A stretch of 63,514 bases of DNA, filler included, from Asterionella formosa (Eukaryota): assembly GCA_002256025.1 (NCBI GenBank). It is 22 parts of 22 records of this genome, joined end to end, with 100 filler letters (N's around TTAATTAATTAA, not from the genome) between each part and the next. Parts side by side here need not be neighbours in the genome. Positions count along the whole stretch, not along the records: positions 29,278 to 48,233 come from NKIB01003896.1; 21 more parts are not named here. One strand, written 5' to 3'. Below the pieces are notes generated by a model, which worked only from the letters and a program-made list of their open reading frames with translations, had not been told where the DNA came from and did not search any database. The number at the start of each line of letters is the position of its first letter. The stretch's first letter is position 1. Below are positions 1 to 63,514 of this stretch, piece by piece. Position numbers and translations under genes: made by a program.

Positions 1-1392
1 CTATAGAGTTCTACATGAAGAGACAATAGTGAATGTACTGTAATTATGTATGCACTCATTGAACTATAAACGTTAGCTTGCCGGCGCGAGACACAATCTA
101 AACCAATAGAAATGCTCCTTTCATTTGGCTATGGTCGGAGTCTAATCGACCAACTACCTGATATTTGGTCGATAAGGGGGTCATCCTCGATCAAGACCAA
201 AGCATATTTGGTCTTGGTCGATGCGGTGGCTAAAATTTTTTTGCTTTTTCGACCAACACAACGCATCATGACGTGTAATGACCCGCAACTTCAATTGGAT
301 TGGTATTTGGTCGATGCGGTGGCGATGCTCTTAGTTGTAACGTTTGTGCCCTCGTCAACAAACAGTGATTGGGGCTTTGCTTAGGGACTTGGTAGAGGTT
401 TGCACACACATTGTGGTAAAAATGTACATAAGACACAAGCAAGTTTCTTTCTATTGCCCCTGTCGAACTAAAATTTTGGTGGGAGTACTTGTACCCAGAT
501 GTACCAGCTCCTCCAGTACCAGGTACCAAGTACCGACCTTGGTATTATCGCGTGTGCGTTTGATTATGTTTACATCATTTGATAGCAAGAACATCGATGA
601 TACCCCTGGTACCCTGGTACAAGGTAGTCGTACCCGGTAACCCGAGTGACAGCTACCGTGCGAAGCAACCGCGAAACAGCCTGGTAGCACCAGGTACCAG
701 CTGGTACGAGGTACTGGTACTTACGCACCGCCACTGAAATCGGCTGACCATCAGACAGATTGGATGGCCACGTATGACAAGGGCACTTTTAAAATGGACG
801 ATGAGGAGTGTTGTTCCTAACCAGGTACCAGGGTACACAGTTCAATTGAGACATGGCAGGCATCGCATGCGACCTTCCTTGACATTGCTATTGCGGTTCG
901 GTACCAGGTACAATAATACATATGCAAAAACTAGTTTCCTGTAAGTATCAGGTACAAGTACCTGGTACTGGTACTGGTATCTGCTGGATACCAGAGCAAG
1001 TTGCCGATTTTTTTGACTCTACATAGCTTGGGCTAGGGTCGTTTCATAAAGGGGTCATTCAGATCTACAATTTGGATGGGATCATGATGAAACAAAATAA
1101 GAAGAAGCAAACCCACAGAAGAATTAGAAAGGCATCAAGCAGAAAAAATTGCATGGGCAAGAATTCATCAGCTACAATTCATCATGAAAAGTTCTGTAAT
1201 GTGGTGGTGGAGCCTCCACATTATTATAAATATTTAGAAACTCAAAACCTTCATACTAGCAATATAATTACTTTCATGGTGGTGGAGCTTCCAAACTATT
1301 ATATACAGTTCTCAAAACCACACTAGTAATATTTTTAGTTTCAAGGTGATGGAGTGAGCCTCCACACCATATAAATAGTTACTAAAATCCAA

Positions 1393-1581
1393 GGGAGTGG
1401 CTGAGTGGTTTGCACGCCCTTCTGCGGTGGCAGATTCAATTCCCACACTCTCCGCTCGCCTACTTTGCTTGTTTATGTAGTTAGTTCCTAGGGTTCCAAA
1501 ACAGGGCTTCTGTGGTGGTGGCTTCAATTCCCAAACTCTCTGCCCGCCTTGTTGTTTAGGTAGCTAGTCCCTAGGGTTCCA
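1393..1581 (+). other. tRNA-derived (SINE-like or pseudo-tRNA) head with a duplicated 3' part
   Basis: A-box-like TGGCTGAGTGG at 1398 and B-box-like GATTCAATTCC at about 1433. No complete anticodon arm. About 1418-1498 is repeated, diverged, at about 1507-1581. Confidence 0.35.
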
Positions 1582-2077
1582 TTGGGGAGGCTGACAACAG
1601 ACAGGCCTAGTATGGAATTCTCGGCCACTGTGCGACTTTACAACCTCCGAAATGCCAACTTCTTAAACAATAGCATACTATAAATTGATAAAATATTTTT
1701 TATAGCTACTAAAATTCATACAAGCAATATATTTAGTGGTGATTTAGAAATACTAGTGGTAGGTTATTGGTAGCTAGCTAGTTTATGTAGTAGGTAGAAA
1801 AGTCCCCCAGCTCGGGAAGTTTAGACAATTTGATGTTACTGTAGTTTCATCTGTCATCATGACCCCCAGAAAAGCAAAGAATTAACCATGGCATGATATA
1901 CCCCAAGTTTGTAACAAAAGAGAACAAATGGTTTGTGCTGATACCTGTATAGTCAGTCATCTATTATGACAGATTCTTCTTCCTCCAATCCTACATTCTA
2001 AATGGCAAAAACTAAAACCTCTATTATTATTTATCTTATAAAAACACTTATGGTATGCCCATCAGGACATCTTTTAA

Positions 2078-3669
2078 TTACCATAGATCTGTACATTCCT
2101 CACCACAGTCTCTCAAATCACAGCTCGCTTGTTTGGCCATTTCTTCCAACAAAATAACATGCTCCAACATTAGTTCATAAGCCTTGGACAGCCGCTCTGC
2201 ACTATTGGCACATCGTAGTGCCCATGCCAAGTCATACGACTTGCAAAAGCCTTCCAAGGCTCGAAACGCCACAAACGAGAGTATTTCGAATCTATATTCT
2301 TCTGTTTGCTGTCGCTTGGGACTATAATAAGGAGCAAAAATTTCCATAGCGACGTTGGTGAGAGCGAGAATGGACGAAAAGCGTGAATAGTAGTTGAGTC
2401 CATAGTTGTCCAACCCAGCCAATCGACTACTTCCGCCCACGAAGCACTCTTCCGAATCATACCGTGATAGCAAATAATCCACTGCCGCTTGTTCCTTCTC
2501 TTGTTGCAACTGTCCCAATCCGTCTGTATCTTCGTACACATTCTTGTGGTTTAATCTGGCCTTGGCGGCTGATAATCCAAGGACCAGCCTTCGTCGGTCC
2601 TCGTGGATGCGCATCACTTTGTTTGCCAGATTGCTCATCTCGTTGAGAGCATGAATGGGTGCTTTTTCGAAAGATTTGGCCCCCTTGTCCCCCACACTGT
2701 CAAATGGATTCGACGCTTTCTTGGTCGAGTCTGTAAGTAGAGTAAATTGAGCCATGACAATTGGGGTAGAGTCTTCTTCTTCGTCGATAAAGTCTTCCTC
2801 TTCATCCTCCTCCTTGTCTTCTTCGGCTGCCTGGATATCGTTTGTTGTCTCTACTTCGTCCATCGAGGGCATTTTGTAAAACAGTTCACCCAAAGTAGCT
2901 CTTGCTACCCCTACTAACCTCACGTTGCTAGTGAGGGGTGTCACATATCCTTGAGTTCCAAATTGATTCATGGATTCCATAAACGATGCTTCATCGGAGG
3001 TGTCAATTTTAGCAGAACGTCCGTTCTTGTTGGAAATACCAACGACAGCAGCAATTGTGGCATAGCGTCCTGCGTGGACACTATATGTATTAGTTAGTGT
3101 GTGTGTGACCCATACAATGGCGTGTGTGAGTCAAGTATTTGTTTGGCTTTCTTTTCCAACATGCCTACACTATCCTAGGCAGAGACAACACCACCAACGT
3201 ACCTTTGACCAGATACCTCATCAATAATCGCCACAAGGGGCGCAGCATCAATACCTGTGATGGTACTGTTCTCTTGTTCTTTTAAATACTTTCGATGCAG
3301 CAAGACACTTTCCTCCAGTGCCTTCCATTGCATCGGCGTTGGTTCCATGTGCAACTCCGAGCCCATGAGTAGTGGAGTACCCCCAGGAATGGGTCCTATC
3401 AACGGCACATTGAACCCAACGATGCGAGGTTTTTGTTGCGACGCTTCATCGCCATATCCATCGTTTCTCCGGCTTCCCTCTCCGAATTCATCTCGATAAC
3501 CAAAGAGGGGAGTGCGCGTACAGAGAGCCGGTGTTGTCGTCGCGACGAAGGATGCAGACGTGGGTTGCAACGGAAACAGCAATAGTAGTAGTAGCAGTTG
3601 CAGAGCGCCCGAGTAATTGGAAGCAAAACTACCAGTTGAAAAGTTCAACACAAGGGCCCTCGCTCTCAT
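2078..3669 (-). CDS. Plastid-targeted protein of unknown function, about 489 aa, 2 exons (3669-3203, 3080-2078); possibly LON N-terminal-like domain
   Basis: Intron 3202-3081 (GTACGT..CTAAC..ATAG) joins the 164-aa and 300-aa ORFs in frame (..SGQ/SVHAGRYATIAAVVG..). Hydrophobic signal followed by 'TSA-SFV' resembles the diatom ASAFAP motif. The domain guess is weak. Confidence 0.8.
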
Positions 3670-4846
3670 TGCAATGATCTTCTATCGTGATGGACTTCTG
3701 TAGTTTGTGTATGATTCAGTTCTTTATTGTTGCGTGACGATTTACCGGTAGTCAGTAAAGTCGAAGCAAAGGGACAGTACAATAAGGTTGAAACGGACAG
3801 TACTTTTGGTTCCAAGAACAAAACGTTTTTCTGTTCGTCGCTCAGCTCAAGTTCTGCTTTGTGAGAGCCAGTTTTAGTGCAGCCATGTTACTACGCCATG
3901 TAGCTAATTAATAACAATGTACCGGTGACATCACGATGACGAGCAGATGGATGTTTTCTCATCCGCCCTCCTGCACACCTGCCTTATATTTCGATACCAG
4001 GTACCTGTTACCTGGTAACTTCTAGGTATCATTCAGATGATAGAGTCATGTTTACGGTACCAGGTATGCATTATTGCGTATGATCCCAATCGGTACGTTA
4101 ATAACACAAAACTGCAACGTCATCCTTTTTATGTTGACGTCAGCTGACAGGTTGGGAATTCCGATGTGATGTCGCCGCTCCGTGTTCGAACATAGCGGTG
4201 CCTGGTACCAGGTACCAGGTACCTGGTACCAAGGAACCGGCACATTATAGCTTTCCATACGATTTTAAACATACAACTGGTACCGGTAGAAGGTCAGGGG
4301 AGATTTTATACGGCATTATATGTACCACCGGACCTTGTAAGTTGTAATACCGGTTTTCAAGTATCAACCGGTACCAGATACATACCGGTAGTTTTGAGGA
4401 CTGCTCATCATTGGCTGGGCGTTCTCGCCTACGACCCAAATGACATTCGTCTTGGTACACAACCAGCATCAGCCGTTGTGGCAACGTCCCGGTTGGTTTT
4501 GTTCAAACAGGAGAGCTTCTTATATCATCGTATGATAAACAGTACAAAACATGTTTTCAGTAAAGGAGTTCTATTGAGTTTGCACTTTTTTATGTGTAAC
4601 TTCATGTACCGGTAGTCCTACATTGTATAATAAAATATAATATTATAGATACCGATAGAACCCCGGTAGCAATAAGGAGTAAACCTGCAGTGTTACTTGC
4701 TAAAGAAAATTTATGTGACACAATTGGACCTGTCTATGAGTATATTGGTTGTTATTCTATTCGAGCAAATGGTCATCAAGAAAAGCATAGATCATGTTTC
4801 ATACAAAATAAATCTAGCTGCAACTGCTTTATGGTTATTCGTAGTT

Positions 4847-7800
4847 CTACTCGGACTCCTCAGTAGTACTTGTTTTTGGGTTGTTCAATAGAGGCAAACT
4901 CAAGGTCGCTTCAATAGCATTAGCCCTGCCTTCCACAGCTCCAAACAAGGCGTCGCCCAATTCCACTTCACCACGCTCCAACGCTAGATCTCCTTTGACG
5001 ACATCTCGAAACATTTCCAAACTCCATTTCAACAATTTATTTTGTAAAAAGTCCTCTAAAAAGACGGATGCACCAGGAAACAAGGTGGCCAATATACGAG
5101 GTACTAATATCGTCATGCGCACTTTCATCAAACACGCATCCGAGGATGTGGGAACAAATTCAACAACTCCCAAATTCCCAAGACCGGATATACTTTCCCA
5201 CTGAATGCCCCGGTACGGTTTTTCCAAAATGTCACTCACTGCCCTCCAACAAAAGCACACACCTCGCACATTCAAGGTCCATTCAGTTTCACGATCGGCA
5301 TCCAAGTACGCAACACTGCTCAGCCACGGCGACCACCGGGATTGTTGTGGCAGGTCGGTGAACCGAGCGGATGCAATGTCATCTGAAAAGGGTAGGGGAA
5401 GCGAGACGACAACTGAAAGCTCACGGCCACTACTCGATGTAGCAGTAGATGCTTGGTAACGGTCCGTACCTTCGTCACTGGTTAAGGGAGCTTCATCTGG
5501 AAGGACAGCGGAAAAGGACCCGCGCATTTCATCGAGACCCAAGCCATACAAGGCGCGGGACAAGGATGCCACTTGAAGAAAGCCTTTCTCATTCACGTAA
5601 GATCCAAACGAGGGCGACAAGGTGTCACTAGCGAGCATAGAATAGGTGCCGATGCCGTGCGCATATGTTGTTTCGGTGGCTGCTGCTAAAAATGCCGTGT
5701 AGGCCAGGCCAACACCGGAATCGAAAGACGACGAGAATATGGAACCAATACCAAGCGACGAATATGCCAATCTCGCAAGTTGCATGGAGAGCTCCAATCC
5801 AAGGAGAGCTGGTTTAAGAACAACAGCAGCGCAACCAAAGATGCTACCGTCAAAGACAGCGTTCAGCTCAGCAGCGATAGCTACAAAGTCGCCATTTCGC
5901 ACTTCCACGAGATCGGCAATACTCTCATCCAGAGCGTACTTGATACCCGTATGCTGATACAAGCGTTCGAGGGCTTCTATTTGTGCCGCAATGCTCCACT
6001 TTCCAGTTTTAACTTTTTGAAGTGGCTCCTCGATGAATTCAATTCGACGGACGACGTTCACGTCCAGGACTTCCAATGCAGATGCAAAGTGAATGGCGTC
6101 CGCATCATCCCAGGCTCGGTTCGCGTCCGCTCTAATTTTGCCACCCTTTTGCGTCTCTTGAAGCGCCCGCGTCAAGGCAGTGGCGTCGTCCTGGGCGGTC
6201 TGGTGGCCGACTTTGACTTTCAAGGATGAGTACTTCATGGGTTGTTCATTCTTTACACGTTGACCAGACCCTCGCATAATCAAACCATTCAGAGGAAGTT
6301 CCTTTCCAGATCCCGAAATAGCTTGGAGAACTGGCAATCGTTTGATCTGAGCTGCAAATGAGAGAAGAGCCATCTCTAACCCTGATTTGACTGACGGCGA
6401 AATAGTCTTTATTTCTAATGCTTTTAGTAGACCATATATGTAGGTGTTGAGTCCTCCTTGCATGTTGAGGATGTCGTCTACCAACATTTCAGGGATAATT
6501 TTTGCCCCAGCTAGCTGGTTCTTCAAATTGACTAGTTCGTGCTTGGCATCAGAAAGGCTTTCAGCGTGAAGACCGGCCAACGGACTGACCTCTCCGATTC
6601 CAATAATGGATCGATCGTCCGACAAAAGCTGAATAATAAATCCGGACCGTTGCTTTGATCGTGTGTCTACAGTGGCCCGTTCCCCCCACCCGATCCCACG
6701 AATGCCACTATCCTTCTCTTCACCTACCATGGCAATCGAAAAAGCTTCAAACTCCAGATTTGCGATAGAAGCTGTTTCGAAATTGTTCGTGGAACGATAT
6801 TGAGGTTGAATCTCTTCGTTAGAAATACTCGCAATTGAAGTAGTTACGGCATTCTTTGTCATACCTCCTTTTCCTATTGATGGAATCATCGTAGACGGTG
6901 CATCTGGCACGAAGGCTCTATATTTAAAGTTTGGCGCAACCTCCTTGGTTTTCTTGATGGGCTTAGACTCTGTGACGAATTTCAATATTGCTTCACCTAC
7001 AGCATCGGAGTTTTCAACGAGCACAGCGTGTCCTGAATCAGCAATGGTGGTAGCACTAAGCGCCGGGAACAGCGAAGCCCACTGCCTCCCAATTTCAACA
7101 TACTTCAAGTCCAGCTCCCCTGCAACAAACAAAGTAGATTCTGCGTTGATTTGATGCCAATCAGCGGTATATTGTCTACCTGGAGATCCATCGCGAAGAA
7201 CAGACGAAAGGTCATTCCCACGCCTATCAAGAGTGGCAACTCGTTTTCGTACCATGTCTTGATAAACTTGCGGCTTTCGGTGCTTCAGATTGCCCCAAAT
7301 TGGGGCCCTGTACCATTTCTCAACAAATGATATCCAAATGGCACGACGCTGAGACGACTGACCGGATATTGACCGGCTGCGCATGAACAACCGTCTCAAA
7401 TCTTCTGATAGGGCATCGTCTGCTGACTTTCTTTTTCTTCCGTCCACTGCATGGCTACGAAGAACATCGGAGGATACAAAACTTCCTGTGACAGGGAGCG
7501 GGCCAGGATTTACGCCAAGGAGGATAAGTTTTGTGCCATCGTCCAAAAGTAATTGATCGTCGCTGTTGCAGATGCTACACAGTCCCTTCATCGCTAACGC
7601 AACTCGACCACCAAGGCTGTACCCAGCAACTGCATCCAACCGTGTCACACCATAATCATGCAAAATTGTTTTCATGATAGTTGAAGCAATTCGCTCCATC
7701 GACAATTCGACGCTTGGAGGATCAAGACCAAGTGCTGCACGGATCATTTTAGAGTCCGAGGATATCAGTGACGGAGCGTCTCCGTGTCCCGGTAAGTCTA

Positions 7801-10800
7801 TCGCTATAACAGTCCAATCAAACGGTAGAGACTGTGCTAGCTGAAGCCCAACTTCGTCCCATTCCGACTTGTCTCCCATCCAACCATGCAACAACAGGAG
7901 CGTTTTGCCGTCTTTTCTAGAGGACATATCCTTACTGGATTCCGTCGAAGAATAAAATTTTGCAGGGAGTTTTTGCGAGCACTCATCGCTCACCGCAAGC
8001 AGACTATCTATCAATTTTGATGATAGCATTGATATTTCTGCATGAACTGCAACATTGAGTTCCCTACTTACTACCTTCGCCTCCAACATATTATGTACTT
8101 TGGATTGCAACGCATCTTTGTAGCATTTCGAAAAGGACCTAGACGAGTGGGCTTCCTGATACCGAAGGCCAAATGCCTCAGCCCCCTTTTGAAATGAAAA
8201 TGAATTGGTTGGTGTGCCGAAAAAATCTTCAAAATTCACTTCCTTTCCATGCTTCGCTACTGGTAGGAAAGAGAAAATGCCACCCCCGTCGTTGTTCACC
8301 ACAACAGCAGTTATTGGCGCCTTCCTTTGTGAAGCTACTGAAGATTTTGAATCTGACAAGGCGTGGAATGAGTTGATATCATGCAGCGAAGCAAGATCAC
8401 CAATGAGCAGGCTGGTGGGCCTTTCCGATCCTTCCGAGAAACCATTTGCAGAAGAAATTATTCCATCAATGCCGCTTGCACCCCGATTCACTCCAATCCT
8501 CGATAACCCGCCTCCTCGTTTTGGATAAAGAAAGAACTCGCCATCTCGGACTGGCATGGAGTTCGAGAGAAACAGAGACATCGGCAAATTCAATTCGCCA
8601 ATGGCCTCCGCCATTGATATTACGATTTGTGGTTCTGTCAAAGTAGGAACATCCGCACTTACAGAGCCTAAAAATTTTGACACTATCGTATTCGAGGCCT
8701 CGTGGATGAGTTGCGGCATCTTCTCTTGCATTTGTCGTCCCAGCAGAATCAGTGGAGACACAGCACTGCTACAGGAATTGTCATTGCTCTGGAGTTCTTT
8801 CATAACTCTTCTTATGAACGGAATCACGTCTGCGGAGATTCGATGGGACATCAAAAAGTCAGGATCAGACCTTTCGTTAGGATGATGGGGGTGGAGCAGG
8901 ACATGATTCACTAACACATCTTTTTGTGCGACAGCTTCTTTCATCATCTTTGGTACCTCGGACGATATCAATGGATGACCAATTTGCAATATAAAATCAG
9001 GGTTTGTACCCAAGGCGACTGCCTTATGCTTGAGCATGTGTTCGGCAAATGGAATTACCGAAGAACTTCTGGAACGGAGATTTCCACTTTGAACTCCGGC
9101 GAAAATGGGGAAACCAATTTGCTCTGCAAATTGTGAAATCGTATCTGCAATCTCATCTTGTTCGTCGGATGAGCGAACATTCCCAACAACAATTATTCCT
9201 CGCTTCGACTCGGCAATCATCGTGGCAACAGAAAAAACTGCATAGTCTGATGGACCGGATTTATAAAAGGATTCTAACCACTTTCCCCCACCTGTTGACC
9301 ATCGCTGAAAGGCGGGAGTGTCTGTGAATTTATGGCTATTGAAGGATGTAACAGAGTCCACGCGGTTGTCACTTCTAATAGGGCCTGCATCAGGTGCCAA
9401 ATTCTCTCTGAACTGGATATTGAGATGGACAGGACCTTTCAGTTCCATGGAAAGAGTCACTCCTTGATTAGCATCTGAAAGCACCACAGATACTGGAACA
9501 TCGTCACTTGGTGGTGGAATATCTCGAAACCACCTTACATATGATGATGAGTACGCCTTCATTTGATCAATAGCTTGGTTTGCACCAGTGTCTCTACTTT
9601 CGTATGGTCGATCGGCAGTTAAAATCAGCATTGGCACTGCATCCATCCCGGCCTCCATGATTGCTGGATAAAGGTTTGCAATGGCTGTTCCACTGGATGT
9701 AATTACTGCTGCTGGTCGTCCCGTTGCTCGTGAATAACCAATGGCTCGAAAGCCAGCACCGCGTTCATCGTGAACACTGACTGCATTGATGATACCAACA
9801 TTGGTTCTAAGGGCCTTTGAGATGGCAGCAACAAGAGGGGTCGACCGCGATCCCGGACAAACGTAAAATTGAGTAACTCCACATCGGATAAGTTCCTCAA
9901 CAAAGGCGGTGGCCCATGCAACATTTGGAGTTGGGGAACTTGATAGTGTAATTGGAGATTGAGGGAAGAGAGATGAAATAACATTTAATTTGTAGGATGT
10001 TTCTGACCACTCGCCTTGAACAGTAGATCCAGGAACAATACCAGCTCCAGCATAAACTGACACGGAGGACATTCCAGCTGAGCGCGCCTTTGGCGTCGAT
10101 GTCAGTCCTGATCGGATAGCAACAACTACTTCAGCATTATCTCGTCCAAGATAGCCGAAAGGCCCAGCATAGAAACCACGGTCGAATGCAATGGCTTCCA
10201 TGTTTCGAATAAATTGCATCGCCTCATGGGGCGGAAAACCACAGACTGCGGGTGTAGGATGTAGTCCCTGCAACAAGAATTTCGATACTTGAGCTGCAGT
10301 TACCCCCACCTCTAAATCACATTGAAATCTCTGACAGATGTGTTGCAAATGCCGCAGCCTTCGGACGAAATAGCGACTCGTATCGTCAACAATGGACGAG
10401 TCCTTTTGTACAAGTCCCATGGCATTCGCGTTCACCAGCTGATTTCGAATAAACCGTCCCGTAATTTCATTTTCAGATCGATCCTTGGGGTCAGCATACA
10501 AGTCTCGACTTAGTTGAGCGTCTGCGTCTGGTGTAGACCCCCGCGGTCTAGTTCCCGCCAGAGCTTCCGTAACAACCGTTCGTCCAGATATTCGAAAAAG
10601 CCGTTCTGGTGTAGAACCGAAGAATTCTCGTTTAATTTCCCGATCACCACCTGGATACAGATAAAACAAATGCCCTCCTTCACTTCCACCAAACTTCCAT
10701 TTTCGCAACATATCCAATGCCGACAATGTTGAGGCATGCTTATTATTATTATGAAAGTGCAATTGCGATCGTCGTGCCAAGACCACCTTTTCCAATGGTG

Positions 10801-12055
10801 TTGTGGAAAACGCTTGAATGGCAGCTGTGACACCTCGTTCGTAAATGTCTTGCCCATCCACATCTGGTGATGCATCTCTTGACATGACTGGCGGTAGGTT
10901 GGTCGGTGGGACAGCTGCTGTTGTTGTGCTAGTCAATCCTGCGAGAACATCCAAAGTTTGTTGAGCAGCATCCTTCCATGTGGTTGTTTTGTACAAATGA
11001 ACCGATAAGACAGTCTTGGGACAAGTACATCGATCCACTTCCATCATGACATCATTTGTAGTAGTAGCAGTAGTGGCGTCATGGCGTGTATCTGACACTG
11101 TTCGTCTCAATTCAACAGCTGGTAATATCCATAATCCCATTCCAAATTCTTGCCATTCGTTCTCTGATGGTAGTAATACTGTAGTTGAATCAAATCGTTC
11201 CCCTCCATATACATGTGACGAGGGAGGTAATGAATCAATTATATTCCATAGTTGAACATAATCATCATTAGTAGCAGCAGTGGTCGAAGAACTACCATAA
11301 TGTGTATATGCAGCTCCAATAACAGCAGCTTCCATGGATTGATCGGCGGTACCAAAGTACAAGACAGGATGATGTTGTTGCTGACTTTTTTTGTTGCTGT
11401 TATTGTTGTTTGTGTGAAATGTAGTTTGTTGATGCAGCCAACAGAGTGGATCCACGGAATGGGAAATTTCATGTTCAATTCGCAGTATGGAAGGTGAAGT
11501 AGATGATGATGATGATGATGTTTGATTACTTGCCACTTTCTGCTTCCACACCACCGGTAGTGCACTATTATTCGTATTGTCATTTTCAATGATATGTTGC
11601 AATGCATCACGTAGTAAATCCAAAACAACAAAGAGGGGCTTATGAATGTCGCTTCCATTCAAATGATCCGATCCAAAGTAATCATTTTGAATAATTTGGT
11701 ACGGTGTTAGAACCAAACCACCACTGCCATTATCATCATTATTAAGTGGTGGGGGTTGAAAATTAGCAGTCGTCGCTGTTGTTGCTGCTGCTGCTGCTGC
11801 TGTTGATGTAGTTGCAGCATCGTTCTGAATGTTGTGCTGGAATAACGCAGTGTTTCGTCCAACAGGATGACTCCCAGCTCCAGCGGCGTGTCCTTTCATC
11901 GTCAGTGTCGAAAACGATGTTGTTGTCAATGCCCAACAGCATGATAGGAATACTGTAGTAGTTGTTGTAGCAGTTGTTGTTGTGGCAGTAGCAGTAGCAG
12001 TAGCAGTATGAGTCAGAATAATCCAAAGAGAAGAAAGACCAGAAAGAAGCCTCAT
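4847..12055 (-). CDS. PHYLLO: PHYLLO-like multifunctional phylloquinone biosynthesis protein: MenF-MenD-MenH-MenC plus C-terminal SRPBCC/polyketide-cyclase domain, 2402 aa, intronless
   Basis: MenF motifs TEALAGT, HPTPAVCG, YAGAGIV (about 11500-9960). MenD motifs CPGSRSTPL, DERGAGF, NRGASGIDG, GDLASLHD, NNDGGGIF (about 9930-8020). MenH motifs LLHGWMG, GYSLGGR, GELD, GHA (about 7910-6970). MenC motifs KVKVG, DAN, EEP, DES, KP (about 6780-5540). START-like WSPWL..W..V..WES..G.V.F (about 5420-4900). N-terminal signal plus Thr/Ser-rich transit region. Confidence 0.93.
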   Translation of the reverse strand: MRLLSGLSSLWIILTHTATATATATTTTATTTTTVFLSCCWALTTTSFSTLTMKGHAAGAGSHPVGRNTALFQHNIQNDAATTSTAAAAAATTATTANFQPPPLNNDDNGSGGLVLTPYQIIQNDYFGSDHLNGSDIHKPLFVVLDLLRDALQHIIENDNTNNSALPVVWKQKVASNQTSSSSSSTSPSILRIEHEISHSVDPLCWLHQQTTFHTNNNNSNKKSQQQHHPVLYFGTADQSMEAAVIGAAYTHYGSSSTTAATNDDYVQLWNIIDSLPPSSHVYGGERFDSTTVLLPSENEWQEFGMGLWILPAVELRRTVSDTRHDATTATTTNDVMMEVDRCTCPKTVLSVHLYKTTTWKDAAQQTLDVLAGLTSTTTAAVPPTNLPPVMSRDASPDVDGQDIYERGVTAAIQAFSTTPLEKVVLARRSQLHFHNNNKHASTLSALDMLRKWKFGGSEGGHLFYLYPGGDREIKREFFGSTPERLFRISGRTVVTEALAGTRPRGSTPDADAQLSRDLYADPKDRSENEITGRFIRNQLVNANAMGLVQKDSSIVDDTSRYFVRRLRHLQHICQRFQCDLEVGVTAAQVSKFLLQGLHPTPAVCGFPPHEAMQFIRNMEAIAFDRGFYAGPFGYLGRDNAEVVVAIRSGLTSTPKARSAGMSSVSVYAGAGIVPGSTVQGEWSETSYKLNVISSLFPQSPITLSSSPTPNVAWATAFVEELIRCGVTQFYVCPGSRSTPLVAAISKALRTNVGIINAVSVHDERGAGFRAIGYSRATGRPAAVITSSGTAIANLYPAIMEAGMDAVPMLILTADRPYESRDTGANQAIDQMKAYSSSYVRWFRDIPPPSDDVPVSVVLSDANQGVTLSMELKGPVHLNIQFRENLAPDAGPIRSDNRVDSVTSFNSHKFTDTPAFQRWSTGGGKWLESFYKSGPSDYAVFSVATMIAESKRGIIVVGNVRSSDEQDEIADTISQFAEQIGFPIFAGVQSGNLRSRSSSVIPFAEHMLKHKAVALGTNPDFILQIGHPLISSEVPKMMKEAVAQKDVLVNHVLLHPHHPNERSDPDFLMSHRISADVIPFIRRVMKELQSNDNSCSSAVSPLILLGRQMQEKMPQLIHEASNTIVSKFLGSVSADVPTLTEPQIVISMAEAIGELNLPMSLFLSNSMPVRDGEFFLYPKRGGGLSRIGVNRGASGIDGIISSANGFSEGSERPTSLLIGDLASLHDINSFHALSDSKSSVASQRKAPITAVVVNNDGGGIFSFLPVAKHGKEVNFEDFFGTPTNSFSFQKGAEAFGLRYQEAHSSRSFSKCYKDALQSKVHNMLEAKVVSRELNVAVHAEISMLSSKLIDSLLAVSDECSQKLPAKFYSSTESSKDMSSRKDGKTLLLLHGWMGDKSEWDEVGLQLAQSLPFDWTVIAIDLPGHGDAPSLISSDSKMIRAALGLDPPSVELSMERIASTIMKTILHDYGVTRLDAVAGYSLGGRVALAMKGLCSICNSDDQLLLDDGTKLILLGVNPGPLPVTGSFVSSDVLRSHAVDGRKRKSADDALSEDLRRLFMRSRSISGQSSQRRAIWISFVEKWYRAPIWGNLKHRKPQVYQDMVRKRVATLDRRGNDLSSVLRDGSPGRQYTADWHQINAESTLFVAGELDLKYVEIGRQWASLFPALSATTIADSGHAVLVENSDAVGEAILKFVTESKPIKKTKEVAPNFKYRAFVPDAPSTMIPSIGKGGMTKNAVTTSIASISNEEIQPQYRSTNNFETASIANLEFEAFSIAMVGEEKDSGIRGIGWGERATVDTRSKQRSGFIIQLLSDDRSIIGIGEVSPLAGLHAESLSDAKHELVNLKNQLAGAKIIPEMLVDDILNMQGGLNTYIYGLLKALEIKTISPSVKSGLEMALLSFAAQIKRLPVLQAISGSGKELPLNGLIMRGSGQRVKNEQPMKYSSLKVKVGHQTAQDDATALTRALQETQKGGKIRADANRAWDDADAIHFASALEVLDVNVVRRIEFIEEPLQKVKTGKWSIAAQIEALERLYQHTGIKYALDESIADLVEVRNGDFVAIAAELNAVFDGSIFGCAAVVLKPALLGLELSMQLARLAYSSLGIGSIFSSSFDSGVGLAYTAFLAAATETTYAHGIGTYSMLASDTLSPSFGSYVNEKGFLQVASLSRALYGLGLDEMRGSFSAVLPDEAPLTSDEGTDRYQASTATSSSGRELSVVVSLPLPFSDDIASARFTDLPQQSRWSPWLSSVAYLDADRETEWTLNVRGVCFCWRAVSDILEKPYRGIQWESISGLGNLGVVEFVPTSSDACLMKVRMTILVPRILATLFPGASVFLEDFLQNKLLKWSLEMFRDVVKGDLALERGEVELGDALFGAVEGRANAIEATLSLPLLNNPKTSTTEESE

Positions 12056-12651
12056 GATGATTATGACAACAACGATATCGAGATGATGAATTGATGTGGT
12101 CCACCCTATTCTAATCTATTCTATATTCATTAAGTTTTCTACTCAGCAGCGGCCGCACTCAGCCAATGAATTGACAACATCAATGGCCTTGCGGTAAGGA
12201 TGACGGTGTGAACGATGGATTGTGATGGCTTCCGCGCTATATACTGGTACCAGGTACAAGGTTCTCCGTTTAGCTGATTGTACCTGCTACAACCTTTTGC
12301 TATATAGGAACAGGTACATACCTGTAGGATTGTTGTTGAAGGAACGGAGATACGGGGCAGCAAACAGAAATGTACGTTCCATCAAAAATCTGCATGATGT
12401 ATATACATATGAATATATATAAATGTTTATCCTCAAATTATGTGGTATCCATGGCTCCACAAATGATCGGTTATACCATACATAACGGTACCGCAGTCAA
12501 AAACTGCTCAAGACTAATCACTAAATTACCCCGTTTTAGGACTAAAAGTAGAAAATGTTCAGCAGACCCCAATTTAAACCCTTTGAATAGAGGTCGACTA
12601 ATGCATGCAAGTACTAGATAAATGAATCATTTAAAAATTAGAACTATGTAT

Positions 12652-15190
12652 TGACCTATGGTACAGTATGTACAACGCTAGATATGATACTATATCATTA
12701 GATGGTATAAGTCCTATATAATGTTAACCTCATAGGCTCTTCTGTACAGACCATAAACTTGTTTACTCTCACTGTAGAGAGTTACACAATACACACTGTG
12801 TATGTATACCAGGTACCATGTCAACCCTAATGAAAGGTGTACCCTTTCATATTACGCACACGACTAGAGTTGACCTGACCAAACCGGCACCCTGACCAAT
12901 TTTGGATTTGACCTTGTGGTACAGCCCCCATAGAACTTCCATAGGATCTTGTATTATATTATCAGTTCATTCTATTATGGATATTTTTTCATTATTATAA
13001 ATGATTTCGAATGCTGCTGGCGCGCGCTACCCGAATCCGTCGTAAAAAGGTACACAATACCAGTACAACAATTTTTATGTACATCGCAAACTCAGTATTT
13101 TAGCGCACTGGTGGGTGAATGTTTATCATCTTCATTAATTTGCGTCACTTACTCTTCTTGCTCACTGCACATTCAATTGCAACAATCAAACCATGTCTGG
13201 GAGGCCAAAGACTAGGCAAGAACAGGAAAGGTTACATATGAGGGTGAGTAACAATGCCATTAAAAATGGATGTCCAGAATTATTGCAATGTGCTCATTTT
13301 CCTGTTTACTTGTTCTGTTAGATGGATTCCTTTATGGCGTGGACGACCTCCAAAGGATCAGTCTGATTTGTCTCACCAGAAACCAGTGACAGTAATAGCA
13401 AAAGCAGCAACCAAGGCCAAGAAGCGCAGCCATTCAGTGATTACAGAAGAAATGAATGATGTTGAAAATTTAGCAAGTCAATCTCTGGTTTCGAAGAAGA
13501 ATCATCGCGGTTGATACAAGAACTGGAACTTGCCTGGTAACATCAAAGTACTGTTGGAAGAATTGAACATCATGGGAGGGGGGAATGAGGCGAATATTGT
13601 GCGCACTCACAGAGTTCCAAGATCAATATTGTATGATGCAAGGAAACAACTGCAGGTTGCCAGTCCCAACAATAAGAATTTGGTCGGAATTGCAGCCATA
13701 GATATGCTTCACCCAACTTGTCATTCACCCAAATCCTTAGCAACATTGTCGGAAAGAGATGAGCTTCAAGGTATAGCTTGCTTCAGGGATAAAAACAACA
13801 ATGGGATGATGAGGAGGAAGGAGATAATTCTTTTAGTTATGGATTTTACTGGATGTTGTAATGGAAGCAAGCTGAGAATCACTTGGACTTTCTGATCCAT
13901 GCATGCTGGTAAGTTTCCTAATTTGAAGCATGGAGGTCGAACAGTTTCTGTACAGAAGACAACTACAAAGCATTCCCAGATAACAATTGAGCAACAGCTC
14001 CACTGGCATGGTAACATAGAATCTGTTTGGCAAGAGCAACTCCAACTGAACCATCCAACTGAGGAGTTAAGTGTTCTTAAAGCCCATTTTATGTGCAATG
14101 TCGATGAGACTGGCGTAATGGCAAACCTTGGGTCAATAAAAGTGATGGGAGACTTTTCAAAGAGAAAACAAGAAAAGAATACTGATGATTGTTGGGACTC
14201 AATTTCAATTGTTAGAATTGGCAATGCAGCAGGTTCCAGTCGTGTTCCGCCATGGATTGTTATTTTATCTGGCAAGAGAATGACAGTTAAACCTCTTCAA
14301 AATAATGAGGATACGATTGCTATGTGGACAAACAAGCAGCTCCAGGACATGTTGAGGTATTTCACTGACCCTCGACCAGTGAATGTCATGAAATTGGACA
14401 AAGAGAGATTGATAAATGCTGTTAGAGCATCTGTTTGTGTCTGTTGAGAGGAGAGGGCTACTGTCAACCCCATAGCATCAGTTTAAACTACTAAACTAGA
14501 GTCGAGAGAAGTTGAAGCACACTAGACTACATATTTGCATGTGATTCTACCGTGTTAAATATTTAGCTAGTACAACTACCATGCTTTTATTTGTTTTTAT
14601 TTCTCCCGTAGGGCGTGGTACTTGGCGAATTGGTAAGGATTCTGGGATTCTCGAAAATGGACGTTTTTGCGGAAACAACCATAACTTTATAAATATGCAA
14701 TCTTTTTTAAAATGGAAAAAAGTATTACATAGTACGAAGGGTCAGCTATCGATTACGCACTTTAAATTGCCGTTTTAAAGAAAATGGGGGGCACACGATA
14801 TTTAGGCCCAAGAGTGTGTTGAACAGGTCAGGTCAACTCTACCATGGTACCCATAAGAATATGTAGTACATATACATGTGCACGGGATTGATCAGGATTA
14901 GCACGTGATACTATATACTAGCTCGTAGTACATATTGCATTATGTACCCGCAGCTATATATGCTACGTTATAACTGTTGGTGTATATATGTACCTCTAGA
15001 ATAGACGCACATGACAATGCTAGGGTAACATGACACCTAGTAATATGGACTCTTGACGCCTAGTACGTACCCTTCTCATTAAGGCCCTTGTGAGTCCCCT
15101 TAACTATGAGCTAATATAGATACACTAATCATTAAGCTCATAATTACTACCCAGAACCTACTTGTTAAATCCCGACAACCGTAGGGCACA
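12652..15190. mobile_element. Solo LTR (about 565 bp once the nested insertion is removed), interrupted by a DNA transposon
   Basis: Begins TG (TGACCTATGG) and ends CA (GTAGGGCACA). Flanks TGTAT/TGTCT form a 5-bp TSD with one mismatch. Both halves align with 33655-34220. Confidence 0.75.
12867..14839 (+). mobile_element. pogo/Tc1-mariner superfamily DNA transposon, 1973 bp, decayed and internally deleted
   Basis: Perfect 14-bp TIRs GAGTTGACCTGACC (12867-12880) and GGTCAGGTCAACTC (14826-14839), TA on both sides. Broken transposase at about 13190-14300 with the pogo-type first-Asp motif CNVDETG and RIGNAAG. The element is absent from the second LTR copy. Confidence 0.88.
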
Positions 15191-15399
15191 TGTCTTGCGA
15201 TATCGAACTTTTTAACTCATTCATTTTGAATTTTAGTGATATTAAGCCATTCATATATTTTTCATCATGTATAAATACAATTTAATGGTAAATGGTTAGA
15301 AAATATTACCACGTTTTCCATGTTTTCTTCAATTTCTTGTGTCAACGGATGTCGATTTATTGTGCAAAGAACATAAAATGCTGTTCTGTCACCACAGCT

Positions 15400-16500
15400 T
15401 CATCCTCGTCATCATCCTCTCCATCTTGACTAATGAGGTCCCAGAAGTGGTCCTGCCATGAAAATATTTGGAATAGGAAAGGTCAAAGGTCATCTTTATT
15501 GCCAGCTCATCATCAGCTTCAATGTGAACCTAATGGGCTAAACGCACATGGTCCTCACTGAGCTTGGCGATATTTAAAAGTTCTTGTACCTAGTATGATC
15601 ATCTGCACAGTAATTACCCATCCTTGTGAGCTTCTTCTCCTTCACCATCTTCGCTTGGTGTTGCTTACTTTAGTCGCCATTCTTCTTGTCGCCCATGACT
15701 TGTTGCTTTTGAATAAAGGACATTGCTTTACTTTGTCTAAGCTTGTTGGCATCAAGCATTTGAGACTGTTGAGCTGCTTTTTCTTCCATTCGCCGCTCGA
15801 AAGACGAGTAGCTACAAGAGAAATATGTCAGCTTTTCTGTGTTTGTACAAAACTATATCAGTGCAAACGTCGAGAAAGCCTCGATTGTGGGCCACCAAAA
15901 TCACAGTATGATTGCTCATTTGCGTTGGTTAGCCATGCATGTCGACGCGTAAAGGTCCAAATGGTTCGATGCTTCATCCAGGAGCAGCAGATCACAAGGA
16001 ACAAACAAGGCATGTGCCAGCGCCAAGCGAATTCGCTAGCCACCAGATAAAGCTGATGATGGAGCCTTCTTCATAGACTTTGAAAACTTCAATCCAGTCA
16101 AGATTTCCATTGCTTTTTCTTGGGCTTGGTCTCTGACTTCATTAAATCTAGTTCTGCAACAAATTCACTCAGTCATGCTACCAAATCTTTGACATTGTGA
16201 ACTTGTTCCAAAAGTTGGGCCTCAGATTATTCTTGCTCTTTCAACAAAGCAACTCTGCTCTTATCAATTTGCAAAAGGCGTGCAAGAACGGTTTCATCGT
16301 CACCACCGTCCACTTGCTGATTGACCAATAGGATTAGTAAATCATGTGGAATCCAGGAAATAGCATGAGCTAATTCACCATGTCTTTTATTAGCCATGTT
16401 ATTGTGTCAACTTTGTCGGCTACAAATCTTGGGATAGCAACATTTGGTAACAAAGCTCCTCCATATTGTAAGCCTTTGTAGCGTCAAGTTCCGACAATGT
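15400..16500 (-). pseudogene. ABC-F family (GCN20/ABCF-like) ATPase pseudogene
   Basis: Manual translation gives EILTGLKFS..ALSGG*RIRLALAHALFVPCDLLLLDEASNHLDL..VAHNRGFLDVCTD (signature, Walker B, H-loop) and LILLVNQQVDG..TVLARLL. Several stops and frameshifts. Boundaries approximate. Confidence 0.82.
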
Positions 16501-17707
16501 TGTTAAGATAAGCAAAGCTTAACTCAGCAATCTTTATCTAGAGTCTTACAAATAACGCTGTACTTTGCTCAAGGTTTGGTGCTTCTTCGGTTCATTATAC
16601 TAAAAAGTACGATCCGAGCATAAAAAAATATGGTAGATTGTGATGGTCTCCAGAGTATTTCAGGATGCACATATGTTGACAGTACAAAATCACTTAATTG
16701 CTATGGTGCGAACTATCGTGCATGTTTAAATTGGGATGGTGCACACAATTGCGCCATAGAAATAATCCATCTAAAGAAAAGCATTAAATAAAGCTATATT
16801 AATTTGGAGTATAAAACTTTAACTAATATCGTATATGAATATATAATGTCGGCGAAGCTCAACGAGGTTAATTTATTTTCTTCCAATGTGCATCACTCAA
16901 CATTTTCGTGGTGTTTTATATCTCAAGAACTGGAACACAGCATCGATTGGGCGTTAAGACAGCCTACATGTACATGCGTCAAACAAATGATTTGTTCATA
17001 GTTAATATAGTTGTATCACTAAAATTGAAATAAGGTTTTAGTACAAGGTGTAAGATTACCCCATTATAGTGGTCTAAGCAGTTCATAGTGGTCTTAAGCA
17101 GTTTTGGACGCCGGGTACCTGGTAGTGTACATATATATTTAAAATCTTGTTTTTGTACACCGGTAGTTAATAGTTAATAGTAGCCATAGATACTGTTCTT
17201 AGAGCTGCTCTTATGGGTGAACCAAGGTTCCTCTCCCGGCGCCTTCCAGATGGCGAAATCGCATAACTTATTGTTGTACTAGAAATCTGTGGTACAAATA
17301 TGTACTACGCAATTCCGTACAATCTTCGATGGTGGGTTCAGCATTTCAGTCAAAACTTTATGGTCGCAAGAAATGACCCGCAACTCAGGACAGCACCACT
17401 CTTGCTTAAACTCTAAAATGACCAACTCCATAATTCCATAGAAATATAAGCCATGACATATTAGTAGTATGGCTGGGTGCATGATCGAAGAAGATATAGT
17501 AGCTCTCGTAGGCCTGGCTGGTACAAACCATTATTTCTAAAAATATAGCTAAATATTTTTTGCGCAATGAATCTCTTATTGTTACAACCATCACCATGTT
17601 GATTGCGCTCGGTTGGTTCCCTTTGCTTCCCTTCAGTGCCTTGTGTTTTGCGATGTAGTATTAGAATCGTGATCATAGCGCTGATCGGAAACCATACCGA
17701 AAAACTG

Positions 17708-18100
17708 ATGACATCAAACTTTCTTCAGTTGTTTGGACGATATTTTTCTTTGGTGATCATGGCGGAGTCATCACTACGTAGGCGCTGGATTCCGGCCGAC
17801 CTCCTCATTCACTACATGAACCAACAATACAACACTAGAAGCGACATACTATTGACTACGCGAACATTGATGACATACCTGAACAAGTGCTACCCTTCAA
17901 TGTCCTATGATCCCAATAGAATCACCAATCCAAGTGGCACAGTCGTGGATTTCTATAGAGCCAACTGTCAAGTCAAGAGCGTCCGCTACAACCTATTTTT
18001 CTTTTCTGAGCATGGTTCCCCTGCTTCTTTGTTTCCGTAGAACATTACTAATGTCGCTTCTGTTTTTAATAATAGCGTCACAACGCGACTAAAGCAAAGT
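17708..18100 (+). other. Coding-like fragment of unknown protein, truncated by the LINE fragment
   Basis: ORF MTSNFLQLFGRYF..RRRWIPADLLIHY with one in-frame stop at 18040, then an abrupt switch to GC-rich LINE sequence. Confidence 0.25.
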
Positions 18101-18972
18101 ATGGAGATGAAGCCAATGTCAAACAAGGAGGATTGCAACGGGAACGTGGCGGCTTCCCTTTCGGGTGTTACCCATCCGAGGGGGGGCCTCCACTCGCCGA
18201 AGCCGGCGGGAGGGACAGCCAACACCTGCCATTGATTTCATCACATATTGTGGTGAAACAGTGGCGGCTATCCCTCCTGCCAGGGTCCTCGACACATGGG
18301 ATATTTCGGACCACTTCCCAGTTGTTGCGGACCTACCTGGGCTTACCAGAATCACAGAGATGTGGATTGCCCCACCACGGCCGGAATCACTGTACCGGCG
18401 GATTGTGATGGAGGAGAAGGAACTCAAAGTAACCGCAACTGTGGCTAGTAGTAACTATTGGCAGCCACTAGCTGACTCGCTGGAAGAGGACCTGGAGGAT
18501 GTAATCGAGTGTTCACATTCACTTGAAAACCCCACCAGTTACCACCAGGAAAGGTTGGATGGTATGGCCAAGAAGTTCACTACAACATGTCACCAGGTGG
18601 CAGAGGACCTGAACCTCCACCAACGGGTGGCGGGACAAAACCCACCAAGAGTGACAGGACAGGTACGTCGGGCGATTGAGACCCGAAGGAGGATCTTCCG
18701 GGAAACCCGGAGGGCGGAGTCGCGAGGAGACCGTGAAGATGTAGCACGGCTTGGGGACATGTACAAGGCTGCCAAAGAGAGGGCGCGGAAGGTGATCCGC
18801 CTCTCGGGTAGGCGGGCATGGTATAAGGAAATTAGGGAGGCTCACGTCAATATGCGCGAGAAACCTCGCCATTATTGGCGGTGGGCCTCAGCGACTGCAG
18901 GATGGCGCCAGAAGAGCAGCATCGCAGGGGTCCAACCGGTCCTTGGCCCAGATGGACGCCTGCTGACAGCTT
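18100..18972 (+). mobile_element. Non-LTR retrotransposon (LINE) ORF2 fragment: end of AP endonuclease and linker to RT
   Basis: AIDFI and ISDHFPV endonuclease motifs, then the typical helical K/R-rich linker (YKAAKERARKVIR..W..KPRHYW). GC-rich; open to the contig end. Confidence 0.85.
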
Positions 18973-19072
18973 NNNNNNNNNNNNNNNNNNNNNNNNNNNN
19001 NNNNNNNNNNNNNNNNTTAATTAATTAANNNNNNNNNNNNNNNNNNNNNNNNNNNNNNNNNNNNNNNNNNNN

Positions 19073-21527
19073 TCTAAACTCAAGAGGGCAATTACTGCTG
19101 GACAGCCCTGCCTAGGAGCTTATTACGTCTGCAAATAAAAACTATCATATTTCCATGATGCATCATAGGATTATAATCATCTGATCATAATTTTTCGTTA
19201 TATCAGCCATCTAATAATTTTGATAAATGAATGGCTATTCTGGTTATGGAAGCCATGACAAAACTTATAGAGCGAAGGTCGGAATGCAAGTCATTACCTA
19301 CCAAGAGATGCATGTTAAAGGCAAACAACAACTACAAAGCATTCTACCAGATGACTATGGAGGATCTCCATGACAGTGACATTCCCGAGTATAGGCAAGT
19401 CGATAAAAAAAGATTCAAGACATCGTCTGCAAATAAAAACCATCATATTTCCATGATGCATCATAGGATTATAATCATCTGATCATAATTTTTCGTTTTA
19501 TCATCTAATAATTTTGATAAATGCCCTCGTAATTTAAATAGTAACCCTTTTGACGATGGAAATTCAATTATTATATGTATTGTTTCTTTTAGGTTCCTTT
19601 ATTTAAATTTCTTGGTAGGAGAATGTACCAGTGAAAGTAATGTGGTTTGGCTCATCATCCTCTCCAGTCCTCGCTCTGATTCTTGCAACAACGACAAAGC
19701 AGCCATGTCGAGAGGAACAAGTGTTTGTGATAAAATCTTCATTTGTCGTTCAAGTCATCATATGTCTTCGATGAATCATCATCTACATTGCACAGTATGT
19801 TCGTTCTATGCAATCCGTTAAGAGATTGAAAAGAAATCCAATGAAAACGAAATGGCTCATCACACAAGACGAATATTTCCGGTCGGTCTGTCACGAGAGC
19901 ATCAATCAGTGTTACAACCTCAATCATAGCTAGTAAACAACATCCATTATAGAACAGCACAATCTACTTCTCCGTAACATCGTCTCTCTAACAAGAACGT
20001 AATACATCTAGAATTGAAACGCAGTATAGCAGGCGATATGCACAAAGAAGCATGAGACTGTGCCATCTATTTATAGTAACAGAGTGATTCTGGTTTCGTA
20101 ATTTTCATGTCTCATTAGATTTTCTTTGTCATCGTACTAGTTCCTTACCTTTGAAGACAGGAGCGTAGCTATTCTTTGATGTATCTGGAATATTTCAATG
20201 GATGGCAGCAGTTGGATTTAGACACAAACCTCGACAAAAGCACTAGTANNNNNNNNNNNNNNNNNNNNNNNNNNNNNNNNNNNNNNNNNNNNTTAATTAA
20301 TTAANNNNNNNNNNNNNNNNNNNNNNNNNNNNNNNNNNNNNNNNNNNNTCTAAACTCAAGAGGGCAATTACTGCTGGACAGCCCTGCCTAGGAGCTTATT
20401 ACGTCTGCAAATAAAAACTATCATATTTCCATGATGCATCATAGGATTATAATCATCTGATCATAATTTTTCGTTATATCAGCCATCTAATAATTTTGAT
20501 AAATGAATGGCTATTCTGGTTATGGAAGCCATGACAAAACTTATAGAGCGAAGGTCGGAATGCCAGTCATTACCTACCAAGAGATGCATGTTAAAGGCAA
20601 ACAACAACTACAAAGCATTCTACCAGATGACTATGGAGGATCTCCATGACAGTGATATTCCCGAGTATAGGCAAGTCGATAAAAAAAGATTCAAGACATC
20701 GTCTGCAAATAAAAACTATCATATTTCCATGATGCATCATAGGATTATAATCATCTGATCATAATTTTTCGTTTTATCATCTAATAATTTTGATAAATGC
20801 CCTCGTAATTTAAATAGTAACCCTTTTGACGATGGAAATTCAATTATTATATGTATTGTTTCTTTTAGGTTCCTTTATTTAAATTTCTTGGTAGGAGAAT
20901 GTACCAGTGAAAGTAATGTGGTTTGGCTCATCATCCTCTCCAGTCCTCGCTCTGATTCTTGCATCAACGACAAAGCAGCCATGTCGAGAGGAACAAGTGT
21001 TTGTGATAAAATCTTCATTTGTCGTTCAAGTCATCATATGTCTTCGATGAATCATCATCTACATTGCACAGTATGTTCGTTCTATGCAATCCGTTAAGAG
21101 ATTGAAAAGAAATCCAATGAAAACGAAATGGCTCATCACACAAGACGAATATTTCCGGTCGGTCTGTCACGAGAGCATCAATCAGTGTTACAACCTCAAT
21201 CATAGCTAGTAAACAACATCCATTATAGAACAGCACAATCTACTTCTCCGTAACATCGTCTCTCTAAGAACAAGAACGTAATACATCTAGAATTGAAACG
21301 CAGTATAGCAGGCGATATGCACAAAGAAGCATGAGACTGTGCCATCTATTTATAGTAACAGAGTGATTCTGGTTTCGTAATTTTCATGTCTCATTAGATT
21401 TTCTTTGTCATCGTACTAGTTCCTTACCTTTGAAGACAGGAGCGTAGCTATTCTTTGATGTATCTGGAATATTTCAATGGATGGCAGCAGTTGGATTTAG
21501 ACACAAACCTCGACAAAAGCACTAGTA
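19073..21527 (+). repeat. Two near-identical contigs (19073-20248, 20349-21527), alleles or repeat copies
   Basis: Same start and end points; differ by a few SNPs and a 3-bp indel. Confidence 0.95.
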
Positions 21528-22063
21528 NNNNNNNNNNNNNNNNNNNNNNNNNNNNNNNNNNNNNNNNNNNNTTAATTAATTAANNNNNNNNNNNNNNNNN
21601 NNNNNNNNNNNNNNNNNNNNNNNNNNNTCTCCGTTTCGGAGCAGCTACAAATAGTCTACAGCAATAACCCTAACAAGTATGATATGTTGTTCTTGTATTC
21701 ACTGTTGAACTTGTCCGCATCTTTGTTAACATCAATAGAGCAACAAGTGGTTTTCTTTATTGTTATTTGCTCCTGGAAAAGTCGGTGTCCGTGTCATCCT
21801 CATCAATAGAGAGACAAGTTTTTACGCTGGAAAAATTGGAACTCGTGATATCATTATTCGCTCGTTGGAACCACTGTCCGTTGCCTCAAACCTGAATCAC
21901 GTGTGAGTATGTGCAATGTGCAATGTCGACTTTTGTACATTACAGGCGGAGTGACGTGTTAGCTACTAAATTGCGTGATATAATAATATACCCTGTAGCA
22001 TGATGCATAAAACAGTTCAAGTAATGTAATTTGGCTTGTCATTTCCATCCGTCATCACTCCGA

Positions 22064-22198
22064 TTTTTGCAACAACAACGAAATACTAGCGATGACAAGC
22101 GGAATGAATGTTTGCGAAAACATCTTCAATGTTTTTGCAACAACAACGAAATACTAGCGATGACAAGCGGAATGAATGTTTGCGATAACGTCTTCAAT
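22064..22198 (+). repeat. 68-bp tandem duplication inside a decayed coding-like repeat related to about 19670-20180
   Basis: TTTTTGCAACAACAACGAAATACTAGCGATGACAAGCGG.. occurs at 22064 and 22132. Confidence 0.9.
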
Positions 22199-24177
22199 TT
22201 GTTGGTCAAGTGATCTTTATATCTTCGAGTAATCGTCATGTGCAGTGAACCTTTGTTCATAATCATTCAATTAAGAGTTTACAGGAGAGAAGAAACCATT
22301 CGAACTCGTAATGTTTCCGCACACAGCGCACAAAGTATATCCGTTTCGTCCACTTCAGCATGACAATCTCGCCAATCAACCCATAAACAAACACATTCTA
22401 CTTGTTCTCGTTGACATTTTCAATTCTCACATGATACTACATCTACTATTGAGATTCAGCATAGAAGGAGATACGAAAATGTGCGTAACAGACTACTGTC
22501 CACATAGCTATAGCCTAGTTATAGAATGATTCTGATTAGAATGTGTTTCATTTTCATATCGCTCGCTCGTTTCTGCATTTGGTATACTGTACTTGAATTA
22601 ACTATTGAACTTGTCCACATCTTTGATACCATCAAGAGAGCGAAAGCAAGTGGCTCTTTTCATTGTTGTTTGCTTGTAGGAAGAATTTGATATCTGTATC
22701 GTCATTTGCTTGTTGGAATTGTCCGTTGCCTCAAACTTGCTTGGCGTGTGCGTGCACACACTGTCGACTTGCTTTCAATGGTATGTTGTTCTTGTATTCA
22801 CTNNNNNNNNNNNNNNNNNNNNNNNNNNNNNNNNNNNNNNNNNNNNTTAATTAATTAANNNNNNNNNNNNNNNNNNNNNNNNNNNNNNNNNNNNNNNNNN
22901 NNAAGTGATGTTATCAAAGTTCATTCATGGATGACTTCCAACAGGATCTTGCAGAGCTATCCACTACCAAAGGAAACTATGATTGTCCTCACTGTCATGA
23001 GTATGAGACTACAGAACATATGCTAACTTTTACTGCACCGAAAATCAGGCACAACCACCAGGAGGTGGGGATGACATTCTTCACATCACAGCCAAGTCCA
23101 CTTAATATACACTTAATGCACAATCCAATGAATTTGTTTTCGGAGCACTATACTCTGGGCACCACTCCGGGAGAAAAGTCAAAATTTGAGCAGCTATCAA
23201 ACAGCAATGACAAATTGGTAGAATATTGATGATGAGGGGGTAGTACCTCTCAAATCAATGGGGATTTGAAATTCCAGAGGAGTCAGAGAACACAATGGTA
23301 ATAATGGCACACCATTGGACCCAAGCAGAAATCTCTCAGATCTGGTTAGTTGCCTCTGCAGCATGGGAGGAAATGAACACAGTTTTTTTACACATGCGAA
23401 GTAACAACATTCACAGAAAATGCAATTCCCACGCATAGTCTTCAACTTCTGACTCAACAATGGTATTATCAATACAAGTTGGGCATGGAACATGATTGAA
23501 TGGAAGAGAGGATTCATTCACGTGGGGAGATTCAACAGAACTCATGGTTGATTGTTGCGTTGTTTGATGTTACTATTTTGTTGCTCAAAGGAGAACCATG
23601 AATATATAGAAACAGGATGATTATATGCTCGAGTTATATATAGCTTTCGCTAGTAGTCTACTATACTTGTGCTTTTACAGGGAGTAAGTTTATATCTACA
23701 TTGAAAAATGTAAATATAACAGAAATGTGTTCATTTTGTTTGAAACGGAACTCTATCAATGTGGCGCCAATTTCTACTTAGTTTAAATATTAAGACAGAT
23801 ACTTGCATCATGGGAATACACAGAAACGCATTTCCTGCCCCATGCCAATTTTACATCCCTAGGCCATGTTTTACTCCAACCAAGGGTCAAGCCAGAAAAA
23901 AATGCTCAATCGCAGAGGTAGAATTTATTTACTATATAATTGTTGCTCTACTATCCCTAATTTTTTTGCTCACTACCCAAAATCTTTGCTCATTGCTAAA
24001 TAAATTTGATCTCTGAAAGTTGGCACGGTTTAGCAGTTATTACCTTTTCGTAATTGCGGTTATAATTTGCATTTACTNNNNNNNNNNNNNNNNNNNNNNN
24101 NNNNNNNNNNNNNNNNNNNNNTTAATTAATTAANNNNNNNNNNNNNNNNNNNNNNNNNNNNNNNNNNNNNNNNNNNN

Positions 24178-24760
24178 AAAGTCCAAAGAATATCTACAAG
24201 CGAGAGACAGGATTATCAGCAATGTCCTGCAGAGCGCAGCAAGTTCAGGTGGGAAAATTCGTCTCATCTCCATGGCTGCAGTACATAAAACACATACTAT
24301 CACAACGCAAGGAGAAATTTAAAATCAACTTCGACCCAGGAACTTCGGAAACAATGAAAGGAAATATATCAAAGGCAATAGAACAGCAAAACCAATTGGG
24401 CCTAATTTTAACGCTGAGGGGGCATCTTGGCAAGGGATGGAAAAGCGCGGTTTACCATTCAGAGGAAGATCGGCAACCAAGAACAGAAGCGCAGCGCAAC
24501 AGTTGGGCTACAACGGCAATACATCAATTTTGGAAAGTAATCATTGGAGCATGGAACGATTGAAACGAGGTGCTTCATAATGGGAAAAGCAACACGATTT
24601 CCCAATGGGAACATGATGAAAAATAAAGAGGTACTACAGCAGAAAAGGAGAAATATCCAGGAGAGATGTTCGTCTATTCAGAACAAAGATATAGGAGTTA
24701 TTGACGGCGAGGCTTAGCAAAAAACTGAGATTTTTAGATAGAGCAAAATATAATTTATCC
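24178..24760 (+). mobile_element. Non-LTR retrotransposon C-terminal region, decayed
   Basis: AIEQQNQLG..LRGHLGKGW..W....I...W....GAWND*NEVLH fits the Q..IG....RG.....W..W..RN...H pattern at LINE ORF2 C-termini. Confidence 0.65.
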
Positions 24761-25452
24761 GCTTCCAAGGGAGCAGCCCTGCAGAAGCAGGACAACAATC
24801 AATTTAGGCGTAACACAACAAGAAAAACCACAGGAAGTGCGATAAATGGGCGATTATACACACAACCCAACATAAATAACCAATTCTCCAAATGACATGA
24901 GGAGTGCAGACCAAGAGAAGAGTTCCAAGAACAAAGGTACCACAATTTTTTCCAATACTTCCACAAGAGGAAGTGACAAATATACCAAAACCTCCATCAC
25001 CACACCTCTTATGATGGGCCATGGAGCGCAACGAAGACAAATCTAGGAATAGACTGGTAAGAACAATGCGCTATAAAAATGATTAAAACATAAATGCTGT
25101 TGATCCCTCCTCCCGAAATTTTTTTCCGTTGTTGCCATTAGAGATAAAAATGGTGTATTTGTTGATTAATTTAATTACATGACATATATAAAATTACAAT
25201 GCTGTATCTGCAGGGATACATACAGATACACATTTCAGAGCAACAAAAAAGTGTTGCTGGAAGCAACATAACCCCCGAATGTTAGAGATACAAAAAATTG
25301 GACTGAGCAACTTTCTTTAAATTTTTGTTTCTCTGTTAAGAAGACCTGCCCTNNNNNNNNNNNNNNNNNNNNNNNNNNNNNNNNNNNNNNNNNNNNTTAA
25401 TTAATTAANNNNNNNNNNNNNNNNNNNNNNNNNNNNNNNNNNNNNNNNNNNN

Positions 25453-26566
25453 GTGACAATTCAAAAAACCGTTGATTCAATTTCTGCTTCTTGTTTTGTT
25501 CCTGGATTTCATGCCGGTGTTTGATTTCCAGCATATGCTCAAAAAGCGGTGGTCCTAGACAAGTGTTTCCAACAGCAAAATGCAGTCCTGTGGTCATTCA
25601 TTTGTTTGTGTCGATTGCTGCTTGTGCTGTTTGCTTTCTTTTCCTTGCATGTTCTGCTGCATCATTACCATTTCGCACATCTTCTCTGTTTATGTATTCA
25701 ACAATTTGATTTGTAAGAGTTCCTGAAAGTCCTTCTTGCAGGTTGAGCTGGTCAGGTGTAATAAAGGTTCTGTTGCTGTGTGAGATTCAATTCAATGGGA
25801 CAACACCAAATTTCGTCAGCTGTATTTCAGGATTCAACAAACAATTATAGTTCAAAGGTCCCCAGCCTCGCTCTGCTACCGCTTTTTTGTTTGTGCATAA
25901 TCTCGCAAATCTTTTTTCCCAAGAAGTGAATTTGCAAGTTGCAGTCGCTCCCTCTCGGCATGTGATGGGCGGACGCATTTTACCCAACTGATCAATGAGC
26001 TCCACAATGTAAGGTTCCACTTCAAGCATAGGTGAGATGCGAGCTGTGTTTGTTCCTTGATTGTTTTTTCTTTTTGCACGTGTTCTAACTGTTTCGAAAT
26101 TAATATTGACAGCAGGAGGAATACCAAGCGCCTCCTTTTCTCTCAATATTATACAGGCAAGTGTATTTCTCTTCACTCGTGATTCTCCTCCTCCTTTTTC
26201 TTTTCCCTCTTCTCTCACCCTCATATATTCTGCTGCCGAATTGGAAATACATTCTTTCACTTTTTCTGCCATGATGGAGCTGGCTACTGCGGTTGTTCCC
26301 TTTGGACAACCACCATAGGGCAGGGTTCTAGTGGCAGAAATGGTGCTGCTACTTTCAGTTGATGCAGTAGTAGTGCTGGCAGGAGGCGAACTAGAACTTG
26401 TAGACATAATCATAGTATTAATGGAAGAATGATAATGAATTTTTCTGCTATAGCTGTAATTTTCTACACCTTCCATTGTCAGCATAGATATTTCGCTTTT
26501 TTGTGATTCTTCATGCACATCCTCCTCAGCAGGCTGTTTGTCCATGCTGGTAGCTACTGGTGCCAC
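25453..26566 (-). mobile_element. pogo-like transposase relic with the DDE core deleted
   Basis: GG.PKGTT, ISPMLEVEPYIVELI..LANSL (CENP-B-like HTH region) fused directly to KAVAERGWGPLNY. Frameshifts present. Confidence 0.55.
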
Positions 26567-26727
26567 CAGATAACCTCAATTTCCTTAGAAAGTATTTCAC
26601 TTTCTGTGTAGTCACCCATGGGACAAGNNNNNNNNNNNNNNNNNNNNNNNNNNNNNNNNNNNNNNNNNNNNTTAATTAATTAANNNNNNNNNNNNNNNNN
26701 NNNNNNNNNNNNNNNNNNNNNNNNNNN

Positions 26728-27902
26728 CCTTTGCCAGTACTCAGCATGATGCTCTCAAAATTTAATCCGTCAGCTTGTATCTTGCAACAGAAGTACCTGG
26801 TCGTAGTACCTTCTGCGAGTTTGCTCATTTGTCCAGCTGATTATTTTATGACGGATAATTTACAAATACCATGTCCTGTCTGTATGGTGGATATATCAGT
26901 GTTTTTCTGCATGTCATGCATTCCTATAATGATACGTACAGAACATTTGCACAATGGTTTGATATATTTTGATACACCTATCAAGGATTATGTTTACACA
27001 TGGAACATTCAAGCTCCTAACTATACAGATACGGAAATATGCTGTTATGGCTGAAGTCCTCCAGCACCATTCTATATGAAATGGTCTGTTAAAGAAACTG
27101 ACTCATTGGGATATCGATAAACTCCAACCGACTTCAAATTTTGGTCTTCAAATCTTAAAACAGGATTGAAATGGAACTAGACCATTTGTTTGGTTACCTA
27201 TGCATACATCAACAAACTTGTGCATCAATGAAAGCATTGTTAGTTGCAGATACACTCATGAGTTATCCTGATCGTAATTTTCCTTTCCATATTTTTTACT
27301 AAGGTTTCTGATTGTCAATTAAGAACCTTTCAAAGAATTTCGCTCTATGTCATTGAATGCGGTTCTACATGTTCACACTGAACATCATATTTTTTTCTTT
27401 ATTACCCTACACAGAAACTCAGCGTGTTCTCCGGTGGAGGATTTATATTGAAGAATATCTTCTCACTTTTCACAATATGAAGGGTACTGATAATGTGAAA
27501 TATTACAGATTCTATCTCTCGCCTCCCGAGGCTTGAGTCTTTGGTGGGGGATGATATTGGACCGAAATTTTCGACATCAACATCCATATCTACTTTCTCA
27601 ATTGAAGTAGATGATGATTCTTTGTTTACCTGTTCCCTCAATCATCCAATTTTGGCAGACAATATTCAATATCCTCTGGAATATTACTCCATACATGATA
27701 GACAATTGCTGGATATACAATTGATTCTCAATCAAACAACTCATCTCATTCTCAATCAACAAACCAAACACATCTGTTAAAATTTCCCTCTATCAATTTT
27801 CATCATATACATTTAATGTATTTTGTGAAGAATCCAGGAGATACTTGACGTATTGTTATTCCTACATCACTATCGAATCCTATTATTTATTGGTATCATC
27901 AG
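26728..27902 (-). repeat. Contig that is the near-identical reverse complement of 48334-49508; decayed coding-like sequence of unknown TE
   Basis: Same ORF set in opposite orientation, identical end points, a few SNPs. Confidence 0.93.
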
Positions 27903-28002
27903 NNNNNNNNNNNNNNNNNNNNNNNNNNNNNNNNNNNNNNNNNNNNTTAATTAATTAANNNNNNNNNNNNNNNNNNNNNNNNNNNNNNNNNNNNNNNNNN
28001 NN

Positions 28003-28420
28003 GCTTCTGCCTGAGCTCAACTCTTGTAATTGTGTCTTGAGGTCGATACTTCTTGTTCAGAGCTTCCATTACTAAATAAGCAAGCCCACCTGGCCACTCT
28101 GGAGTCATCGCCTTGTACACCAATCCCATTGTTCCTTCAGATGTGAAAGCCATTGACAAATTAGCCATAGCTACACCATTTCTCCTGATGGCCAGCCAAT
28201 GCTTTCAACCTGCCATCATCAGTTGTTTCATCAATCACCTCATCTTCTCTTGCTGGCATCATAGCCTGTGGAGCTAATGCCTCAGCAAATCTGCTAACAG
28301 TGGCATATGCTCTAAATCGAGTATTCCACATTTGAAATTTCTTGTGGCTGGTCTCCATCAAACATTGGAAGTCTCACACTCATCTTGTCACTATCGCTCC
28401 TTGGATCCATCCATTGTGAC
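28003..28420 (-). mobile_element. Ty1/copia (CoDi-like) gag fragment, frameshifted
   Basis: MSVRLPMFDG..KFQMWNTRFRAYA..MANLSMAF..EWPGGLAYLVMEALNKKYRPQD, a gag/UBN2-type N-terminus. Confidence 0.8.
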
Positions 28421-28759
28421 TTAGTACAAACTTTTGTTTTCTTTCTTTCACCGACAATCAGCCTCTGGGTCCTAACCTTTATACTTCGAAGTATGTTGAA
28501 GGGCTCCAAAGACTAGTACCTTAGTATTCAAGTCAGCAAGGTTTCTCAGATTGTGAACTAATTGTAATTATATCTAAACCTTCAATCCTGCCAACTGGTC
28601 CTGCCAAACTTAATCCTGTCAAATTCAATCTTACCAAATACAATTCAAGACTTCTACTCCAACTAATTTTGATCCCACTGTCAGTCCCATGAAACATTTC
28701 ACGACTTGACTCATCAGACTCTCAACGTCACCCGGAGTCTTTATAGCCTCCAACCTACT

Positions 28760-29090
28760 ACCCGTAGTAAGGTAATGTTCATAAGGTAGATGAACATTTT
28801 CTTCTCTTGCAGCAGCATATCTTCTGTTCAGCTCCTCAGTATGGCAAGCTCGTTCCCTTATATTGTAAGCAGAGAAATTGCCCGATGTCTCAGCATAGCA
28901 CTCAATGAAATATTTCTTGAATCTTTTTTTATCGAGTCGCCTATACTCAGGAATGTCACTGTCATGGAGATCCTCCATAGTCATCTGGTAGAATGCTTTA
29001 TAGTTGCTGTTTGCCTTTAACATCTCTTGGTGTTCTTTGGGAACTGTCAGGTAATGACGTTCCATACGTTTTGTCATGGCTTCCTTGCTT
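28760..29090 (-). other. Fragment of a multicopy unknown protein family (also at 19230-19423 and 20506-20699)
   Basis: MLKAN.NYKAFYQMTMEDLHDSDIPEYR..DKKRFK is shared by three contigs. Confidence 0.6.
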
Positions 29091-29277
29091 TTATGAATTT
29101 AACTGGCGTGATAATTAGCCAGGCTGACGAGTTACTACCGGTACCAGGTAGTACGTCTACATCTTTTATCAGCACCTNNNNNNNNNNNNNNNNNNNNNNN
29201 NNNNNNNNNNNNNNNNNNNNNTTAATTAATTAANNNNNNNNNNNNNNNNNNNNNNNNNNNNNNNNNNNNNNNNNNNN

Positions 29278-29423
29278 CGCACCTTAATCGTGTTCCCTGG
29301 CGGAGGCGAGAAGATATCCCAGATTACCGCGGAAGCGATCATATCCTTGGGTACCATAATATCTTTCGGTGAATCTGTGTTGTTGATTGCCGCATTTCGC
29401 GGGGCTACATGGCTTTTCGACAT
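29278..29423 (-). CDS. Possible N-terminal part of a gene running off the contig
   Basis: ATG at 29423 (MSKSHVAPRNAA..), open to the gap, coding-like composition. Confidence 0.3.
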
Positions 29424-29664
29424 GGTTGTTGAGCTGGTTATGTGGTAGAATAGCTTTATAATACAGACAAATGTAGTAGAAGCAAGATAAAACGAAATCA
29501 AGTGATGCTCTGATATCTTCCTGTCCTCGCTCGCGGAGCATGTGGCTGGTTCCCCATATCAGCCATGTGTACGTGGTATGATCGCGGTAGGAATTGCTAC
29601 CGTGGTACTCCCTCTGTCTACCGGTAGTAACAGTTGCATCGATAATTCAAATTTATCCGGGGCC

Positions 29665-30960
29665 ATTTTGACTCCTACGATTTTCTCCGGCTCAATTGCC
29701 CTATTGTGCGGCTTGTTCTAAGCTACAGAATCATGAATATATTATATATAGAAAGATTAAAATTGGCAACTACATTTGAAAAAAACGTTTTTGGGATTTT
29801 TCGATTTTCACTTTTTGCTCTCGCGAGCAAAATGCAGATGCATGAGGACCCATTTTTCTTCAAACCATCTATTCTCAACATACGGACAAAGTACGATATA
29901 ACAGTAGAACAACTGCAACTTGCGTTCAATTATGGAATGTGCAACCCCGTAAGTGGCAATGATGGGAAGGAAGAAAACGACGGTATGCTCGTTCTGAGGA
30001 TTGTAACCGTTAAACATCCGGTTGCATGGTCCATGTAGGTGCAACAACCGTAGAAAGCATACCGAACAACAATTATTCTATTCAGGTTGTAATTATGACA
30101 GTGGCTTGTTGTATTTGGTTTCCCGCAAATATTTGACTGGCCGGCCGATGTGAAACAGCAGTCGGCGATATGTACATGATTGCAATGAATATGCGTATGT
30201 TAAATTGGTTTGGATTAATATATTTACATGCTAAAACTTTAATTACAGAAACCAAGTATTTGTTAACGTCTATGTAGCTCATAAAAAACGTATTTTTTCG
30301 AGTACGCCGACCCTCTCGTAGAAATTTGGTATATTGGCTACATAATCCTTCATATGCGAACAGTAAAGACACTGGTGGTATCGGCGAATCGATGCAACTG
30401 TTAGTACCTGGTACCTGGTACCAGCAATCAAGTGTCGGTACCAGGTACTCCTACTGGTTGAAAATAATTGCTGCTATAGTAAGTATTGTTCAAACTTTCT
30501 CAAGGGTAATTTTGATTCCTACGATTTTCTCCGGCTCAATTCCCCAACCTGCGAAATCACATGAAGCTACAGATCCATGTATGATATATATATATGTATA
30601 TATTCATAATTTTAAAATTGGCAACTACGTATCAAAAAAACGTTTTTGGGCTTTTTCGATTCACTTATGGCTATCTCGAGCAAAATGCAAATGCATGAGG
30701 ACACATTTTCTTCGAACCATCTATTCTCAAAATACATACGAAGTAGGATATTACAGTAGAACAATGGCAACTTGCGTTCAATTATGGAATGCGCAACCCC
30801 GGAAGTTGCACTGGTGGCAAGGAAGAAAATGACGGTATGCTTGTTGAGGAAATTGCCGTGAAAGATCCGGAGGTATGGTCGAAGAAAGATGGTATGATGG
30901 CTACGTAATCCTTCATATGCGAACAGTAAAGACACTAGTGGTGCCGGCGATTCGACGCAG
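29665..30960 (+). repeat. Two diverged tandem copies of a non-coding element (about 29665-30396 and 30509-30960)
   Basis: Shared ATTTTGA.TCCTACGATTTTCTCCGGCTCAATT start and GGCTAC.TAATCCTTCATATGCGAACAGTAAAGACACT end. Copy 1 has about 300 bp extra. Confidence 0.8.
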
Positions 30961-31162
30961 TAATTTTCAACTAGTGGGAGCACCAGGTAATACCCGATAG
31001 AATACCAGTAGTAATACCCGGTACCAGGAACCGGTAGACTGCCGGTAGTATAGTACCAGGTGCCTGGGAATGCCTGATCAACCGGATGTTGCTGAATGCG
31101 GTTGTCATCTTCTTTGATAGACTATTTATTATGAAATATTTGCCAACATATAAACAGTACAT

Positions 31163-31236
31163 GCCGGCGTAGCTCAGCTGGTTAGAGCGTGGGTCTAATA
31201 AACCCAAGGTCGTGGGTTCGATCCCCACCGCTGGTA
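31163..31236 (+). tRNA. tRNA-Ile, anticodon AAT
   Basis: Cloverleaf: acceptor GCCGGCG/CGCTGGT, D arm GCTC..GAGC, anticodon stem TGGGT/ACCCA with loop CTAATAA, T arm GTGGG-TTCGATC-CCCAC. T4 terminator at 31241. Confidence 0.95.
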
Positions 31237-32472
31237 TCACTTTTGGACATACATTGCCGCATCTTTTTCTTAAACCGAAGGTCGTGGGTTCGATCCCAAC
31301 CGCTTGCTGTGATGTTCTCCATACGATACACTGTGCCTTAGCTCGGTGATTTTATACTGCAGTAATACTGCGTGCTTTTTTTAGAGAAAGATAGTATACT
31401 GCTGGTATACCGTATTCACTTGGCAAACAGATAAGTATTTTAATATAGAAATGACAGTATACCAGTATACTGATACTGCTTCCAAAGCAGTATTCTTATT
31501 GTCACTCAGTCATGCATGCTTGTGTGCTTGTGTGCAATTTTTTTCGGCCAATAACAAAGGATGCAGCAGGCAATCATGGCAGCTACTTAAGTGCTTTGGT
31601 TCTATCATGTTAATCTACTTGATCATCATCTATCTCTAATGTGATAGTCCTGCCCATTGCTTTACTGACCACAACCTCATTCTAGTAATGTCCATTCATT
31701 TTTAGAAATATGATTGCTTCAAACACAGTAGGTGATGTTGACTTCTTTACACAAGTAAGAATGTGCTTGGCAATGGAAAGGAGCCTTTCACAACTTACAG
31801 AAGTACCAAGAAGGAAGTCAAGACAAAGATAATTTCTACAGTATGCCGATTTTTTCTATTTTGGTGTTGCTTAAAAGCCCAAGCATTGAACGGAATTTCG
31901 CTCTCCAATGCTACAAGACATGTCGGATTTTCTGAAGATTCCTACATAGCAGTATCCTGGCAAAATTTTGGAACAGTGTGGTATTTGGAATATAGAATGA
32001 CAGTATACTGGTATACTGATACTGCATTTGGAGCAGTATCAGTATCCAATACTGCAGTATACTTTCACCAACCTCTGCACTGTGCTATCTTAGGTGCATA
32101 GGGAGAAGCAATGTAGGAAAATTGGTACTGTACTGGAGGTACCAGTTACCAAGTACCAGGTACCCTGAATCAGACTGTTGTACTTTACAGTAAAAAGACA
32201 CTTCCTATTATATGTATGAGGAAAACAAAGTACCAAGTACCAGTACATAGACATACATGTATTTCATTTAATTAAGGTTCCTGCATTTGAACCCCTAGGC
32301 AAAAATTAAAATATTGCTCTATACCCTGCTACCAGGTACCTGGTACTAGTGTGGTGATGGTGGGCCTACCGGTACTCTGTTGCTCTAGTTCTGCAATTGT
32401 GCATTGCCTCACGCCTTGTATACGGTTACACTGTGAAAAAGGGAAAGCTGTTCTTTTCTAGCTGTGTTGCTT

Positions 32473-33532
32473 TCAAGGACCATTAAAAGGAGGATCCCCA
32501 GGACCTCGGTACTTGAAGATGGGACTACGGACACAATCTGACCCATAATATCGTCCAGTTGGCAGTTTACCAATAGCTTCAGATGTCAACAACCAGACTG
32601 GAGGGATTGCCCCAATAGAAGGCAAATTTTTTGCACCCATGCCTGTATTGTTACAGCTAGAGGTGTTAGAACAACAAGCTAAAGAAAACCAAACACATTG
32701 GTGCTTCCAAATACTCACCTTTAGTAATGTCAGTAGCAATAAATCCAGGAGTTACCGAGTTGATAATGAGATCTGGTTCTGATTTGGCGTGAAGGATGGT
32801 ATATGCGTTGAGAAGAGCTTTCGAGAGGCCATATGCCTCATTGCGTGTACCTGCATCTTGCAATGACTTTGCAAGATTATCCAACTCGCCGATACCTCCA
32901 ACGAATTGGCTTTCAGGAAATGTCAACTTTTCTCGGAGGACCGAATCGCTACAACTAGCCACAAAAACAGGGCCAGATGCAGATGCTATGTTGACGATTC
33001 GCCCCCCGGGTCGCTGAATGTGTGCAGACAAAGCATCATTAACTCTTCGGGGTCCAAAATAGTTTGTGTTCAGAGTCTCAGCTAAGGAACTACCAAATCC
33101 AATACCAGCATTATTGATGATTCCGAATAGTGGTCCGATGGAGACAGCCGCTTTGTAAACCGAATCATCCGAAGATGTGTCCAGTTCAACAAGTTCCAAA
33201 CGGTTGTGGCAAATGGATCCCAGCAACTTTTGAAGATCTTCCACTGCTTTTCGACCTCGATCAACATCTCGGGAGCCAAGCAGCACATGAACATCTGGGT
33301 GATCCTCCAAGAGCAGTTGGCAAATGGCCTTTCCAATGCCCTTGTTTCCTGTTGAAATCGAGGATAGGTTGGGTTGGTTCGGTCGCAACGGATGATAGCG
33401 CTAAAGAATAGGATATCAAGAGGGACTAGAAACCACCGGCATTTACTTACCTCCGGTGACCAACACTCTTCTCATTGTTTTCCGCTCATTTAAGGAAGCA
33501 AGCATGACAACAAGAGTGCATATCGCTTTCAT
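32473..33532 (-). CDS. Short-chain dehydrogenase/reductase (carbonyl reductase-like), 3 exons (33532 or 33475-33451, 33348-32719, 32642-32473)
   Basis: Splicing at GTAAGT..CAG and GTGAGT..CAG restores VLVTGGNKGIG. Also NNAG, VNIAS, catalytic YGLSK and PGFIATD. Confidence 0.92.
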
Positions 33533-33654
33533 GAGCTTCCTTTTACGTACCTGTGGTGTTCATTGAGGTAAATGTCCATCGTATGAATACAAGTTGCATG
33601 CATGGGCCGAAAAAACGAATCACGGCGGAAGCAAGCAAAAACCGCTGCAGAAAG

Positions 33655-34220
33655 TGACCTATGGTACAGTATGTACAACGCTAGATGTACTATATCATTA
33701 TGTAGATGGTATAAGTCCTATATAACGTTAACCTTATAGGCTATACCGGTACTTGTTTACTCTCACTGTAGAGATTTACACAATACAGACTGTGTATGTA
33801 CACCACGTCAACCATAAGTGAAAGGTGTAAGATACCGGTACCTGGTACCCTTTTACAGTACGCACACGACTAATTGGTACCATGGAGCCCATACGTAGCA
33901 CATATCATAGATGTAGACGAGACTGATCATGCATGATTAGTGCGTGATGCTATACACACGGCTACTAGTATGTAGGTCGTAGTACATATTGCATTATGTC
34001 CCCGCATCTATATGTTACGTGATAACTATTGGTACAGATGTACCTCTAGAATAACGGTAGACGCACCAATGCTACGGTAGGCTAAAACATGACACTTAGC
34101 ATGGACTCTTGACACCTAGTATGTACCCTTCTCATCAAGACCTTTGCGAGTCCCCATGGACTAGGAGCTAATATAGATACACTAATCGTGAAGCTCATAA
34201 TTACCCAGAACCTACTTGTT
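33655..34220. mobile_element. Second copy of the LTR, missing its last about 25 bp at this position
   Basis: Aligns with 12652-12866 plus 14842-15166. The missing end reappears at 38156-38181. Confidence 0.8.
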
Positions 34221-35740
34221 TAAGGTACGTTCAACAGCACCCCAATGGGCATCACTGGATTCTCTAAATGTTGAGAAAGTTCACGACATGCATTCGCGCA
34301 TATTGGTCCAACTTTCTTCACAAAATACAACAATTTTCCAACCATCGAACGATATTCTTTATGGAGAGTCACCTTGTCTGGATTCTTTCTGAGAACAATT
34401 CCTGGAAATGCTGGGGTTGATGCATCTCTTGGATACTTTCCAAAAATATCATGATAATCTTGGAGCATAACATGCACAAAACCCCCCTTGCTCGACTCCA
34501 AGTAGCGTCCCACTTTATCTTGGCCCAATCGTACCACACTCCAAAATGCTTCTTCAAAGGGCCAAGCTCCTTAATTGTGAAGTGTTTCTTGATTTCATTT
34601 TTGAACCATTTAATATCATTTGGCTTTCCAGCAATTGCACAATCATCGACATGTGTGGCAATTATTAGGATTAGTGCATTGTTTTCCGTGACAAAGAATA
34701 CACATGGATCGACCTTGCTTTGCCGCAATCCAACTTTGGTTAAGTTTTAAACCATCTTCTTGAAGAATTGTAGCGCTGCTTGAACTGTGCCATACATGGC
34801 CTTCTCCAACTTAATGCATTTGTTTTTCGTTGTTTCTTGTGTTTCGAAACCAAAGTCTAAAACCCCATCTGGCCATTCAATATAGATTTGCTCTTCCATG
34901 TCTCCTTCAAGAAAAGCAGCTTCAACATCAATGATTTCACAAACCCATCGTATTTCTTCAGACTTATCCCATTTGTATAACGAGAGAGCTATTATCATAC
35001 GCATTGAAGCATCTGTTGCAACTGGAGCAAATGAATCAGTGAAATCCAGTCCCGGGATCTGAACGTAGCCTTTCACTACAATACATCCTTTGTATCAAAT
35101 ACTTTTATCCTGCTCGGATTTCTTCTTGAATACCCAGCGTGTGCCTAACGGTTTTCTGCCCTTGAGATTGTCACGACGAACCATTTTCCAAACATTTCGT
35201 TTGTAGAAATTGTTGATCTCATTTTTAATAGCAACGGTCCACTGCTTGCTCTCATCTCCTTTCATAGCCTCCTTGTAATGCTTTGGCTCCCCAGGATCGG
35301 AAGCAAGAGTAGTAGAATACGCATAGAACCTCTCTACTCCTTCTTCACTTTGAAATGGTTTATCATCATCTTGATAGGCCGCTTCAGCATAATCGATTTC
35401 TTCAATTGATCCTTTGTCCTTGTCATATAGTTGTAAGTTGCGCCAAGCACTGGTGCGTTTGCCAGTAACTTGCTTCTTTCCAACCATAAAGGCGTTTCAA
35501 TTCTCGTTCCAATTTTGCTTTCTTCGAAGCATCTTTGTTGATCTCATCATCTAACTTCCCCACTGCTTCGGATAGCTGAAATCTTGTTTGTTTCACAACT
35601 AGAACAGGTGTTTCCAAATCAATATCCTGCTGGATAGGTGGCACAGCAGGAATAACATCTTCATCCTGCTTTTCATCATCAATTGGAATAACAACCATTT
35701 CTGTGTCCCCTTCCACATTGAAATCCCCCCTCAAACCTGC
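34221..35740 (-). mobile_element. Ty1/copia reverse transcriptase region, frameshifted, RNase H absent
   Basis: EPKHYKEAM..W..AI..E, PLGTRWVFKKK, KGYVQIPGLDFTDSFAPV, DVEAAFLEG, KAMYGTVQAA, DPCVF, HVDD, YRSMVGKLLY. Confidence 0.93.
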
Positions 35741-35789
35741 AATTGGACTTCCTTGACTGAGGGCTAAACATTCGGTAAGTGTCTCCAGA

Positions 35790-36980
35790 ATGATCTACTG
35801 ATGATGACGAGAAGAAGAAGTATGAGTTGAATGACAAGGCATATCAGCTATTGATTCTTAGTGTTGGTGGGATTGCATTTGGGATGGTGAATTCTGCCAA
35901 GACAGATGATTTGATGGATGGAGATGCTTTTCTTGCCTGACAGTATTTGGAGGATCGATATGCTCCTCATTAAGTTACTGATTGGATTCAGCTAATAGGT
36001 GAATTCAACGGTTGTAGTTTGGAGAGTACTAAAGCAGACCCAGATATCAAGAACAGAATGCGTCAAATTGATACATCATTTGAAAAGAAAGAGGTTGAAG
36101 TCATTGCGCACATGATGAACAAGTTACCTAAAGAGTACAGTGAAGTCATAACTAATATTGAAGGAATGGGTACTATTACTTAATCAGATTTGAAATCTAA
36201 ACTTCGTGCATTCTACAAAAGGAAGTTCAAGGATTCAAATACCAACGAGATTGCTTTGTCTGCAAATGGTAAATTCAAGGGACTATACAAGAATTGTGGA
36301 AAACAAGGACACAAGGCAGCCGACTGCCGATCTAAGAACAATACAGCAGCCGCAAACAAAGAAACGAAAGGCAAAGGTGTCAAATGTTTCAATTGCAACA
36401 AGTATGCAGGTCACATTGCTAAGGATTTTCCTGAAGAAAAGAAAACAAAGGAAAAGAAAGAAAGGAATGTTTGTTGGTATTGTTGAAACGATCGAAATTC
36501 ATGAAGAAAAGTCTGATACAGATGATGATGTTGAAATAATTGCCTTGATTAAAACCTACAAGAAGTTTTTTGACTATGAATTTGTTGAAGACACTAAGGT
36601 CTACACTACATGCGAAGAAACAGAATATGCATTTATTGGAGTGACTATTGAAATTGTTGATGAAGAGATCAATCAAGCACACCATGCGAGCGTCAAAAGC
36701 AGTGAGAGTAAAATTTGCGCATCAAGCGAGAAAAATGAACGTTGGTTAGCTGATACAGGCGCAACCAGTCATATTACTATGTGCAATAAGTATATGACAA
36801 ATGTGAAAGCAGTAAATGTACGCGTTGTTATAGGCGATGGTAAAGAAGTAATTTGCAAGGAGCGCGGAGATGTCTGCGTGCGAAACAAAGTGACCAATGA
36901 GACACTTTTGCTTAAGAATGTCCTATAAACAACCTACCTTTCATAAAAATATTATCAGCATTGGTACTTTTGTACGTGAT
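35790..36980 (+). mobile_element. Ty1/copia gag, zinc knuckles and protease, decayed
   Basis: gag helices, NCGKQGHKAADC and CFNCNKYAGHIAKD knuckles, protease WLADTGATSHIT and V.IGDG..V. Homologous to 55545-55878. Confidence 0.9.
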
Positions 36981-38659
36981 GATATTTACAAGGGTTGAGA
37001 GGGGGAGGAATAAATTCATTTATTATCGGCGCAAGGTTGTATGGGATTCAGTTGCAGAGCAGATTTGACGTGGTTACAGTGCTCAGACAGCGATTGACAG
37101 AATCTATGAGGTGTATGGTGAAGAACTTTCAGTGACCCAAATAATCAACCAAATAATTATTGATCGACGCACAGATGGAAATCCACAACTACGTATTTAG
37201 TTAACTTCTACCACATTAACTAGCATGCACGTTATTACATTCTCATTGTTTCCATTTAATGTTGTTATACATTTGATTTCATTTACCGATGTGTTAATAT
37301 GTATTGTACACATAGAGTTAATAATCACTGTACACATATGCACATATATATAGCATTGCATGATGAAGTACCAGGGTACCTGGTACTCCTACCTGATAGT
37401 CTTACTGATGATATGCAAACGTTCATGATCAGGTACTGGCTTTGTACACGGTGCTAGTAAACTACTAGTGCACTAGCTTCCCCTACGGGCAGCATTCTCT
37501 GTCGAATAAAAAGTGAATACCTATATAATATGATTGGTGAATGTGAGTTACATTCCTCTGTTTGATTGGCCTGGCTTGCGAGGTTTTGCAAACCCACGCC
37601 GGCCACATTGGATAAACATGTAACATTTTCTTGGGTGTACTGACAGTCCGGTGCTATATTCACGACGGATACCAGTAGATGATCATCATTGGACATACGC
37701 ATACCGCTCCTTGAGTGCACTTTCAAATATTTGCCAAGCCGCCCGGTTGTATACATGACACATATTTGTCAATGGGAGTATAGATTGGTGTAGTACTAGT
37801 ATATGCACATTGAGCGATGTAGAATCTAAATATATATATACCACATGATTTGAATATGTGGAACAGATTCAATGCATAGAGTATAGAAGATCATTAATCG
37901 GAGTATAGAGTGTCCATGCATATATGTTGATCGCATTTTAGGGTATATATACATGCAGCGACAGAGAGTGTTTGTATATTTATTTAGCGATTTCGACAAG
38001 GAATCTATGTACGTATTCGCAAATTTCCACTGATTTAAATATTTCAAATGGAATCACGTCATTCAAAAAAGCTAATTAAATTCTTAATTCCAGGGAGTTT
38101 TGGCAACCCTAAGCAATATTTTATTTTTTGCCTAGGGTTTCAAATGCAGCAACCTCAATCCTGACAACCGTAGGGAAGACAGAACTGGCTGTTAGGAAAA
38201 ATGTGAACCAAAGATTTACGTCCAGAAAGTATCATCATATGTTCCACATTTTTCTGTACCTGGTATGTACGATCATTAATCTACTTCTACCGTTATAAGA
38301 AATGCATGTCAACATTCCATGTGTCATGAATTGCACTCCTGCCCATGGAACACGACAATCCTCGGGTTCCCATGACTTACCACATCAGCACAACAAGTGT
38401 TTCAAATAATATTTGTATAAGAAATGAGAGTACTTGCAAGTTGCAGCCATTTTGCTGAAATGGACAACATGACAAAGGACAGGCACTCAAAATGAATAAA
38501 TAGAGAATGTCATCATCTCTCTCTTTGAGTTGACTGTATCACGACTTGTTAGTGATGTAAATAATTATTTTGTCTAAACACGGAAATGTCAAAACGAGGC
38601 AAATATAAGATAACAGATACAACAATTTTTAGCCTTTTTGATCTTACTTTTAACTTAAG

Positions 38660-39180
38660 CACGAGGTGACAAGAAAAGATACAAAGGTCACCTTGTTTGT
38701 ACAAGAACGTGTTCTAGCCTAACTACGAGGTGACAATAGGTACCAATGTCACCTGCTTGTTTGTACAAGAACGTGTTATTGCGTTCCCTCCATCACCAAT
38801 AGAAACCAATGTCATCTTGCTTTTTTATACAAGAACGTGTTATTGCGTACCCTCCATCACCTTTAGATATAACAAAGTCACTCTCTAACCCTAACCCTAT
38901 CCCTATGATGGACATGATTTAAATTCAAATCAATCGTATACGTAGTACCACTTTACATACAAAATTATCTGGGCAACATACTAGTAAATATGTATCACTA
39001 TGATGCACATGGTTTACATTCAAATCAATTGTATGCCAGCAGTACGTATGTTACATGCAAAATATCTGTGCAACATACCAGTATATAGATATCCCTATGA
39101 TGGGTATGATTTAAATTCAAATCGATCGTATACATACATTTACATAACAAAATATCTGTGCAACATATCGGTACCAGTAC
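38660..39180 (+). repeat. Two adjacent minisatellites (about 62-bp x3 and about 95-bp x3) separated by (TAACCC)2-TATCCC
   Basis: TACAAGAACGTGTT at about 38700, 38764 and 38828. CTATGATG..ATG.TTTA.ATTCAAATC at about 38903, 38998 and 39095. Confidence 0.8.
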
Positions 39181-42100
39181 AGTAGAGGATACAAATACAC
39201 AGTAACAGTACTCACACAAGAGTAGTCTCGTATGTACATATACATATATGAATATCTATTATGTCTACTCAACAATAGATAGGCACAGATATGTACATAT
39301 ACCCATGTAAGACTATCTAAGTGCAACACGAATGATTCAAATTCAGATTGAGCGGTTGCTGATGGTTGCAGCCAGTCATAGTAAACATACAAAAATACAT
39401 GTATTTATATATTTATACTCAGCTACAATATTCTCTATGACGATGAATATTAAACATATTAGATGATAAATCGAATTTATATGATCATATGATCGTCATT
39501 ATAAGATGCATTACATGAATAAGATTTTTCTATTTGCAGATGTTGTGAGGGCAACCTTGCCTCATTTTTGGGCATCCAAATTGACAGGTCATCGCTTTCT
39601 AGTTTTTTCCTCAAATTAACACAACTGGGACTTATCACTTGGATCTTAGAAACTATTGCTGGTCTTGTTCACGGGTCTTCCTCACCTACTCGGTCCCCTA
39701 CACTTTTTGCACAAAGTGTCCGAAAATGGATAATGAGTTAGTCCTGGGAATTCATGATTACTTTTTTTGACTAAATATGTAGCAAATCAATAATAATTTC
39801 TATCAATGATTGAACATTTTTCTAACTAAATTTTAATTTACTCTTTTTGCTTACTAAAATGAAAATCGAAAATATAAACAATTTTTATATTATCATCGAA
39901 ATCATCAGTAAATAGGGGTCGGTTTCATGACATCCTGGTACTTGCTGCATTATAATGTCATACCCAGCTAAATGCTGTTACCTGGTGCAGTAATGCCGGT
40001 ATGCTTAGACAATGCTCATGACATGCATGTTGTGCTTGCGATACTACGGTTTGTGAAGATGGTCTGTACCAGGTACCAGGTACAGCTCTATGGACAGTAC
40101 CGGTAGTTTAGTAGCTAATAGAGTACCAGATAATAATAGTGCTGCCTGGTACCAGTGCCAGTGATATGTTGTGCATCTGAACCTATGCATGGTTTCATAT
40201 GATCCCTATATAGGACTACTGGTACCAGTTCAAATAATACTAATATATATACCAGTATATAATATATATGTTTCTCATAGCTACATACGCAATTTTGATT
40301 TGTACTGCTGTCGTAGGGGGACGATGCATGAGACAGCAACTCCGTCTTGACCATGACGAAATAATTACACTGAATATCTCCACGAAAATTGACAATGACC
40401 TATTGCTATTTCGTAGGTATATCGAGTCTGGCATAGACGAGATAATCGTTCAATAATAAATTTTTCTGCACCAATATCGACAAAGAAAATTAGAAATTAC
40501 CGCTAAAATTTGTTTTCGTGTCGTTTGCTCAGTTTTTAAGATATGAATAACAAAGTAGCAACAGTTTTGAGTCCGCAGTGACTAGCTGACTAACTTAATA
40601 GCTTTTACTAGATAATTATTTCTATCTGTTGTACAAATATATGAGAAAACTTGAGCGACAGTAATTTCGGAGAGAGCACAACATCTCAAAATGCAAGAAA
40701 ATACCACAATACATAATTTTGTACTGTCTATCATGTATGTACTAATTGACGTGGCTCATATATCTATGGGATCTTGAGCAGGTCATTTAGAAGGTGAATA
40801 TAGACATACATATAGACATGTAACAATACACTGCATGTTCTTTCCGCGACTAGAAAATTCTCATTTTGTGTAATGTCTTTCGGACACTATTTTGCAAAAC
40901 TTGTATTTTCTTTCTCACCTACTCCTGCGACATGAGAAGCTTTCGGTACTGAATCTAATGGTCCCCTTGCCCGTGAATCATGGAATTACCGCGCTGTTGT
41001 GGGCATGCTCCTCTATTTATCGACCCTAAATTTGACCAACTATTTCGTTTCGAGTTTGACACCAAAAGTGTACCAATCGAGTGCTATTGAAGAGTTATCA
41101 TATGATATTACTATGCATAAAATCAAGAGAAGGAGGCGACCGGAAAGGCTTTCGGAATTCAGCAGAAAGGAGAACCAAAAGTTTGGCGCCACCACGACGA
41201 AACTAAAATGAGATGCGACGACATGAATCCCACAAGAAGTCGAATAATCCAACAACCAGCCATGTCAATTTGATGAAGAGTCGGTATTTGAATCATCAAT
41301 CAATAGAGTTTAAATAAGGCTTGAGATGCTTGATGATGAGGAGCATTATGAAATGGAATTGCCCTTGACACTGTACAGAAAACCATCATTTCATGCCTTC
41401 ACGTGGTGCATGCTACTCTCTTCCAAGTTTGGAATTCAATTTTCCTTAATTAAACGGCAGTCAGTTGAGGGGCTATAGATATCAGTAATCTAATTCCCTT
41501 AAATAAACCACAGTCGATGTCGGCAATAAATCTAGGGGCTAGTGACAATATTGAAGGCACTTTGGCAATCAAAAAAGGAGCATATGACTATTACATATTT
41601 ATCGTACATTAAGAGTAAGTAACAGCTTGGTTCTACCTTCCTAACAAAGCTAAATATATATAAGGGTATACATACAGACACCCGAATGATCTGGTAAAAT
41701 CAGCTAATACTATAAGATAAAAAAATATCTACATCAGCCATAGTATACAGATATTAATCATTCAGCCACCGGTAAGGATCTTCTGGGTGCGTCAGTAGCA
41801 GGGCAATTTGCAGTAAATTAGTAGAAATTTAAATGGGTTTGCCTGATCACATGCAAACTTGCTTTTGTCCTTCTTACATCACACATCACCTGAATTGTCG
41901 TTGTTGTTGTCCCAGTCAACCTTGTCATCTTGTTTGTATTCTTTGATGTCTCACAACATCATACCGGTTGATTATTGGGTTTAGGTAGCAGCTTGGAGGT
42001 GATGAAATTGTTCCCGTTGTCCCCCATGTGGCAAACAAACTGAGGTAGCCCCTAACAGTAAGTGACAACCAGCAGAACCGATATTGAAGCACATCTTAGT

Positions 42101-43240
42101 CAACTAGAATCTCATTCCAGTTTTCCATTTTCATCCCTACTCTTTCTTGCGGAAACAGCTATAACGATAATGCAAGGAATGGTTTGATTTGCAAGAAAAC
42201 CCAAGTAACGAAAGTCCAAGAAACATCCTTCAAGGCTGACATCGGCAATCAAACAAGGAACCAGTTGGCGAAGATTTCAAGTTACGCTACAATCAACTGA
42301 GCAGCAGGGACAGGGGAATCAACAGACAGGTAGTTCAATGGACAGCTGTAGTAATGGAGGTGTGTGATTCACAGATGGATTGTTGGGAGATCAATTTTTG
42401 GAAATGCCATTGCAATCAAATTGCCTAGCAAATGGCCTACATATCCATCAGATCACCAAAGTGCTTCAAAACACATAATAGTATCTAAGCATTAATTCCT
42501 ATAGTTTATTATCATGATACCTGTTCATTAGTTCACCAACACAATCAAAAACACCACCATTGTTGATCACTGGTTGATTTAACATTGCTAGTGGTTTCTC
42601 ATGCTACATTGTGCTCAAGGGGTATCTCAATGACCGATTTCTCCAAAATAAGCAAGGAGTAAAATAAACTATTATAGGCATTTGTTGTGAGGCTCAACTA
42701 GAATTTTGGTGAAACTTGAAGAAGTTTTACTTATAAGAATAACAGGCAAAAAACCCCTGGAAAATACAAATGTTTGACTTTGGCAATGGTTGCATGCTAT
42801 AGTCAGAACCGTCATTACCCCAACTTCCAAGGCACAGTTTGTTGTAACTTTTTTATCAATGAGGTAAATGAAATGGCTGTGTATGAAGGGAGCACCAGGA
42901 GGTACCTGATACCAGTTAGTATTTGCCAGTTAATGATGAGTGTTTCGTCTGCAAATAGAATGACCAGGCAGACGCCAGCAAGAATGCATCATAATATTTT
43001 TTATGTACCGTGACACAGTCTCTCAACCGTGCGGTTGTGTAGCACCAAGATATTTTGGTAGACTCTACTGCGATGATATTGCGCAAAATCCACATGCGAC
43101 AGGCCAAACCAAATAGTAAAATTTGAAGCCGCAGTACATACAAGCCATAGGCGAATCAAGGTCCCACCACCCGTATGTTAAATGCGAATTGATCATTGAA
43201 ACACGCCTCTTCTTTGCATTAGCCAACCAACATATCAACC

Positions 43241-45887
43241 ATGGAATCTGAGACATCGCCTTCTGACACGGGGAGCGAGTCGAAGCTAATGAGCGTTAGT
43301 TCAGAAGAGCTGAACTTGCTTGTTTATCGGTATCTGACTGAGGGAGGTGAGACGTATAAAACCCTACCAGGGCTACGCAGCGGCGCAGTTTGCTGCGTTG
43401 TCTGTTTTGTCTACACAATGGTGATTTTGCTGTTCCGCACCTTGGCTGCCTTGTTGAACCGCATTTTAACCTATTGACTCACCAGTTTTGCGCTCGTGCT
43501 CATCATATCGTGGTATTTATTGATTTGAAAACCTTTAGGCTTTGTTCATGCAGCTTTTACATTTGCTCACGAAAGTCTACTGGGAAGAAGTAGTACGAGA
43601 AGTGCAGAAAAGGACATACCACCCGGTGCTTTAATAAGCTTTTTGCAAAAAGGGTTGCAATATGTGGCCATCGAGGAGAGCTTACGGGCGGATGCCGGAA
43701 AGAAAAGAAAAACAAAGGATTCTACGAATGGGGACTCGTTAGATTTTACGCTACTTTCACCAGCAACAATCCAGGCTCTCACACGTGAAAATCCTCCAAT
43801 ACAGTTGAGTGTACCCCCAGCTACAGCTGCGGCTGCCGTGAAGGCTCGTTTAGAAGCAGAAGCAAGAATGCATGCCGACGCGAAGGCAGCGGCTGTTTCT
43901 GACCAGTCCCTACCAGAACCAGTGACAGTCGCTGCCACGACGGAGTTACCATCGCAACAAACGCTAGAAACTCAAAATATGCTCGCCTTATTTAATAAGC
44001 AGGCGTTGGAAGCCCAGAAAACGCCAGTGCAATCTGCTGCCGCAACTATGCTAAGTCAGCTTCATCTTCAGTCAGGACTTGTTGAAGCGGAACAATCCTT
44101 TGTCCAACGTGCCGTAGAGGTCTCTCATCTTGCCGCCTTACAGCAGCAGCAACAACAAAAACATCAGGAATATATCCTTCAAAACAATGAAACTAGGCAA
44201 GGAGAAACCAGTCTTCAACAAGCCGCTGTTGCTTTAGCCATGGGCGTTGGCAAGGGAAAAACTGGGAGAAGAAAGGGGAAATTGCATCAAGGAAACGGTT
44301 CTGGGGGATCGAGCACGGGGTCTTCAGCTGTCGCATTACATTTGCAACATCATGTACAGCAGCACCCTCAAACATCTGCTTTTGCATCTCTAGAGGAGGC
44401 GGTAGCTAGACTTGAGGCGAAGCGAGCCGAAGAAGCACCGCTTTCAGCTAACTCTGAAGTCACCGCTATGGACGTTGAAAGCGATCAACATTCTTTGGAT
44501 ACACCCATCCATATTGGAGCAGGAGTGACACAATCAAGTAATCATGAAGTCATGAATGGACAATCAGACCTTAATGGAGCTTTGGCATTGGATCATGTAA
44601 TGTCGACGAGCAGGAGTAGTCTTTCCCAGGCTCTCGTTCATGTCAAAGTCGAGGAAGTTTTATCTCACCAAGAGGAAGATGATGCGGCTATTGAACACGA
44701 GGACGAAATTACTCGAGTCCTCAGCTCTGAAGTTCTGGTACTGAACAAGCATACATCCGAAGTGTTTATGTGCGCGTGGAATCCAGTGTACACTGATCTC
44801 ATCGCAACTGGTAGTGGTGATGCGTCGGCGAGAATATGGCAAATGGGTGGGCCAGATGCATCATCAGGATGTGGGCCAGTTCGCTTACTACCACACGGCG
44901 TCGACCCCAATGATCGCAAGAACAAAGATGTGACTACCTTGGAATGGTCTTCCGATGGCAATCTCTTGGCAACGGGGAGTTATGATGGCGTAGCCCGGGT
45001 TTGGAGTCGAAACGGTGCACTAGTTCACACCCTTGCACGCCATAGGGGTCCAATATTCTCCTTGAAGTGGAATCGCAGTGGAAACTATCTTTTGTCTGGA
45101 AGTTATGACCAAACCACTATAGTCTGGGATGTTTCGGGACCTAATGGCAAAGTTGTTCAGCAGTTCAATGACCACGCTGCACCGGCGCTGGATGTTGATT
45201 GGAAGGACGACACTACTTTTGCATCATGCTCGACGGATAAAAGAGTCCTTATATGCAGGGTTGGTGTTGAAATGCCTCTCAAAGTTTACACTGGACACAT
45301 GGATGAAGTCAATGCAGTCAAATGGGACCCTTCTGGGAATCTGCTCGCAAGTTGTTCAGACGACTACACTGCAAAAGTTTGGAACGTGACATCTGATCAA
45401 ACTGAGCCTATGTACGACTTCAAGAGTCACAAGGCAGAAATTTACACTGTGAAATGGTAGGATAAATCTTCGGGATGCTTCATGATTTTTTTCCATTATT
45501 ATCTCTCACACTGTTATTTTCCAAAATAGGAGCCCTACAGGACCTGGCTCGATACATCCACACAAGAAGAAAATGTTGGCGACGGCGTCATTCGATGGGT
45601 CAGTCCGATTGTGGAGTATTGACGACGGTAGCTGTTTGCGGGTATTTTCTCGTCATCAAGATTCTGTTTACTCAGTAGCGTTCTCGCCATCCGGAGATTT
45701 TTTAGCCAGTGGATCTCTCGCTGGTCAACTCTATATTTGGAATGTTCTTGAGGGAAAGCACGTAAAAAGTTTCAGGGGGAAGGGAGATATCTTCGAGGTC
45801 GCTTGGAATGTGGAAGAGACACGGGTGGCTGCCTGCTTTTCATCGAATGTTGTCCATGTCATTGACTTCAAACGGCCTCCGGCTTAG
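43241..45887 (+). CDS. TBL1: TBL1/TBL1XR1 (Ebi/Sif2/HOS15)-like LisH plus WD40 corepressor subunit, 3 exons (43241-43346, 43539-45456, 45530-45887)
   Basis: LisH SSEELNLLVYRYL.EG/GFVHAAFTF, PPGALISFLQKGLQY, and WD repeats HTSEVFMCAWNP, KDVTTLEW, HRGPIFSLKW, EIYTVKW/SPTGPG. Both introns are GT-AG and keep frame. Confidence 0.95.
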
Positions 45888-46105
45888 CAGTACAAGCTCA
45901 CAAATTACGCCGAAGGACTAACTGATGCAATTGTAATTAAGGTTAAGCTACGTGACGTTTACGTGTGCTTGATCAGATTTTATCACTTAGACGCTGATGT
46001 GATGGTCACCCTTGCTGTACAATTTTTCTTAAATACAATGAATGGCTTTGCCAACTCATGGAAAATGGCAACATCCTTTCAGAGTGTCTATACATTAGAC
46101 GTCTT

Positions 46106-46891
46106 TCAATCCGAAAATGGAATACCTGCTTGATTTAATCGTTCCTCGTAAGTCTTTTGCACCTTTTCCACCACAACCTCAGGTGACGATGTAGCAGCCG
46201 CTGACCCTTCTGCAGCTTCTTCTTCGGCGTAAACAGCGGTTACTTCAGGAATGTAATGCATCAACATATTTTCAACACCATTTTTGAGAGTCACTGCGGA
46301 CGACGGGCAACCGACGCAGGATCCTGCCAACTTGACTGTCACGATTCCTGTTTCCGCAACAAACCCTACATAACGAATATCTCCTCCATCCTCTTGCACA
46401 GCAGGTCGGATACGAGTCTCAAGAAGTTCTTTGATCATTGCAACGACTTCGTCATCGTCTTCCAAAATTGTGGTATCGGTAATTTCCGGCGTAGTAGTGA
46501 CAGCAGCCTTCCCTGATGCATAATGATCCATAATAGTCCCAAACACCAAGCCTTGTACAATCATCCACTTGTATTCGGCAAATTTGGTTACAGTGACAAA
46601 GTTCCCACCAAAATAAACTGACTTAACTGCATCAATCTTGAACAATTCCTTGGCAAGAGGAGATCTGGAAATCTCTGGAGCATCATCACGAGTGGCGTAG
46701 AAGCCCGTCAAATCATCAGCCTCTGTAGTCAGAACAGGTCTTCCAGGGAGAAATTTCATTGACTCAGGATTAGGTGTCTCCTCCGTTTGAATGAACATCG
46801 AGCGAAGTTGACTACCAGTAAGATTAAACATTGACGATCGAGGAAGATGGGAGCGGGTTTGCGCCAGACGCGATCTAATTGCGATGAACAT
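46106..46891 (-). CDS. NFU1: Mitochondrial NFU1 Fe-S cluster carrier, 261 aa
   Basis: Arg/Ser-rich presequence, [19 protein letters not shown] (Nfu_N) and [31 protein letters not shown] (NifU-C, CxxC). Confidence 0.96.
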
Positions 46892-47264
46892 GGCGCTGTT
46901 GTGTCGTTATCAACGATGGAAATTGCTCGTAGGGAAAGTGACAATTTGCTTGATCAGTGGACTTGCAAAGTTGTTAACAACATGGTGCTCATCTGCTGAT
47001 GCGGGCTTGGATTCATAACTCTGTGACAGCTGCAGCATCCCTGGTATGTAGTAAAACGAACGAATTCTTATGCACCACGTACACCGCGAGTACCCTGGTT
47101 GGTACCAGGTACCCTGACACCCTGATACGGTACCTGGTACCTTCTAAAGCAAAACATAGATCATGGCTGATCATTACCAAGCAGCTCGTTTTCGACTATG
47201 CTACCTGAACCGGTAGACTGGCGTTATCCTTGGTATCTCGTACTCATTCTACAGCTGCTGAAGG

Positions 47265-47405
47265 CAATACACGCCCGAGGTGGTCTCTTGCCTGCGAGTA
47301 TACATGTGTTCCAGGCTGGGTGGCGAGAGTAGGGTGACCTTCTCGCAGCGCCCAGCCGAGTACACATGTATACGAGAAGGCAAGTAGCCGCCGAGAAGGG
47401 TATTG
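47265..47405. other. About 140-nt GC-rich imperfect hairpin
   Basis: Paired blocks CAATAC/GTATTG, GGTGGT/GCCGCC, CTTGCCT/AGGCAAG, GTATACATGTGT/ACACATGTATAC, GGCTGGGTG/CGCCCAGCC, GCGAGA/TCTCGC. Confidence 0.75.
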
Positions 47406-47610
47406 TTGAGAAAATTCCCGCTCGAGCTATCGTAGCGTCATTCGTTTACCACCTGCCCACAAAAAAGCACACTGTAAATGTCAATTTTAGCTTACTATTG
47501 CCCATCATATAAAATATATTTAATATATTTCCTATATTCAGCTCGAAAATTGCAAAAGGTCCGATATTGCCCATCATTAAAATATATTTTGAGTATTTCA
47601 TATGCTCGCA

Positions 47611-48233
47611 TGTTGGCAAGACAACAGACGCCAATTGCCCCTCAGTTTTCCAGCTCTGGGATTGCCGAAATCAGCAAGGGGTATACTTTGTCAAGAATAT
47701 TAGCCCGAGTCACAAGGATTGTGGACTCGATAGTAATCGAACGAGTCGAATATTGCATTGCCACGTCAATCAGCTGTCTAACGAGATCAGAGATTGAAGA
47801 TTTCTTTGGAAATGTTAAGTGGAAACTCGAAGAGAGTCTTAGAATGACTTTGCAGGAAGCAAAGATGCATGGAAAGGAAACATTTAGTTTAGCTTATAAT
47901 TTAATTTGAGTTTTAGATTATCAACCGAGGAAACAGTGTGTTAATTGACAGGAAGGTCAATAAGTCTATCTAGCAGGAAGGCTAGAAGCAGAGACAAGAG
48001 AGAAAGTAAGTGGTACTAGGTAGTACTACGATCACGTAAGAGTCTACGTGAAGAGAGACCCAACCCGTGGGAAGGAGTGCGGACTATTTCAACACGCTTT
48101 AAAGCGGATAGGTTTGAAAGGGTACTCAAGATGGGAATTGACGACGAATCGTCAGGAGTGCGGTTGCCAACATTTGATGGTACCGATGCCAAGTGGCATG
48201 TTTGGAAAGCGAAGTTTGTGGCCTATGCCTGCT
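47611..48233 (+). mobile_element. Copia 5' region: probable LTR/leader and start of gag
   Basis: MGIDDESSGVRLPTFDGTDAKWHVWKAKFVAYA from 48131, same family pattern as 28003-28420. LTR start at TGTTGG 47611 is a guess. Confidence 0.65.
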
Positions 48234-48333
48234 NNNNNNNNNNNNNNNNNNNNNNNNNNNNNNNNNNNNNNNNNNNNTTAATTAATTAANNNNNNNNNNN
48301 NNNNNNNNNNNNNNNNNNNNNNNNNNNNNNNNN

Positions 48334-49508
48334 CTGATGATACCAATAAATAATAGGATTCGATAGTGATGTAGGAATAACAATACGTCAAGTATCTCCT
48401 GGATTCTTCACAAAATACATTAAATGTATATGATGAAAATTGATAGAGGGAAATTTTAACAGATGTGTTTGGTTTGTTGATTGAGAATGAGATGAGTTGT
48501 TTGATTGAGAATCAATTGTATATCCAGCAATTGTCTATCATGTATGGAGTAATATTCCAGAGGATATTGAATATTGTCTGCCAAAATTGGATGATTGAGG
48601 GAACAGGTAAACAAAGAATCATCATCTACTTCAATTGAGAAAGTAGATATGGATGTTGATGTCGAAAATTTCGGTCCAATATCATCCCCCACCAAAGACT
48701 CAAGCCTCGGGAGGCGAGAGAGAGAATCTGTAATATTTCACATTATCAGTACCCTTCATATTGTGAAAAGTGAGAAGATATTCTTCAATATAAATCCTCC
48801 ACCGGAGAACACGCTGAGTTTCTGTGTAGGGTAATAAAGAAAAAAATATGATGTTCAGTGTGAACATGTAGAACCGCATTCAATGACATAGAGCGAAATT
48901 ATTTGAAAGGTTCTTAATTGACAATCAGAAACCTTAGTAAAAAATATGGAAAGGAAAATTACGATCAGGATAACTCATGAGTGTATCTGCAACTAACAAT
49001 GCTTTCATTGATGCACAAGTTTGTTGATGTATGCATAGGTAACCAAACAAATGGTCTAGTTCCATTTCAATCCTGTTTTAAGATTTGAAGACCAAAATTT
49101 GAAGTCGGTTGGAGTTTATCGATATCCGAATGAGTCAGTTTCTTTAACAGACCATTTCATATAGAATGGTGCTGGAGGACTTCAGCCATAACAGCATATT
49201 TCCGTATCTGTATAGTTAGGAGCTTGAATGTTCCATGTGTAAACATAATCCTTGATAGGTGTATCAAAATATATCAAACCATTGTGCAAATGTTCTGTGC
49301 GTATCATTATAGGAATGCATGACATGCAGAAAAACACTGATATATCCACCATACAGACAGGACATGGTATTTGTAAATTAGCCGTCATAAAATAATCAGC
49401 TGGACAAATGAGCAAACTCGCAGAAGGTACTACGACCAGGTACTTCTGTTGCAAGATACAAGCTGACGGATTAAATTTTGAGAGCATCATGCTGAGTACT
49501 GGCAAAGG
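48334..49508 (+). repeat. Reverse-complement copy of contig 26728-27902
   Basis: Near-identical over the whole length. Confidence 0.93.
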
Positions 49509-49608
49509 NNNNNNNNNNNNNNNNNNNNNNNNNNNNNNNNNNNNNNNNNNNNTTAATTAATTAANNNNNNNNNNNNNNNNNNNNNNNNNNNNNNNNNNNN
49601 NNNNNNNN

Positions 49609-50656
49609 GAGTTCTAACATATTTTTTGTAAAGGATGGTACTTCCAACTTCAATAAAGGCGTGGAAGAATTGCCTGTGGGTCTCTTGACTGATACCAGTA
49701 TTCTCCTCAATGTCATCAAAAGTCCATCCTCTCCCTAGGTACCTGAATGCTCCTAAAACCATAAGTTCAAGGGGTGATGATGCCCTTCCTGTTGCATCAG
49801 GTCGAGTCCAGCGAGGAAACCAATTTGAATCTCTAGCATCAACAACAAATTGGAGGAACTGGTTGTGTGGTAGTCGAAATCTGCGGCGGAATTTCTTTTG
49901 AAATGACAATGATTCAACTGCTGGTCTGGAAATGTATAGTATATACCAGTTTGACATCACAGGAGTTATCATTTGAATTAGCCCTTTGTCATTGATGTAT
50001 TCACAGACCTTGTTCTTTCCTCTCACTCTAACTCTTGGGGGTAGAGGCACATTGTTAAGACTTTGTATTTCTGGAGTGGGCATGAGTAGAGTTCTTCCGA
50101 AATCAGACAAAAACTGAAGATACTGGAAGTATTTCTCTGGTTCTACCTCACCATTAGCATCTAGACATTGTACAATGTCACGTGGGCGATGGTCACATGA
50201 ATCCATGTGTGCCATGTTGGTGAAATGTGGGTTTGATGATGACATGTTGATTGTGGTGAAATCCGAGATTATTTGTTGTTGTTGTTCTCGACAGTGTGGT
50301 CCCCTGGTACCTGGTACCTGGTACCAGGTACCAGAGTACCGTATAGCTATTGTTGTATCTATGTATGATATACTGGTAAATGATGCGTCCTATATGTACT
50401 GATTCTACGATGATAATAATTGGGTTTCTAGTGACTACATTCAAAGTAGTCCATATGGAATCCTACGTTTAGGTAACTTTGGGAAAAAAAAACCTAAACG
50501 TAATGCGTTTGGGTAACTTATTGGGATATGGGCACGGAATCCCCTAAACGTAATGCGTTTGCGTTGGGTTTTTCACTCCCGTTAGCATCGTTTTTTAGGG
50601 TTACCGAAACCAAAACACTGTTTGGTTTGGGTTTTGGTCCACCGTTAGCAACGGCC
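49609..50656 (-). mobile_element. PIF/Harbinger-type transposon 5' part: transposase N-terminus plus probable terminus
   Basis: KFRRRFRLP..F, LELMVLGAFRYLGRGWTFDDIEENTGISQETHRQFF (HTH preceding a DDE_Tnp_4-like core). Subterminal repeats CCTAAACGTAATGCGTTTG x2 and CCGTTAGCA x2. Ends GGCC followed by TAA. Confidence 0.8.
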
Positions 50657-50883
50657 TAAGCATGAATAAATAAACTGGTGATCTACAGCCAATGCCAAAT
50701 ACCGAGCGAAACATAAACAACACTTTTTCAAATCGACTTCTCAATGACTTTACAAAACAATGAAGTCTACTACCGGTGGAGAANNNNNNNNNNNNNNNNN
50801 NNNNNNNNNNNNNNNNNNNNNNNNNNNTTAATTAATTAANNNNNNNNNNNNNNNNNNNNNNNNNNNNNNNNNNNNNNNNNNNN

Positions 50884-51335
50884 GAGCTGTGGGAGTGGGA
50901 GGAAGGGCCGGAAAGGGCAGACCAGGCAGAGGCATGGTCAGAAAGGTGTAGATAGGATGCCGGGGAAGCCGAAGGCAGAGCCCGGGGTGAAATATGGGGT
51001 GGTGGGTAGGGACTCATAGAATACGGGGCTGAATAGCGAAGAGGAGGCGCAGACGTGCGGGGGTCCATAGCGAACTCGGATGATGAGGGCGGGACAAAAT
51101 GCGGAAGTTGAGCATTAGTGGAGAACTGGTGATGGCAGGTAGGGTTAGGGTTCTGGTTAGGGTTCTGGTTAGGGTTCTGGTTAGGGTTAGGGTTAGGGTT
51201 AAGCGGTGCCACCAAAAGTTCACCATGGGGATGGGGAAATAATGCACCAGCATTGTGTTGTTGCCATGCAGCCAATTCGCCACTGAATGCAGCTGCATCA
51301 GTGTCATTGGCATCATGAGGCGATGGAGATCGCAT
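50884..51335 (-). other. GC-rich Pro/Ser-rich ORF start containing an (NPNQ)n tract encoded by telomere-like repeats
   Basis: ORF open to the gap. 51138-51201 is a TTAGGG/TTCTGG mosaic. May be a TE ORF1. Confidence 0.35.
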
Positions 51336-52157
51336 GATGGAGGGAAGTCTGGTAAGGGATCAGTAACCTGTGTGTGTTGAGAGGGAGAAACGCTTGCAAC
51401 GGATGCCAGCGGCAGCTACATTAACAAGGAACTGAGATTCTAAAGTAGTATTTAACTAGCTGTAGAGGGACCAGTACTCACGGGAATTAAGCACTTACAG
51501 GAATCTTGGTAGGATATACGGAGTAACCGGTATATGGTACCAACACCAGGTACGCAGAATGGAAACTGGTATACCAGGGTACTGGTACCATTCATGCCGG
51601 TATGATGATGTACGGAGTACATGGTATCAGGTACATGGTACTATTTGATAGGTAGGAGCACCTCTCACCAGTACTAGTAACGGTACTGGTACTCCGAATG
51701 CTGGTTCCATTGCACCAGTGGTATGTTATGTGAACAGTACCAGGTACCAGGTACAGTACTGGTAGAGACAAACCGGACTACAGGACCATATGTACCGGTA
51801 ATAAAAATGGACACCACTGAGCTCCGGGTTATTCATATGGTACTAAACGAAGCAACCAATATCATCATTTCAGCCAGAGCGACAAAGAGCGAAAGCAAAT
51901 GAAAGGAAAACGATTCGCCATTATCTATACAAAGTGGTGAGGTGAAGCATGCGGACCCTGGAGGATCGTTTTTTGATGTCGTTGCCCCCTGCAGATCCTC
52001 TATACTGATATGAGGACATTCTGTGAAAGTTGAGCTGAAGTTGATTCGAAATCCATTNNNNNNNNNNNNNNNNNNNNNNNNNNNNNNNNNNNNNNNNNNN
52101 NTTAATTAATTAANNNNNNNNNNNNNNNNNNNNNNNNNNNNNNNNNNNNNNNNNNNN

Positions 52158-52883
52158 AAAGTACTGCTGACACATGAAGATGCCGTTGTGAGACTGCCTA
52201 CTGCAGACGAAGCCACCTTGTTTGCAACCATGATCAATCAGAAAGACCAACTTATAAAAAATTGTTGGGGAGCAATGGATGGTCTGAAACTGACCCTGCA
52301 ACGGGCTGGAAATGAAACACAGCAGAACAACTTCTACAATGGATGGACCCATGAACACTATGTGACAAACTTGTTTCTTTTTTCGCCTGATGGAAAAATT
52401 CGCTGCTCATATTTCAATGCACCTGGTGTTTTACATGACTCCACCATGGCAATTTGGTCATCGATCTATGATCATATTGAAACAGTTTACAGGGATACAG
52501 GCAAAACAGTAGTTGATGATTCAGCATTTGCATCTAAAAAATCAAATGCAATGTTGAAATCTCATCAAGACAATGTTGATGCAAATGGTAATCCTCGACA
52601 AAGATTTGGTATGAATCGCCAAGCCACCTCAATCCGACAGCTGTCGGAATGGGGAATGCGATGCCTTCAGGGATCATTTACGAGAATCAAAGACAAATTT
52701 CGTTATGAAGAAAAAGGTGAGAGAAAATTAAATCTCCAAATGATTGTATTGCTCTACAACTTTCGCGCTAGCAAAGTTGGTCAGAACAAATACAACTTTC
52801 GTGCTAGCAAAGTTGGTCAGAACAAAATTGCTTCAGTGTATATGCCCTATTTGCATAGGAATGCAAATAGATATGCCATATAA
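52158..52883 (+). mobile_element. Harbinger DDE_Tnp_4 transposase, C-terminal part
   Basis: WGAMDG, FYNGW..H, FSPDG.I, NAPG..HDS, V.DSAF, SEWGM..LQGSF.RI. In-frame 36-bp tandem duplication at 52755-52826. Confidence 0.9.
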
Positions 52884-52960
52884 TTCAAAGAAATTATTCC
52901 TTCATGATTATTTAGCACAACTTCTTTCACATTATATTAGAATGAATTAATTTAAGGTTG

Positions 52961-53331
52961 TTATTCATCATCACTACTACTGCTACCACTGTTGTTTTTT
53001 GGTGTTTGACATTGAGTTGAGGCAGACAAAGTTTGTTGTGCATTGGCACCTGCTGTCGAGGTTAGATTTTGGCTTTGCATTGTTTGCTGCATTGAAATCA
53101 TGTTTGAAGCAATAATTGAATTCATAATTGCCTGAGTGGGATTGGCACTGTCAGTGGAGGTGGTTGTTTGAGATACCCCATGCTGATTCAACAATGATGC
53201 CATGATTGACATCATCATCATGTTCATCATGTTCTGTTGCTGCAGTTGTTGCTGCTGTTGTTGTTGCTGCTGCAGGTTATCAGTATCAGTTCGAGTAGCC
53301 TTGTGAAGCAACTGTGTCGAAAGAAGAGAAA
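52961..53331 (-). mobile_element. Convergent Q/M-rich C-terminus, probably the second ORF of the Harbinger element
   Basis: Tail-to-tail with the transposase, 77 bp apart; low-complexity QQQ..MMNMMMM tail. Confidence 0.55.
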
Positions 53332-53559
53332 NNNNNNNNNNNNNNNNNNNNNNNNNNNNNNNNNNNNNNNNNNNNTTAATTAATTAANNNNNNNNNNNNN
53401 NNNNNNNNNNNNNNNNNNNNNNNNNNNNNNNTGAACTGGTGGGAGGAGTTCGAATCCTCCCATGATGCCCCCCAAGCACCCCACATCGATGGGGCAGGCG
53501 GGCAAAGCGGCCGGATAGGTTTTCTCCTGGCGCCTTGGAACAGCCAAAAAAAAAAAAAT

Positions 53560-54440
53560 TCTCACCGAAATGTGGTTAAACTAGGTGGAAGCCTAGCCTG
53601 GGGCGAAGAAGATTGGGTACAAATGCACCACCAACAACAATGGGTGCGAAAAGAGTTATAAAAAAATAGGAAAAAAAAAATAAAAATTGAAAAAAATAAC
53701 ATAGAAAATAAAAATGAAAAAAAAGGGAAGAAAAGGAACCCGGCCCTGGGAGGGAAATGGCAAGTAGCAACACAACTTAGTACTGTTTTGTGCTCAAAAG
53801 TGAAGTGATTGCCACTACCTCCCCCACCAAACAACGGAGAGGGGATAGGATTCTTGATGCTATGGGTGGCATGCACTGGAGTTCTGTCTCCTACCCCACT
53901 CCCACCTGAGTATTCACTATCATGACTACTCGCGGGACCTCTCTCTAAGCCTGGCAGGTCGATCCACCGGAAACGTGGTTAAACTATCTCACCGAAATGT
54001 GGCAAAACTAGGTGGGTGCCTGGGGCGCCAAGCCACCGGAAATGTGGTTCATCAACTTTCTCACCGAAATGTGGTTAAACTAGGTGGAAGCCTAGCCTGG
54101 GGCGAAGAAGATTGGGTACAAATGCACCACCAACAACAATGGGTGCGAAAAGAGTTATAAAAAAATAGGAAAAAAGAAATAAAAACTGAAAAAAATAACA
54201 TAGAATCCACCGGAAACGTGGTTAAACTATCTCACCGAAATGTGGCAAAACTAGGTGGGTGCCTGGGGCGTCAAGCCACCGGAAATGTGGTTCATCAACT
54301 TTCTCACCGAAATGTGGTTAAACTAGGTGGAAGCCTAACCTGGGGAGAAGAAGATTGGGTACAAATGCACCACCAACAACAATGGGTGCGACAAGAGTTA
54401 TAAAAAAAATAGGAAAAAAGAAATAAAAATTGAAAAAATA
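53560..54440 (+). repeat. 243-bp tandem repeat (about 53962-54204, 54205-54440) plus partial copy (53560-53705), with iterated CACCG(G)AAAYGTGG motifs and A-rich tails
   Basis: Duplicate ORFs offset by 243 bp; four motif copies per full unit. Confidence 0.9.
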
Positions 54441-54503
54441 GGTGCTCAGACAAACCCACCCGGATCCCCAACGCCCATGATACCACCAGATGGCTGTGGG
54501 GCA

Positions 54504-54605
54504 CCACTGGTGGTGGGCACCCTTAACATCAACGGGCTGCAGCGGAAAAAAACCGATCTTCGGTTTCTGTTGCAACAAACCCGGTGTGATGTTATGGCGG
54601 TGCAG
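54504..54605 (+). mobile_element. LINE AP endonuclease N-terminus
   Basis: Manual translation PLVVGTLNINGLQRKKTDLRFLLQQTRCDVMAVQ (N.NG and D...Q[E] motifs). Not in the ORF track. Confidence 0.85.
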
Positions 54606-55439
54606 NNNNNNNNNNNNNNNNNNNNNNNNNNNNNNNNNNNNNNNNNNNNTTAATTAATTAANNNNNNNNNNNNNNNNNNNNNNNNNNNNNNNNNNNNNNN
54701 NNNNNGGCTGGTCCATGACCATCTGAAATCCAACCGACTCTCAGCAACCTTCCACACTGAAGGGAGCATGACATGACTGACAAAAATGTCAACTTAACTA
54801 TATAGCACATTAAATCTATCCAACAATTGCACTCGGGCCCAAATAAATGGACAAAAAAATTGTACCGGTTTTATTTGTCCGTACGGTACAATGGTGATAA
54901 ATTATATGGAATCCAACGAGTCAAGGATCAATATTTTTAGTGATTAGAAGCCAAGACACACAACACTTATTCAAAAATGAAATGAGATGCTTACTGATTG
55001 ACAAATGAATTGAGATGCTTTCTTACTCACAAATGAATTGAGATGCTTACATATTGACAAGTGAATAAGATGCTCACTTCTTGTCAAATGAATATGCAAT
55101 GTTTAATTATTCTCCAATGAATATGATTCCTTATTTTCAAAGCAAGGAGGATCATATTGACGAGATCAAAGAAACTGTGAAATTTCCTGTTAAGAATTAC
55201 ATGAGCAATCAGGCAAGAACAAGACTAGATAGACTATTAACAGATATCTCACAATTTTACAAAGTGTAAAGTGAAAATACGTTTTCAGCTTTCGTGATCT
55301 TACAAGTAAGATCTGTGATATTCTCAACGAAAAAGGCTAGACAATAAAACACATTTTAGATCGAACCTACAGATCTAGAGACAAGATGAGAAATCAGGTG
55401 AGACTGTTCGCTTGATCAAGTTTAACAGAAGGGAGACTG

Positions 55440-55878
55440 ATTGGCATGAGTGGAGTATCAAGACTTTTCAGATTGCGAAACTCTAAAGGTTTTACGCATG
55501 TGTATGCCAAAGACACGAAGCCAATAGATGATGATGCCTATTTGGTGTCTACTGATGATGACGAGAAGAAGAAGTTTGAGTTGAATGACAAGGCATATCA
55601 GTTATATGTCATAGTTTCATTGGGATTGCATTTGGGATTGTGAATTCAGCCAAGACAGATGATTTGATGGATGGAGATGCTTTTCTTGCCTGGTAGTATT
55701 TGGTGAATCGCTATGCTCCTCATCAAGTTACTGATTTGATTCAGCTAACACGCGAATTCAATGATTGTACTTTGAGGAGTACTAAAGCGGACCCAGATGA
55801 ATGGTTCCTTGCTCTCGTTAACATCAGGAACAGGATGCGTTAAATGATACCTCATTCGAAAAGAAAGAGGTTGAAGTC
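55440..55878 (+). mobile_element. Copia gag fragment, same family as 35790-36200
   Basis: High nucleotide identity, e.g. TCTACTGATGATGACGAGAAGAAGAAG..GCCAAGACAGATGATTTGATGGATGGAGATGC. Confidence 0.85.
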
Positions 55879-55978
55879 NNNNNNNNNNNNNNNNNNNNNN
55901 NNNNNNNNNNNNNNNNNNNNNNTTAATTAATTAANNNNNNNNNNNNNNNNNNNNNNNNNNNNNNNNNNNNNNNNNNNN

Positions 55979-56460
55979 ATTTTCTCACGGAAGGTCGAAG
56001 TAATTAGAGAAAACACGAGCATGCGTGACAATTCAACCTCTTCTAACTCATACTGATCAAATGCCTCAAAGTCAACATTGGTCGTATCTGCACGACGAGT
56101 GAACTCATCAACAACAGAGACAAATTTGAAGCGATGAGAGTGTTCGAAAAAGTCAACGACTGTTCCATCATTGTCTTTGATTGCATAGAAGGTTGTTTGT
56201 TGGCCATGCTCTTTCACCTTTTCTTTCAACATACTGATGAATTTTTCCTTTCCTATCTCAGTAGACAGTCCCGCAGTTGCTTCAAGTTGTCCATTGAACT
56301 TGACAGTGGTTACAGAATCGCGTGCATCTCTTAGCTTCTGTTCAATGGAAGCAATCGTTTTTCCATGACGAGCGACGTTGCGTCGAGAATCGATAAGCGC
56401 TTCGGTTTGGTAGAAGGTGGTAAGTGTCATCAAGTTGAGCACCTCCAATGAAGATGCCAT
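55979..56460 (-). mobile_element. Probable gag-like N-terminus of another LTR retrotransposon
   Basis: Open from ATG to the gap. EKVKEHGQQTTFY..VVD.FEHSHRF resembles diatom CoDi gag from memory only. Confidence 0.4.
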
Positions 56461-57606
56461 ATGTGGTATGAATACCTCATCTCTGAGGGGGAACGGTTGG
56501 AAGATTTACTGGATTAGACATGGTCGTTGATCTTGTAATCTGGCTGATGGAAGCTTTATTTATTCTCTTATAATGTTAGGGTCATAACCACTTGTTACAG
56601 ATGAATAGTACTGTCGACAGCTCTTGCAATGAAGCAGGATGAAGTAGACTCTTGAGGTTGTTCTAAGAACTTGTAGAAGCGGAAGGTTTGTAATGGCGAC
56701 TAATTCCTAAAGTATTTATTAGAAATTGTGAGCTATATATTATATATGCCGGAAGTGATGGAGGAACAGGTAATGATGGCGGTATCTGTGATTCAAAACC
56801 AAATATCCAATGCTGACATCATCTTATGATATTCCATGGTAACGGTCCTATAACCGGCAATGAAATAATAATAATATGTACATACATCACTCATACTTTC
56901 GTTACTGTAATATTATATGTATGGCAAAAGCTCTCAGTTTCTTTTGTCATGTTGTGGCTGAGAGTGACAACTTAACAAGAACAGGTTGAGGCCGTTTTGG
57001 ACTCGGTAAGAGCCAACAGTCCTCTAGAAGCTCACTGTTGGCATTCCTTCCTTCGAATCACCTCGCGTGTGAAACATGCATCAAGCTGATTGGCATTTTG
57101 CCCCATTTGGCTGGTGCTTCCGGAAAACAGCTAGACCAGTTGTGTTCTCAANNNNNNNNNNNNNNNNNNNNNNNNNNNNNNNNNNNNNNNNNNNNTTAAT
57201 TAATTAANNNNNNNNNNNNNNNNNNNNNNNNNNNNNNNNNNNNNNNNNNNNGCGCTCTCGATATGGAACATCTGATATGGTTTAAATGATCATACTCGCA
57301 TATACATAATTCGAAAATACTCAATGCATTATATGTTCATTGTTTTCCACGACTACGTGTACCGGAATTGTTTCTGAAATTGGTTTGCATCGATATTTTC
57401 TACGTCCGTTGAAACTAATTATTTAGACCGTTCAATTGCCGCAAGGGTTTTGGTAGCAAATTGTTTAAGCCCCTTTTTTGGGCGGGAGCTCTTCATGTGT
57501 ACCGGTACATAATATGACAATAACAACATATCATATATATATACAGAGTACCAGTAACAGGTAGTAAGTGATATACTGGGGGTAGTCGGAGTAGTAAAAT
57601 AGCAAC

Positions 57607-57870
57607 AGAACACCATATGTTCAGGACTGTTGCTACTGCAGTGGAACAGTAAATCATCATAGTTTTAGGATCGTATGATCGTAAAACTAAAAACCAATAG
57701 AACACCATATGTTCATGACTGTTGCTACTGCAGTGGGACAGTAAATCATCATAGTTTTAGGATTGTATGATCGTGAAACTGAAAAGCGTTAGTCGGAGTA
57801 ATAAGCAAGCAATAGAACACCATATGTATGTTCATGACTGTTGCTACTGCAGCGGGACAGTACCGGTAAA
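57607..57870 (+). repeat. About 92-115-bp tandem repeat, 2.5 copies
   Basis: AGAACACCATATG..GACTGTTGCTACTGCAG.GG.ACAGTA at about 57607, 57699 and 57814. Confidence 0.85.
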
Positions 57871-57882
57871 TGAATTTAAGAT

Positions 57883-58095
57883 CATCGAACTTTAAGGAAG
57901 ACAACGACAACAGCCGGTCGTGTTGCTGGTCCACTTTTAATGGCCGAAGAAGGAAGCGACGAAAAGATCACCATTACGAGCGGAACGAGAGAAATCGCTT
58001 ACGACGCCAAGTCTGGACAATTCTTTGAGACTAACTTGCAGGAAGAAGAATGCATTCCTGACGAGGAATACTGTGTCGTCGATCCGGAAAGTGGG
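57883..58095 (+). pseudogene. PGRL1: PGRL1-like gene fragment (transit peptide end to EYC..D motif)
   Basis: Manual translation ..AGPLLMAEEGSDEKITITSGTREIAYDAKSGQFFETNLQEEECIPDEEYCVVDPESG, bounded by stops. YC.D precedes the E..FL.ALQ motif in PGRL1. Confidence 0.6.
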
Positions 58096-58524
58096 GTGTT
58101 GTGACAAATATCTTCGGTTATATCGGTACCTGGTACCACGAACCTGTATCCATATTCATGTTGAGAGGCTGCGCCCTACGCATGTATCCACTTAGTTACC
58201 TGGTACCAGGGGTACCGATACAAGGCATAATACGTGTACCAAATAACTTCGGGTATACTCCTATATACTGTATTTATATTATGTACAGTTATATTTTTTG
58301 ATTACCGGTATATACCGTACCCGATCTGCATCTACAGACAAATATTCGCAATATTCGGACTTTCCCGGAACTCCCAACTCCCTCCAGGTTTGGTAACAAT
58401 GGGTCACATACACGGTATAGTGCCNNNNNNNNNNNNNNNNNNNNNNNNNNNNNNNNNNNNNNNNNNNNTTAATTAATTAANNNNNNNNNNNNNNNNNNNN
58501 NNNNNNNNNNNNNNNNNNNNNNNN

Positions 58525-59697
58525 TCTGTTGTGGGCCGGTTCCTCTGGAAGAAACAGGCAGGCATTTTTTGTTTCTCCTTGCTTGGTGTCATCACAGAAA
58601 GGATGCATCTGAAAGTTCGAGAAATTATGGTAAGCAGTTAAAATTTTGGGAAATGGAAACAGGTCTTTTGTCACATTGCTGTTGTTCTTTTTGTTGTTGC
58701 TCTGCACCGTCGCTCGTTTTCTTCGTCTTGTGTTTGGAAATATGTTTGATTGCTGTTGTAGTTCCCTTACCTCCATTTCGTTCTTCCTCTTACTTGTGCC
58801 GTTTGGAATTGGAAAAGTGGTCAGTCATGAACATACTCTGCGAACCTTTTTCTTTTTCTACAGACAATCAATCTGTTTTTGGCAGGGCAGGGTTGAACCT
58901 TGGGAATAATGAAATGCGTCGTGCTCTGCCTGTGTCAGGATGGCTATCCTGTGTCAGGCAGGCTATCAATCATTTGTTATTTACATTGTTGAAAGGATTC
59001 CTCTGGTGCATAGGGGACAACTGTATACATGGTAAGCAAGTGCAATGTTTTCTTGCCTTCTGCTGATATTGTTTGCTGTTGCTTGTTGTGGGCAGATCTC
59101 CTCTCCTATTCTCCTTCGTTTTTGTTCGGAATTGTTAGCGCAGGCATTGCCTATTTGTAATGAATTAGAAGAAGGGCTTGATTTTGTGCTTGTTACTAAT
59201 TGTTGATCACGAACTTACTCTGCAAACGCTGTTTGTTGTCTACAGACAATCAATCTGTTGAGAAAGGGATTTGTTGGGAATCAGGCGGCATGGTAAGCAC
59301 AACAAGAACGATGCCTTTGTAAAAATTGTTCGTCCATGAACTCACTCTGCGACCGTTGTTCACTGATTGCAGACAATCAATTTGATGAGGGCTGGGTTGG
59401 ACATTGGGGAACATGGTAAGGAGCAAACAGAACCGAAATCATGGCCTCGCAACTTTTGCTATCTCATCAACTCACTCTGCAAATGCTGTTGCCCTCTTGT
59501 TTCTACAGCAGACAATCATTCTGAGCAATGAGAATGAGCAGCCGGCTCATTTGCTATGAATTGATCTACTGATACTAGCAACAGGGACTCCTGCAAGTAT
59601 GAGTAGCCAGGCAATCTTGTGAGTCGTTACAGCATCCAGCTGCAAGAATGAACATCCATTGCTTGTCGTATTGGTTTGAGAATCACGTTCTATAGAA
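58525..59697 (+). other. Array of repeated short exon/intron-like units
   Basis: Four acceptor-like CAG|ACAATCA.T preceded by pyrimidines and CTCAC/CTTAC-like branch motifs; four donor-like ATG|GTAAG. Confidence 0.5.
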
Positions 59698-60466
59698 NNN
59701 NNNNNNNNNNNNNNNNNNNNNNNNNNNNNNNNNNNNNNNNNTTAATTAATTAANNNNNNNNNNNNNNNNNNNNNNNNNNNNNNNNNNNNNNNNNNNNGCT
59801 AACAAATCATTCCTTCTCATTGTTTCTGTAACTGCATAGGTTGCTGCAATGTCAATTGAATCCTCGACTCAAATGAAAGAACTCTGCAATACAGTTGAAT
59901 GGTGAGTGTGTTCTTGTTGTGTACCTAAATGCTAGTATGGCTTGTCAGCTCACGCATTGTTGTTGACAACAGGCAGGGACAATGAGGTCCGGAATGAACT
60001 GTGTGTTGCTTTCTGCTGTTGCTAGTTCTATCATATACATTACTGACACACTGTTGTTATGAAAATCTCTGCAGGTCAATGAAGAAGTCATTTCAAGTAC
60101 AAGAAGGAAATCAGTGTGTGAGGATGCATTCATGTTGCAACTTCGTAGAATGATGCCTGTTCAAGAGTGAATAATTTCCCCCTTCTGAATGAATGGCTTC
60201 TCCTTGTCTTGCAATGTCCTTACAGATGTCTCATAATGCCTGCCTTCTCAAGACTGAAGATTCCATTCTGATAGAACAGCTTTGTTTGATTGCATATCGA
60301 GATTTGTTTCCCATGTAATGTGAAATACCGGTTGTTGAATTAGTAATCAACATTATTTGATAGTACTTTTAAAATACGTAAAAATTTAATAAATTACGTG
60401 AACCATATTATAGAATTACGTGAACAAAAATTTAAGACAATGTGAACTGAATTACAGAATTAATTG

Positions 60467-60535
60467 AAGTATTTCAAATAATTATGTGAAGTATTTCAAA
60501 TAATTATGTGAAGTATTTCAAATAATTATGTGAAG
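60467..60535 (+). repeat. 22-bp tandem repeat x3 within an ATTACGTG/CACGTAAT-rich segment (60370-60725)
   Basis: AAGTATTTCAAATAATTATGTG x3. Confidence 0.9.
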
Positions 60536-60849
60536 GTGATCACGTAATATAGTGATGATCAGGAATGCATGCATGATACTCTCATCAAATAATTAACGTG
60601 ATGTATTCAGATAATATATAGATATATTCAAGTAAGCATTTTGATGTATTCAACTAATTCATGTGATCCATTCAAAATCAACTAGGCTTATTTACGTGAT
60701 GGTCACTTCACGTAATACGCGGCTTAGAGGTATAATATGATTTGTGACATGATGGATTGATGCATATCACATACCGGTATCCTCAACAACCAGCCATCAC
60801 GTTCATTGTTGTGTCGTCTTTCCTTGTTTTAGCTATATACCGGTATATG

Positions 60850-60969
60850 CTCAGATCCGTTCTTCCATTGCAAATCTTCCTTCAATAGGTCAAACTCGTC
60901 ATCCTTGAGCATTTGCCTTCCAGCGGCATCGTAGGACTGAAGCGCGTCCAGAAAGATACGCTCCTTTTC
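60850..60969 (-). pseudogene. PGRL1: PGRL1-like gene fragment (conserved stromal helix)
   Basis: Manual translation EKERIFLDALQSYDAAGRQMLKDDEFDLLKEDLQWKNGSE fits PGRL1 E..FL.ALQ..Y..G.....EEFD.LKE.L.W.GS. Homology ends abruptly beside TACCGGTA. Confidence 0.8.
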
Positions 60970-63514
60970 GNNNNNNNNNNNNNNNNNNNNNNNNNNNNNN
61001 NNNNNNNNNNNNNNTTAATTAATTAANNNNNNNNNNNNNNNNNNNNNNNNNNNNNNNNNNNNNNNNNNNNCTCTGAAGCAATTGGACTCTATGAGAAAGC
61101 TGGCTATTCACGCGTGAACCAATCCATTCCAATGTATCATGACTTTACGAGATCGCTCAATTTGCAAGATGGAGCAACCAAGGGTCGTAAACACCTTCTA
61201 TTGTGCAAACATGTAGGGAAGCTTAGACTTTCTAAGGATCCATGTATGTCGTTATTAGTTGAGACTGCAAGAGAAGGGATAGAGATGGGGTTCCAAGTTC
61301 CGTGTTGACCCTATTTCAAGCACTTTGAATGTACCGAAACCACAGACAAAAAATGCTGATCTCCAAACTTCCGTCTCTTTCACACAAACTTATGTAGGCC
61401 GATTAACAGATTAAAACATCACCAGAATGTGTACAAGAGCAGAAACGTGCCTGAGGCCCTATTTTGTCCAAATTAACAATTAATGGAAAATTAATAAAAT
61501 ATTGCATTCCCGATTTTACTGAATTCTTGTGTATGAAAATATGAGAAGCTTGAATAATAAAACCTGGTAAATGACATTATTGAACGTTCGGTTCTTTAAT
61601 AATCAATATCGCTAAAGTCAACCATGAAAATGAGCCATATGGCGATGTGATAGAACCAACCAAATCTCCTGACAAATTCTTGAATAGGATATCATGAATG
61701 AGGCCAGTGAGATTCTCAGGAATGATTGCTTTGCCAAAAGCATAATGTTTAGACCGAGGAAGTGCTACGTGGAGGATTAGTTGGTGGAAACTGCAGCACT
61801 TGGGCGGGAAAGGGCATATTACATAAAATATTTTGGACAACATGAGAAAAAATTCGGTACAGCAGCAAAAACAACGAGAAACGATTGACACTGACACCAA
61901 AACAGCAATTGTTGGCGCCTGTTTTAGGGGTAGACTTTAGACTTATTACAAATATAAAAGAGAAAATACAGTTGAAATCAAAAGAACATCATACATCAGT
62001 AGACATTAAACCAGCATAAACCCAAGGAGAGGCAGGCCATCCACGAAATGGGGCCTCAACATCTACTGAGCAAAATTAATTTTCATTCCACCATAAATGG
62101 TAGGAATGAAATGGAACCAGATCTCGCAGACTCATTGAAAACATCATTTATCCATGGATAGAGACGTGCTGCCCGTACTGATGTTCTTTGTTTTGCATCA
62201 GCAAGAGTCATACTTTTCACTAGTCGAACAACTTCAGTCGGTNNNNNNNNNNNNNNNNNNNNNNNNNNNNNNNNNNNNNNNNNNNNTTAATTAATTAANN
62301 NNNNNNNNNNNNNNNNNNNNNNNNNNNNNNNNNNNNNNNNNNTATTGATCCATCAGTGTGTACGTTGTTATCTTGCCGTTTCAGTTTGGCGACAGTGTGT
62401 CCATTTCTTTGCTTCATAGCTGGCGACAAATAGAAATGAATCCATAGAGCACCATTTTTTACTATTATCTAAAGCTCCTCCATGGTATATATCTCCATGC
62501 ATGAGGAACTTGAATTTGAATGGCATGGACAAATGTATTGCATGTTTCTCATCCGCAAAATTATCCCATACATTTAAACAGTTCTCTCCTAAAGACAACG
62601 ACATTATCATTCCTCAAGGCATAGGTGTCCAAATGATGTTTTGTTAAACAAGCCAGACTCTAGGACGCACCACATAGAATTTGTTGAGAACAAGATCCAG
62701 GACTCTATGTGTACCAGGTACCACTAGACTACCAAGTACCCAGTCGATACAGGTACATATCGCGAGCTTTGTCGAAGGTGCTATAGTAAACTACCAGTGC
62801 AGTATAAAACCAAGACAACATCTATGGCCAAAAAAGGTTGCGCTGAGAGTTGATTTATTTTCGGGTACGTTCGTAGTATTAGCTAGTACTACATGTAGTA
62901 CATTCCTACAAGGTTTAATTAAACCAAATAATTAAACCCCCAGTTAAACCGGGTTTAATTTTTCTACTGGCAAATACTGTTGTAACACGGTTCTTCCACT
63001 AGTATTTTCAGATCAATACCGTGACAGTATTAAAATGACCCAGTAGACACATAGCAGAGGCCTACAGGAAAATACAACTTGGGTTTATAAATACCGGTAG
63101 CTGAGCGACAAATGCATCGATCACACCATCAAGGAGTTGAGCGAAATGCCTGCCTTTTGCATGACTCAACATTAGTGTTTGCAAGTACATACCGGTATGA
63201 ACGAATGAAAGTACCAGTATGAACAAAATGCGCATGATCAAGACACAACTTCTCCAGACCTAGGGTGAAGCAATAATTGATGGTAAGTAAAAAAAAGAAA
63301 ATATAAAAATAATATGAAGCGAAAAGAATAACAGGATACTAATAAATACTACTCCTATGTAATGATATGTCTTATACCTGGTACTGAACTAGTGCGGTAC
63401 TGAAACAGTATGAATGCTTTGTCCCGCAAATTATTCATGCATGGCTGAAAAACTACATGAGATTTCTACAACAAATCTGATCAACATACCCGGTATACTT
63501 TTGTGAAACGTCGC

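Follow-up and report, generated by a model that had tools for sequence, protein, structure and literature searches.

The 63,514-nucleotide stretch of Asterionella formosa DNA that was analysed here as a whole (the window, 63.5 kb) carries short, stereotyped fillers enclosed by two TAs in numbers far above chance, and these motifs are specific for TA, avoid coding sequence and, at the few sites where the direction of change can be read, represent the derived state. The explanation that we prefer, with a confidence slightly above even, is that they are excision scars of the Tc1/mariner type which were later expanded by slippage. Tc1/mariner elements target TA, and their footprints consist of terminal bases of the element between two TAs.

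Linkers of the form N44-TTAATTAATTAA-N44 interrupt the window 21 times, and it is thus composed of joined contigs from more than one molecule. Two long contigs (1-18972 and 29278-48233) are accompanied by many pieces of about 1175 bp each, which are arranged as follows.

18973-29277 and 48234-62342: chains of ~1175-bp pieces joined by linkers

Near-duplicates exist among these pieces, namely 19073-20248 versus 20349-21527 (99.4%) and 26728-27902 versus the reverse of 48334-49508 (99.6%). The excess of the word TTAATTAA (45 against 0.9 expected) was rejected as a genuine signal, since it is an artefact of the linkers by which the contigs are joined. Several features mark the organism as a diatom: DNA of the window was also found in freshwater and algal metagenome runs, the top named relatives of a NifU-like ORF come from diatom transcriptomes, and an intronless ORF of 2402 residues (4847-12055, minus strand) resembles by eye a fused menF/menD/menC/menH protein (PHYLLO) of the phylloquinone pathway, with apparent isochorismate synthase, MenD, MenH and MenC parts. 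An ORF at 52158-52883 (plus strand) contains a DDE_Tnp_4 transposase domain of the PIF/Harbinger type (E 2.3e-15), and interstitial telomere-like CCCTAA repeats are present at 51181-51198 and 38883-38900 (5 matches against 0.07 expected).

Within the window there are 18 occurrences of TACCGGTA and 35 of TACCWGGTA, against 0.33 expected in each case, and none of 100 dinucleotide-preserving shuffles reached either count. With the linker word set aside, no 8- or 9-mer of this DNA exceeds its expectation more strongly than the scar words. The excess is bound to TA: 18 of 124 CCGG and 35 of 122 CCWGG stand between two TAs, the runner-up among the 256 contexts reaching 5 and 4, respectively, and TA_TA is the only favoured context of both words. 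In the 43 non-redundant metagenome loci described below, 477 of 762 CCWGG are found in the TA_TA context. The context, the shuffles and the filler ranks given in the next paragraph all support the initial annotation in its view of stereotyped insertions at TA, which are more than a product of chance. Neither are the motifs an assembly artefact, because a contig of run X2 spans 38126-38518 gap-free, including TACCTGGTA at 38257, and because arrays occur in many other, independent assemblies.

The fillers form a graded series. CCWGG ranks first of 512, CCGG first of 136, CCAG/CTGG second of 136, CCG/CGG second of 32 and C/G first of 2, and the fillers predicted from the element ends CCA...TGG lead their length classes in the window and in the metagenome loci alike. 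Such a series would be expected if C, CC or CCA of one end had been joined to G, GG or TGG of the other. The filler CCA/TGG alone (TA-CCA-TA/TA-TGG-TA) is unenriched, with 11 cases against 8.3 expected. Palindromic fillers between TAs are enriched 3.2-fold at a length of 4 nt and 4.3-fold at 6 nt, which is above every other flanking dinucleotide. In place of the random fillers that would be at odds with a transposon origin, stereotyped and mostly palindromic ones were therefore found. A reading as hairpin (P-nucleotide) scars of the hAT type was rejected because the flank is not repeated in inverted orientation in the filler.

For individual insertion events, related sequences within the window were compared, in particular two LTR-like copies and a tandem repeat at 57597-57868 that is unrelated to them.

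12652-15169 (12652-12866 and 14840-15169), no strand assigned: LTR-like copy 1, interrupted by a 1973-bp element
33655-34223, no strand assigned: LTR-like copy 2, from self-BLAST and alignments, with several TA-X-TA insertions
33744-33751, no strand assigned: TACCGGTA in copy 2, replacing ~18 nt present in copy 1
57861-57868, no strand assigned: TACCGGTA in unit 3 of the tandem repeat, where units 1 and 2 have TA

Copies 1 and 2 are 75-80% identical by self-BLAST and, since the window is a concatenation of contigs, lie on different contigs. They are thus not both LTRs of one element; they are paralogous LTR-like copies. Only copy 2, not copy 1, adjoins degenerate Copia reverse-transcriptase fragments (Pfam RVT_2, 34369-35496, minus strand).

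Six of the seven examples on which the initial annotation had been built proved to be true indels in the pairwise alignments and the tandem repeat. Copy 2 has TA-TG-TA at 33699-33704, the chain TA-AGA-TA-CCGG-TA-CCTGG-TA at 33828-33847 and TA-ACGG-TA at 34052-34059, at each of which copy 1 has a single TA. Copy 1 in turn has TA-CCAGG-TA at 12807-12815, where copy 2 reads CA, and TA-C-TA at 15145-15149, where copy 2 has one TA. In the tandem repeat, units 1 and 2 read CAGTAAAT and unit 3 reads CAGTACCGGTAAAT (CAG-TA-CCGG-TA-AAT). The seventh example, TA-CGG-TA at 34073-34079, is a substitution, since copy 1 reads TAGGGTA at the same place. The CCGG inserted at 57861 is foreign to the local sequence, and neither there nor at 33833 does CCGG have a local template. 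By our own reading of the alignments, about half of the indel sites of the LTR pair are of the TA type. When the MAFFT gaps of seven paralogue pairs were tallied automatically under the rule "D becomes D-X-D", the rule held for TA in 4 of 20 gaps and likewise for AT in 4 of 20; this run missed or misplaced several events visible in other alignments. As TA is no commoner than AT in this tally, the paralogue evidence is thin when taken alone, and the weight is put on the motif counts.

Polarity can be read at two sites (57861 and 33744), the other sites having two witnesses each. At 57861, the scar is confined to a single one of the three tandem units. The ~18 nt that TACCGGTA replaces at 33744 in copy 2 are present in copy 1 as well as in 25 contigs of run X1, seen as loose ends at 33742, and from the copy-1-like sequence of all these witnesses the site is read as a derived state, in which a scar is combined with a flanking deletion. 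A scan of the metagenome contigs with a 22-mer of the LTR yielded no further copies. It could be argued that the motifs are ancestral and that plain TA arose by deletion between two TAs, as two-copy comparisons (the LTR pair, and L043 versus L110 below) give no polarity. This account is hardly credible, however, because the motif is the minority state at both sites with a third witness, because all five motif sites in paralogous regions of the window are confined to one copy, and because deletion gives no reason why the words should be 50- to 100-fold in excess.

The CCGG and CCWGG motifs differ in their surroundings. CCGG units are mostly solitary, and the flanks of solitary TACCGGTA sites are unbiased; CCWGG units are mostly found in arrays and in a GG..CC context, with G before 29 of 35 units and C after 30 of 35. 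We count this difference against the scar explanation, since one family should give the same context for both, although the proneness to slippage of GGTACC repeats spaced by 7 bp may account for it. In addition, pairs of TACCGGTA lie 66-102 bp apart around ordinary sequence at 33744/33833, 60772/60838, 63092/63190 and 4281/4383, an arrangement that could reflect local hopping.

Arrays are present at several places in the window.

4206-4228, no strand assigned: array TACCAGG-TACCAGG-TACCTGG-TA, three units in mixed direction
30405-30420, 32330-32345, 40067-40082, 50308-50330 and 51738-51753: arrays like that at 4206

Metagenome contigs with three units in a row represent at least 124 loci, many of them diatom-like and gene-dense. 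Three or more separate motif clusters are present in 54 of these loci, 43 of which are non-redundant (117 kb). The latter have 40-47% G+C, encode eukaryotic proteins such as HSF, cyclin, DUF6824 and LRR proteins and contain 477 TACCWGGTA, nearly all intergenic. High-G+C loci that have only the seed array are probably unrelated repeats.

Genes make up 11.9 kb of 61.7 kb in the window and contain just 2 of its 76 motifs. In the metagenome loci, long ORFs have 0.33 motifs per kb and spacers 8-9 per kb (9.3 per kb in divergent and 8.0 per kb in tandem ones), values that are biased upward because the loci were chosen for arrays. This confinement to intergenic DNA, dense in divergent and tandem spacers, would also be seen if the GTAC-rich words were cis-regulatory or chromatin elements under selection between genes. 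We nevertheless consider such a role very improbable, because copy number and unit direction differ among near-identical contigs and the words also occur as copy-specific insertions in LTRs and tandem repeats; moreover, the densities come from loci selected for arrays, and the contrast to convergent spacers depends on a single one of 403 bp.

The internal order of the arrays bears on how they grew. Among 186 distinct arrays of the metagenome loci, neighbouring CCWGG units point in the same direction in 255 of 363 pairs and in opposite directions in 108, and 17 further neighbour pairs include a CCGG unit. Pure slippage would yield no opposite pairs, whereas with independent events they should make up about half. 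Both processes thus seem to be at work, and the 108 opposite pairs are beyond what slippage alone can produce.

Three versions of one locus (L043, L109 and L110; 98.4-99.2% identical) show the polymorphism of a related metagenomic locus at the present day, as their four indels all fall inside arrays. Three of these are same-direction gains of one 7-bp unit, and one of the gained units is a copy of the variant TACCAGT, which points to slippage. The fourth is TA versus TA-CCGG-TA, polymorphic between L110 and L043. From the duplicated variant unit and the same-direction excess it follows that slippage explains part of the arrays. As to the earlier proposal that the system re-hits its own scars, which is supported only in part, the opposite pairs speak for it, and the same-direction pairs and the duplicated TACCAGT against it.

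Two linked changes 4 nt apart, at about position 1170 of L043 when compared with L110, convert GTACCTGGTTC into the perfect palindrome GTACCAGGTAC and flip CCTGG to CCAGG, which looks like the template-switch correction of a near-palindrome. Other metagenome spacers (e.g. L011, 1250-3010) are largely built of TAC, TAG and GTA words. In the metagenome loci, 1403 occurrences of TACTA/TAGTA compare with 361 expected, 120 of TACTAGTA with 3.7, 15 of TAGCTAGCTA with 0.18 and 10 of TACTCGAGTA with 0.13. These spacers may contain the scars of several element families, or microsatellites.

Some of these observations would also be met by a transposon-free account, in which GGTACC-based 7-bp minisatellites, (GGTACCW)n, originate and multiply through replication slippage and through template switching within near-palindromes and the TA-X-TA appearance is a by-product of the repeat unit. 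The three unit gains of the trio, the excess of same-direction neighbours, the GG..CC context of the CCWGG units and the perfected palindrome of L043 and L110 all agree with it. It offers, however, no origin for an initial unit where there had been just a TA (12807, 33839), nor for the solitary TACCGGTA with its unbiased flanks and a foreign CCGG that has no local template. The opposite-direction pairs, the exclusive preference for TA_TA and the graded series CCG, CCGG, CCAG and CCWGG are likewise left unexplained, and on balance we regard this account as unlikely.

According to the excision explanation that we prefer, a TA-inserting element of the cut-and-paste type would duplicate TA at each visit and, upon excision, a few terminal nucleotides would remain on each broken end. 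End joining would then fuse these remnants to CC+GG, to CCA+GG or CC+TGG, or to CCA+G, and the dominant family would end 5'-CCAGG...CCTGG-3'. A scar at GG-TA-CC, or one creating it, would give two GGTACC repeats 7 bp apart, and sites with such repeats would gain and lose 7-bp units by slippage, possibly also by further visits, and thereby develop into arrays. Solitary TACCGGTA cannot stem from slippage, because its flanks are unbiased and the CCGG at 57861 is foreign to the site. We infer a transposase as the maker of the breaks, as well as the identity of the element and the length of the staggered cut.

A more specific version appears doubtful to us. It holds that a mariner-like family present in one clade of diatoms cuts the non-transferred strand 5 nt inside the element, beyond the 2-4 nt described for this superfamily, and that the resulting CCAGG overhangs anneal with a central A-A mismatch, which would give TA-CC(A/T)GG-TA as the canonical scar. 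If this element also preferred GG-TA-CC, each scar would make two new preferred landing sites, so that the family would write its own target arrays; these would fill promoter-side spacers and be the main source of indel polymorphism there.

Candidates for the source element are present in the window.

12867-14839, plus strand: TA-flanked element of 1973 bp with a perfect 14-bp terminal inverted repeat, GAGTTGACCTGACC, from a TIR/TSD scan
29619-30413, no strand assigned: MITE-like repeat A, with a TA-flanked core inverted repeat, ACAGTTGCATCGAT, perfect over 14 nt (29630-29643 and 30388-30401)
30439-30989, no strand assigned: MITE-like repeat B, 80% like A internally

That TA-flanked elements with terminal inverted repeats reside in the same DNA was counted in favour of the scar explanation. 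The first of them splits LTR-like copy 1. Its broken ORF gave no Pfam hit, and an Atlas lead to DDE_1/HTH_Tnp_Tc5 (0.81-0.85) stayed below the 0.9 level; by eye, a pogo-like helix-turn-helix and a DDE motif can be seen, and the ORF is possibly pogo-like.

The outer parts of repeat A, which is covered by many contigs of run X1, read TA-CCGG-TA-G-TA and TA-G-TA-CCTGG-TA, the base between the TAs being G at either end instead of G at one and C at the other. They may be true termini of the form CC(A)GGTA, or scars beside the element. The 24-nt inverted repeat of repeat B (CCAGGTACTCCTACTGGTTGAAAA versus CCTGGTGCTCCCACTAGTTGAAAA, 20 of 24) begins with CCAGG directly after TA. Nothing else in the window is a candidate for an element with CCWGG ends beside TA; over the outer 7 nt of repeat B, a direct repeat fits slightly better than an inverted one. 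As the scars are near-palindromic, scars beside an element mimic inverted repeats, and for both A and B the flanking-scar reading fits the details about as well as true termini. A tRNA-Ile (AAT) gene at 31162-31238 (plus strand) lies directly to the right of repeat B, the spacer being rich in scar motifs.

Several other candidates were discarded. The palindromic chains at 31460 and 32013 were rejected as element ends, because each end is itself palindromic and the pair is therefore no evidence of an element. A third match to the core of repeat A at 63108 has no further similarity, and joints between array sites, with sides of about 21 letters, are array-to-array matches only.

A search for inverted-repeat elements of the form TA-CCWGG...CCWGG-TA in 254 kb of metagenome loci returned arrays only, and in the window it returned repeats A and B and no others. 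No Tc1/mariner transposase domain was detected by Pfam in the 40 window ORFs of at least 100 aa, nor in the 52 ORFs of at least 150 aa of the 43 loci or in 35 of 307 further locus ORFs. Of the TA-flanked elements with ends CC..GG that had been predicted, A and B are candidates, none with unambiguous CCAGG ends. Filled, empty and scar alleles at one site were not found together; L110 and L043 show the empty and the scar state only. Taken together, the TA specificity, the fillers and the derived state support in part the Tc1/mariner footprint origin put forward by the initial annotation.

At the TA into which the 1973-bp element is inserted in copy 1, copy 2 reads TA-ATTGG-TA (33871-33879), and the element's ends, GAG...CTC, do not correspond to this filler. 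Together with the flanking deletion plus CCGG filler at 33744, the mismatch is what one would see if breaks at TA, made by any TA-duplicating element or from another source, were repaired with filler templated from the GGTACC arrays instead of retaining transposon tips, by synthesis-dependent or polymerase-theta-type end joining with GTA/TAC microhomology. Filler DNA is indeed reported for 58 of 94 excision sites in rice (PMC4423477). The scars described here are, however, far more uniform than the rice fillers of 1-123 bp given in the same report (PMC4423477), the CCWGG word would still need a first source, and at no solitary site is there a templated copy longer than one unit. We therefore consider templated filler quite improbable and retain excision scars as the preferred explanation.

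As regards the genome of the window itself, of the indels found relative to metagenome reads and contigs (79 in all), none of the 12 listed is of the TA-X-TA kind, these 12 being ordinary ones. Between the near-identical pieces (99.4% and 99.6%) there are ten substitutions and a single indel, AAG, without a scar. Three contig pieces that extend across motif clusters show length differences of 14, 15 and 4 letters. The description as a major mutational process finds its support in the related metagenomic locus only, with all four indels of the trio inside arrays.

If our explanation is correct, one cut-and-paste family has left more than one recognizable scar per kilobase in this diatom, and related diatom-like metagenome DNA bears many per kilobase between genes. 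The scars would have turned into hypervariable repeats. Past transposition could then be counted from them, and they would supply variation to the promoter regions of an ecologically important group of algae and predict the cutting mode of the putative transposase. In a full-text literature search, whose scope did not include subscription journals, the 13-mer arrays had no match, the 8- and 9-mers matched unrelated papers only, and the literature on diatom mariner elements, MITEs and footprints held no description of these scars.

Among known systems, Mos1-type mariner has the terminal motif CCAGGT, which is like the tip CCAGG(T) beside TA that we infer for the diatom scars. The classical mariner scar retains three nucleotides of one end only; this form, TA-CCA-TA/TA-TGG-TA, is unenriched here (11 against 8.3). 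The canonical footprint of Sleeping Beauty is TACAGTA/TACTGTA, and scars of the Tc1/mariner superfamily are reported to retain 2-4 terminal nucleotides (PMC6943129). The diatom scars resemble these footprints in the duplicated TA around a few nucleotides, in the shorter variants found alongside and in a near-palindromic filler with a free central A/T, which is C-W-G in Sleeping Beauty and CC-W-GG here (PMC6943129). They differ from them in that the filler has 5 nt instead of the reported 2-4 nt (PMC6943129), and in that they form arrays and are frequent enough to top the 8- and 9-mer excess.

In rice, Roffler and Wicker (2015) report clean footprints for no more than 8 of 94 excisions, the remainder showing deletions and varied fillers that average 13 bp, and DNA-transposon excision has been proposed there as a major force creating diversity (PMC4423477). 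As in the diatom, excisions of TA-duplicating (Mariner/Stowaway) and other elements were read from the comparison of related sequences (PMC4423477), whereas the scars of the diatom are of a stereotyped kind and recur at the same places. Near-identical contigs differ by whole 7-bp units gained or lost within same-direction arrays, which is like the slippage of minisatellites and microsatellites; the 108 of 363 pairs with mixed directions and the solitary units at plain TA, with their foreign filler, are unlike it. The diatom scars depart from what is known in three respects, namely how uniform they are, a filler of 5 nt, and the arrays with their density.
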